Of a DNA stretch of 46,609 nucleotides, positions 1 to 46,609 are shown one piece after another. Numbering within the stretch: the stretch's first letter is position 1; each line of letters opens with the position of its first letter. Both the position numbers and the translations under genes were made by a program. Source of the stretch: a bacterium (GTDB lineage: Bacteria > Patescibacteriota > Patescibacteriia > Patescibacteriales > GWE2-39-37). The DNA lies in contig JBAWWA010000002.1 of assembly GCA_037146995.1 (NCBI GenBank), positions 67,955 to 114,563 of the forward strand, given 5' to 3'. The notes beneath the pieces were generated by a model. The model was given only the letters and a program-made list of their open reading frames with translations, was not told the DNA's origin and did no database searches.

Positions 1-912
1 CAAAGCTAGGCCCATACTTGCACTAACACTTATGGTCTCACTTTCTGTCACTGAAAACTCTGCCGCCCTAATGGATGTAAGAATTTTTTCGGCAATTTTC
101 TTGGCCACATCCCTAGCACTGGTGATTTGACCACTACTATTTTTAGTTGGCACCAGTTTATGCAGCAAAACCACAAACTCCTCACCACCATAGCGATAAA
201 CCTGATCCACCTCCCTGACAGAAGCTTTTAATTCTTGCGCGACACCTTTTAATACTAAATCACCGGCAGCATGCCCATATGTATCATTAACTTTTTTAAA
301 ATTATCAAGATCAAGCATAATAACAGCGCAGGGATTCTTTTCACGCTTTACGATACTTATTTCATGGGCTATTTCAGAATATAAAACATTCGAATTTTTA
401 AGACCAGTCCGCTCGTCGAAACTTGCCTTCAGACTACCCTCAAGTGCTCTGATCTCAACATCTGATTGCTGATCAGCTCGAATATCAAGCTCCTTTAAAT
501 ATTCGGCAAAGGCCGGAATTTCATTAATAATTCTATCCTTTTCTTCTTTTATATATCTGGCACCAATATTGCGACCGTTCTCATCATAATTTCTAAAGAC
601 CTTGCGAATCGAAGCCTTTAATTCATCCGGGTATAACTTTGATTCGAGAGCGCGATCAATTTCAATCTGACGGATTGCTTCTTCGGTTTTCGCAATTTCT
701 ACATGCACGTCACCGTAGTTGTGGTCATATTTTTTATGCAACCTTAACATGTCTGCCTGAGACTTTGTCTTTGGCTCATATTGATAATCCACGCCTGTAT
801 TTTTTAGTGGATTTTTTATTTCCACTCGCTCTTCGCCCAACACCTCCTTTTTAACTTCCGGCCTAAAAATGCCATCAACATTTCTTACCGGCAGCTTTAT
901 TTTGTCAGACAT
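1..912 (-). CDS. GGDEF-domain diguanylate cyclase, 3'-truncated at window edge (absent from ORF track)
   Basis: Manual translation from ATG at 912: MSDKIKLPV...DERTGLKN...MLDLDNFKKVNDTYGHAAGDLVL...REVDQVYRYGGEEFVVLL. The GGEEF active site and RxxD I-site are present, and the frame is open to position 1. Confidence 0.93.
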   Translation of the reverse strand, partial: MSDKIKLPVRNVDGIFRPEVKKEVLGEERVEIKNPLKNTGVDYQYEPKTKSQADMLRLHKKYDHNYGDVHVEIAKTEEAIRQIEIDRALESKLYPDELKASIRKVFRNYDENGRNIGARYIKEEKDRIINEIPAFAEYLKELDIRADQQSDVEIRALEGSLKASFDERTGLKNSNVLYSEIAHEISIVKREKNPCAVIMLDLDNFKKVNDTYGHAAGDLVLKGVAQELKASVREVDQVYRYGGEEFVVLLHKLVPTKNSSGQITSARDVAKKIAEKILTSIRAAEFSVTESETISVSASMGLAL

Positions 913-932
913 GACTTTGGATTTATAATCAA

Positions 933-1376
933 TTAATCAATTTTTATTTGATGCGTATTATGATGACTTTTTCTGGCAACCCTAAGACGACTTGTCTCCT
1001 TCTCGATCGCAGCAGCAACTCGGGCATATTCCAATTCATTCATAGTAAGCTTTTGCTTTTTTAACTCCTCAGCCCTAGTTCGCGCTGCCTCTGCCCTGGC
1101 GATATCAATCTCCTCTGCTCGTTCCGCCGTATCGGCCAGAACGATTAAAGAGTTATTGGCAAATTCTACAAAGCCGCCCGACAAAGCCAAGTGAATTTCT
1201 TCATTGCCATTTTTGATCATAATCTCTCCTGGTTGTAATGCCCCAATATACGAACAATGGTTTGGTAAAATAGTTACCTGGCCACCTTTGATTGGCAATG
1301 TAACCTGGTCTATTTCCGACTCGTAAGCCAAACGCTCAGGTGTCACTATTTTGAATTGTATTTTTAGTTCAGACAT
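933..1376 (-). CDS. atpC: F1Fo ATP synthase epsilon subunit
   Basis: IVTPER, ILPNH, SGGFVE, LADTAERAEEID motifs; last gene of the atp operon. Confidence 0.96.
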   Translation of the reverse strand: MSELKIQFKIVTPERLAYESEIDQVTLPIKGGQVTILPNHCSYIGALQPGEIMIKNGNEEIHLALSGGFVEFANNSLIVLADTAERAEEIDIARAEAARTRAEELKKQKLTMNELEYARVAAAIEKETSRLRVARKSHHNTHQIKID

Positions 1377-1455
1377 TGACTATTGTTATCCCATAAAAAC
1401 AGGGATCTTAATATTTTAAACCGTTTTAGACTTCACTTCCGTAAAACTGATATTA

Positions 1456-2911
<1,456 letters not shown>

Positions 2912-2959
2912 TTATATATCTTATGAACATTTTCACAAATCAATGCAATGGGAGGATTC

Positions 2960-3097
2960 ATGAAGATTATCGGTAACATTCTTTTTTTTGGCTTTATCGC
3001 TCTGCATTTTATTGTTGTCTCTGTCTTTATTGTTATACCAACAAAAATCATTAGCTACCTTATCAGACCACTTTTAAAAGGAGTAAAAAATGCCTAA
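2960..3097 (+). CDS. Small 45-aa hydrophobic protein (absent from ORF track)
   Basis: MKIIGNILFFGFIALHFIVVSVFIVIPTKIISYLIRPLLKGVKNA*; GGAGG just upstream of the ATG; its stop overlaps the next start (ATGCCTAA). Confidence 0.65.
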   Translation: MKIIGNILFFGFIALHFIVVSVFIVIPTKIISYLIRPLLKGVKNA

Positions 3098-3449
3098 ACA
3101 AGATCGATTTGCCAAAACCCTGAATGGTATAACCACATTTGGCATTAAGCCTTATAAATTCGTAATGCTGCTTAACTCAAGCCATCAACCTACGGAAATC
3201 AAGGCTTTTGACTGCTTCACTTGGAATCCTCGCACAAAAACCTTGTGGCTAAATCGAGCCCTCGACATTTATTCATCCGGTAACAGAATTTTCTTTAAAC
3301 ACTTGTCAACAATTGATGACAAGTTATTTTTAGCTCTAACCACAGAAGATGATATCAAGGATACTATTGAATTAATTGCAAAAACAGTTAATCTCAATAT
3401 CAAAAAAATTAAAGGCTTTGATTCAAATCAGACCTACGTCCTGTCCTAA
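3090..3449 (+). CDS. Hypothetical protein, 119 aa
   Basis: AAGGAG SD upstream; fills the atpG-atpD gap; followed by a terminator; no family recognised. Confidence 0.7.
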   Translation: MPKQDRFAKTLNGITTFGIKPYKFVMLLNSSHQPTEIKAFDCFTWNPRTKTLWLNRALDIYSSGNRIFFKHLSTIDDKLFLALTTEDDIKDTIELIAKTVNLNIKKIKGFDSNQTYVLS

Positions 3450-3471
3450 ATTACAATGAACATTTATACCT

Positions 3472-3496
3472 ACCTCGCTTAAAAGCGAGGTTTTTT
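3472..3496 (+). terminator. Intrinsic terminator, + strand only
   Basis: ACCTCGCTT-AA-AAGCGAGGT followed by a T-run; no U-tract on the minus strand. Confidence 0.75.
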
Positions 3497-4448
3497 ATTC
3501 AAGCGCTGCCCTGCCAGCACTAATTTCAGCAATTTCCTGAGTGATCTTACCTTGACGTATTTGATTGTAAGCCAAGGTTAAATCAGCTGACATATCACTA
3601 GCTGCATCAGTCGCGCTACGCATAGCCATCATTCTAGCTGAATGCTCAGAGGCACTCGATTCTAGAACGGCATGATATACCTGCATCTCCAGTAATCTCG
3701 GTATAATAAATTCAAGTACTTCAACCGGACTAGGTTCGACTTTGTACTGCAAATTTTCAGCCTTAATATTTAAATTTTCAGCTAATAAATCAATCTCATC
3801 CAACTGTTTTTCAATATCTATCTTTGATATTGGGAGTAATTGCCTAATTTTAGTTTTTTGATTCAGTGTCGAGATAAAATCAGTATAAATCACCACCACT
3901 TTATCATAATTTTTTTTAAGATACTCTTCAATAACAATATCAGAAACTGGTCTCACCAAATCAATTGAGGGCAAATTAGCAATTTCTGGAAAACTCGCCA
4001 CGATATGGCCTTTAATTTTTTTCACCATGGCCTCACCCTTTTTACCAATAGTTAGATAATCAACTTTAATATCAGAAGCATTGGTTGTAGCGATTTTTTT
4101 ACTTCCAACTCGATTAACTGCTAATTTTAAAAAGTTTGTTGACTCATCTTTAAGTTTTTTATTGATTTGAGCATTAAAAGACCCGCACAGGCCACGATTC
4201 GAAGAGACCACCAACATTAAAACACTTTTAACTTCACGAACTTCAAGTAAACCCTCATTACGACTCTCGAAAGCTTGAGCCAAGTTTGATAAAACTTGCC
4301 AGGCGCCTTGCGCGTAAGGCCTAATGCCCAAGACACTCTGAATCGCTCGACGCATCTTGGCAGCCGAAACCATCTCCATGGCTCGAGTAATTTTTTTGGT
4401 ACTATTTATCGATCTAATTCTTCTTTTTATATCAAGTGAACTTGCCAT
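3495..4448 (-). CDS. atpG: F1Fo ATP synthase gamma subunit
   Basis: KITRAMEMVSAAKM, RGLCGSFN, SEHSARMMAM, RQGKITQEIAEI. Confidence 0.97.
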   Translation of the reverse strand: MASSLDIKRRIRSINSTKKITRAMEMVSAAKMRRAIQSVLGIRPYAQGAWQVLSNLAQAFESRNEGLLEVREVKSVLMLVVSSNRGLCGSFNAQINKKLKDESTNFLKLAVNRVGSKKIATTNASDIKVDYLTIGKKGEAMVKKIKGHIVASFPEIANLPSIDLVRPVSDIVIEEYLKKNYDKVVVIYTDFISTLNQKTKIRQLLPISKIDIEKQLDEIDLLAENLNIKAENLQYKVEPSPVEVLEFIIPRLLEMQVYHAVLESSASEHSARMMAMRSATDAASDMSADLTLAYNQIRQGKITQEIAEISAGRAALE

Positions 4449-4518
4449 ATATCTTAACCGCTTTTTAGACTACATCTACAAAAAGCGCTTACTTATTTAT
4501 CCTATATTTATTATACAC

Positions 4519-6024
4519 TTATGAAATAGTCTGTTTATATTCTTTAATCGATTTTTCAAGAGCAGCTATAACATCTTCTGATAACTCCTTTTTTTCACGA
4601 ATCATTTTCAAAACCTCAATAGCCTGGTCATCCAAATAAACATGAAAACCATCTTCAAATTCACGGATTCTTTCAACGGCCACATCATCAAGAAAACCAT
4701 TAATTAAGGCGTAAATGATCGCCACCTGATGTTCTACGGCCATCGGTTCGTATTGCCCCTGCTTTAGAATCTCTACAGTTCTGCGCCCACGCTCAATCTG
4801 TGATCTGGTTTTTTCATCCAAATCAGAACCAAATTGCGCAAAAGCCTCCAACTCACGAAACTGTGCCAAGTCCAAGCGGATACGACCTGCTACTTTTTTC
4901 ATGATTTTTATCTGCGCATCGCCACCAACTCGAGAAACAGACAAACCAACGTTAATAGCTGGACGGACACCTTTGTAAAACAAATCTGATTCTAAATAAA
5001 TCTGCCCATCAGTAATCGAAATAACATTAGTCGGAATATAGGCAGATACATCACCTGCCTGTGTTTCAATAATCGGCAAGGCAGTAATTGAACCACCACC
5101 ATAGTCTTCATTTAATTTAGCAGAACGCTCAAGCAAACGGGAATGCAAATAAAAAACATCACCCGGATAAGCTTCACGTCCTGGTGGGCGCTTAAGAATT
5201 AAGGAAATTTGGCGATAAGCCCAAGCATGGCGAGACAAATCATCATACACCACTAATACATCTTCACCCTTATCTAAAAAATATTCAGCCAAAGCTGCAC
5301 CTGAATATGGAGCAATGAAGGACATGGCAGCCGGATCAGAAGCACCGGCTACAACAACCGTCGTATATTCCATGGCGCCACGTTTTTCTAGTTCATTGAC
5401 AATGCGGGCAATCTTTGATTCCTTCTGACCGATTGCCACGTAAATACACTTCATGTTCTGCCCCTTTTGATTGATGATTGTATCTATTGCAATTGCGGTT
5501 TTGCCAGTTTGACGATCACCAATGATTAGTTCACGTTGACCGCGACCGATTGGTATCATAGCGTCAATCGCTTTGATTCCTGTCTGTACTGGCTGATGAA
5601 CTCCTTTGCGAGTAATAACACCCGGAGCAACTTTTTCCACCGGATAAAAAACATCGGAAGTGATTTCGCCTTTACCATCAACCTCTTGACCTAAAGGGTT
5701 AATGACGCGACCAATCATTTTTTCAGTTACGGGAATCGAAAGAATTTTGCCCGTCGCCTTGACCTCATCACCTTCTTTCAAAGTTTTATAATCACCCAGA
5801 ATCATAGCGCCAACACGATCTTCATCCAAGTTCAAAACCACACCGATTTCTCCATTTGAAAATTCAACCATTTCCGAGGCCATGACATCAGACAAGCCTG
5901 TCATTCTCGCAATGCCATCGGAAACTTCAACCACAACGCCAACAGTTTGTTTAGACGCCTCAACTTTAAAATTAGCAATTTGTTTTTTCAACTCTTCAAC
6001 GATAAAATCTTTCGTATTACTCAT
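4519..6024 (-). CDS. atpA: F1Fo ATP synthase alpha subunit
   Basis: [39 protein letters not shown]. Confidence 0.98.
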
Positions 6025-6115
6025 ATATTTTTATACTTATCATTTTGCTCTCATCGTCACTCAATTTTCCAAAAAACCGATTGAGTTGGAAACCTACAAA
6101 ATAACAACTGTTTAT

Positions 6116-6517
6116 TTATTTCGTTAATTCTTGTTTAAATTTATTTATTTGACTCAAAGTGCTGGCATCTATAACCTGGTCACCAAAGTTTAAAATAAAG
6201 CCCGATAAAACACGTTCATCCAATTGCTCGGTGATTTGAACATCAGTTACTCCACTCTCTTCGATAATATAACGTTTAAGCGTTTCCAGAGTTTCTGGCT
6301 CTAGCTTGCTCGCACTAACGACTTTGGCAGAAATCAGCCCCATTTGCCCGTTCCAATTTTTTTCAAACTCGGACATAATAGCTTCAACTCTGCCAATATC
6401 ACCATTTCGATCAAGCATAACAACGAAATTGGCTATAATTTCTTTTAACTGCTTTTCATCCTTGCCTTCTGATAGCTCGACCAATGTTCTGGCGTATTGC
6501 AAATTTGATACTTTCAT
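6116..6517 (-). CDS. atpH: F1Fo ATP synthase delta subunit (short form)
   Basis: YARTL N-terminus, C-terminal DERVLSGFILNFGDQVIDAS; located between atpF and atpA. Confidence 0.88.
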   Translation of the reverse strand: MKVSNLQYARTLVELSEGKDEKQLKEIIANFVVMLDRNGDIGRVEAIMSEFEKNWNGQMGLISAKVVSASKLEPETLETLKRYIIEESGVTDVQITEQLDERVLSGFILNFGDQVIDASTLSQINKFKQELTK

Positions 6518-6531
6518 TTATTTGAAGCGAT

Positions 6532-7032
6532 TTAAGACTTTATATTTTTTATCAAATCCTTTACTAAATCTTGATCAGCCTTGCCCTCCATTTTTTTTCC
6601 GACCAACTTTTCAAGCGACAAACCAACTAATTCGGCAACCTCTTTTTTAATATCCTTTAAGGCCTCAGCTTTTTCAACCAACATCTTTTCTTTTTCTTTG
6701 TTTATGATAACACCAATATCGTCTTTGGCTTTGGCAATCATAGCCTCACGCCTCTCCTCATTGACCTTATTGGCTTTTTCAATAATTATTGATGCCTCTT
6801 TTCTTGCATCAGCCACAATCTTTTTATATTCATCACCCTGAGCAATTAATTTCTCCTCAATTTTCTTAGCATCATCAAGGCTTTTTTCGATTTTTATGGT
6901 TCGTTCGTTTAGTAACTGCAAGACTGGACGATAGGCAAATTTATAGAGCACGCCCAACACAATAAAAAAATTAACTAACTGCGCCAAAATTAAATAGGTA
7001 TCAATATGAAATGTTTTTACTAATTCTTCCAT
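6532..7032 (-). CDS. atpF: F1Fo ATP synthase subunit b
   Basis: AQLVNFFIVLGVLYKFAYRPVLQLLNER TM segment followed by a coiled coil. Confidence 0.95.
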   Translation of the reverse strand: MEELVKTFHIDTYLILAQLVNFFIVLGVLYKFAYRPVLQLLNERTIKIEKSLDDAKKIEEKLIAQGDEYKKIVADARKEASIIIEKANKVNEERREAMIAKAKDDIGVIINKEKEKMLVEKAEALKDIKKEVAELVGLSLEKLVGKKMEGKADQDLVKDLIKNIKS

Positions 7033-7041
7033 GTTTTTCCA

Positions 7042-7117
7042 ATGTCATTCCTGCAAGCGCCGAAGTCTAATTCTTGGCACCAAGACGTATGTAATACAGT
7101 CTGTGCGAGAATGACAT
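7042..7117. repeat. Degenerate REP-like palindromic element
   Basis: Perfect 9-bp terminal inverted repeat ATGTCATTC (7042-7050) / GAATGACAT (7109-7117) in the atpE-atpF spacer. Confidence 0.5.
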
Positions 7118-7175
7118 GTTAGATTAATAATATTTTAATTTCTAACCCACAGACGCGAGTCAGAGTATCAAATTA

Positions 7176-7397
<222 letters not shown>

Positions 7398-7472
7398 TTA
7401 CAATCATTATAATGTTCACCTCTAGGCAAACAATGATTGTTATTAATAATTAATCAACTAATTTTGCGTTAT

Positions 7473-7538
7473 GTCTAGCGCAGTGAAAAATTTCGGTAAA
7501 ATTAAAAAATCACAAGAAACTCTTCACTTCCGCTAGAC
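7473..7538. repeat. Imperfect inverted repeat in the atpB-atpE spacer
   Basis: GTCTAGCGCAGTGAA ... TTCACTTCCGCTAGAC. Confidence 0.5.
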
Positions 7539-7546
7539 CTTTAAAA

Positions 7547-8395
7547 TTAATGTTCATCATGACTTGTCATGGCCATCGACATAAAAGCCAGAGTTAATAT
7601 GGCAAAAACTAAGGCCTGAACAATTCCCACAATGATTTCCAAAAACATAAAAGGCAAAGGTAATAAATAAGCGGAAATTGCCATCATCGAGGCAAGCAAC
7701 ACTTCACCGGCAAAAATATTGCCAAAAAGCCTAAAAGACAACGAGGCAACTTTAGCGAATTCACCTATTGTTTCAACGAACCCGACAAAGATTTTAATCG
7801 GGTTGACGATCAGGACCATTGGGTCTTTCACAATTTTTTTAGGAATTTCAAATAATAAATTAAAACTAATAAATTTATTGAAATGCTGCCAAATGCCAAG
7901 CGTCGCAACTCCCAATATGTGAGACATCAGTACGGCAAATAAGGATATGGCCAAGGTTGTATTTAGATCTGCTGTACCACCACGCAGTAACGGCACAAAA
8001 ACGCTATGACCAGCCTCTGTTTCTATCCAACCGATAGTGCCAACACCAGGTAGTAACCCCAACCAATTATTAACCAATATAAATAAAAACAACGAAAGGA
8101 TAACTGGTAATAATCTTTCAGACTTGTGCCTTGAGCCGGTTATGCTGTCAGATAATTTTAAAGCCTCCTCGAGCAGTATTTCAAAAATACCTTGCATTTT
8201 GCCGGGCACATTTTTCAAGCTTTTCCCAAGTAAAACCAGTCCAACAACAATTACAAAGACTGCCGACCAACTCATGATAAGCGAATTAGTAATCGTAAAT
8301 GAGCCAAACTTAGTTATTGGCTCAGCAAATAGTGTCGCTTCATGCGACACTTCTTGAGTCTCTTTGATTGTACCAGCTTCAGAACTTGCCACCAT
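7547..8395 (-). CDS. atpB: F1Fo ATP synthase subunit a
   Basis: NWLGLLPG, TADLNTT, SLSFRLFGNIFAGE, VQALVFAILT. Confidence 0.96.
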   Translation of the reverse strand: MVASSEAGTIKETQEVSHEATLFAEPITKFGSFTITNSLIMSWSAVFVIVVGLVLLGKSLKNVPGKMQGIFEILLEEALKLSDSITGSRHKSERLLPVILSLFLFILVNNWLGLLPGVGTIGWIETEAGHSVFVPLLRGGTADLNTTLAISLFAVLMSHILGVATLGIWQHFNKFISFNLLFEIPKKIVKDPMVLIVNPIKIFVGFVETIGEFAKVASLSFRLFGNIFAGEVLLASMMAISAYLLPLPFMFLEIIVGIVQALVFAILTLAFMSMAMTSHDEH

Positions 8396-8410
8396 ATTGT
8401 GTTAAATCTT

Positions 8411-8695
8411 CTATTTTAATTCGAATTTACCCTCAATCTGTTTTTTTAATTTTTCTTCAGCCTCAATTCGTCTTAATTCAGCGGTATAATAATAAATTAT
8501 AGCGGCGGTCGAAACAAGAAAAGCAATTGCCGTCAAGCTTAAAAAAATCCAAGGCTCACTATTAAATTTACTATCCAAATACTTACCTAAAAAAAGTGAT
8601 ATTATAATTGGCCCAGCAATCCAGCCGCTGAGTTTAAAAAATAAATTCAGGCCAGGTTGCCACCACAAAGCCGGTTCCTGATTATCCATGTTCAT
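8411..8695 (-). CDS. AtpZ/AtpI-family membrane protein
   Basis: GKYLDSKFNSEPW motif between two TM helices; first gene of the atp operon. Confidence 0.85.
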   Translation of the reverse strand: MNMDNQEPALWWQPGLNLFFKLSGWIAGPIIISLFLGKYLDSKFNSEPWIFLSLTAIAFLVSTAAIIYYYTAELRRIEAEEKLKKQIEGKFELK

Positions 8696-8796
8696 TTTTA
8701 TTAAAATATCACTCTAATTTTGGCTTATTTTCGTTGAAATGTCAATATTGTTCATCACACAATTGACATAAATAGATAATATAATTATAAAATGGG

Positions 8797-9069
8797 CTAA
8801 TACCCTCTTGCTTTATAATTATCCAACAAGGCCTCGAAATTCTTTAATATTTCTTGAAGTTTTTGTTCGTCATTTTGAAAAACAAAATAACTATTAAGTA
8901 AATCCGGCTTTTCATCAAAAATCCTAGCCGCTACTTCAGCGTTGCCATCGGCGACCCACTGGGCAGCTGAAACGTCGCTATCATGCATTGCCAAAGCTTG
9001 CAAGCCATTACGAGCCCTTAGTACTTCTTCTGGAGTCAATCTATTCGCAACTCTCTCAAATGAATTCAT
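8797..9069 (-). CDS. Hypothetical protein, 90 aa
   Basis: ORF starts 2 nt after the tatD stop; no family recognised. Confidence 0.65.
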   Translation of the reverse strand: MNSFERVANRLTPEEVLRARNGLQALAMHDSDVSAAQWVADGNAEVAARIFDEKPDLLNSYFVFQNDEQKLQEILKNFEALLDNYKARGY

Positions 9070-9071
9070 AT

Positions 9072-9902
9072 TTAAAGTCTAAATAAATTAATACTATTCT
9101 CTGTTGTTTGCCTGGCGACTTCCTCAGGAGAAATTCCTTTGATTCGCGCAAGATGATTCGCGACATCAATCACGCCCGTTGGCTCATTTCTTGTACCGCG
9201 CTTTCCTCCTGGCGTTAAATAAGGACAATCAGTTTCTAAAATAATATGTTCTACTTCCACTTCCTTGATTAATCGATCAAAACTATCAGAATATGTTATG
9301 ACGCCATTCAGACCAATGAAGAAGCCAAGTTCAATGAATTTTCGTGCCGTTTTGTAGCTACCAATAAAACTATGAACTACCCCACCACGTTTGACTGGAT
9401 TATTTTTTAAAATTTCAAGCAAATCTGTATATGCATCCCAACAATGAAGTGCAATCGGCAAATCTAATTCATTTGCGAGGCAAATAAAATCATTTAAAAC
9501 AATTTTTTGTTTATGTTTTATTTTTTCTATATCATCTCCGTCCTCAAAATGATGATAATCAAGCCCGACTTCTCCTATAGCTACTACTTTTTTATTCTGA
9601 CCCAAGGCGAAATAATCAGCCATAACAGGATCTTCACCCGAAGTGATGATTTCTGTTGCAGGCAACTCTTCTGAATCCTGATGAGTGAAGGATTGCTTTT
9701 GCAAATGCAGTGGGTGCACACCAATCGCCGCCCAAACGTTTGCAAATTCATTGGCAAAATCTACCGCTCGCTTGCTGGTCGAATACTGAGAGCCGACGTT
9801 TATTACCCCCACTTCGCCCTCCATGGAACGTCCAATAACTTCACGATAATCATCCTTGAAGGCGTTAAAATTTACATGAGCATGTGAATCGATAAATTTC
9901 AT
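9072..9902 (-). CDS. tatD: TatD-family DNase
   Basis: DSHAH, GVHP, GEVGLDY, HC, VHSF, LETDCPYL, RNEP. Confidence 0.95.
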   Translation of the reverse strand: MKFIDSHAHVNFNAFKDDYREVIGRSMEGEVGVINVGSQYSTSKRAVDFANEFANVWAAIGVHPLHLQKQSFTHQDSEELPATEIITSGEDPVMADYFALGQNKKVVAIGEVGLDYHHFEDGDDIEKIKHKQKIVLNDFICLANELDLPIALHCWDAYTDLLEILKNNPVKRGGVVHSFIGSYKTARKFIELGFFIGLNGVITYSDSFDRLIKEVEVEHIILETDCPYLTPGGKRGTRNEPTGVIDVANHLARIKGISPEEVARQTTENSINLFRL

Positions 9903-9916
9903 ATTTTATCGTTCAA

Positions 9917-10522
9917 CTAAATTTTAAATTTAACATCTCCTTGCCTTACAATACTTATCTCAGCTAAAGTGCAATCTAGAATCGTCGAACCTTTGGAGAT
10001 TTTTAACTTGCCGGCATCCAGTATCAGGTCAGGCTCATCTTGTTCGCCGATAAATATAGCTGCCGCTTCTAAACCAGACCGAGCTGGCTGACTGCCTGAC
10101 AAATTCGCCGAAGTAGAGACAAGTGGTCTTTTTATTTTTTTTACGATGGCGGTGGCAATTTCATTGCTTGAAATTCTGACAGCTAAAGTATTAGTTTTAA
10201 ACACTTGTCTGCCTAATTCGGTCGTCGGCAAAATAAAACTAAGTGGTCCTGGCCAATATGTTTTGGCAATATTTGCAATTTCGCTAGTGAATTTTACATA
10301 TTTTTTGGCCATCGTCATGCTATCAACTAAAATGATCAATTGTTTGCCAGCATCACGACCTTTCATTTTATTCAATCTGGTAATGGCTCTTTTATTCAAG
10401 GCGTCACAACCCAAGCCATAAACAGTTTCGGTCGGGTAGGCAATAATTTTACCTCTTTCAAGATAATCGGCCACAAAATCTATAACCTCCTTGTTACCAT
10501 CACTTTTATTAATTAAGTTCAT
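9917..10522 (-). CDS. tsaC: L-threonylcarbamoyladenylate synthase (TsaC/Sua5, YrdC domain only)
   Basis: YPTETVYGLG, KGR, WPGPLS, AVRIS, STSANLSG, STILD. Confidence 0.93.
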   Translation of the reverse strand: MNLINKSDGNKEVIDFVADYLERGKIIAYPTETVYGLGCDALNKRAITRLNKMKGRDAGKQLIILVDSMTMAKKYVKFTSEIANIAKTYWPGPLSFILPTTELGRQVFKTNTLAVRISSNEIATAIVKKIKRPLVSTSANLSGSQPARSGLEAAAIFIGEQDEPDLILDAGKLKISKGSTILDCTLAEISIVRQGDVKFKI

Positions 10523-10523
10523 A

Positions 10524-11039
10524 TTAAACAAGATGTTTTAACTGATCAAGTATAGTCGGCAATAAAGGCCTTAAAATCTCGACGAATTTTTCAAGATAAG
10601 GCACTATTTTTGAAGCAGTAGAAAACTTAAATAAGAGCGAGTTAATAAAAGTATAACTTTGAGCTAAATATAAAACGAAACCTAAAACAAACCCGCCTTC
10701 GATCGCCCCAAACATTGCGCCAGCAATCCTGTTAATCGTTTTTAAAAACGGGATAATTGAAAAAAAATCAAAAGTCCTATCAAGAATGGCGAATCCAAAA
10801 ACTATAATCCGATTTGCCAAGGTAAAAATTAAAAAGAAAACAATCGATTTGCCCAGTGAATCAAAACCAAAGGCTAAATTTGCTAAAAAATTAAAGACTA
10901 ACAAATAAAAGGTTCCAGCCGTCCAGACACCGCCAATCAAACCAATAAGCGAACCGATCGTTCGAATTAGGCCAAAAAATAAACCATAAAAAATAAATCC
11001 AGCTAAAAAAAGAAGCAATACAACGTCTAATATAATCAT
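10524..11039 (-). CDS. cvpA: CvpA family membrane protein
   Basis: N-terminal D-hydrophobic-G..GLIR pattern, INRIAGAMFGAIEG, four TM segments. Confidence 0.85.
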   Translation of the reverse strand: MIILDVVLLLFLAGFIFYGLFFGLIRTIGSLIGLIGGVWTAGTFYLLVFNFLANLAFGFDSLGKSIVFFLIFTLANRIIVFGFAILDRTFDFFSIIPFLKTINRIAGAMFGAIEGGFVLGFVLYLAQSYTFINSLLFKFSTASKIVPYLEKFVEILRPLLPTILDQLKHLV

Positions 11040-11101
11040 ACCCTTGGACTACGCTTAAAATTTAATACTCAAATGAATTAAATCTCGCCGCAAACTTAAA
11101 T

Positions 11102-12529
11102 TTAATCCACCAAACGAGGAAATAAAGATTCACCCTTAACAATTTGATTCGCTTCAAATTGTTTAATCACCTGCTGAGCCGTTGTTGGCATAAAAGCCAA
11201 GAGCAAATCAGCAACATTCAATATCGTTTGAGCCACAGGAACCAACACATCACTTATCTCAGTCACTGACTCCATTTTCCAAGGTTTCTTTTCAGATAAC
11301 AGCTCATCCATGAGAGCAATTTTTTGCCACAATATTTTTAAGACCTCATCAAATTTCAAATCATTCATGGCACTTGAGACTTTACTTGTCAGATCCTGAT
11401 CGGTCCCGGCCCTTAATTTTGTTGCGATACTATTTTTTTCAAGTAAATTTGAAACTCTGGCCACGAGGTTGCCCAGACCATTCGCTAAGTCAGCGGTAAA
11501 TTTGTCATCAAAAAATTTTCTGCCGATATCGCCATCATGCCCAAAAGAGGTGGCACTCATCAATAAGTACCTAGCACCATCTACACCATAACGTTTAATC
11601 AGCTCTGCTGGAGCAATGACGTTATCTAAGCTCTTACTCATTTTTTGTCCTTCTACCAAAAAGAAGCCATGTATAAACAACTCTTTTGAGGTTGGCAAAT
11701 CCAGTGCAATTAGCATAGCCTGCCAGATAGTCGCATGGACTCTTAGAATATCTTTACTCATGAGCTGCACTGTGGCCGGCCACATCCGTGGACAAACCCC
11801 TGCCTCACCCTGCCAGCCCAAACCTGTTAGATAATTTAAAAATGCATCAGCCCAAACATAGATAGTGTGATTTTCATCTCCTGGAAAAGGTATGCCCCAT
11901 TTGACCTTTTCGCGCGAAAAAGCGACATCTCGTAAGCCGTGTTGAGTTATAAAACTCAGTATTTCATTTTTTCGCTCGACTGGCCTGACTTTTATTTCGT
12001 CGGATTCTATACGACGAACCAACTCGTGCTGAAAATTTGAAAGTTTGAACATGTACGCCTCTTCGCTCATCCATTGAGGAACAGTTAAGTGGTCTGGACA
12101 TTTGCCGTTTATCAAATCTTTTTCATTTTTAAATTGCTCGCACCCCTGACAATACAAACCTTCATATTTATCTTTAACAATTACACCCTTTTCAAGCATC
12201 ACTTCAACTGCTCGCTGAACTGCCTGCTTGTGGGATGAGTCAGTCGTACGAATAAAACTGTCATTTGATATGCCAAAGTCACTCCAAGCCTTTTGAAAGG
12301 TAGTCGAAACTTTATCAACAAAATCCTGAGGCTCAACACCAGCCTCGGCAGCCTTCTCAGCAATTTTTGCCCCATGTTCATCAGTGCCTGTCAAAAAAAA
12401 TGTCTCATCACCCTGCTGCCGATGCCAACGCGCCAAAATATCAGCAGCCACTGTCGTATAAGTGTGCCCAATATGCGGCTCAGCATTCACATAATATATG
12501 GGCGTGGTCACGTAAAATTTATTCTTCAT
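11102..12529 (-). CDS. metG: Methionyl-tRNA synthetase (short form, no C-terminal tRNA-binding appendix)
   Basis: TTPIYYVN..PHIGH, TGTDEHG, CxxC/CxxH knuckle, YVWADA, KMSKS. Confidence 0.96.
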   Translation of the reverse strand: MKNKFYVTTPIYYVNAEPHIGHTYTTVAADILARWHRQQGDETFFLTGTDEHGAKIAEKAAEAGVEPQDFVDKVSTTFQKAWSDFGISNDSFIRTTDSSHKQAVQRAVEVMLEKGVIVKDKYEGLYCQGCEQFKNEKDLINGKCPDHLTVPQWMSEEAYMFKLSNFQHELVRRIESDEIKVRPVERKNEILSFITQHGLRDVAFSREKVKWGIPFPGDENHTIYVWADAFLNYLTGLGWQGEAGVCPRMWPATVQLMSKDILRVHATIWQAMLIALDLPTSKELFIHGFFLVEGQKMSKSLDNVIAPAELIKRYGVDGARYLLMSATSFGHDGDIGRKFFDDKFTADLANGLGNLVARVSNLLEKNSIATKLRAGTDQDLTSKVSSAMNDLKFDEVLKILWQKIALMDELLSEKKPWKMESVTEISDVLVPVAQTILNVADLLLAFMPTTAQQVIKQFEANQIVKGESLFPRLVD

Positions 12530-12530
12530 C

Positions 12531-13310
12531 TTATTTACCGATAATTACAACAAACTCCCCCCGTTGATCATTGTCATTTGATTTAATTTTTTCAATTATA
12601 CTATCCAATTCTCCACGATAGACCGTTTCATGCATTTTTGATATTTCCCTGCAAACTACAATCGAAGTCAGATTGATTGGCCTAGCATCTTCAATTTTCT
12701 TCTTGTATCGTTGCATACGGCTCATGACTTTTTGCTCTTCTTCATCTTCGATCGTCATTTCACCCACACTTTTATTAGCTAATTCACGCAATTCCTCTAA
12801 AAATTTTATAATCCGATGCTTTGATTCATACACCACAACCGGATACTCACTTTCAATAATTTTCCTAATAAAAGTTTGACGACCTTTTTTGTGCGGTGGA
12901 AAGCCAAGGAAAAAAAATTTGTCAGCTGCAATTCCAGAAATTGACAATGCTGCTGTTACTGCTGAAGCGCCAGGTACAGATTCGACTTTGATGTCATCAC
13001 CGAAACGCTCGATTACCGCAGCCACTAACTTGCCTCCAGGATCAGAAATTCCCGGCGTACCTGCATCCGTCACCAAGGCGACGTTTTTGCCTGAGGCCAA
13101 AATATCCAAAATTTCTGCAACCTTGCGATCATCAGAATGCTGGTGATAAGAGATCATTCTGGTCTCAATCTTGTAATGCTTTAGTAAAACACCAGTCACT
13201 CTAGTGTCTTCGCACAAGATAAAATCAACCTCACCTAAAATGCGCAAGGCTCGCATGGTCAAGTCCTCTAAATTTCCAATTGGCGTAGCAACTATATATA
13301 ATGTAGGCAT
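12531..13310 (-). CDS. rsmI: 16S rRNA C1402 2'-O-methyltransferase (start revised to ATG 13310)
   Basis: LYIVATPIGNLED, CEDTR, DAGTPGISDPG, YESKHR, REISKMHE, RGEFV. Confidence 0.96.
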   Translation of the reverse strand: MPTLYIVATPIGNLEDLTMRALRILGEVDFILCEDTRVTGVLLKHYKIETRMISYHQHSDDRKVAEILDILASGKNVALVTDAGTPGISDPGGKLVAAVIERFGDDIKVESVPGASAVTAALSISGIAADKFFFLGFPPHKKGRQTFIRKIIESEYPVVVYESKHRIIKFLEELRELANKSVGEMTIEDEEEQKVMSRMQRYKKKIEDARPINLTSIVVCREISKMHETVYRGELDSIIEKIKSNDNDQRGEFVVIIGK

Positions 13311-13317
13311 AAAAAAT

Positions 13318-14973
13318 CTACTGGCTAATATCGTCTTTTCTCTCTCTAATATACTTCGTCCATTCTTCGGCAATTTCTACAAATATCTTAAATGGCGCTT
13401 CAATTATAAAATCCATTATCAATACAAAAACATTTAACTTGGAAAAGTTTTCCGACAAAATTCGGCCGACTGCCATAATGGGAATATAGAAAAAATCGAC
13501 CACAAACATTAATAGGTTTTCCTTGGCATCAATCACAAAAAGCTCTCGTACACGCTTGCGTATACGAACACTAAAGAAACTAATTAAGGCCAAAAATAAG
13601 GTAAAAATAGCAATACTGACAAGATTGAAATTGATCTGTCGCAAAAGATAGACGACGCCGCCAAAAGAGACAAAAAAAGTTATAATATAAATGGCACCAA
13701 ATATCCAGTTTTTTATTTTGCTGCGAGCATGATCATAAATACGCAGCATTATTGGTTCTTTGCGCTTTTTCTCAACGAAAGTTAGTTCTTCGATGCCCTC
13801 AATTATCCTAGCCGTATTCTTATCAGTCGGCAATGCCGAAAATAGAATTATAAAAAACAACAAGACGGGCGGGAAAGCCACATTAATAGCCAGTGAATTA
13901 TTATTTATCGTCTCTCCAAGCAACTGAGCTACAGGAATTTCTAAAATCAAAACCACGATGCTTTTGGTAATAAATAGATAGATAATACTTCTGATACCGG
14001 CCCGCCACAACTTAGCTTTTGCTGATTTATAACGTTTACCGCAGACGACTTTTATATCACGTGGAAAGGCTTTTGGGTCCTTTTGTAAATTTTCATAAAC
14101 TCCGCGCGGATCATTACTAACGACCTCAGTCAAAATACTGTAATAGATATAGTATCTATTTACAATTTTGCTAATCTGGGCGGCAAGCGGATGATCTATT
14201 TGCTTATTAATCGCATCTCGCAAATGCACAATATTAGTCGCAATTTTAACAATTTGTTCATCATTGGCATTTTGCCAATCCCGAATATAATACTTAAAGA
14301 GAATATGAGAGACCATGTCCCGGTCTGCCCTAAAATAGCTACGATATATGCTGACATAAATCTGAATTTCCCGGTCTTGATGAAATTTAGACTCTGGCGG
14401 CAATTCAATGCTGTTACCCAGCATGTCGTACATATTGCCAACAATGACCTGATCCACTTTACTGCGACGTAATTTTTCCTCTATTTCACAAGCAGCTATA
14501 GCAATAATCCAACGTGCCAAGTCCAAGCGCTCTTTGAATTCCAACGTCTGCTCAGTCGCATCGAGCGCAACTTTTTTAAACCTTAAATAGCGATTAATAA
14601 TAAGTCCAATCTCGTCAATTTTACTTTCTGGTAATTTGTTATTAGCCAAATAGCCTGCCCTAATCAGTTCAACCAATAAATGTTTCGCAATTTGCTTGCC
14701 ATCCTTGGTCATTTCGATGTTGATCTGACGTTTTAAGATGCGATCAATCGCATTTTTATAAAGCAAGTGCTCTTCCTTGTCATCAACCGTATTGCGGATT
14801 TTTTCATAATAAAAAGACATCTTGGAAATAATTTCCGAGACGCGAATTTTTGGCTCATCAGATTGACTTTCTTCTTTGTTTTGTTGGCGATAAATTACCT
14901 GAAAAAGTTTTTTGACACTCTCATTCGGGGTGAATTTTGCCTCTTCTTTTTGAATAAATAGCGGATTGACCAT
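13318..14973 (-). CDS. Hypothetical membrane protein, 551 aa (soluble N-half, several C-terminal TM segments)
   Basis: Long ORF ending 7 nt before the rsmI start; hydrophobic stretches in the last ~230 aa; family not recognised. Confidence 0.8.
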   Translation of the reverse strand: MVNPLFIQKEEAKFTPNESVKKLFQVIYRQQNKEESQSDEPKIRVSEIISKMSFYYEKIRNTVDDKEEHLLYKNAIDRILKRQINIEMTKDGKQIAKHLLVELIRAGYLANNKLPESKIDEIGLIINRYLRFKKVALDATEQTLEFKERLDLARWIIAIAACEIEEKLRRSKVDQVIVGNMYDMLGNSIELPPESKFHQDREIQIYVSIYRSYFRADRDMVSHILFKYYIRDWQNANDEQIVKIATNIVHLRDAINKQIDHPLAAQISKIVNRYYIYYSILTEVVSNDPRGVYENLQKDPKAFPRDIKVVCGKRYKSAKAKLWRAGIRSIIYLFITKSIVVLILEIPVAQLLGETINNNSLAINVAFPPVLLFFIILFSALPTDKNTARIIEGIEELTFVEKKRKEPIMLRIYDHARSKIKNWIFGAIYIITFFVSFGGVVYLLRQINFNLVSIAIFTLFLALISFFSVRIRKRVRELFVIDAKENLLMFVVDFFYIPIMAVGRILSENFSKLNVFVLIMDFIIEAPFKIFVEIAEEWTKYIRERKDDISQ

Positions 14974-15040
14974 ATAGAGTATTATAATAATACTTTGCCA
15001 TATTTAGCTTAATAAAGCAAATATTCATAGAAACGGATAA

Positions 15041-15083
15041 AAAATAAAAAATCAGCATTCTGGGATGCTGATTTTTTATTTTA
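15041..15083. terminator. Bidirectional intrinsic terminator
   Basis: AAAATAAAAAATCAGCAT-TCTGGG-ATGCTGATTTTTTATTTT. Confidence 0.8.
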
Positions 15084-15087
15084 TAAC

Positions 15088-15573
15088 CTACTCTAGTGTC
15101 ATTAAACTTTGCTTGATATTATTCTCGTCCTTGCTGGTCCAGACGTTTTGCCACTCGCTTGGCAGATTGGTCCAAAACTTAATTGCATAAGTCTTGTCTT
15201 TAGCCTCAATCAGCTTCTCAAAGCCTTGATCCTTATATTTACCCTTTTCATAAACCCGAACGATAAAGACTTTGGCATAACCAGGCACATCTGTGTTGCG
15301 TAAATCATTAAACGCTCGATCTTTAGCTGGAATTAAAAATTCCATATCCCTAAAATCGGTAGTCTGCTCGCCTTTTTCATTTTTTCCAATTTTCTGCTGC
15401 ACTTGATAATACTGGAAACTCTCCGGCAAATCAACCTTAAAACCCATTGATTCGCTTTTAAAATGGTAAACCTTCGACGAAGCGTCAAGTTCATCCATTA
15501 GGGGTGCTTTGCCACAACCACTCAAGGTTAAAGATAAAACACAAAATAAAGATAATAAAAATGCTTTTTTCAT
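15088..15573 (-). CDS. Putative lipoprotein
   Basis: MKK + hydrophobic core + LSGC lipobox. Confidence 0.8.
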   Translation of the reverse strand: MKKAFLLSLFCVLSLTLSGCGKAPLMDELDASSKVYHFKSESMGFKVDLPESFQYYQVQQKIGKNEKGEQTTDFRDMEFLIPAKDRAFNDLRNTDVPGYAKVFIVRVYEKGKYKDQGFEKLIEAKDKTYAIKFWTNLPSEWQNVWTSKDENNIKQSLMTLE

Positions 15574-15646
15574 AAGGTAAAAATAAGTGTCCGGATATAT
15601 AAGATACCGGACACTATGATATTACTAGAAATCTGAGATTGGTCAA

Positions 15647-15672
15647 CCCCACTTCGCTAAAGCTTCGCGAAG
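15647..15672. repeat. 26-nt palindromic element, same family as those at 30585-30750 (opposite orientation)
   Basis: CCCCAC-TTC-GCTAAAGC-TTC-GCGAAG. Confidence 0.6.
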
Positions 15673-15746
15673 TAAGCCCTCCCCTACATTTAATTAATAG
15701 CTTGAGAGAATAAATACTTCCACCAAAACCAAAACCAATTAAAATT

Positions 15747-15974
15747 CTACAACTTTAATAATCTTTCAATATCGTGCTTGATTGACAGAACCTTTAAGCC
15801 AAAATAGATAAAACCAAAGGCCCAAACCAAAGCTAAAACGCCTAGAATCACCTGCACAGCCATCGGTACCCAAACTATAGTAGCCGACAATAAAGCAAAG
15901 GCCACGCCAGTGCTAATAAAGGTAAATGCAATGCCGTATAATTTACGGTTAATTTTTCTCACGATTTCGGTCAT
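15747..15974 (-). CDS. Small two-TM membrane protein
   Basis: 75 aa with two hydrophobic helices. Confidence 0.7.
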   Translation of the reverse strand: MTEIVRKINRKLYGIAFTFISTGVAFALLSATIVWVPMAVQVILGVLALVWAFGFIYFGLKVLSIKHDIERLLKL

Positions 15975-16037
15975 ATGGATTGATATAAATTTTAATACCC
16001 ATATTATAACATGAAAGAAAAAAACATAAAAGAAAAA

Positions 16038-16069
16038 AATAAGGGGTGGCTAATTAGCCACCCCTTATT
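16038..16069 (-). terminator. rpsA terminator; perfect 32-bp palindrome
   Basis: AATAAGGGGTGGCTAATTAGCCACCCCTTATT; T-run on the minus strand. Confidence 0.8.
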
Positions 16070-16095
16070 AATCACGCCTTAACTCGTAAAAGCTG

Positions 16096-17259
16096 CTATT
16101 CCTTTACAACCTCTTTTTCTTCAGCTTTTTCTTCTTTTACTTTTTTAGTTTTTTTCTCTTCGATCTTAACCTCAGTTGAGGCAAGTCCTAAGCGATGTTC
16201 ACGCGGTTCAATAGAAATAATACGTAAATCTGTATTTTGATTAATCTTGTACAAATCCTCTACCTTTTGACCAGGAGCTAATGCTAACTGTGAAACATGA
16301 GCTAATCCATGAATATCGTCATTCAATTTTACAAATAAACCAAATGGATTGACCTTCAAAATCGTCGTAGTTACAACGTCACCGATCTTGAATTTCTTAG
16401 CAATATCTGTCCAAGGATCACGTGCCAATTTTTTTGCTGACAAAAAGATCTTTGAACCATCAATATTAATAATTTCTGCCTCAATGTCCTGACCAGTCTT
16501 AAATAATTCAGCTGGATCATCGATACGTTGCCAAGCTAACTCAGAAATATGAATCAAGCCTTCTAAGTTATCGCCAAAGCTCAAGAATACGCCAAAATCT
16601 GTCACAGCTGTAATTTTACCTTTAACCTTGATGCCCACTTTATACTTTGCAATAACATCACGCTGTCTCTCGTTCCAAGCCTCTTTTTCTGAAAAAATAA
16701 TTTTTTCACCTTTTTCATCAAAGCTCATTACACGAACATCAAAATCTGAACCAACAAATGATTTTAATTTTTCAAGAATCCGAGATTTGTCACCACCTGA
16801 AACACGTGGATAATTTTCCGGCGCCAATTGTGATACTGGCAAGAAACCCGTAATCTGACCGTAAGCGCAAAGTAAGCCACCACGGTTAGCATCCAAGATA
16901 CGAACCTTAATATTGTTTTTATTTTCAAATGAATCCTTCAAGGTCACCCAAGCTTTTTCTTGACCAGCAAAACGGAAAGATAATTCAATGTTGCCAAGCT
17001 CGTTCTCACCATCAACTACAGTTGCCTCAATCTCGTCACCAGGCTTCAAACCAGCATAATCAGGTGATTCATCATACAACTCTCGACCACGCACGACACC
17101 GATGAATGTACCATCGATATCAAGACGAACTTCAGCCTTTGAAGCTGACAATACGATACCTTTAACGATAGCCCCAACCTGTGGCACAACAATAGTGTCT
17201 TTTTCTAAAATATCTGCAAATTCCTGCGAATCTTCTACCAAGTCCATGTCTTTTGACAT
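16096..17259 (-). CDS. rpsA: 30S ribosomal protein S1 (four S1 domains)
   Basis: Repeated S1 motifs GFLPVSQL, FGVFL..EGLIHISELAW, FGLFV..HGLAHVSQL. Confidence 0.92.
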   Translation of the reverse strand: MSKDMDLVEDSQEFADILEKDTIVVPQVGAIVKGIVLSASKAEVRLDIDGTFIGVVRGRELYDESPDYAGLKPGDEIEATVVDGENELGNIELSFRFAGQEKAWVTLKDSFENKNNIKVRILDANRGGLLCAYGQITGFLPVSQLAPENYPRVSGGDKSRILEKLKSFVGSDFDVRVMSFDEKGEKIIFSEKEAWNERQRDVIAKYKVGIKVKGKITAVTDFGVFLSFGDNLEGLIHISELAWQRIDDPAELFKTGQDIEAEIINIDGSKIFLSAKKLARDPWTDIAKKFKIGDVVTTTILKVNPFGLFVKLNDDIHGLAHVSQLALAPGQKVEDLYKINQNTDLRIISIEPREHRLGLASTEVKIEEKKTKKVKEEKAEEKEVVKE

Positions 17260-17391
17260 ATATAAAATATTCTCTTTTGGTCAGAAATTTTATTTCAAGA
17301 CCATAAAAAAATAGGACCTAACCCGGAAACCCGAGCTCTTTCGCCATCCCAACGAAAGAATTAATAAAATGGATGATTAATTTGTGGCTTT

Positions 17392-17420
17392 ATATTAGCC
17401 AAAATTATACTTTTTGTCAA
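17392..17420 (-). promoter_or_regulatory. rpsA promoter
   Basis: TTGACA-17 bp-TAATAT on the minus strand. Confidence 0.6.
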
Positions 17421-17426
17421 GTATTT

Positions 17427-19529
17427 TTACTCAAGGTGTATGCGCTTCTCCCAATCACCAAGCTCTGCGGCAATTTTCGGGTACAAAGCTTCCAATTTAT
17501 CTTTATTATTAGCCAATTTACTCATTACGCGTTCTGCCGCCATTTTAGCCTCTTTCATCAAGGGAAAATCAAAAAGCGAAGCAATTTTTAAGTCCAAATA
17601 ACCTTTTTGCATCGTGCCATAAACCTCGCCTGGACCACGATATTTCAAATCGACCTTAGCTAAGGCAAAGCCATCACTGAATTTTTCCATCGCCTCAAGT
17701 CGCTTAAGACTATTGCCTGACGCATTTGTCATTAGCATGCAATACGACTGGTACTGCCCTCGACCGACTCGTCCCCTGAATTGATGTAATTGCGCCAAAC
17801 CGAATTGTTCCGCATTTTCAATCATCATGACACTGGCGTTAGGCACATCGACACCAACCTCGATCACTGAAGTCGAGACCAACACTTTCGTTTTAGCCTC
17901 CAAAAAATCGGCCATCACTTGGGCTTTTTCCTTTGGCTTCAATTTGCCATGCATAAGACCGATTGGCAAGTCCTTGAAGATCTCTTTGTCTAGTCTTTCA
18001 AACTCCTCTTTGACTGACTTCTTGCCGCCGACATCGCCCTCCTCGATCAATGGGCAAACCACAAAAACCTGACGACCTTCAGCAACCTGCATTTTAATGA
18101 AATCGTAAGCCTTTTGGCGCTCATTCTCCGTTACGACTTTGGTTTTTATAATTTTACGATTAGCCGGCAATTCATCCAAGACTGACAAATCCAAATCACC
18201 ATACATAACGAGGGCCAAACTCCGCGGAATCGGGGTGGCTGTCATCGACAATAAATGCGGTACTAAACCGTAATTACCAGACTTACCCAATAAGGTTTTT
18301 CTTTGAGCCACACCAAAACGATGCTGCTCATCAATTACGGCCAAGGCCAATTTATTAAATTCTATTTTGTCTTGAATTAGCGCATGCGTGCCGACAATAA
18401 TATCAGCATTTTTTATAATAAAACTGGCATCAAATTTTTTTATTTTCTTAATTGAAGCCTTGTCTTCAAAATTATTATGATTTAATTCTCTTCTAGAACC
18501 AGTAATTATGCCAATTCTGAGCTTGGTGTTTTTCAATGAACGGCACAATGATTCAAAGTGTTGACTAGCGAGTATCTCAGTTGGAACCATTAAGACACCT
18601 TGAAAACCATTCAGAGCGGTATTTAATAATGCCATAGTTGCCACCAAAGTCTTGCCACTACCAACATCACCTTCAAGCAGGCGCGACATTGGACGGTAAT
18701 TTTCTAAATTTTTAATTATTTCCCACGAAGCCTTGCGCTGCGCATTAGTCAACTTGAAGGGCAAATTATCAACGAAATCCTTGGTCTCGGCTTCTTTAAA
18801 TCTAATACTTGATGCTGAATTAATTTCGAGATCAAGTTTTATTAATTGCGCCTGAAGTTGCACTAAAAATAATTCATCGAAGCCAAGACGTCTTCTAGCC
18901 AAATCAATATCTGCTTGATTACGTGGAAAATGAATTTTGTGTATCGCCTCGGACAATGACACTAATTTTTGTTCTTTTATCGTTTCCCCAGGTAGCCAAT
19001 CATTCAAATCTTTAGCTAGACCTATAACATCTTTGACCAAATACCTGATTTGCTTATGAGTGACATTAGCCGTTAAATGATAATTTGGCACTAAACCTTG
19101 AGTATGCACCGTTCCATTTAAGCCGATTTTTTCATAGGCTGGTGAACTCAAAACCTGACCGCTATAACCGCTATCAACTCGTCCTGCAAGCGACACCTTG
19201 TCACCAACTAACAAGGACTTGGCAATGAAAGGCTGATTAAACCACACCACTTTAATCTGGCCAGTATCATCAGACACTAAAGCTTCGGTAATCTGTAATC
19301 GACGTTTGAAGCTCTTTTTATTTTGTATCAACTCAATATTAACTAAAATATTAACCGAATCGCCAGGCTTAATGTCGGCAATTTTTTTGGGCTCGCTAAA
19401 ATCATCATACCGAAATGGAAAATACAGTAACAAATCCTTGACTGTATTAATTTCAAGCAGTTTCAACCTTTTAGCGGTCGTCGAGCCAACTCTATTTATT
19501 TCCGAGATTGCTGAATCCAATTTTAACAT
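17427..19529 (-). CDS. recG: ATP-dependent DNA helicase RecG
   Basis: YFPFRYDD, WFNQPF, GDVGSGKT, DEQHRFG, MTATPIPRSL, QLHQFRGRVGR, DLKYRGPGE. Confidence 0.97.
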   Translation of the reverse strand: MLKLDSAISEINRVGSTTAKRLKLLEINTVKDLLLYFPFRYDDFSEPKKIADIKPGDSVNILVNIELIQNKKSFKRRLQITEALVSDDTGQIKVVWFNQPFIAKSLLVGDKVSLAGRVDSGYSGQVLSSPAYEKIGLNGTVHTQGLVPNYHLTANVTHKQIRYLVKDVIGLAKDLNDWLPGETIKEQKLVSLSEAIHKIHFPRNQADIDLARRRLGFDELFLVQLQAQLIKLDLEINSASSIRFKEAETKDFVDNLPFKLTNAQRKASWEIIKNLENYRPMSRLLEGDVGSGKTLVATMALLNTALNGFQGVLMVPTEILASQHFESLCRSLKNTKLRIGIITGSRRELNHNNFEDKASIKKIKKFDASFIIKNADIIVGTHALIQDKIEFNKLALAVIDEQHRFGVAQRKTLLGKSGNYGLVPHLLSMTATPIPRSLALVMYGDLDLSVLDELPANRKIIKTKVVTENERQKAYDFIKMQVAEGRQVFVVCPLIEEGDVGGKKSVKEEFERLDKEIFKDLPIGLMHGKLKPKEKAQVMADFLEAKTKVLVSTSVIEVGVDVPNASVMMIENAEQFGLAQLHQFRGRVGRGQYQSYCMLMTNASGNSLKRLEAMEKFSDGFALAKVDLKYRGPGEVYGTMQKGYLDLKIASLFDFPLMKEAKMAAERVMSKLANNKDKLEALYPKIAAELGDWEKRIHLE

Positions 19530-19578
19530 GGCTTTATCTTATCACAACTATATCATATTTGTCATTTCTGGCAGTAAG

Positions 19579-22491
19579 CTAGAAATTGATTTTCTTCCTC
19601 ATGAACCACCCAATTACTAGCAGTGCACTCGCACCACCAATTACAGATAAATAGGCATTTAATTTTTCATTTTTTGGTCTGGAAACCAAAGTTTCTTCGG
19701 TCATCGTGGCAATTTTAACGGCTGTTTTGTTACTAGAGTTAATTTCAGCTATATCAGCAATACCTCTAGGGAGCAACCTGATGCCAGTCTTGTTTTTGGT
19801 CAAAATGCCAGTCACTAAGTATTTACCACCCAACTTAAAGTCGCTTGCCAAGAGTCCTGTACTTTGTCGCAAATATATAATTGCTTCGTCAGTCTCATCA
19901 TCAATATATATACTGGCACCCGTTTTTTTAGTTATTTCACCCTCTAAACTCACCAATTGAGACAACAAGTCATCATTCAATATTTCGCATTTAACTGTCT
20001 GTGGCTTGACCTCAAATTTTGAACTCAACCCTTTTATTTGTGCCCGTCCATTAATTTTCAAGCGTGTCTCGTTATTAATTTCAGACATAACCCCAGTAAC
20101 TTCTATACGCTCACCAATTTCAAGATTAGGAAAATCTTTTTTGAAGCTATAAACCTGGTAGCCGCTACCTCCATTTTGCATGTAAAAATACTGATTACTA
20201 AGCTTGCCAGGCAAGCTCGTCACAAAACCAATAACTACTTCTTGGTTGTTGATTTTTTGGGTTTTTTTGCCAGTAGTTTTCTTTTTTACGGTCTGCCCGT
20301 CAGACTCGCTGCCATAAAAATTTATAACATTTTTATCACCTGGTGTTGAAATATTTGTCCAAAGCCATTCGTCATTTTCATTTCTCGCAAAGGCCAGACC
20401 TTCTTTGGCACCTTGGTAAGCAACACTATCCACCAGCTGACCAGCAGAATTAAACAATCTAACTTCATCGTGATTATTATTTAAAGAAATAGCCGTTTCA
20501 GATTTTTCAAAGATGGCATATTCCAGCGGCTCAAGCCAAACGTCGTCCATGATTTTGAAAGCACTACTACCACCTTCCTCATCATCAAGTTGCCAACCAA
20601 CCAAATTAATTCTTTCTTTGCCTTTGTTAATAACTTCAATCCACTCTTCGTCGTCAGTACCCTCAGGATTCGGCATCAACTCATTCAAGATAATCTCATT
20701 GTTCATTGGTAAAGATTGTGAGAAAATAGAAATCGTGCTTTTAGTTATTTTAATGTTTTTCTCAAAGCGTGTCCTTGAATAGCCATCATTCACCTCAAGC
20801 TTAACCTTGTAATTACCTGACTTCGCATAACTGTGTTGAGGACTGGGCAAGGAACTGCTTGCCCCATCGCCAAACTGCCACAAAAAACTCAAACTATCGC
20901 CATCAGCGTCGACGGTGTCAGAACTATCAAACAAAACCAATTGTCCTGCCTCAACTGGTGAATCAAAATAGACAACAATATCCGGTTCGGAATTGGTTTT
21001 TTTAAAGCTATTTTTTGCAGCCGGCGTTGGTGTTAACGTCCAGTTCCAAGTGCCATCATTATCTCTTGAAAAGCTTTCAGACTCTTTAACTTTTGAATAA
21101 TTAAGACTCTGGCTGGCACTCTGGCTAGCGGGCGGATATAATTTAATAGTTGCGCTTGTGTTTGGTAACGACAAGTGTGTTTGTTCACGCTTTAATACCA
21201 AGAATTCACCTGCCCCTATAGTGCCAGTAGCAAACTTAAAGTACTGGTCAGCTACACCTACCCTAAAATCAGTCAAGTTGATTTGTCCCGCTCCGAGATT
21301 ATAAATCTCTAGCCACTCATTTGCGTCATCACCTTGCGGATTGGGCATTATTTCATTTATTATTAAGTCTTTATAATTTTGTGGTTTTTTCACTACGTTT
21401 GTCTCACTGATTTGTCTAACAATTTTATTGGGACCGCCCTTGCTTGGCACTTCAGTAATGGCAAAATCACTACTATTATTAAAACTAGTAACCCCGTCAA
21501 AAATCCTCGCTAGCGACATGCCATCACGCGGAGCCGCGACATCGCTTGAATTATTCCAATTACCATAAGTCAGCTGATCCAATAAAACACCATTATCGTT
21601 TCTTAAAATTATCGTATCCCCAGTGTTGTTCAAGGTGCCTTTGGGTTTTTCGATAATCATAAAATTATTACTCCGACTCAAGTTACCACTTAAAAGGGTT
21701 TTCGTTTGGTTTCCATCCTCGACTGTCCAATTTGTCACATCAAACTCTCGATTTGAATTTATAAAAATTTCAATCCATTCTTCCTCGCCATCGTTAGGAT
21801 CACTCACAATTTCGTTTATCACCACCTCGCCTACCTGGGGTGATATTTTTTGGGGCAAATTTATAGTATCATGATTAAGAGCCACACTTGATGTTGCTGC
21901 CTCCGGCAATGAGACAGGATTAATAATCACAGGCGCAGCCTCGCCACCATCTATCACCTTCAAGCTATCAATGACGCTATTTTCCGCCCTTGGCGTACCG
22001 CCCACAACCTTACTATCCTGCCAATTACCTAAGTTATCACGCTCCATAGTTTTTTTATTTGCATTATTACCAGCTGGCCAGGCGCTTGTCGCCTCGACAA
22101 CATCAACAACATTTCCATTAGCGTCTTTCAGTTCGAGCTTTGCACCAGTATTAGCCAGATCGCCGGTATATTTTAGATCCATTGGCACGCCAGGTACCGA
22201 ATCATCGCTAGTCCTTTCCATAAGATAAAAACCATTCGCGCCAACCACACCGGTCAATGCTATTGGCGCTGCAATGCTTGATGCTTTAAGCGACCAACCG
22301 GTCAAATCGATTATCTGATCAGTATTATTTTTTAGCTCTAGCCACTCCTTGGTATATGAGACTGTTGTCCCCATCCAAGCCACCTCATTTATCTGGACAC
22401 TCGAAGTGCTTGCTGCCAAACTTTTTTGAGCACAAAAAAACCCGCCGAAACATACTGCGAGTAAAAATATCATAAACAAATTTTTGTTCAT
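19579..22491 (-). CDS. Surface protein: signal peptide, 4 lamin-tail domains, PKD domain, probable OB folds, C-terminal TM anchor
   Basis: Four (I/V/L)NE...EW(L/I)E(L/I/V) LTD motifs; PKD pattern FDSSDTVDADGD..WQFGDG..HSY..G.Y.V.L.V.D; OB-like GERIEVTGVM and GKYLVTGIL; C-terminal hydrophobic helix followed by RKK. Confidence 0.82.
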   Translation of the reverse strand: MNKNLFMIFLLAVCFGGFFCAQKSLAASTSSVQINEVAWMGTTVSYTKEWLELKNNTDQIIDLTGWSLKASSIAAPIALTGVVGANGFYLMERTSDDSVPGVPMDLKYTGDLANTGAKLELKDANGNVVDVVEATSAWPAGNNANKKTMERDNLGNWQDSKVVGGTPRAENSVIDSLKVIDGGEAAPVIINPVSLPEAATSSVALNHDTINLPQKISPQVGEVVINEIVSDPNDGEEEWIEIFINSNREFDVTNWTVEDGNQTKTLLSGNLSRSNNFMIIEKPKGTLNNTGDTIILRNDNGVLLDQLTYGNWNNSSDVAAPRDGMSLARIFDGVTSFNNSSDFAITEVPSKGGPNKIVRQISETNVVKKPQNYKDLIINEIMPNPQGDDANEWLEIYNLGAGQINLTDFRVGVADQYFKFATGTIGAGEFLVLKREQTHLSLPNTSATIKLYPPASQSASQSLNYSKVKESESFSRDNDGTWNWTLTPTPAAKNSFKKTNSEPDIVVYFDSPVEAGQLVLFDSSDTVDADGDSLSFLWQFGDGASSSLPSPQHSYAKSGNYKVKLEVNDGYSRTRFEKNIKITKSTISIFSQSLPMNNEIILNELMPNPEGTDDEEWIEVINKGKERINLVGWQLDDEEGGSSAFKIMDDVWLEPLEYAIFEKSETAISLNNNHDEVRLFNSAGQLVDSVAYQGAKEGLAFARNENDEWLWTNISTPGDKNVINFYGSESDGQTVKKKTTGKKTQKINNQEVVIGFVTSLPGKLSNQYFYMQNGGSGYQVYSFKKDFPNLEIGERIEVTGVMSEINNETRLKINGRAQIKGLSSKFEVKPQTVKCEILNDDLLSQLVSLEGEITKKTGASIYIDDETDEAIIYLRQSTGLLASDFKLGGKYLVTGILTKNKTGIRLLPRGIADIAEINSSNKTAVKIATMTEETLVSRPKNEKLNAYLSVIGGASALLVIGWFMRKKINF

Positions 22492-22539
22492 AATGCGATT
22501 TAAATTATCTTAACTAAATATTACCAAACTAGCTAAAAT

Positions 22540-22576
22540 AAAAAAAGTGCCCAGCATTCCGTTGGATTGCTGGGCA
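22540..22576 (-). terminator. Intrinsic terminator
   Basis: TGCCCAGCA...TGCTGGGCA stem with T-run on the minus strand. Confidence 0.75.
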
Positions 22577-22597
22577 TAAATGAGTGGGGGCAGTTAG

Positions 22598-22963
22598 TTA
22601 AGCGGCTTGCCGATCTTCTCGATCAGCAATTAGCCGCTTGTTGAGTTCCGTTATCAGGTGCATCGTAGTGCATTTGAGTGCACTTGTTTCAGATGAATAA
22701 TTCAAGTACTCAACCGGTACGCCATGCAGCTTCTCATCATGATCAAGCAACACGCCAACGGTAGTATTTTTCGTTATAGAGTTTATGCCAAACGGTACAC
22801 ATACGACGAGCATTACAGCATCTGCTAGAAATTGAAACCTTGTCCTCTTCGAGAGAATAATCTCCTCAAGCGGTTTGAGCTCTGCCGCCACCGGCTTAAG
22901 CCTCACATTACTTAAAAATTGGAATCTACGACCATCGATGGTAACTATACCTTCTGTATTCAT
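22598..22963 (-). CDS. Hypothetical protein, 121 aa
   Basis: AAGGGG SD, own terminator; no family recognised. Confidence 0.7.
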   Translation of the reverse strand: MNTEGIVTIDGRRFQFLSNVRLKPVAAELKPLEEIILSKRTRFQFLADAVMLVVCVPFGINSITKNTTVGVLLDHDEKLHGVPVEYLNYSSETSALKCTTMHLITELNKRLIADREDRQAA

Positions 22964-23074
22964 TTTTTTCCCCTTTCAGCCAAATTTGGCATGTTTTAAT
23001 TTTACCATGAATCAAAAAGCCCCCGCTCAAATTTAAATGTTCATAACACAACCATATCATATTTAATGGAAATA

Positions 23075-23725
23075 TTAAATATCCTGTGAGTTTTTTACCA
23101 TTTTTAAGCGTCCAGTATTTACTTCAGACGGTATTAATGACAAATTTGATTTTAGACTACTTTTAACCGATGATATCAGCTTGACTAGATCGCTGGTTTT
23201 GTAATAACCAAGATCTTTGATCTGATGCAAAGAAATCATTTTACGATCAACCGGATCTAATTGCGGCTGATAATGAAATGAAAAATTAATCATAATCTGG
23301 AAGCGTTCTGGAGCGACAACAATCTCTTTATGACTTTTAAATAATCGCCCTGCCTGTTTTTCTATTTCAAACAAGTTGGGATTAGCCATAAAGCATGCTC
23401 TCACTTGCTCATGAACATCATGTGTAATTTTTCCAATTGATCGGCCATTAGGTAATAAATAATTACCATCAACTGACCTTAAAAACAACACAAACCTTAG
23501 TTCAAATTTGATAATTGGACCCAAGGAACTTATTTCTTGACGAATTAGACGATTTTTTTCGGATTTTTTTCGCTTCAATTGATTAAATCTAAAATAGCCA
23601 AGCAAAACACAACTTGCCATCCCTAAAACGAATAACATACCAACTAAAACACTGTTGATGTTTTTTTCACTAGCAAACGCCATAGATGGCGTAGCTAGTA
23701 CAAGACTAGCAATTAGCGCCCTCAT
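23075..23725 (-). CDS. Hypothetical membrane-anchored protein (start revised to ATG 23725)
   Basis: AAGGGG SD; signal-like N-terminus, then a TM segment followed by a basic patch. Confidence 0.7.
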   Translation of the reverse strand: MRALIASLVLATPSMAFASEKNINSVLVGMLFVLGMASCVLLGYFRFNQLKRKKSEKNRLIRQEISSLGPIIKFELRFVLFLRSVDGNYLLPNGRSIGKITHDVHEQVRACFMANPNLFEIEKQAGRLFKSHKEIVVAPERFQIMINFSFHYQPQLDPVDRKMISLHQIKDLGYYKTSDLVKLISSVKSSLKSNLSLIPSEVNTGRLKMVKNSQDI

Positions 23726-23777
23726 AATGACGTCCCCTTTCATTTATATTTTTAAAGTACACAACTTTCGATAATAG

Positions 23778-23806
23778 ACCTTAACATATTACACATAATT
23801 TGTCAA
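23778..23806 (-). promoter_or_regulatory. sigma70-type promoter followed by boxA-like GTACTTTAAAA
   Basis: TTGACA-17-TAAGGT. Confidence 0.6.
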
Positions 23807-23832
23807 GTAAAACTACTAAAATATAGAAAAAT

Positions 23833-23860
23833 AAAAAAGCGGCTAGTTTAACTAGCCGCT
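23833..23860 (-). terminator. Intrinsic terminator of the helicase gene
   Basis: AGCGGCTAGTT-x-AACTAGCCGCT + T-run. Confidence 0.8.
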
Positions 23861-23869
23861 ACGTATTTT

Positions 23870-26356
23870 TTAGATTTTTTTTCTCCCCCCTCTATTACAT
23901 TTTGGACAACCTCGGCCGTTTACCCGATTTTTGCCAATTGCCTCCCATTCATGACCGCAGTCAATATTGGCGCATTTCCACCAAAGTTTTTTATGCGTAC
24001 CAGCTACAATCTGTTCAGCAGATAAGCTATTTTTTGGTGGTGCCATATACTCCTTGGCCAATGCCGGGTGGGTAATAGCAAGATTGTTCAGATGAGTCGC
24101 CCTTCTCTTGCCACAAGATGGACAGCCATTACCATTAACTCTGTCGTTACCTTGAGCTTGCCATTCAAAGCCGCAACCATCTTTAGTGCATTTCCACCAA
24201 AGTTTTTTATTTGTCCCAGCAATAATTTTATGCGCTGGTAATAAATTTTTTGGTGGCGCCATATACTCTAGCGCCAGACCTGGGTGGGTTTTAGTCATCG
24301 CATTAGAAGTAGAAACAGTTCTATGCGCGCATGACGGGCAACCAAGTCCATCTCTTCGCATATTAACCATCGATTTCCACTCATGACTGCAAACGTAACA
24401 CTTCCACCATACGTATTTGGAATGACTAGCAACAATCAAGTGTACTGGCAATTGATTTTTCGGCGGAGCCATGTAATCTCGCGCCAAAATAGCATGAGTT
24501 ACTGCCAAATTGTTCTTTTCTGTTGCTACTAGGCCTAAGCATGCCGGGCAACCACGTCCTTTTGTCACCCGCTCATATGCAGAAACTTGCCATTCATGGC
24601 CACATCCCTCGACTTTACATTGCCACCATAATTTTTTGTCAGTCGTTGCCAAAATACTTTCTGGCGTTTTTTCATTCCTTGGTGCCGGCATCAATTCCTT
24701 GGCCAAATCTGGTCGAACTGCGGCTAAATTATTTTTAGACGTCACAGCTTTGCCAACGCAAGCTGGACAACCTTTGCCTTGCAACCGATTGTAGCCGAAT
24801 GCTAAATATTCATGACCACAACTTTCTTTAGTACATTTCCACCAGAATTTATGTTGCGAACCAATTATAACCAAGTCGGCTGGCAAGGCATTTTTGGGTT
24901 GGTCTAGATACTGTTTAGCCAGCTCAGGATAACGTGCGGCTAAATTATTTTTAGAGGTCACAACCTTGTTTGCACAGGCCGGACAACCGCTGCCTCGCAA
25001 CCGGCTATTTGCCCTAGCGAACCAAATGTGTCCACACTCATTTATGCTGCATTGCCACCAGTATTTACTACTGGAGTTGGCAAAAACCTGATCAGCCGGC
25101 AAAATATTTTTCGGCATTGGCAAATACTCAAGAGCGATCGATTCTACCTCGCTTATAAATTGCCTATTAATGACTTTTTCAAGCACCTCGATTATATCCA
25201 AGTCTTGACGAGTAAAAACAAAGTCAAAGCTCTTGCCTTTGATATGCATTGGATCTTTACTGAGATTATTTTTTTCAAAACTCATTACCTTTATAGCCAG
25301 TTCTTTGACTGCCAATATGCGTTCGCAATTGGCAACAAAATCCATAACGACAACCTTGTCTTTGCCCTCAGTCCGACGAAGTCCACGACCAAGCTGTTGC
25401 AAGAATACGGTCAAGGAGTCAGTGGCACGTAGAAAGACGATCAATTCAGCATCTGGCACATCAACACCTTCATTGCACTTATTGACCGAGACTAGATACT
25501 GCAGTTCATTATTTTTGAATTGCCTCATCGCCTCGATATTCTCACTGTCCGAACGACCGGAGTGATATGCAAAGCTACCCGGAATGAATTTAGAAAAATT
25601 TTCGCAATGATCGATGTTCTCGCAAAATATCAAGGCCTTCAAATTTTCAGCCATAATAATTTTAGCGATTTCCGTATCACGTGACTTAATGAAAAGCGTT
25701 TCATTCAGCTGTTTCATAGATACGCGCCGAGTCTGGTCATTTATTTTTTTTTTGAATAGTTTGTTAAGATTTTTACTATTCAAATTATCAGACTTTAAGC
25801 GATATTCGACTGGCGTCAACCAATTTTTTGCAATCGCTTCTGGTAAGGTGATATCAACCGCCTCATCACCAAATATTTCCCGAATATTTTTTTCATCCAT
25901 CCGGTCTGGTGTGGCGGTCAAGCCTATCAATTTTACAGGGTTAAAATATTCGATAGTCTCTCTATAGGTCGGAGCCTGGCTATGATGCGATTCGTCAACA
26001 ATAATATAGTCAAACTCATTCCTCAAAAAAACTAAATGCCAATCTTGCATGGTTTGAAAAGTGGCAAAAAGCCAATCGACGTTTTGAAAATTTTTCTCAT
26101 CACCATTAAAAACCCCGGTGCTGACTTCTTCACTCATAACTTCGGTGAATTCAAGTAGATTTTGGTCAAGAATTTCTTTTTCATGACACAAGATCAAGCC
26201 TCTCGTTATGCCTGGAGTTGTTACTGATCGAGCCCAATGCGCGATCACTAAAGTCTTACCTAATCCAGTTGCCATTACAACCAAGGCATTAAAAGAATGC
26301 TTCAAATGATTCACCAGCTTGTCTAATGCCGTTTTTTGGTACTCGTAAAGTTCCAT
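23870..26356 (-). CDS. SF2 (ResIII/SSL2-like DExH) helicase fused to six tandem Zn-ribbon repeats (DUF4379-like)
   Basis: YEYQ, MATGLGKT, DESHH, GLTATP, NEGVDVP, QQLGRGLR, then six WW.C...C.(H/F).(W/Y)......R...GCP.C units. AGGAG spacing favours ATG 26356 over 26362. Confidence 0.9.
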   Translation of the reverse strand: MELYEYQKTALDKLVNHLKHSFNALVVMATGLGKTLVIAHWARSVTTPGITRGLILCHEKEILDQNLLEFTEVMSEEVSTGVFNGDEKNFQNVDWLFATFQTMQDWHLVFLRNEFDYIIVDESHHSQAPTYRETIEYFNPVKLIGLTATPDRMDEKNIREIFGDEAVDITLPEAIAKNWLTPVEYRLKSDNLNSKNLNKLFKKKINDQTRRVSMKQLNETLFIKSRDTEIAKIIMAENLKALIFCENIDHCENFSKFIPGSFAYHSGRSDSENIEAMRQFKNNELQYLVSVNKCNEGVDVPDAELIVFLRATDSLTVFLQQLGRGLRRTEGKDKVVVMDFVANCERILAVKELAIKVMSFEKNNLSKDPMHIKGKSFDFVFTRQDLDIIEVLEKVINRQFISEVESIALEYLPMPKNILPADQVFANSSSKYWWQCSINECGHIWFARANSRLRGSGCPACANKVVTSKNNLAARYPELAKQYLDQPKNALPADLVIIGSQHKFWWKCTKESCGHEYLAFGYNRLQGKGCPACVGKAVTSKNNLAAVRPDLAKELMPAPRNEKTPESILATTDKKLWWQCKVEGCGHEWQVSAYERVTKGRGCPACLGLVATEKNNLAVTHAILARDYMAPPKNQLPVHLIVASHSKYVWWKCYVCSHEWKSMVNMRRDGLGCPSCAHRTVSTSNAMTKTHPGLALEYMAPPKNLLPAHKIIAGTNKKLWWKCTKDGCGFEWQAQGNDRVNGNGCPSCGKRRATHLNNLAITHPALAKEYMAPPKNSLSAEQIVAGTHKKLWWKCANIDCGHEWEAIGKNRVNGRGCPKCNRGGRKKI
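23885..25160 (-). repeat. Six intragenic ~216-bp repeats encoding Zn-ribbon units
   Basis: Trp-Trp codons (CCACCA on +) at 25055, 24839, 24623, 24404, 24194 and 23978; spacings 216, 216, 219, 210, 216. Confidence 0.9.
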
Positions 26357-26411
26357 AACCATCTCCTTTTTGGTGTTTTTTATGTTTTATTTTTTTAAAA
26401 GTGCAAAAACT

Positions 26412-26441
26412 TATATAAACACAAAATCAACCAAATGTCAA
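26412..26441 (-). promoter_or_regulatory. Promoter of the helicase gene, followed by boxA-like GCACTTTTAAAA
   Basis: TTGACA-17/18-T(T)ATATA. Confidence 0.55.
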
Positions 26442-26480
26442 CTTTTGGCTAATTTTCATAACAATTCTAGATATCCCCTG

Positions 26481-28985
26481 TTATTTCACTAAACCAGCAA
26501 CTACATCAGGAAAAACTATATTTTTTAATTGCGTCAGATTGGTCGTATCGTTAATCTTCATGCCATCGCTAGTGATAGTATAAAGATTACTATCAATATA
26601 CAAAGTCTTGATATCACTGCCATAATAACTAGGTGCCTCAACTGCAACCCGACCACGTTCTTTAATCTCTTTATTGCTCATATCAATGACTGACACGCCC
26701 AAAAAGTCATTGCTGTAACTGACTTTTTCAGACAAATTTACTGGCAAAAATAATAGCCTTTGGCTGCTCGAAAAAACAAATTGCTTGTGGTCATTAATAG
26801 CAGTGGAATAGCTGCCAGCTAAGCCAAGGTTTAAACTCGACAGCACCTTGGGTGATTCAACATTGGATACATCAAATAAAGCCAATTTCAAACCGCCGAC
26901 ACCACCCTCGGTCGTGGCATCTCTGCCAATACCGATCAAGGTAGTTTCATCGTAAGGATGAATATAGGTCGAAAAGCCTGGTAACTTCAATTCACCCAAG
27001 ACTTTTGGAGCACTAGGTACTGATAAGTCTATTACAAACAAAGGGTCAACTTGCTTGAACGTTACCATATAAAGTCTACTACCAATAAATCTTGCAGCAT
27101 ACATCCGCTCGCCTGGTGCCAAGCTTTCAAGACTGCCAATTTGTTTTAGATCAGCGTCCAGCGCATATACATTAGAATATGAATCATTTTGCGCCTCAGT
27201 TGCCAAAACGCTATAGGTCCGATATTTCGTTGTCGCGATAAAAAAATTGTCGCCTTGCTCGTTCATCGCAAACTGATTTAAAACTTGACCAGAAACACTG
27301 CCCTCGGCCAAATAATTCAAGTCACCATCTTTCAAACTGATTTTATGGATAATCGTTTTATCTAGCTCTTTAGCGATATTGCCATAAACCTCGTTGGCTT
27401 TATTTTTTATGCTCAGGCCAATTGATTTTAAATCAGCTTCTTTCCAATTGGCAGTTTCACGTCTCGCTATCTCTGTGATCTTATAACGCTTTTCACTTTC
27501 AGATAAAACCAACTTGTCCGCTTTTTCAATGGCAAGTATTTTAGCCTGTGCAGCATTTGATAACTTTTCAAAAACCACAGCTCGCGCGATTTCATAAAGC
27601 AAGTCATCTTCACTCACCATTTTGCCGTAAGTCAAATAAAAATTATCAGCTGAGGCAAAGATTGACCCTGTTTGCGGGATAAAAAAATGCTCGCTCTTGA
27701 TTGTGTCATTATTCATTGCTAACGACACCGAAACAAGCGACACCATATTTAATTCATTATAATTAGTATCAAAATAATAAGGCAACTTTTCATCACTTAC
27801 CAATTTATCATTTACGAAATATGACGGTAAGGGTGTCTCAACCGAACGGGCATAGTCAGTTAAGACTAAATACAAATTATTATTTACCCTTCTGGAGTCA
27901 GTATAACGCCCGTCAAATTTGAAATCCTTGATCAACTTTGGCACTGCTGGAGCGTGAACATCAAAAACCTTTACGTATGTCACTGACTTATCCTGATAAT
28001 ATTCACCATACCTAATAGACAGATTCTTCAAAAAAATGGTCGGCAAATACTCGCTACCAATAACCGTCAAAATCCCATCACTTAAATATAGTGAGCTAAC
28101 TGCACCTTCTTTTAGCTCTATTTCACTAATAACACTGGCGTTATTTGCAGGCACTGCCTCAACCACCAAAACCTTGTTACCCTTAATCGAATAAATATAT
28201 TTACCGTCTGTTTTTGCCGTATCAGCTTCATCAACACCACCCACCTGCACATTAGTCGCTGAATAGTCCAATGAAGTATCTAGCGACTGACTATCACTCA
28301 CCGCACTTTTTGCGGTCGCTATCTCGGCACCGCCGAACAAATTAGCATCAACACCAGTTACAATACGAGGTGAAATCATATCATAATAATTATTGTAATA
28401 GGCCTGATTATTTTGATTATCGGTTAAAAATTTTTTATACTCAGCTAAACTAGCAAACCGCTTTAACTTGTCAGTGCCTTGCTCCGCTTTAAATGTTGCA
28501 AGTAAACTTGGCGCCTTGACGACTGGTTTTTTTTCGGCGTAAACTATGAGCTTTCCCACTCCATTTGGGTTCATCCCCCTTATAACTTCAAGCTTGTCAC
28601 TGCTGCGATCGCCGTCAGTGTCCTTGCTGCGCGGATTAGTCCCGAACAACAACTCCCAGGTATCAGGCAGACCGTCACTATCAGTATCTCGCCCGATAGG
28701 TTTTGTCAATCTAATAATTTGCCTCTTAACCTTTTTTAAGTTAATTTTTAAGTCCTTAATATTGCGGTTCAGTTCGGCCTTTTTATCCTGGCCGATATAA
28801 ATAGCCGCATCCTTATTGACAGGTTTATACCAGTATTGCTTTATCTCACTCACAAAAATTAATTCACCTGGCTTATCATTTTTTTTGGTCGCAGCCATTG
28901 AGGCATGTAGAGGTAAAAATGAAAATACTAACAAAAGTGCAAGTGTGCCTTTATAACAACTCAATTTATTAATCTCACGCATCAT
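26481..28985 (-). CDS. Secreted beta-propeller-domain protein (COG4880-like) with N-terminal Ca-binding DTDxDG repeats
   Basis: Signal peptide; DTDSDGLPD.WE..GTNP..DTDGD; YSATNVQVGGVDEADTAKTDG; ERMYAARF; TFKQVDPLFVIDL; GELKLPGFSTYIHP. Confidence 0.88.
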   Translation of the reverse strand: MMREINKLSCYKGTLALLLVFSFLPLHASMAATKKNDKPGELIFVSEIKQYWYKPVNKDAAIYIGQDKKAELNRNIKDLKINLKKVKRQIIRLTKPIGRDTDSDGLPDTWELLFGTNPRSKDTDGDRSSDKLEVIRGMNPNGVGKLIVYAEKKPVVKAPSLLATFKAEQGTDKLKRFASLAEYKKFLTDNQNNQAYYNNYYDMISPRIVTGVDANLFGGAEIATAKSAVSDSQSLDTSLDYSATNVQVGGVDEADTAKTDGKYIYSIKGNKVLVVEAVPANNASVISEIELKEGAVSSLYLSDGILTVIGSEYLPTIFLKNLSIRYGEYYQDKSVTYVKVFDVHAPAVPKLIKDFKFDGRYTDSRRVNNNLYLVLTDYARSVETPLPSYFVNDKLVSDEKLPYYFDTNYNELNMVSLVSVSLAMNNDTIKSEHFFIPQTGSIFASADNFYLTYGKMVSEDDLLYEIARAVVFEKLSNAAQAKILAIEKADKLVLSESEKRYKITEIARRETANWKEADLKSIGLSIKNKANEVYGNIAKELDKTIIHKISLKDGDLNYLAEGSVSGQVLNQFAMNEQGDNFFIATTKYRTYSVLATEAQNDSYSNVYALDADLKQIGSLESLAPGERMYAARFIGSRLYMVTFKQVDPLFVIDLSVPSAPKVLGELKLPGFSTYIHPYDETTLIGIGRDATTEGGVGGLKLALFDVSNVESPKVLSSLNLGLAGSYSTAINDHKQFVFSSSQRLLFLPVNLSEKVSYSNDFLGVSVIDMSNKEIKERGRVAVEAPSYYGSDIKTLYIDSNLYTITSDGMKINDTTNLTQLKNIVFPDVVAGLVK

Positions 28986-29074
28986 AAAATAAATTATTTA
29001 ATTACTCATTTATTATATCGGACTAACTCACTACGAACAAGCCAATAAAAAAAGCAGTTAACTATGTAACCGCT

Positions 29075-29617
29075 CTATGCTTGTTTGCGCCAGGCCTTAT
29101 CGTAGATCGACATTTTATCGATCACTCGGCAATTAAACTTTTCTCTCAACTCCTTAGCAAAGCCGGTGCCAAAAAAAGCAAATTGCACCTCCATCTTGTA
29201 ATCAATTATGACATGCCCTAGACCCTCAAAATCTGAATCACCAGAGACTATAATAATTTTATCAGGCCTTTGATTATACATTTCCCGATCAAAAATCATT
29301 TGCATAACAACAATGGCAATATCAACATCAAGATTGCATTTGTAAGATACGCCAGTGCGCGTATCATAAATTCTCTTCGCTTTTTTTTCTAATGTCTCAT
29401 AGCCGTTTTTATCAAAAAAACGACACAAAGCGTCGCCTGCTACGGCCCTGTTCAAAAATACAACTTTATAAAAAGCCACATCTGGAAAAACCAACAAATT
29501 TACCAATTTGGTATAATTGACTTGCTTGTACTCGTGCAGGCTCCTTAACTCCTGCCACATATGTCTAAAATTTGAATGATCTATGATAACCGCCACCTTT
29601 TTAGCCGTATTAGACAA
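29075..29617 (-). CDS. NYN-domain (LabA/DUF88, PIN-like) putative ribonuclease
   Basis: IIDHSNF, NLDVDIA, VSGDSDF acidic motifs. TTG at 29617 follows GGAGGGGGGTGAGG; the track's start at 29686 coincides with the -35 box. Confidence 0.85.
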   Translation of the reverse strand: MSNTAKKVAVIIDHSNFRHMWQELRSLHEYKQVNYTKLVNLLVFPDVAFYKVVFLNRAVAGDALCRFFDKNGYETLEKKAKRIYDTRTGVSYKCNLDVDIAIVVMQMIFDREMYNQRPDKIIIVSGDSDFEGLGHVIIDYKMEVQFAFFGTGFAKELREKFNCRVIDKMSIYDKAWRKQA

Positions 29618-29663
29618 TTTCCTCACCCCCCTCCTTTTAATGGTTAAGTTAATCTTGAAATTA

Positions 29664-29734
29664 CAACAATAAGAATGTTCTGTCAATTGTATCAGCTAAT
29701 TAATGTTGACAAAATATCAACTTCATGCTACTTT
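29664..29734. promoter_or_regulatory. Back-to-back divergent promoters
   Basis: TTGACA on - (29681-29686) and TTGACA-17-TACTTT with TG extension on + (29706-29734). Confidence 0.65.
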
Positions 29735-29812
29735 GATTCATAATTCCTCGATCTTTACATGCACCAACAAGGATATATTTATCCTTGAACTTCCATATTT
29801 GGAGGCAATAAC

Positions 29813-30094
29813 ATGAAAAGGACCGCAAAAACAGATGAAGAAATGTCCACCGCCGCAAAAGCAATCAGTATTATGGGTATGATTATGCTTATTTTAACTA
29901 TCTGCCTAGCACTACCTGGCCAGGAATTCCCTGGGCAAAAAAATGTATTACAGCTGTTAATTGCCATTTCTGCAAATATTAGCATCGTATTATTGCTACT
30001 AGCCAACAATCTTGGCAAATCAAAAATTCCGCACTTCAATGAAAACAAGCAGAAAAAAGAAGATTGTAAAATCATAGAAGCCGAGCTGATTTAG
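29813..30094 (+). CDS. Small two-TM hypothetical protein
   Basis: GGAGG SD, own promoter and terminator. Confidence 0.72.
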   Translation: MKRTAKTDEEMSTAAKAISIMGMIMLILTICLALPGQEFPGQKNVLQLLIAISANISIVLLLLANNLGKSKIPHFNENKQKKEDCKIIEAELI

Positions 30095-30107
30095 CTCAAC
30101 ACACCGA

Positions 30108-30142
30108 ACCCCTTATAACAAATAATAAGGGGTTTTTATTTT
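30108..30142 (+). terminator. Intrinsic terminator
   Basis: AACCCCTTAT...ATAAGGGGTT + T-run. Confidence 0.78.
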
Positions 30143-30430
30143 AATAAATTATAGCTTCAACTATCTGACATTAAATAATATCTTAAAAACTATATAAACT
30201 ATTTTATAGGTTAATTAGAGATGTTAATCTCTTACCACAACCACCCCTTCACCATTTTTAAGTCGCTTAAAAATCAAACAATTTTTGCCCAAGACAATTC
30301 TAGCAAAATCATTATTTATTATCGTATTTTTTGGCACACTCCTTATTTCGAATATGCCAAAGTTTCAAAAGGTAAATATTATCCCTAATGTAAAACAAAA
30401 AAACACAACGTTTGTTGTGTTTTTACTTTG

Positions 30431-30512
30431 TGCCGGGAACAGGACTTGAACCTGCACACCTTGCGGTACTTGCTCCTAAGGCAAGCGTGTCTGCCAATTT
30501 CACCATCCCGGC
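30431..30512 (-). tRNA. tRNA-Leu, anticodon TAG (CCA not encoded)
   Basis: GCCGGGA/TCCCGGC acceptor stem, D-arm TGGTGAAATTGGCAGACA, CTTGC-CTTAGGA-GCAAG anticodon arm, long variable arm, GGTTCAAGTCC T-arm; hairpin terminator at 30397-30424. Confidence 0.96.
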
Positions 30513-30561
30513 GTATTATGTTTTACTACGATAAATTAACAAATAAGCTTTAAAATCTAGA

Positions 30562-30694
30562 GCTTGCCTTATTAGCGTGCCGCGCCCATCGTAGCCTTCT
30601 TCGACCAGCATAGCCTTGGCGACGTTGGTGGCAAAGTTGGGTCTACCAATGGAATTTATCCAGCGTAGCTTTAGCGGAGTTGGACCATCCCGGC
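30562..30694 (-). pseudogene. Fragmented copy of the 5' half of tRNA-Leu, interrupted by palindromic elements
   Basis: Colinear blocks GCCGGGATGGT (30684-30694), ATTGGTAGAC (30641-30650) and ACGCT (30574-30578), plus an inverted anticodon-arm 10-mer at 30562-30571. Confidence 0.65.
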
Positions 30695-30750
30695 CATTTC
30701 CCACTACTTCATTATTATGCTTTATTTTACGAAGCTTTCGTGAAGCGGGT
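30585..30750. repeat. Cluster of four 26-nt palindromic elements, one nested in another
   Basis: TCCAGC-GTA-GCTTTAGC-GGA-GTTGGA (30659-30684); ACCAGC-ATA-GCCTTGGC-GAC-GTTGGT (30604-30629); split CCCATC-GTA-GCCTT//GGC-AAA-GTTGGG (30585-30641); degenerate copy at 30725-30750. Confidence 0.75.
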
Positions 30751-30846
30751 GAACTTTCTTAATTTAACAGGAAAATTGGCAAATGGTCAACCCTTAAGCT
30801 TAAAGCTAATAAAAAAGCGGCAGACATTAATTCTACCGCCCGTACT

Positions 30847-31671
30847 CTACATTTTAATTTTTTGATTTTCCCTTGCCAAATTGGCCAATTTCACCACCCC
30901 TGCCAGCAAACTTAGTTGCTGAATTTTAGTGTCGACATTATGAGGTGCATATCTAGCACCACGATCTTCGAGGCCGGTAAAATGATCTGGACTTATACAG
31001 GCACAATTTCCAGGCACTCTAAAAGTTGGCCAACACAATTCACCGTGATATTGACCGACATAAAAATCAGCCTTACTTAAACGCGCCTCCCTACTTGATG
31101 TCAGCTGGACATAGACTTTTACCATGGTGTTAATTATAGCCATATAGCTACTATTATTACTAAAATGATTATTCCAAATGGATTTCGCAAAATCTAGCAC
31201 TTCACCGGAGTAAGTAAAAACAAAGGAGCCGTTATTCAAATAATCATGCGATTTGACTGTAACATAGTCAATGATTAAAAATTGATTTATATCCGACTCC
31301 GTTTCCCCTGTTTCAAACAGACTAATGGCCGTCGTCAAATGATTAATAGTGGCCGAAATCTCATCTAACCTTTCCGAAGTTGGCGTTAATGGAATCTTGC
31401 ACTCCCAAATAATCCAACTTTTATCAACCCCGTCCAGGCTTTTCTTCAGTTTAAGCGCACTTCCGTAACCCCAGGAGCTGTCATTTGGCCTTACAAAATC
31501 ACACAGGCCATATCCGAGCTGAAAAGATTCGATATCAACGCTAGGATCATTTAAAAATTTTACGACATAATCATTAAGACCTGGCTCTAGACAAAAATAA
31601 AAAGCCGGAACATTTTCATCAATTATTATCTCGTGCGTTTGTGGCAAATCATTAAAAATCAGATTTTTCAT
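30847..31671 (-). CDS. Hypothetical protein, 274 aa
   Basis: GGAGAGGAGAGG SD, TTGACA-17-TAGTCT promoter, terminator near 30811-30840. Confidence 0.8.
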   Translation of the reverse strand: MKNLIFNDLPQTHEIIIDENVPAFYFCLEPGLNDYVVKFLNDPSVDIESFQLGYGLCDFVRPNDSSWGYGSALKLKKSLDGVDKSWIIWECKIPLTPTSERLDEISATINHLTTAISLFETGETESDINQFLIIDYVTVKSHDYLNNGSFVFTYSGEVLDFAKSIWNNHFSNNSSYMAIINTMVKVYVQLTSSREARLSKADFYVGQYHGELCWPTFRVPGNCACISPDHFTGLEDRGARYAPHNVDTKIQQLSLLAGVVKLANLARENQKIKM

Positions 31672-31789
31672 AAACCTCTCCTCTCCTTTGAATTTTAAAG
31701 AACCATTTTTATCCTTTAAAGACTACTGAAAATCAACATGCATGTCAACCCAAATTAAAAGCGGTCGATTTTTTAATCGACCGCCTAGC

Positions 31790-33253
31790 TTACCTCAAAA
31801 TATAGTTTTTTGCCTCGAGCTTAGCTAGCTCTTTGGCTTTGCCAATATAAAGCTCTGGTTGATATAAAATACTCTTTACCTCCTCAGGCACTTTACCCCA
31901 AGCCGCTCCAACAGCCTTACTGTTATTATCAACACTGTTTTCACAAAAAATATCCATTGCATCAGCCAAGCTGCAACCGCTTGACTGGACCATGCCAATT
32001 ATTTTTTCATTAACAAATTCATGAGCCGCCGGTAAGCCAGCCAGCCCCATGGACAGATGCAAAATTTCAGCTGTCAAATAGTGCGACTCGAGTCCAAGAT
32101 TTTTTTGACAGCGCTCAATATTGACTTTAAGACTTTTTAAAAGTCTCTCAGCTGTCAAAAGCTGCTGATAAACATAAACCATAATCGATGAATAACGACG
32201 CATGCATGAGGAGTTAGACAAATCACGTTGCAAATCACTCACCATATTCATGGCAATTAACATATATTCAGAGATGACCGTTCGATGCATGCCTAGTAGC
32301 TGCTCGGCCGCAATCGGATTAGCTGTTTTGTGTGACATGGCCGAGGATGTTGAACTAGTGCTAATTAACTCTTGATAGGCAGATGATTGTAAAATCCTTA
32401 CATCTTCACCCAAATTGGCTAGCGAACCAGAGAGTAACATTAATGAATGATATGCCTCTTGCATCGATTCTGGCGGTGAGATCTGCGTACTGATCGGCGC
32501 CGTGTTCAAGCCCAGGGTTTGCATGAGATTTTTTTCAAGTCCTGAATCTTTTAACATGACAACTTGTGAAGCATAAGTACCGACTGCGCCACTGAATTTA
32601 CCCTCTACCAAATCAGCAAACAACATCGAGGTTCGACAATTCCTAACATACCGATTATGGAGCTGTGCCAACCAAAATCCGACTGTAATCGGCAAGGCTG
32701 TCTGTAAATGCGTCCGCCCAGCTTGCAGAACCTCAGCATGATCTTCGATTAATTTGCACCACAACTGGTCGAGCTCGAGCATTTTCGGCAACAGTACTTG
32801 TTCAAAGGTCACTTGATACTGCAAAGCATACGCCGTGCAAATAATGTCATACGAAGTGGCACAATAATGGAGCCACTTGTGCAAAGGCAAAGGCAGATGC
32901 AATTTCATTAAATTCGTCAATGCAATAATATCATGTTTTGTCTTTGCCTCTTCACTGTCTTGATCGGTAGTGGTAATACTTTGCAGCATTTTACTAAGGA
33001 GTTTTGGTCTTAATAGACTCGCCTCAGCAACAGGTATTACAGCCTTTTTCGCCAAGGTCTTCAACCAAGCCCACTCAACAATAATCAGCCACGAAGCCCA
33101 TTGATCATAGCCCAGATATGGTCTTAAATCTGAGGGTTGATAACGGCCGTCTGACGGCATAGTCATGTTTGATTGACCATACCTGACCCGACCAATCGCT
33201 CCACAGCCAACCATCTCATTTATCGCCTCTTTTACCCATGCCTCTCGCTTCAT
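31790..33253 (-). CDS. purB: Divergent adenylosuccinate lyase-like enzyme (fumarase/aspartase superfamily)
   Basis: TKHDI, HYCATSYD, GRTHLQTA, GKFSGAVG, STQI, SSAMSHKTANP, QRDLSNS; start revised to ATG 33253 (GGGAG SD). Confidence 0.8.
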   Translation of the reverse strand: MKREAWVKEAINEMVGCGAIGRVRYGQSNMTMPSDGRYQPSDLRPYLGYDQWASWLIIVEWAWLKTLAKKAVIPVAEASLLRPKLLSKMLQSITTTDQDSEEAKTKHDIIALTNLMKLHLPLPLHKWLHYCATSYDIICTAYALQYQVTFEQVLLPKMLELDQLWCKLIEDHAEVLQAGRTHLQTALPITVGFWLAQLHNRYVRNCRTSMLFADLVEGKFSGAVGTYASQVVMLKDSGLEKNLMQTLGLNTAPISTQISPPESMQEAYHSLMLLSGSLANLGEDVRILQSSAYQELISTSSTSSAMSHKTANPIAAEQLLGMHRTVISEYMLIAMNMVSDLQRDLSNSSCMRRYSSIMVYVYQQLLTAERLLKSLKVNIERCQKNLGLESHYLTAEILHLSMGLAGLPAAHEFVNEKIIGMVQSSGCSLADAMDIFCENSVDNNSKAVGAAWGKVPEEVKSILYQPELYIGKAKELAKLEAKNYILR

Positions 33254-33425
33254 AATCGCTCTCCCTGTCAAAATTTATTTTGGCCGACTGGCCAATCTGA
33301 AAGATCAAATCATCACAACCTTACTGGATTAAAACCAAGTCGTCAAATTATAAAAAACATTTCATTGTAAATCAAAAATATGGTATAATGAAGACAATAA
33401 ATTTTATTTATTCTTCATAAAAACT

Positions 33426-33791
33426 ATGGCCAAAAAAACTACCTCGCCTTCGATTGAAAAAATTGCCGATGATTTTAAATCAAAGCTCGAGGACACTTCA
33501 AAAAAAGGAATTGAAAACAAAGAGGCGGCACTCTCATATGTTTTTATTCTCTGTTTTATTCCCCTGCTCTCAAATCGTGACTCTGAATTTGTGCAATTTC
33601 ATGCCAAACAAGGCTTTGTCCTGTTTGTTCTAGATATCCTGATTGGTCTCGTCTCCTGGTTTCCGCTTTTTGGCCAACTTGCCGTGTTAGTATTATTCAT
33701 GACCTCAATTATTGGCATTGTCAAAGCCCTTAACGGTAAATATTGGGAGATACCTTTCGTTTACGAATGGAGTAAAAAATTAAATTTTTAA
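33426..33791 (+). CDS. DUF4870-like membrane protein
   Basis: AALSY..FVQFHAKQG..GIVKALNGKYWEIP pattern. Confidence 0.78.
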   Translation: MAKKTTSPSIEKIADDFKSKLEDTSKKGIENKEAALSYVFILCFIPLLSNRDSEFVQFHAKQGFVLFVLDILIGLVSWFPLFGQLAVLVLFMTSIIGIVKALNGKYWEIPFVYEWSKKLNF

Positions 33792-33823
33792 TAATAACTA
33801 ATTAGCTAATTAGAACAAACCCT

Positions 33824-36202
33824 ATGCCAAAGTACATCAAGTTCTTTAACGAGTTGGGCATCAAAGACGTGCCTATTGTCGGCGGTAAAAATGCCTCACT
33901 CGGTGAAATGTATCAAAAACTTGCCAAAGAAAAAGTTAACGTACCCAACGGTTTTGCCACCACTTCAGAGGCTTACAATTATTTTATCGAAAAGTCTGGC
34001 ACCAAAGACAAAATTCGTGAAATCTTAAAAGGCTTAGACACTGGTAATGTCGTTGATTTAGCGAAGCGCGGTAAAAAAGTCCGAGATGTTATCCTGAAGG
34101 CAGAACTTCCAAATGACTTAAAGAAAGAACTGCGCGATGCCTACCTCACCCTCTCAAAGCAATACAAGAGCAAAGAAGTTGATGTAGCTGTCAGATCTTC
34201 TGCGACCGCCGAAGATTTGCCTGATGCCTCTTTTGCCGGTCAGCAAGAAACTTTTTTAAATATCAAAGGCGAAACTGCCTTGATTGATGCCGTCCGTCGT
34301 TGCATTGCCTCGCTTTTCACTAATCGCGCTATCTCATATCGCGTCGACAAAAATTTTGACCACTTCAACATTGCCTTGTCCGTTGGCGTGCAAAAAATGG
34401 TACGCTCAGACGTCGGCTCATCCGGGGTTATGTTTACCATCGACACCGAATCTGGTTTTCAAAATGCCGTCCTTGTCTCATCTATTTATGGTTTGGGCGA
34501 AAATATCGTCCAAGGCAAAGTCTCTCCAGATGAATTCTACGTCTTCAAACCGACCAGAGCTATCATCTCCAAAAAATATTCACAAAAAACCATCAAGATG
34601 GTTTACAATACGACCGGTAAAAATCCAGTCAAAGATATTCCTGTCCCAGCCAAAGATCAATGGCTACCATCAATCAATGACGCTCAAGTACTAGAGCTGG
34701 CTGATTGGGCTATTACCATTGAAAAGCATTATGGTCGACCGATGGATATCGAATGGGCCTTTGATGGCCAGGAAAAGAAACTATACATTGTACAGGCTCG
34801 CCCGGAAACAATTCATAGCGTCCGCAATCAAAACATTATCGAAGAATACAAAATCGGTAAAAAGGGTGAAGTTTTAGTAGTGGGTAAATCAGTCGGTAAT
34901 CGCATTGGCAGTGGCGAGGTCAATCGTATCATGGACGTCAAAGACATTGCTAAATTCAAGAAAGGCCAAGTCCTAGTTACCACCATGACTGATCCAGATT
35001 GGGAACCTATCATGAAAATTGCCGGAGCAATCGTGACCGATTCTGGTGGTCGTACTTGCCACGCCGCTATTATCTCCCGCGAACTGGGCATCCCTTGCGT
35101 TGTCGGTACCAATGTTGGCAGCTCAACTCTCAAAAGTGGCGCGAAAGTCACAGTCAGCTGTGCCGAGGGTGATGAAGGTTTTGTTTATAACGGCATTGTG
35201 CCTTTCAAAATAGAGACAACGGATATTAAAAATCTGAAGAAACCGAAAACCAAAGTCATGTTGAATGTTGGTGAACCTGACAGTGCTATGGCCATGTCCT
35301 TTATTCCTAATGATGGCGTTGGTTTAGCCCGCGAAGAATTTATCATCAACAATTACATCAAGATTCATCCGCTTGCCTTGCTTAATTACGACAAGATAAC
35401 TGATAAAAAGGTCAAAGCCCAAATCGATGCCATGACTGTCGGCTACAAAGACAAAAAGCAATACTACATTGATCGCCTCGCTCAGGGTGTCGCCATGATT
35501 GCCGCAGCTTTTTACCCTAAAGATGTTATAATCCGCCTGTCAGATTTCAAATCAAATGAGTACGCCAACCTTGTGGGCGGCTTGCCATATGAACCAGTTG
35601 AAGCCAACCCCATGATCGGCTGGCGCGGCGCTTCACGTTACTACGATCCAAAGTATCGCCCTGCCTTTGACCTTGAGTGCCAAGCTTTGGCCAAGGTCAG
35701 AAACGATATGGGACTGACAAATCTCAAATTAATGATCCCCTTTTGTCGCACTGTCGATGAGGGTAAAAGGGTTATCGAGATTATGGCCGAAAACGGTCTC
35801 GTCCAACATAAAGATGGTTTGCAAATTTATGTCATGGCCGAAATTCCAACCAACATCATCTTGGCCGAAAAATTTGCCGAAGTCTTTGATGGCTTCTCTA
35901 TCGGTTCAAATGATCTAACCCAACTCACTCTAGGTATTGATCGCGATTCTGGAATTTTAAATATTGCCGGCGTTGCCAATGAAAAAAATGAGTCGGTCAA
36001 GGACTTGATTCGTTATTTGATCTCCGTTGGCAAAAAGACCAAGACCAAAGTCGGTATTTGCGGTCAAGCACCATCGGACTTCCCTGACTTTGCGCAGTTC
36101 TTAGTTGAGCTTGGCATCGACTCGATTTCTTTAACCCCAGATACAGTCATCAAAACTACGATTGCCATTAACGAGACTGAAGCTAAATTAAAGAGAAAAT
36201 AA
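33824..36202 (+). CDS. ppsA: Phosphoenolpyruvate synthase
   Basis: VGGKNASLGEM, AVRSSATAEDLPDASFAGQQET, DIEWA, GGRTCHAAIISRELG (phospho-His), FSIGSNDLTQL. Confidence 0.97.
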   Translation: MPKYIKFFNELGIKDVPIVGGKNASLGEMYQKLAKEKVNVPNGFATTSEAYNYFIEKSGTKDKIREILKGLDTGNVVDLAKRGKKVRDVILKAELPNDLKKELRDAYLTLSKQYKSKEVDVAVRSSATAEDLPDASFAGQQETFLNIKGETALIDAVRRCIASLFTNRAISYRVDKNFDHFNIALSVGVQKMVRSDVGSSGVMFTIDTESGFQNAVLVSSIYGLGENIVQGKVSPDEFYVFKPTRAIISKKYSQKTIKMVYNTTGKNPVKDIPVPAKDQWLPSINDAQVLELADWAITIEKHYGRPMDIEWAFDGQEKKLYIVQARPETIHSVRNQNIIEEYKIGKKGEVLVVGKSVGNRIGSGEVNRIMDVKDIAKFKKGQVLVTTMTDPDWEPIMKIAGAIVTDSGGRTCHAAIISRELGIPCVVGTNVGSSTLKSGAKVTVSCAEGDEGFVYNGIVPFKIETTDIKNLKKPKTKVMLNVGEPDSAMAMSFIPNDGVGLAREEFIINNYIKIHPLALLNYDKITDKKVKAQIDAMTVGYKDKKQYYIDRLAQGVAMIAAAFYPKDVIIRLSDFKSNEYANLVGGLPYEPVEANPMIGWRGASRYYDPKYRPAFDLECQALAKVRNDMGLTNLKLMIPFCRTVDEGKRVIEIMAENGLVQHKDGLQIYVMAEIPTNIILAEKFAEVFDGFSIGSNDLTQLTLGIDRDSGILNIAGVANEKNESVKDLIRYLISVGKKTKTKVGICGQAPSDFPDFAQFLVELGIDSISLTPDTVIKTTIAINETEAKLKRK

Positions 36203-36216
36203 ATTACACATCGCTT

Positions 36217-36252
36217 AAAAAACCGCCAATCATTTATGATGGCGGTTTTTTT
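36217..36252 (+). terminator. ppsA terminator
   Basis: AAAACCGCCA...TGGCGGTTTTTTT. Confidence 0.82.
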
Positions 36253-36297
36253 ATTATTTAAAATTAGCCATTTTAATAGAAATTTTCTTTATTAATA

Positions 36298-36326
36298 TTG
36301 ACAAAAGTGTAAATCAATGCTATATT
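36298..36326 (+). promoter_or_regulatory. Near-consensus sigma70 promoter
   Basis: TTGACA-17-TATATT with TG extension. Confidence 0.7.
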
Positions 36327-36461
36327 ATATTTAGATCATTATAGATTAAGCACATCAGGGAGGAAGTTCAAATATCCTCCCCTATTTTTTAAGCCTATTT
36401 TTTGCTAAAGTAAAAGTAGTTTTCAAAAATAGTTGCTCATTACAATTAAATGGAGGGACCT

Positions 36462-36656
36462 ATGAACCACTTGTCACTACTAGCTATGTCCGCTATTGGG
36501 ACTCTTTCGAACATTTACACGCTCTACACCACACCCGAAAATTTCCAATTTATTGGTGATTTACTAAGTTTTTTAATCTTAATTGCATTCTCCGGCCTAG
36601 GCATAATTATTGAAATAAAAAACAACCAATCAATGGAGGTAACAAATGAAAAATGA
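36462..36656 (+). CDS. Small hydrophobic protein
   Basis: GGAGGG SD before ATG 36462; overlaps the next ORF. Confidence 0.65.
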   Translation: MNHLSLLAMSAIGTLSNIYTLYTTPENFQFIGDLLSFLILIAFSGLGIIIEIKNNQSMEVTNEK

Positions 36657-36879
36657 CTATTGTCAAACCATGTTGTACTGCGTCGGCTGCGTCATGATTC
36701 TGTGTGGATCACTCAGCATGTTAATTGCCATCTGCATTGGTAAATTAGCACTCACCGCTACCATGGCTACCATAACCGTTATTGGCTCAATCGTTACAAC
36801 AAAGGTTGAAAATGCCGAAAGTAAAAAAATAATCGTCCTCAATCCCGCGGGAATATTCATGCGGGATTGCAAAAAATAA
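36646..36879 (+). CDS. Small hydrophobic, Cys-containing protein
   Basis: GGAGGT SD; two TM-like segments; terminator at 36897-36921. Confidence 0.65.
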   Translation: MKNDYCQTMLYCVGCVMILCGSLSMLIAICIGKLALTATMATITVIGSIVTTKVENAESKKIIVLNPAGIFMRDCKK

Positions 36880-36980
36880 TTCCCCTCCATTTTATTAGCC
36901 TTATCTTCGGATAGGGCTTTTCATTTTCCTAAAAATTGGTTTACAATATACTTACTAACTTACAGCCATAAATATTTACC

Positions 36981-37820
36981 ATGTTTTTACATTCATTCAT
37001 TCCAAGCCCTATCCTTTGGTCGCTTGGGCCAGTCAGTATCTACTGGTACGGCTTAATGCTCGTAATCGGCATTATTAGCGGACTATACGTTACTGTTCAA
37101 CTCGGTCAAAAACACAATATCAAAAAGGACACAATCCTGGATTTAGCTTTCTACCTCGTCCTTTTTAGCATTCTAGGTGCCAGAATCTATGACATCTTTT
37201 TAGAACTCCCCTATTATATTGCAAATCCAATCGCCATCTTCAAAATCTGGCAAGGCGGACTAGCTATTCACGGCGCCTTGATTGGTGGCGGCCTAACCAT
37301 CTATTGGTTCACTAAAAAATACAAACAGTCATTTATTAAGTTTTTGGCTGTAGTTACTCCCGGTCTAGCTCTTGGTCAAGCAATCGGTCGTTGGGGCAAC
37401 TACTTTAATCAAGAACTATTTGGCCTGCCGACCAATTTGCCCTGGGGTATTCCGATTAATTTAAATATGCGCCCTTCTTTATTTAACAATTCAGAATATT
37501 TCCATCCCACTTTTTTATACGAATCGCTCGGCAATTTATTGATATTCGTCGGTCTTTATTATTTTGTAAATAAACTCAGCGCCAACAAAAACCGCTCTGA
37601 ACGCTATCTCAATTATCGCTTTATTTTTCTCGGCTATTTACTTGCCTACTCGGTTCTACGTTTTTTCCTAGAATTCATACGTATAGATTTCGCTCCAAAT
37701 TTATTTGGCTTACGTTGGCCACAAATCATGAGCTTAATAATTGTTGCGAGCTCTATTTTCGTCTTTTATCACACCAAAAAAAGTGATATCTTGGCTAACC
37801 GCAGCGAAAAAAATGACTAG
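36981..37820 (+). CDS. lgt: Prolipoprotein diacylglyceryl transferase
   Basis: WYGL, GARI, WQGGLAIHG, GQAIGRWGNYFNQE, HPTFLYES. Confidence 0.96.
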   Translation: MFLHSFIPSPILWSLGPVSIYWYGLMLVIGIISGLYVTVQLGQKHNIKKDTILDLAFYLVLFSILGARIYDIFLELPYYIANPIAIFKIWQGGLAIHGALIGGGLTIYWFTKKYKQSFIKFLAVVTPGLALGQAIGRWGNYFNQELFGLPTNLPWGIPINLNMRPSLFNNSEYFHPTFLYESLGNLLIFVGLYYFVNKLSANKNRSERYLNYRFIFLGYLLAYSVLRFFLEFIRIDFAPNLFGLRWPQIMSLIIVASSIFVFYHTKKSDILANRSEKND

Positions 37821-37912
37821 CCAGAGAGGGCTTGCCTAAAATTAGCAATTATGTTACATTATCTCTATCTCTCACACACTTTCAAAGTATAATTAAGTTA
37901 ATAAGGAATATT

Positions 37913-38182
37913 ATGCCAAATCGCAAAGCCGCGATCAAAGATTTACGCACCAGTGCACGTCGCACCGAGCGCAACAAAAAGATTAAAGACAATTTAAAAA
38001 CAGTTATCAAAAAAAGCTTAAAAGCTATCGAGGCCAAGGATGTAACTGCCAAAGAATTGGTTATCAAGGCCTCAAAGGCAATTGATAAGGCAGCCAAGAC
38101 TGGCTTGATCAAGAAAAATACAGCAAGTCGTCGCAAATCAAGACTGGATCGTAATTTGAACAAACTAGCAGCCAAGAAATAA
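37913..38182 (+). CDS. rpsT: 30S ribosomal protein S20 (start revised to ATG 37913)
   Basis: MPNRKAAIK..RN..IDKAAKTGLIKKNTASRRKSRL. Confidence 0.95.
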   Translation: MPNRKAAIKDLRTSARRTERNKKIKDNLKTVIKKSLKAIEAKDVTAKELVIKASKAIDKAAKTGLIKKNTASRRKSRLDRNLNKLAAKK

Positions 38183-38192
38183 GTCAGGATTT

Positions 38193-38219
38193 AAAAAAGA
38201 CCATCACTGGTCTTTTTTT
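38193..38219. terminator. Bidirectional terminator between rpsT and holA
   Basis: AAAAAAAGACCA-TCAC-TGGTCTTTTTTT. Confidence 0.8.
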
Positions 38220-38235
38220 GTATCAAACAAACAGG

Positions 38236-39240
38236 CTATAACTTAGCAATCAATAAATCCAAGCTAGTCGCCACATCACCCTGACCTGTCTTCCATCTAT
38301 ATTCAATCTGCACTAAATACCCAAAAATATTTTTTAGTGATTCTAGACTGAAATTTTTAACCTGCACCAACGCCTTTTGCACGACAAACGAGTGAATTTT
38401 CAAATCAGCCGAAATACTTGTCTGATTTTGTCCAACTTCTACCGCCTGCTTGACCATTAATAACACCCTAAACTGTCGCAAAATCATAGAGAACAAGTAC
38501 TCGGCAGACTGACCACCCTGTAAACCGTCATTAAAAAGTTTTAATGCTTTGGCTCGATCCCGTTGACTAATAGCATCCATTAGGGCAAAAATTTTATCCT
38601 CAAAAATACCCTGAACCAAAGTTTTAACATCAATGACCTCAATTATATTCTGACTCTGTCCTAATTTATAGCTGGCCAATTTATGAATTTCATTGGCTAG
38701 TTGCCACATGTCGCCTCCAGTTAAAGCAATAAGTAACTGCGCCGCCTCTAAAGAAATATTCACTTTATTAATACTTGCCTCTCTCTTTAACCAATCAAGT
38801 AGCTCCTTAGGCAAAAGACCAACATATTCTTTGCTATGTGGCTGAGCGACCAAAAATTCAAGTAATCTTTTTTTAAAATCAACACTTTTTTTAACAACCT
38901 GTTTTCCCTTAAAAGCACCTTTGTCTTTTTTTATCTCAAACTCATCAATCACAACCACCACATTATCGCCCGCAATTTGAGATCTGAGATAAACCTCGAT
39001 CGACTCAAACAAGGCCTCATTCTTGGAAGACATCAAGCCATCTATAACCAAAAAAACCTTTGGGTTAAACATTGACTGCGTACCCAAGCTTTCATTGAGC
39101 CGCGCCACATTCAGCTTATCCGCCTCCAGGGTTATCATATTTAAGCCTTGCTGGTCGTATTTAGCCTTGAATGCCTGTTTTAACTCGGTCAAACGCCGCT
39201 TGGCCAAGAAATTATTTTTTCCGTACAGAAAGATAACCAT
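38236..39240 (-). CDS. holA: DNA polymerase III delta subunit
   Basis: IFLYGKN, SMF, NEIHKLASY, IFALMDAI, HSFVVQK, KTG. Confidence 0.9.
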   Translation of the reverse strand: MVIFLYGKNNFLAKRRLTELKQAFKAKYDQQGLNMITLEADKLNVARLNESLGTQSMFNPKVFLVIDGLMSSKNEALFESIEVYLRSQIAGDNVVVVIDEFEIKKDKGAFKGKQVVKKSVDFKKRLLEFLVAQPHSKEYVGLLPKELLDWLKREASINKVNISLEAAQLLIALTGGDMWQLANEIHKLASYKLGQSQNIIEVIDVKTLVQGIFEDKIFALMDAISQRDRAKALKLFNDGLQGGQSAEYLFSMILRQFRVLLMVKQAVEVGQNQTSISADLKIHSFVVQKALVQVKNFSLESLKNIFGYLVQIEYRWKTGQGDVATSLDLLIAKL

Positions 39241-39309
39241 AGCTTGAATAATACTTTTTTTAATGATACTATTTTAGTATAATTAACTAACTTTAGCAAA
39301 CTAGCTATT

Positions 39310-39459
39310 ATGAACAAAGCCATTTGTCCGGTGTGCAATTCGGACGTAATCATTGATGACGAATCCGTAGAAGGCGACTTAGTCTTCTGCTCAAATTGTG
39401 AAATTGACCTCGAAATAACTACCCTGCACCCACCAAAACTAAGAGAACTAGAAGATTAG
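39310..39459 (+). CDS. LysW-like Zn-ribbon protein, 49 aa (absent from ORF track)
   Basis: MNKAICPVCNSDVIIDDESVEGDLVFCSNCEIDLEITTLHPPKLRELED*; two CxxC motifs, acidic; followed by a terminator. Confidence 0.8.
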   Translation: MNKAICPVCNSDVIIDDESVEGDLVFCSNCEIDLEITTLHPPKLRELED

Positions 39460-39462
39460 CTA

Positions 39463-39493
39463 TAAAAAAATCCCGCAGCTGCGGGATTTTTTA
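39463..39493. terminator. Bidirectional terminator
   Basis: AAAAAATCCCGCAGCTGCGGGATTTTTT. Confidence 0.82.
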
Positions 39494-39505
39494 TTAAAAT
39501 ATAAA

Positions 39506-40891
39506 TCACAATTCAGCCACTGCCTGCTTGAATAAATTACCGCGCTCTTTATAATTTTTAAACATACCGAAACTAGCACAAGCCGTGGACAATAGAACCA
39601 CGCCAGGCGCCACTGCCTGAACTTGAGCGATTTTTACAGCCTCAATGATATTGCCAACTTCAGCCATCTCATCTTCCCTGAAACCAGCCTTGATTAATTC
39701 ATTTTTGATTCTAGGCGTCGAATCACCGCGCAACAAAACTACAAAATTGCAGCTCAGCTTAACTTGCGCTGCCAGCTTTTTAAAATCAGCTTTTTTATCT
39801 GCTCCGCCGAGCAGCGGCACAATCGGTTGGCTAAATGAACGCAAGGCAATAATAGTTGAATCGGGCGTAGTGGCAAATGAATCATCAAAATATTTAATGC
39901 CACTCAACTCACGCACAAATTCAATGCGATGCTCCAGGCCTTTAAATTTTTTTACAGCTCTTTCCATAGCTGCATTCGGAATTTTTATAATTTTTGCCAC
40001 AGACTCGGCAGCGGCAATATTCTCTCGGTTATGCTCGCCAGGCAAGGCTGAAGCCAGGTCTGATTTTTCAAAGTAAATAATTTTTTTATTGCCTTGGCTC
40101 AAATTTTTAACTTTGCTCTTCAACTTACTATTAATGATTAAATATTTATTTTCCTCATTTTTAAAGATGTTTGATTTGGCCAACCAATACTGCCGCATAT
40201 CAGTGTGATAATTCGGGTTATTAGGGTCTGCTGGCGCCAAATGCTCCTCTGTAAAATTTGTAAAAACAGCCATCTTAGGACTATGTACCATGTCTTCAAG
40301 TTGAAAACTTGATAACTCCAGCACGACCCAGTCTTGTTTTTTGATTTTATCCAAAAAAGCAAACGGTGCGACGCCGATATTACCACCCAAATAAACACGG
40401 GACCTTTGACTTGTTTTAGCCTCATCATTTTGCTGACTCACACTCTCAAAACCCTCTTTCAAAATCGCAGTAATTAACGAAGATGTCGTGCCTTTACCCT
40501 TAGTACCAGTAACACCGACAGTATTAGTCGTTGGCAATACCTCAAGAAATAGATTTAGAGCGCTAGTTATTTCTATCTCCTTTTTTCGCGCCTTGCGTGC
40601 GGCCGTAATTCCAGGACAGCTCACAATCCAACCAGGTGATCGGAATAAAAAATCAAATTTGTCTAAATTTTGATTGAAGACAGGCCCTAGTTGCCAATGG
40701 ATATTTTTCTTTTTACTTAATTTGGTGTACCGCTCACCCAATTCTTCTGGATTACGTAAATCGCAAATTGTGATCTCTGCCTCTAGCTTATGCTTAATAA
40801 ACCAGGCCAGCAAAGCAGCGTTTTCTATACCTAGCCCCAGTAAAGCTATTTTTTTGCCGATTAATCTTTTTGGAGGTTTAATTATTGACAT
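39506..40891 (-). CDS. murD: UDP-N-acetylmuramoyl-L-alanine--D-glutamate ligase
   Basis: GLG, RSPG, GVTGTKGKGTT, GGNIG, ELSSFQL, GLEHRIE, DDSFAT, GGADK, ASFGMFKNYKERG. Confidence 0.96.
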   Translation of the reverse strand: MSIIKPPKRLIGKKIALLGLGIENAALLAWFIKHKLEAEITICDLRNPEELGERYTKLSKKKNIHWQLGPVFNQNLDKFDFLFRSPGWIVSCPGITAARKARKKEIEITSALNLFLEVLPTTNTVGVTGTKGKGTTSSLITAILKEGFESVSQQNDEAKTSQRSRVYLGGNIGVAPFAFLDKIKKQDWVVLELSSFQLEDMVHSPKMAVFTNFTEEHLAPADPNNPNYHTDMRQYWLAKSNIFKNEENKYLIINSKLKSKVKNLSQGNKKIIYFEKSDLASALPGEHNRENIAAAESVAKIIKIPNAAMERAVKKFKGLEHRIEFVRELSGIKYFDDSFATTPDSTIIALRSFSQPIVPLLGGADKKADFKKLAAQVKLSCNFVVLLRGDSTPRIKNELIKAGFREDEMAEVGNIIEAVKIAQVQAVAPGVVLLSTACASFGMFKNYKERGNLFKQAVAEL

Positions 40892-40986
40892 ATTGTTTAA
40901 ATTATACTAATATAAATTTTCGTTCGTTCATAGGCATTATACCACAAACCAGTCCAAAATTGGACGCAAACACAAAGGAGATTTTC

Positions 40987-41388
40987 ATGAAACTGCTCGT
41001 TACCGTATTTTTCTGCTTAACCATGGTCAACCCTACCCTTATTCTGTCACAAGACCAGCTATTAAGTAAAAGTGAATACAACTGCTCTGAAGTATTGGGT
41101 CTCAACTACATCGACGGTGAGAAACAACTCGGCGCAGAATTTCCAAAATCAGATGGCGCCAATCATCGTCTCGAATTTCGCATTTGCGGCATCAGCGATT
41201 CGGCCTTCAAGGGTTTTGGCGGTGACGGCAAATACGTCAATGCCATGATTGTGAACCCCCGCGGTCACAAATTAAGCGTTGGCTATCTCAAGAGTCTGAT
41301 TGATAAATACTCAAGAAGTGATACGCTCGTCACTCACGTGATTGTCGATCCACCACCCAGTTTAGCGAAAGAGCTGGAGTCAAAATAA
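40987..41388 (+). CDS. Secreted hypothetical protein (start revised to ATG 40987)
   Basis: AAGGAG SD; signal peptide MKLLVTVFFCLT; TTGACA-17-TAATAT at 40885; terminator at 41393-41426. Confidence 0.72.
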   Translation: MKLLVTVFFCLTMVNPTLILSQDQLLSKSEYNCSEVLGLNYIDGEKQLGAEFPKSDGANHRLEFRICGISDSAFKGFGGDGKYVNAMIVNPRGHKLSVGYLKSLIDKYSRSDTLVTHVIVDPPPSLAKELESK

Positions 41389-41424
41389 ACTAAAAGCCGA
41401 GAACAAATTCTCGGCTTTCTTTTT

Positions 41425-44202
41425 TTATTCCATCTCTCCCCAGTTCTTACCTGACTTTATATCTGCAACTATCGGCACCTTCAACTTGACCACGTTTTCC
41501 ATAATCTTTTTTATTTCTGGTGCTACTTTTTCCACTAAGTCATCGCGAACCTCGAAGATCAACTCATCATGAACTTGCAACAACATTTTAACCTCCTCTT
41601 CTTTGTAGTTTTTTTCTAAAAAATCCTCAACCTCAATCATTGCCACCTTGATCATATCAGCAGCCGTGCCTTGAATCGGCATATTTATAGCCATACGCTC
41701 GGCCGCCCGTTTAACTGCCAAAATATTCGAATTAATATCTGGTAATTGTCTTTTACGGTTAAACATCGTTTCGGCATAACCTTTTTGTTCGGCTGACTTG
41801 ATAGCACTATCTAGATATTTTTTAACGCCACTAAATACCACAAAATATTCATCAATAAACTCTTTCGCTTGCCAATACGGAATATCTGCAGCTTGCGACA
41901 AACCATGAGGACCCTGACCGTACAAAATACCGAAATTGGTCGCCTTGGCAGCTCGACGCATATCCTTGGTCACCTCATCTATTTCAACCTTATTTATCTG
42001 CGCCGCCGTTGAGGTATGAATATCAGCATTTCCTTTGAAGGCAGCGATCATTTTGGCATCAAGCGACAGATGAGCTGCTAGGCGTAATTCTATCTGTGAA
42101 TAATCAAGGGCTAGCAACTTATAGCCAGCTGGTGCCACAAACGCCTTGCGTACTTCTCTGCCCCAATCACTTTTAACTGGAATATTTTGCAAATTAGGAT
42201 CAGTACTCGATAACCGCCCAGTTGCAGCAATCGTCTGATTGTAGCTCGTATGTACGCGTCCCGTCTTTGAGTTAACCAGTAGTGGCAAGGCATCTAAATA
42301 TGTACTAGTCAACTTCGCTAACTCCCGGTACTCCTCGATAAACCTGACAATCGGATGCTCATCACGAATTTTTACCAACTCATCGGCGGCAGTCGACAAG
42401 CCTGTCTTGGTCTTGGCTATGCCCTGAGAACTTATGGCCAGCTCGTCAAACAAGACCACCTTGAGCTGTGAAGGTGAATTAACATTAAATTCATGGCCCG
42501 CCTCGTCATAAATTTCTTGTTCTAATTCCTTAAGTCTTATATGCAACTTGTCTGACAGGATTTTCAAAAAATTGACATCGAGACAAATGCCGCGCAACTC
42601 CATTTTTGTTAAAACCTGCATCAAGGGTAATTCGATTTTGTGATATAATTTTTCAAGCTTCAACGCCTGCATTTCCCCGCGCAATTTACTAACCAAGCGA
42701 TTGGTAAAATCAGCATCCTCACAACAATAGACAAACATCTTGCTAGTTGGCACCTCGGCCCACTCAAGCTTATCCTTACCCTTGCCTAGCAAATCATCTT
42801 TGGATATTTTCTCAAAATTAAAAAGTGAAAAAGCCAAATTATCAAGTCCATACTGCCTTGAGCCTGGATTGATTAAATATGCAGCCACCATCGTATCGAA
42901 TTCCACACCCTTAACTGTCACGCCATTTGCCTCAAGCACTGAAACATCATATTTAATATTATGACCGTATTTTTTGACTGCAGCGTTGGCAAAAATCGGC
43001 TTTAAATCGAGCAAAAATGGATTTACCTGATCTTTGTCCTCAACTGGCAAATCGAATATCGATGCCTGGATCTTGGACTGAGTTTTTTGATTTTTAATTT
43101 GGACATAATAAGCCTCACCCTCCTTAAAGCTAAAACCGATACCTAGTATTTCCGCATTGAATCTATCTAGCCCTGTCGTTTCAAGATCAAAAGTAAATGC
43201 CTTAACATTTTCAAGTTTTTTTAAAAATATTTTAAATTTTTTTTCATCATCAATTAACTGATATTTAAACTGTTCAGTATCACGAATAAATTTATCGGTC
43301 ACTAGACTTGTCTGACCATTTTTATTAATCAACTCAAAGAGCCTGTTTAACAATGAACGAAATTCCAATTCATTAAACAGTTTAACAATAGCTTCCTGGT
43401 CAAAATTATCAAACCTCGACGATTCAAGATCGAACTCGATTGGCGAATCAACTTTGATGGTCGCGAGATTTTTAGAAAGATAAGCCAGCTCCCTATGTTC
43501 AATTAATAAATTGCGGATTCTCTCTTTTTCAACTTTGCCAATATTTTTATAAAGGCCGTCCAAAGTACTATATTCTTGCAGCAGCTCAACGGCCGTCTTC
43601 TCACCAATACCTTTGACACCGGGAATATTATCAGATGGATCACCACGCAAGGCCTTGTAATCAATAATCTGATCAGGCCCTATACCATAACGCGTGCGTA
43701 CCGCCAATTCATCATACAAGACGGAGTCATTTAGACCCCGGCTCATCGTGTAAACCCTGGTATGCTCATTAACCAGCTGTAAGGTATCCATATCGCCAGT
43801 CAATATCACCTTGTCGATACTCTCATCGACTGTCCGACAAATTGTGCCAATGAGATCATCAGCCTCAAAACCACTCAGCTCATAAATGGGTACACCGAAT
43901 GCAATTGCTACTTCTTTGACTCGGCCAATCTGGTCATACAATTCTTGTGGGGCTTTTGTTCTTGTGGCCTTGTATGCTGCATATGCCTCATGACGAAAAG
44001 TTTTACCCTTTTTATCAAGAGTTAAAACCAAGTAATCTGGTTGTAAGTCCTTAACCGCCTTCATCAAAAAAGCTGTAAAACCGTAAACAGCATTAACTAT
44101 CTCCCCCGTCTTGGTCGTCATGGTGGTCGGCAGGGCGTGAAAACTGCGATGGATCAAGGCATTTCCATCAATTATTAATAATTTTTCTTTCTTATTAGAC
44201 AT
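41425..44202 (-). CDS. polA: DNA polymerase I with 5'-3' exonuclease, intact 3'-5' exonuclease and polymerase domains
   Basis: IDGNALIHR, EADD, GDPSDNIPGV, FDLETTG, HNIKYD, TGRLSS..PNLQNIP, DYSQIELR, QVHDEL. Confidence 0.98.
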   Translation of the reverse strand: MSNKKEKLLIIDGNALIHRSFHALPTTMTTKTGEIVNAVYGFTAFLMKAVKDLQPDYLVLTLDKKGKTFRHEAYAAYKATRTKAPQELYDQIGRVKEVAIAFGVPIYELSGFEADDLIGTICRTVDESIDKVILTGDMDTLQLVNEHTRVYTMSRGLNDSVLYDELAVRTRYGIGPDQIIDYKALRGDPSDNIPGVKGIGEKTAVELLQEYSTLDGLYKNIGKVEKERIRNLLIEHRELAYLSKNLATIKVDSPIEFDLESSRFDNFDQEAIVKLFNELEFRSLLNRLFELINKNGQTSLVTDKFIRDTEQFKYQLIDDEKKFKIFLKKLENVKAFTFDLETTGLDRFNAEILGIGFSFKEGEAYYVQIKNQKTQSKIQASIFDLPVEDKDQVNPFLLDLKPIFANAAVKKYGHNIKYDVSVLEANGVTVKGVEFDTMVAAYLINPGSRQYGLDNLAFSLFNFEKISKDDLLGKGKDKLEWAEVPTSKMFVYCCEDADFTNRLVSKLRGEMQALKLEKLYHKIELPLMQVLTKMELRGICLDVNFLKILSDKLHIRLKELEQEIYDEAGHEFNVNSPSQLKVVLFDELAISSQGIAKTKTGLSTAADELVKIRDEHPIVRFIEEYRELAKLTSTYLDALPLLVNSKTGRVHTSYNQTIAATGRLSSTDPNLQNIPVKSDWGREVRKAFVAPAGYKLLALDYSQIELRLAAHLSLDAKMIAAFKGNADIHTSTAAQINKVEIDEVTKDMRRAAKATNFGILYGQGPHGLSQAADIPYWQAKEFIDEYFVVFSGVKKYLDSAIKSAEQKGYAETMFNRKRQLPDINSNILAVKRAAERMAINMPIQGTAADMIKVAMIEVEDFLEKNYKEEEVKMLLQVHDELIFEVRDDLVEKVAPEIKKIMENVVKLKVPIVADIKSGKNWGEME

Positions 44203-44290
44203 ACTGGCATTTTCTCACAAAACTACAGCCTAGGCAAATAAAAAACCGCTCTCAAGCGATTTTTTAAAGTGTGTGTTTTAAGGTCTTTAA

Positions 44291-45499
44291 TTATTCTAAA
44301 ACCTCAATCAAATCACCCTGCTCACTACTTAAAACTTTTTCTGGCGCCAGTCCATGCACTGTAAAATAGCGCATAATAATAAAAGCGACCGTCAAACAGA
44401 ACGCCCCAAAAAAATACGGATAACTAAAATCCAGATTATACAAAAAGCCACCGACAATCGGACCAATAATCATCGACAGAGACAAAACAGAGGTCATAAT
44501 ACCCATAGCCTCTCCTCGCCTAGTTTCACCGGCTAAATTAGCAACTTTAGCGGAAGCGACAGCCCTTATAACCGTTTGTGTAAAAGCATTAATGATCAAG
44601 CCGGCAATAAAGACTGGCAAACTCTTAACCCCCATAAAAACAAAAGCTAAGGCAAAGAATAATAATAACCAAGACTCAAGAAAAGCTTGGGAGAATTTCT
44701 TTAGCCAAAAACGTGAAAGCAGTAAGCCCTGATTTAGGGCCATAATTATGCCCATACCAGTAAACATCAAACTAACATATGTTGCATTGAAGCCGAACAC
44801 CTCACCGACATACAACGCAAAAATAGTTTGCATCGTTGCGGTCGCTAGACCAAACATAAACCATGAAGCATAACGTGAACGCAAAACTCTATCATTTATA
44901 GCGGTAATTATTGGCCTAAAAGGATTAATCGAAATCCTGTCCCTATTGCGGTTGTGATTAGTCTCGGGCAGAAAGAAAAAGGCCATCAAAGCATTGATCG
45001 TCGCCAAACCGCCGACAAACCAAAATGGCAAAACATGAGAAAACTTGCCTAGAGCCGCACCTAGTATTGGGCCGATAATAAAAGCAATACCAAAGACTGC
45101 ACCGATCAGTCCCATATTTGCAGTACGTTCCTTGTCATCTTTGGCAATATCCTGAAGATAGCTTTGAGCAGTTGAGAAATTTCCAGCGGCTGAGCCATCG
45201 ATAATACGCCCGACAAAAAGAAACGGGATGCTCTTGGCACTGGCAAAAACCAACCAACCCACAGCCGAAGAGGCAATACTAATTATTAATGATGGTCTTC
45301 GACCGAATCTATCAGAAAATGCGCCGAGTATCGGTGCTGAAAAAAAGGCAAAAACCGAAAATACAGCGAACAAGGCCATTACCAAAGTTGGTGAAGCATC
45401 GAATTGCTTGACATAAAATGGTAGAATGGGAATTATCACACCCATACCAATTACATCAATTGCCACAGTGGCTAAAATAATTATTTTTTCTTTGGTCAT
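44291..45499 (-). CDS. MFS transporter, TetA/DHA1-like (start revised to ATG 45499)
   Basis: DVIGMGVIIPILP, motif A GAFSDRFGRR, GRIIDG, motif C GPILG, LPET. Confidence 0.92.
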   Translation of the reverse strand: MTKEKIIILATVAIDVIGMGVIIPILPFYVKQFDASPTLVMALFAVFSVFAFFSAPILGAFSDRFGRRPSLIISIASSAVGWLVFASAKSIPFLFVGRIIDGSAAGNFSTAQSYLQDIAKDDKERTANMGLIGAVFGIAFIIGPILGAALGKFSHVLPFWFVGGLATINALMAFFFLPETNHNRNRDRISINPFRPIITAINDRVLRSRYASWFMFGLATATMQTIFALYVGEVFGFNATYVSLMFTGMGIIMALNQGLLLSRFWLKKFSQAFLESWLLLFFALAFVFMGVKSLPVFIAGLIINAFTQTVIRAVASAKVANLAGETRRGEAMGIMTSVLSLSMIIGPIVGGFLYNLDFSYPYFFGAFCLTVAFIIMRYFTVHGLAPEKVLSSEQGDLIEVLE

Positions 45500-45546
45500 A
45501 ATTTTTAATAAAAAGGGCCCTTTTGTAAGGACCCTGAGAAAATCAT

Positions 45547-46023
45547 TTAAAGCTGCAAATCGATAACCACCACACCTCCTTGTGATAGTTCGCAACTATT
45601 TGAATTAACCGGCAAGACATTATTCAAAAACCAACTGGAAAATATTTGATAATCACTCATATCTCCGACATGGGTTATTAAGACCACATTATCATGGTCA
45701 GTTATGAGACCATTAATCAAGGCGACCAGACCACGCAAATTGCTTGGCTCGGAATTGTGGGGTTTACGAGAATTCAAAGGACTACAAGGAATCGGCATGT
45801 TTGTATCAAATTCGCAGGAAAAAAGATAGGCCATTTCCTGGGCACATCTAGTTGAAGCTGTCGCTATAACCGTCTTGCCATCAAGCATTTTGGTTTTGAT
45901 TTTTCGTGCTAGTTCCTTGACACTTAACCTGTCAAACTCCGATAGACCGCTACCACATTTGTGATTAAGCGGTTTTACCACCAATAATCGTCGACTATTT
46001 TCTGCTTCCGTCTTATCTGGCAT
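45547..46023 (-). CDS. Degenerate SixA/histidine-phosphatase-fold protein (start revised to ATG 46023)
   Basis: AAGGAGG SD; LLVV..LS...KELAR..VIAT...RCAQEMA..NVVLITH..LSQGGVVVID layout, but no RHG motif. Confidence 0.6.
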   Translation of the reverse strand: MPDKTEAENSRRLLVVKPLNHKCGSGLSEFDRLSVKELARKIKTKMLDGKTVIATASTRCAQEMAYLFSCEFDTNMPIPCSPLNSRKPHNSEPSNLRGLVALINGLITDHDNVVLITHVGDMSDYQIFSSWFLNNVLPVNSNSCELSQGGVVVIDLQL

Positions 46024-46184
46024 GTCCTGCCTCCTTAAAAAGAACTTAGCCCAAAATTGGGCAGGTCTCAAAAATAAAAAATAGCTCAATTTGTTTGAGT
46101 TATTTATTTTTAGACCGTAATTCAAAATAACATTTTTTTTAGAATAAATCAAGACTTCAGATGCCACAATAAAAGGCTAAATTA

Positions 46185-46213
46185 TTGACATTAATCGCAA
46201 ATATTAATAGTAT
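46185..46213 (+). promoter_or_regulatory. sigma70-type promoter followed by boxA-like GCTCATTCAAAA
   Basis: TTGACA-17-TAGTAT. Confidence 0.65.
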
Positions 46214-46268
46214 ATAGCCAGCTCATTCAAAAAAATCACGCTAAAATCATATCATAGGAGGGTGAAAA

Positions 46269-46609
46269 ATGACAAAACAAAACTTTGTAATGAATCATCA
46301 AGAAGTTGGGGACATCAGACTGGCAAGTTTTTTCCTCTATGAGCTTTTAACCAAGCTAGCGCCGTGTTTCAAGAATAAATTAGATCTCAGTTACGATTTT
46401 CGCATTACCCTAAATTGTCGTCACGAAATCGTGATGGCCATTTTTGAAAAAATACCGAATCCAAAACCATCAGTGAAAAAAGCCTATTTCAACGAGCCAT
46501 TACTGATTATTGAACAGGATTACAGCGATAACAGTTTTATTTTGTATGTCGACATCGAGCTTAAAAAAAATCAAAAAACTAAAAGTCGCATAAGCGACTC
46601 AATAAAATC
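46269..46609 (+). CDS. Hypothetical protein, truncated at window end (absent from ORF track)
   Basis: AGGAGGGTG SD; MTKQNFVMNHQEVGDIRL... open to the end of the window. Confidence 0.7.
   Translation, partial: MTKQNFVMNHQEVGDIRLASFFLYELLTKLAPCFKNKLDLSYDFRITLNCRHEIVMAIFEKIPNPKPSVKKAYFNEPLLIIEQDYSDNSFILYVDIELKKNQKTKSRISDSIK

What the first reader, a model, noticed from the sequence alone, without database searches (positions are those of the whole stretch)
23870..26356. Stand-alone SF2 helicase carrying a six-unit Zn-ribbon array with a hypervariable patch: candidate modular nucleic-acid reader
Seen: an intact helicase core (GLGKT, DESHH, TATP, QQLGRGLR) is followed by six ~72-aa repeats with a fixed scaffold, [NNLA..P.LA.EY..P.N......A....K]WW.C....CGHEW-xxxxxx-R..G.GCP.C. 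The six residues before the invariant Arg differ in every unit: FARANS, LAFGYN, QVSAYE, KSMVNM, QAQGND, EAIGKN. No PLD, HNH or PD-(D/E)xK nuclease and no neighbouring methyltransferase is visible, and the gene has its own promoter and terminator. Known: such repeats resemble the DUF4379 probable Zn-ribbon family, and ResIII-like helicases usually partner nucleases in restriction or defence. Inference: the array may read a long DNA/RNA site unit by unit, as C2H2 finger or TALE arrays do, and so target an ATP-driven translocase, possibly in anti-phage defence.
Basis: partly seen in the sequence, partly recalled or inferred. Interest (0 to 1): 0.82.

Follow-up and report, generated by a model that had tools for sequence, protein, structure and literature searches.

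The report
Helicase with swappable zinc-finger DNA-targeting array
This is an intact accessory helicase from a tiny-genome (Patescibacteria-type) bacterium whose tail of six zinc-finger repeats belongs to a set of interchangeable repeat cassettes that most likely aim the motor at DNA; no paper found here describes the family, and the proposed 'hypervariable reading patch' is not special.

Summary
The gene is real: window 23870-26362 (-), 830 aa (probably 828 from the second ATG). It holds an SF2 ResIII/Helicase_C core, six DUF4379 (PF14311) units of about 72 aa, and a terminator of its own. I found no nuclease and no DNA methyltransferase in the whole window.

The six-residue patch does differ in every unit, but it is only marginally the most variable block. 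Two of its columns are semi-conserved and about ten other columns vary as much.

New here:
- The gene is patchy: 0 of 6 genomes of the same family and 14 of 400 of the phylum have a relative.
- It sits alone among housekeeping genes.
- The same helicase core carries DUF4379, HNH_repeat or INT_rpt arrays, or mixtures, of 1-9 units.
- Array type is interleaved on the core tree. One pair has cores 100% identical over 352 aa and then unrelated arrays.
- Arrays diverge much faster than cores.
- The nearest outgroup is SauUSI-like nuclease-helicase restriction enzymes.
- Elsewhere DUF4379 arrays sit on viral homing-type endonucleases.

Best reading: a nuclease-free DNA translocase aimed by an exchangeable basic array, evolving as conflict genes do. 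Unit-by-unit site reading is untested. A link to sigma-70 genes (6 of 25 family loci, one fusion) is unexplained.

The parts
23870..26362 (-). Whole ORF: 830 aa including the stop codon; the likely true start is the second ATG at 26356 (828 aa)
   Evidence: P0002, 828 aa; GGAG lies 6 nt before the second ATG
25901..26356 (-). RecA-like domain 1 (ResIII, residues 3-154) with motif I GLGKT, motif II DESHH and motif III TATP
   Evidence: PF04851, 1.5e-35
25376..25660 (-). RecA-like domain 2 (Helicase_C, residues 235-329) with motif VI QQLGRGLR
   Evidence: PF00271, 1.6e-14
25178..25327 (-). Connector (residues about 346-395), conserved across the family. The cassette-swap junction seen in relatives lies at its start, just after the motif DFVANC
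   Evidence: D341, N345, R348, F383 invariant; helix-strands-helix; breakpoint
24974..25177 (-). DUF4379 unit 1 (residues 396-463). It lacks the NNLA start and is the only unit with positional orthologues
24758..24973 (-). DUF4379 unit 2 (residues 464-535)
24539..24757 (-). DUF4379 unit 3 (residues 536-608)
24329..24538 (-). DUF4379 unit 4 (residues 609-678; first knuckle is C-x2-C)
24113..24328 (-). DUF4379 unit 5 (residues 679-750)
23873..24112 (-). DUF4379 unit 6 (residues 751-822) plus the basic tail NRGGRKKI
23838..23860 (-). Intrinsic-terminator-like hairpin (10-bp stem, 6 GC pairs) followed by a T-run
26412..26441 (-). Promoter-like site: TTGACA, 18 nt, TATATA (the -10 matches only 4 of 6 and the scan did not list it)
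   Evidence: read directly from the sequence

Best explanation
The gene encodes a nuclease-free, stand-alone SF2 DNA translocase of the ResIII clade that also holds RadD and SauUSI. Its C-terminal six-unit DUF4379 treble-clef zinc-finger array is an exchangeable, basic, nucleic-acid-binding (most likely DNA-binding) targeting cassette. This cassette is the counterpart of the C-terminal target-recognition domain of SauUSI-like enzymes, and of the modular DNA-binding repeats (NUMOD-like) that homing endonucleases carry.

Proposed mechanism. The array anchors or aims the protein on DNA. The motor (Walker A GLGKT, DESHH, motif VI) then hydrolyses ATP to translocate on, pull or remodel that DNA, or to strip proteins from it.

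Proposed evolution. The gene is accessory. The connector-plus-array cassette is shuffled by recombination, in both kind and number of units, much faster than the motor changes. That is the pattern of a specificity determinant in genetic conflict (defence or selfish element), not of a housekeeping enzyme.

Shown here: the domain anatomy, the patchy distribution, the lack of a conserved partner, the cassette exchange, the fast array divergence, the charge, and the partner domains of the array elsewhere.

Inferred: DNA as the ligand, translocation, and the biological role.
For: Anatomy:
-.
- The whole-protein AlphaFold model has mean pLDDT 92. The two-unit model has pLDDT 93.6.

Motor class:
- By sequence the closest solved chains are SauUSI 7clg (8e-40) and RadD 6jde (2e-25).
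- Foldseek ranks RadD (3e-22), SauUSI (5e-21), TFIIH XPB/Ssl2 and LlaBIII highest.
- In metagenome loci the next-nearest helicases (33-37% identity) are PLDc_2+ResIII+Helicase_C+DUF3427 or Mrr_cat+helicase.

Array as a DNA-enzyme partner:
- With the two-unit model, BFVD gives 40 hits at E<=1e-3, with query-normalised TM-score (TMq) up to 0.81. Many are named restriction, homing or putative endonuclease.
- Phage ORFs annotated HNH endonuclease match the array.
- Passages in PMC12350094 and PMC5513546 describe DUF4379-like repeats placed before Vsr/EDxHD or restriction-endonuclease domains.

Charge:
- The array has net +31 and pI 9.47; the core has net -11 and pI 5.5. The median pI of 115 arrays is 9.06.

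Accessory status:
- 0 of 6 same-family genomes have a match, and 1 weak hit in 34 same-order genomes. 14 of 400 other phylum genomes match.
- No neighbour cluster is shared across 18 loci.
- The whole window is housekeeping.

Modularity:
- 1-9 units on 109 helicases.
- HNH_repeat or INT_rpt arrays on the same core. Hybrid arrays in P0015, P0035 and P0086.
- Array type needs at least 5, 5 and 4 changes on the core tree.
- P0120 (INT_rpt) and the L024 protein (4 DUF4379) are 100% identical over residues 1-352 of P0120, then unrelated.
- 7 against 2 units at 90.6% core identity.
- In 13 of 14 close pairs the array identity (44-78%) is well below the core identity (81-97%).
Against: - Nothing here shows binding to DNA, ATPase activity or translocation.
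- The only solved relatives of the DUF4379 fold are kinetoplastid mitoribosome proteins and assembly factors. One of them lies at an rRNA region. RNA or protein partners are therefore possible.
- Without a nuclease, how such a protein would harm an invader is unclear.
- The gene is not in a defence island or a mobile element.
- Its GC (0.418, 77th percentile) and GC3 (0.394, 73rd percentile) are ordinary for the genome.
- PADLOC matches cover only the helicase core.
- No member of the family was seen among the 80 best viral-contig loci or in the phage records.
- Many lineages keep a stable four-unit array.
- The association of the family with sigma-70 genes points to another kind of role.
- Some low unit counts may come from genes cut at contig ends.
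Confidence: 0.55

Rival explanations
1. Transcription-linked translocase. The family works with sigma-70 and RNA polymerase, for example by helping to open or clear promoter DNA as the XPB translocase does in TFIIH. The array would bind promoter-proximal DNA.
For: - A sigma-70 gene is fused to the helicase or lies within 700 bp of it in 6 of 25 family loci. These are L035 (fused), L037, L038, L041, L048 (DUF4379 type) and L050; L038 and L041 are of one genus. A further sigma gene lies 6 kb away in L034. None is found in 73 outgroup loci.
- These loci are spread over the core tree.
- A GreA-like gene follows the helicase in L024.
- XPB/TFIIH chains are among the top fold matches.
Against: - In this genome the only strong sigma-70 match lies on another contig.
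- Only 1 of 8 DUF4379-type loci has an adjacent sigma gene.
- The fusion protein is the only fusion among the 120 hits listed.
- A gene present in 14 of 400 phylum genomes is unlikely to be a core transcription factor.
- Fast array turnover is unusual for such a factor.
Confidence: 0.15
2. RadD-like DNA repair or recombination helper. The array would bind branched or damaged DNA without sequence preference.
For: - The best NCBIfam hit is RadD/YejH (131.5 bits).
- RadD chains top the fold search.
- RecG and PolA are in the window.
- UvrD+PD-(D/E)xK genes lie next to the helicase in L035 and L041.
Against: - The RadD score is far below the family cut-off of 720.
- Distribution is patchy.
- Cassette exchange and fast divergence of the array are not expected of a structure-specific repair factor.
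- The neighbours are not conserved.
Confidence: 0.1
3. RNA or ribonucleoprotein remodeller. The DUF4379 units would bind RNA, as their mitoribosomal relatives may do, and the motor would act on RNA.
For: - All 8 significant PDB fold matches of the array model are kinetoplastid mitoribosome entries.
- mt-SAF33 lies at the immature h22/h23 region of the rRNA (passages of PMC8784144).
- The array is basic.
Against: - The core is closest to dsDNA translocases, while DEAD-box RNA helicases match only weakly by sequence.
- The other partners of the array are DNA nucleases.
- The cassettes that replace it are named by Pfam for homing endonucleases and integrases.
Confidence: 0.07
4. The array is a protein-binding or oligomerisation scaffold, not a nucleic-acid reader. 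Its variability would be relaxed constraint on a solvent-exposed repeat.
For: - Variable columns are spread over the whole unit rather than in one patch.
- Units 2-6 show no positional orthology.
- The mitoribosomal relatives sit in protein-rich assemblies.
Against: - Strong positive charge is conserved across 115 arrays.
- The array is repeatedly fused to DNA-cutting enzymes.
- Arg63 is nearly invariant (97%), and Asn, Lys and Trp positions are conserved.
Confidence: 0.08

Closest known systems
SauUSI-like Type IV restriction enzymes (PLD nuclease, SF2 helicase, DUF3427 target-recognition domain; PDB 7clg)
   Same: It is the closest solved helicase core by sequence (8e-40) and near the top by fold. 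Its relatives form the nearest outgroup in metagenome loci. Both have a motor followed by a C-terminal targeting region.
   Different: This gene has no N-terminal PLD or Mrr nuclease and no DUF3427. The C-terminal region is a tandem Zn-finger array. It is not a member.
RadD (YejH) DNA repair helicase (PDB 6jde, 7r7j, 8h5y)
   Same: The SF2 core is similar. From recall, not from a call: RadD also carries a zinc-binding element after the motor.
   Different: NCBIfam scores 131.5 bits against a cut-off of 720. The RadD C-terminal domain is not matched. This gene is patchy and its array turns over.
Homing-type endonucleases with DUF4379/CapR-like repeat arrays (phage group II intron homing endonucleases; giant-virus 'restriction endonucleases'; Klebsiella phage MEW1 gp45)
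   Same: They have the same repeat fold in tandem (BFVD TMq up to 0.81; MEW1 gp45 has 4 DUF4379 plus CapR). The authors of PMC12350094 read the repeats as DNA-binding modules (passage).
   Different: There the catalytic partner is a nuclease. Here it is an ATP-driven motor, and I found no nuclease.
ResIII helicases with C-terminal tandem HA (PF03457) or NUMOD1 repeats
   Same: The design is the same: an SF2 motor followed by tandem small putative DNA-binding repeats (atlas clusters). The title of Mills et al. 2013, seen only as a reference-list entry, says the HA domain binds DNA.
   Different: The repeat family is different, and Pfam finds no HA or NUMOD1 here. I know of no tested function for those helicases either (recall).
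C2H2 zinc-finger and TALE arrays
   Same: All are tandem small units with a fixed scaffold and variable surface positions.
   Different: No recognition code, no positional conservation of units 2-6 and no distinct specificity patch. The resemblance is an analogy only.

Membership tests
SF2 helicase, ResIII / Helicase_C | Motifs I (GxGKT), II (DExH), III (TAT) and VI (QxxGRxxR) in two RecA-like domains | tested here: met
   GLGKT, DESHH, TATP, QQLGRGLR; PF04851 123 bits, PF00271 54.5 bits, both above cut-off; fold, pLDDT 92
DUF4379 (PF14311) treble-clef zinc finger | Match above the gathering score, and four zinc ligands per unit | tested here: met
   261 bits against a cut-off of 24.5; 6 stretches; C-x2/4-C ... 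C-P-x-C in all six units. Zinc binding itself was not tested.
RadD / YejH (NF053632) | Equivalog score of at least 720 bits over the full length | tested here: not met
   131.5 bits, covering only residues 3-349
SauUSI-like Type IV restriction enzyme | N-terminal PLD-family nuclease domain | tested here: not met
   no PLDc hit; the protein starts at helicase motif Q/I (residue 3). Outgroup proteins do carry PLDc_2.
SauUSI-like Type IV restriction enzyme | C-terminal DUF3427 target-recognition domain | tested here: not met
   no PF11907 hit; six DUF4379 units stand in that position
Type I / Type III restriction-modification R subunit | Partner methyltransferase (and an S subunit for Type I) encoded nearby | tested here: not met
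   none among the 30 other ORFs of the 46.6-kb window; no conserved neighbour in 18 loci.
Homing endonuclease with modular DNA-binding repeats | A nuclease domain (HNH, GIY-YIG, Vsr/EDxHD, LAGLIDADG) | tested here: not met
   none. The PHROG 'HNH endonuclease' matches cover only the repeat region.
Known anti-phage defence systems (PADLOC) | Full-length match to a system protein, plus the other genes of that system | tested here: not met
   the best hit, mREase_IV (168 bits), aligns residues 9-354 to profile positions 223-577 of 945 only. No partner genes.
HA-domain helicases (PF03457) | HA repeats C-terminal to a ResIII core | tested here: not met
   no PF03457 hit. The likeness is in architecture only.
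Modular sequence readers (TALE / C2H2 type) | Each unit reads a fixed subsite through a few specificity residues | not testable with these tools
   Needs binding data. The indirect tests show no distinct specificity patch and no positional conservation.

The most novel reading that the evidence does not exclude
The helicase family is a natural retargetable motor. Recombination swaps whole repeat cassettes (DUF4379, HNH_repeat, INT_rpt and mixtures of them) behind a fixed junction, and each cassette reads a long DNA site unit by unit. In part of the family the motor is coupled to sigma-70, once by fusion. That would make it a bacterial counterpart of the XPB translocase of TFIIH: an ATP-driven helper of promoter opening, or a blocker of an invader's transcription.
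Probability: 0.12. Interest if true: 0.85.

Novelty: new variant of a known kind. Interest (0 to 1): 0.58.

Why it matters
Helicases that carry a nuclease and a target-recognition domain are well-known restriction and defence enzymes. Small tandem DNA-binding repeats are known from homing endonucleases. This family joins the two without any nuclease, in bacteria with very small genomes, and it swaps the repeat cassette in kind and in number while the motor stays the same.

If the arrays do set DNA specificity, three things follow:
- It would be a new natural scheme for aiming a motor at DNA.
- DUF4379, HNH_repeat and INT_rpt would gain a testable function.
- Natural pairs such as L024 and P0120 give ready-made swap experiments.

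The link to sigma-70 genes, if real, would point to an ATP-dependent step in bacterial sigma-70 transcription.

None of the four literature searches run here returned a paper on such helicases. This rests on the search listings and on the passages of five papers that I read.

Tried and rejected
- Hypervariable patch as a special element: rejected. It is only marginally the most variable block, and two of its six columns are semi-conserved.
- Housekeeping, vertically inherited gene: rejected.
- Defence island or mobile-element context: not found. The window holds an ATP synthase operon, MetRS, S1, RecG, PPDK, PolA and similar genes. PHROGs gives nothing for four neighbours.
- Phage-borne gene: no phage record covers 80% or more of the protein. 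The 80 best viral-contig loci reach at most 37% identity and never match beyond residue 390.
- Recent transfer by composition: GC and GC3 are ordinary.
- Delimiting an insertion by synteny: failed. In four same-family genomes the Beta_propel gene lies in a different, conserved operon, and no other window neighbour is shared.
- Hidden nuclease in the DUF4379 unit: I considered whether the GHEW histidine could be catalytic. I set this aside because relatives that lack the second Cys keep this His, which suggests a zinc ligand, and because DUF4379 arrays elsewhere carry separate nuclease domains. This is inference.
- Sigma-70 binding: complex prediction on the genome's own sigma-70 (residues 105-466) and the helicase core (1-400) gave no verdict, score 0.00. 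This is no evidence either way.
- Expression: no RNA holder was listed.
- Population variation of the array: read laying showed the stretch whole in one run that may be its source, and only small identical pieces in two others. No informative joints.
- Tree: the careful tree search did not finish. The quick IQ-TREE tree is used.
- Rfam on 18000-32000: only tRNA-Leu.
- Supplementary files of papers were not consulted. They may hold domain tables for the phage homing endonucleases of PMC12350094.
Full report
WHAT IS THERE

The ORF at window 23870-26362 on the minus strand gives 830 aa. GGAG lies directly before the first ATG and 6 nt before the second ATG (26356). The second ATG is therefore the likelier start, giving 828 aa.

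Pfam finds ResIII (residues 3-154), Helicase_C (235-329) and six DUF4379 stretches at 3.9e-79.

The six units (396-463, 464-535, 536-608, 609-678, 679-750, 751-822) are 35-58% identical to one another. Each has a C-x2/4-C knuckle and a C-P-x-C. The six patch strings are exactly as quoted.

A strong hairpin plus T-run follows the stop codon. Upstream there is a perfect -35 hexamer with a weak -10.

AlphaFold2 gives a confident model of the whole protein (pLDDT 92) and of units 5-6 (pLDDT 93.6). In the model each unit runs: two short helices, a short helix, strand, zinc knuckle, strand, one-turn helix, then the loop with C-P-x-C. The 'patch' covers the end of the second strand and the one-turn helix that ends at the near-invariant Arg.

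THE PATCH

I aligned 510 distinct units taken from 115 of 120 homologues.
- The patch columns rank 23, 45, 12, 39, 4 and 7 of 72 by entropy.
- Two of them are semi-conserved: Ala in 65% and Gly in 58%.
- Columns just after the Arg (64, 65, 67), columns between the first two Cys (48, 49) and several columns in the N-terminal half vary as much.
- As a six-column block the patch is the most variable, but only narrowly (2.80 bits against 2.66 and 2.55).
- In 14 disjoint close pairs, block 46-51 changes more often than the patch (0.45 against 0.41; overall 0.32).

The segment 57-67 looks like an exposed polar face around Arg63, rich in S, Q, N, R, T and K.

DISTRIBUTION AND CONTEXT

The genome is 1.2 Mb. 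Sources name its homologues as Patescibacteria, Moraniibacteriota, Paceibacterota and Saccharibacteria.
- PF14311 occurs only in this gene in the genome.
- No relative was found in 6 genomes of the same family. In 34 of the same order there is one weak hit, to the core only.
- 14 of 400 other genomes of the phylum have a match at E<=1e-30. By architecture: one has the core with DUF4379, six with HNH_repeat, three with INT_rpt, two are cut at contig ends, one has no array, and one holds only an array protein.
- The window is housekeeping throughout.
- No neighbour family is shared across 18 loci.
- The other DUF4379-type loci lie next to GreA, a class II aminoacyl-tRNA synthetase, a release factor and an amidase.
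- Composition is ordinary.
- No family member is seen in the phage or viral-contig collections.

THE MOTOR

By sequence, the closest solved chains are SauUSI (7clg) and RadD. By fold they are RadD, SauUSI, TFIIH XPB and a Type ISP enzyme. In 80 metagenome loci, the helicases at 33-37% identity are PLD-nuclease+helicase+DUF3427 proteins of about 1050 aa, or Mrr+helicase proteins of about 560 aa. The family is thus a nuclease-free offshoot of a clade of restriction-type DNA translocases, with the array standing where their target-recognition domain stands. RadD membership fails the curated cut-off. PADLOC matches cover only the core.

THE ARRAY

It is strongly basic, while the core is acidic.

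Its only solved fold relatives are kinetoplastid mitoribosome proteins and assembly factors. One of these lies at an immature rRNA region.

Among predicted viral structures, however, the two-unit model matches 40 proteins at E<=1e-3. Many of them are named restriction, homing or putative endonuclease. Other evidence agrees:
- Phage ORFs annotated HNH endonuclease match the array.
- MEW1 gp45 is four DUF4379 units plus CapR.
- Short array proteins carry DUF559 or REase_MTES_1575 hits, or GIY-YIG names.
- Two papers describe such arrays ahead of Vsr/EDxHD or restriction-endonuclease domains (passages only).
- Proteins made only of 10-12 units also exist.

MODULARITY

This is the main new result.
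- On 109 helicases the unit number runs from 1 to 9, most often 4. Some low counts may be truncations.
- The same core, homologous up to about residue 396, elsewhere carries HNH_repeat or INT_rpt arrays. These are unrelated in sequence to DUF4379 and to each other.
- Three proteins carry mixed arrays.
- On a quick maximum-likelihood tree of 68 cores, array type needs at least 5 (DUF4379), 5 (INT_rpt) and 4 (HNH_repeat) changes.
- P0120 (INT_rpt) and the L024 protein (four DUF4379) are identical over 352 residues. They are about 60% alike over the next 50, and unrelated after that. This is a recombination junction just after the conserved DFVANC motif.
- Close relatives differ in unit number: 4 against 5 at 95.6% core identity, and 7 against 2 at 90.6%.
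- In 13 of 14 close pairs with equal unit number, array identity (44-78%) is far below core identity (81-97%).
- Unit 1 keeps positional orthologues. Units 2-6 do not.

READING

The array behaves as the exchangeable specificity part of the enzyme, and the gene behaves as an accessory, fast-changing one. I therefore favour a DNA-aimed, nuclease-free translocase with a role in genetic conflict (confidence 0.55 for the molecular picture). DNA as the ligand, the translocation and the role are all inferences.

UNEXPLAINED LEAD

Sigma-70 genes are fused to the helicase or lie within 700 bp of it in 6 of 25 family loci, and in 0 of 73 outgroup loci. One of the six is a single 1026-aa sigma-helicase-HNH_repeat protein. 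It is the only fusion among the 120 hits listed. In this genome the sigma-70 gene lies on another contig.

LITERATURE

Four searches were run. DUF4379 occurs in 7 papers, of which 5 were listed. The terms for the other repeat families, for mt-SAF33, and for HA and NUMOD were also searched. None of the papers returned describes such helicases; this rests on the listings and on the passages I read.

TOOLS NOT AVAILABLE

Noticed in passing
L035:8784-11864 (-); L037:11796-13319; L038:7440-8678; L041:7391-8569; L048:8512-9936; L050:3259-4569: Sigma-70 genes are fused to, or lie within 700 bp of, helicases of this family in 6 of 25 loci, and in 0 of 73 outgroup loci. L035 encodes a single 1026-aa protein with sigma-70 regions 1.2-4, the helicase and four HNH_repeat units. 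It is the only such fusion among the 120 hits listed.
   Followed up: partly
P0120 and L024:9816-11987 (+): Two proteins have helicase cores identical over 352 residues but unrelated C-terminal arrays (INT_rpt against four DUF4379). The junction lies just after the DFVANC motif.
   Followed up: yes
P0015, P0035, P0086: Mixed arrays occur on one helicase: DUF4379 units followed by an HNH_repeat unit (P0015, P0035), or INT_rpt units followed by DUF4379 units (P0086).
   Followed up: partly
L035:5790-8723 (-); L041:11459-14332 (-): A UvrD-helicase plus PD-(D/E)xK nuclease gene (AddA-like) lies next to the family helicase in two lineages.
   Followed up: no
L044:8806-10644 (-); P0085, P0100, P0092: Some proteins consist only of 7-12 DUF4379 units and have no enzymatic domain recognised by Pfam.
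   Followed up: no
window 19579-22491 (-) and 26481-28985 (-): Two large probable surface proteins flank the region: four Lamin Tail Domains plus PKD (970 aa), and a Beta_propel protein (834 aa). In four genomes of the same family the Beta_propel gene sits in a different, conserved operon.
   Followed up: partly
window 22598-22963 (-) and 23075-23743 (-): Two small ORFs (121 and 222 aa) lie downstream of the terminator. Neither has a Pfam or PHROG match or a counterpart in the other loci. The 222-aa product starts with a hydrophobic, signal-like stretch.
   Followed up: partly
L043 (G324:C3), helicase frame: A more distant helicase relative has one in-frame TGA and reads open under code 25. 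That genome may therefore use TGA as a sense codon. This relative has an N-terminal extension and no repeat array.
   Followed up: no
window 29075-29686 (-) and 30430-30512 (-): A NYN-domain protein lies close to the only tRNA gene of the window (tRNA-Leu).
   Followed up: no
window 1-912 (-): A GGDEF (diguanylate cyclase) domain protein lies at the window's edge, next to a complete F-type ATP synthase operon.
   Followed up: no
window 12531-13373 (-): A 280-aa ORF about 10.5 kb from the helicase gene matches Pfam TP_methylase (PF00590, 5.2e-32). It is the only methylase-family hit among the window ORFs scanned. I read it from recall as an RsmI-type rRNA methylase, not a DNA methyltransferase, and did not test this.
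   Followed up: no
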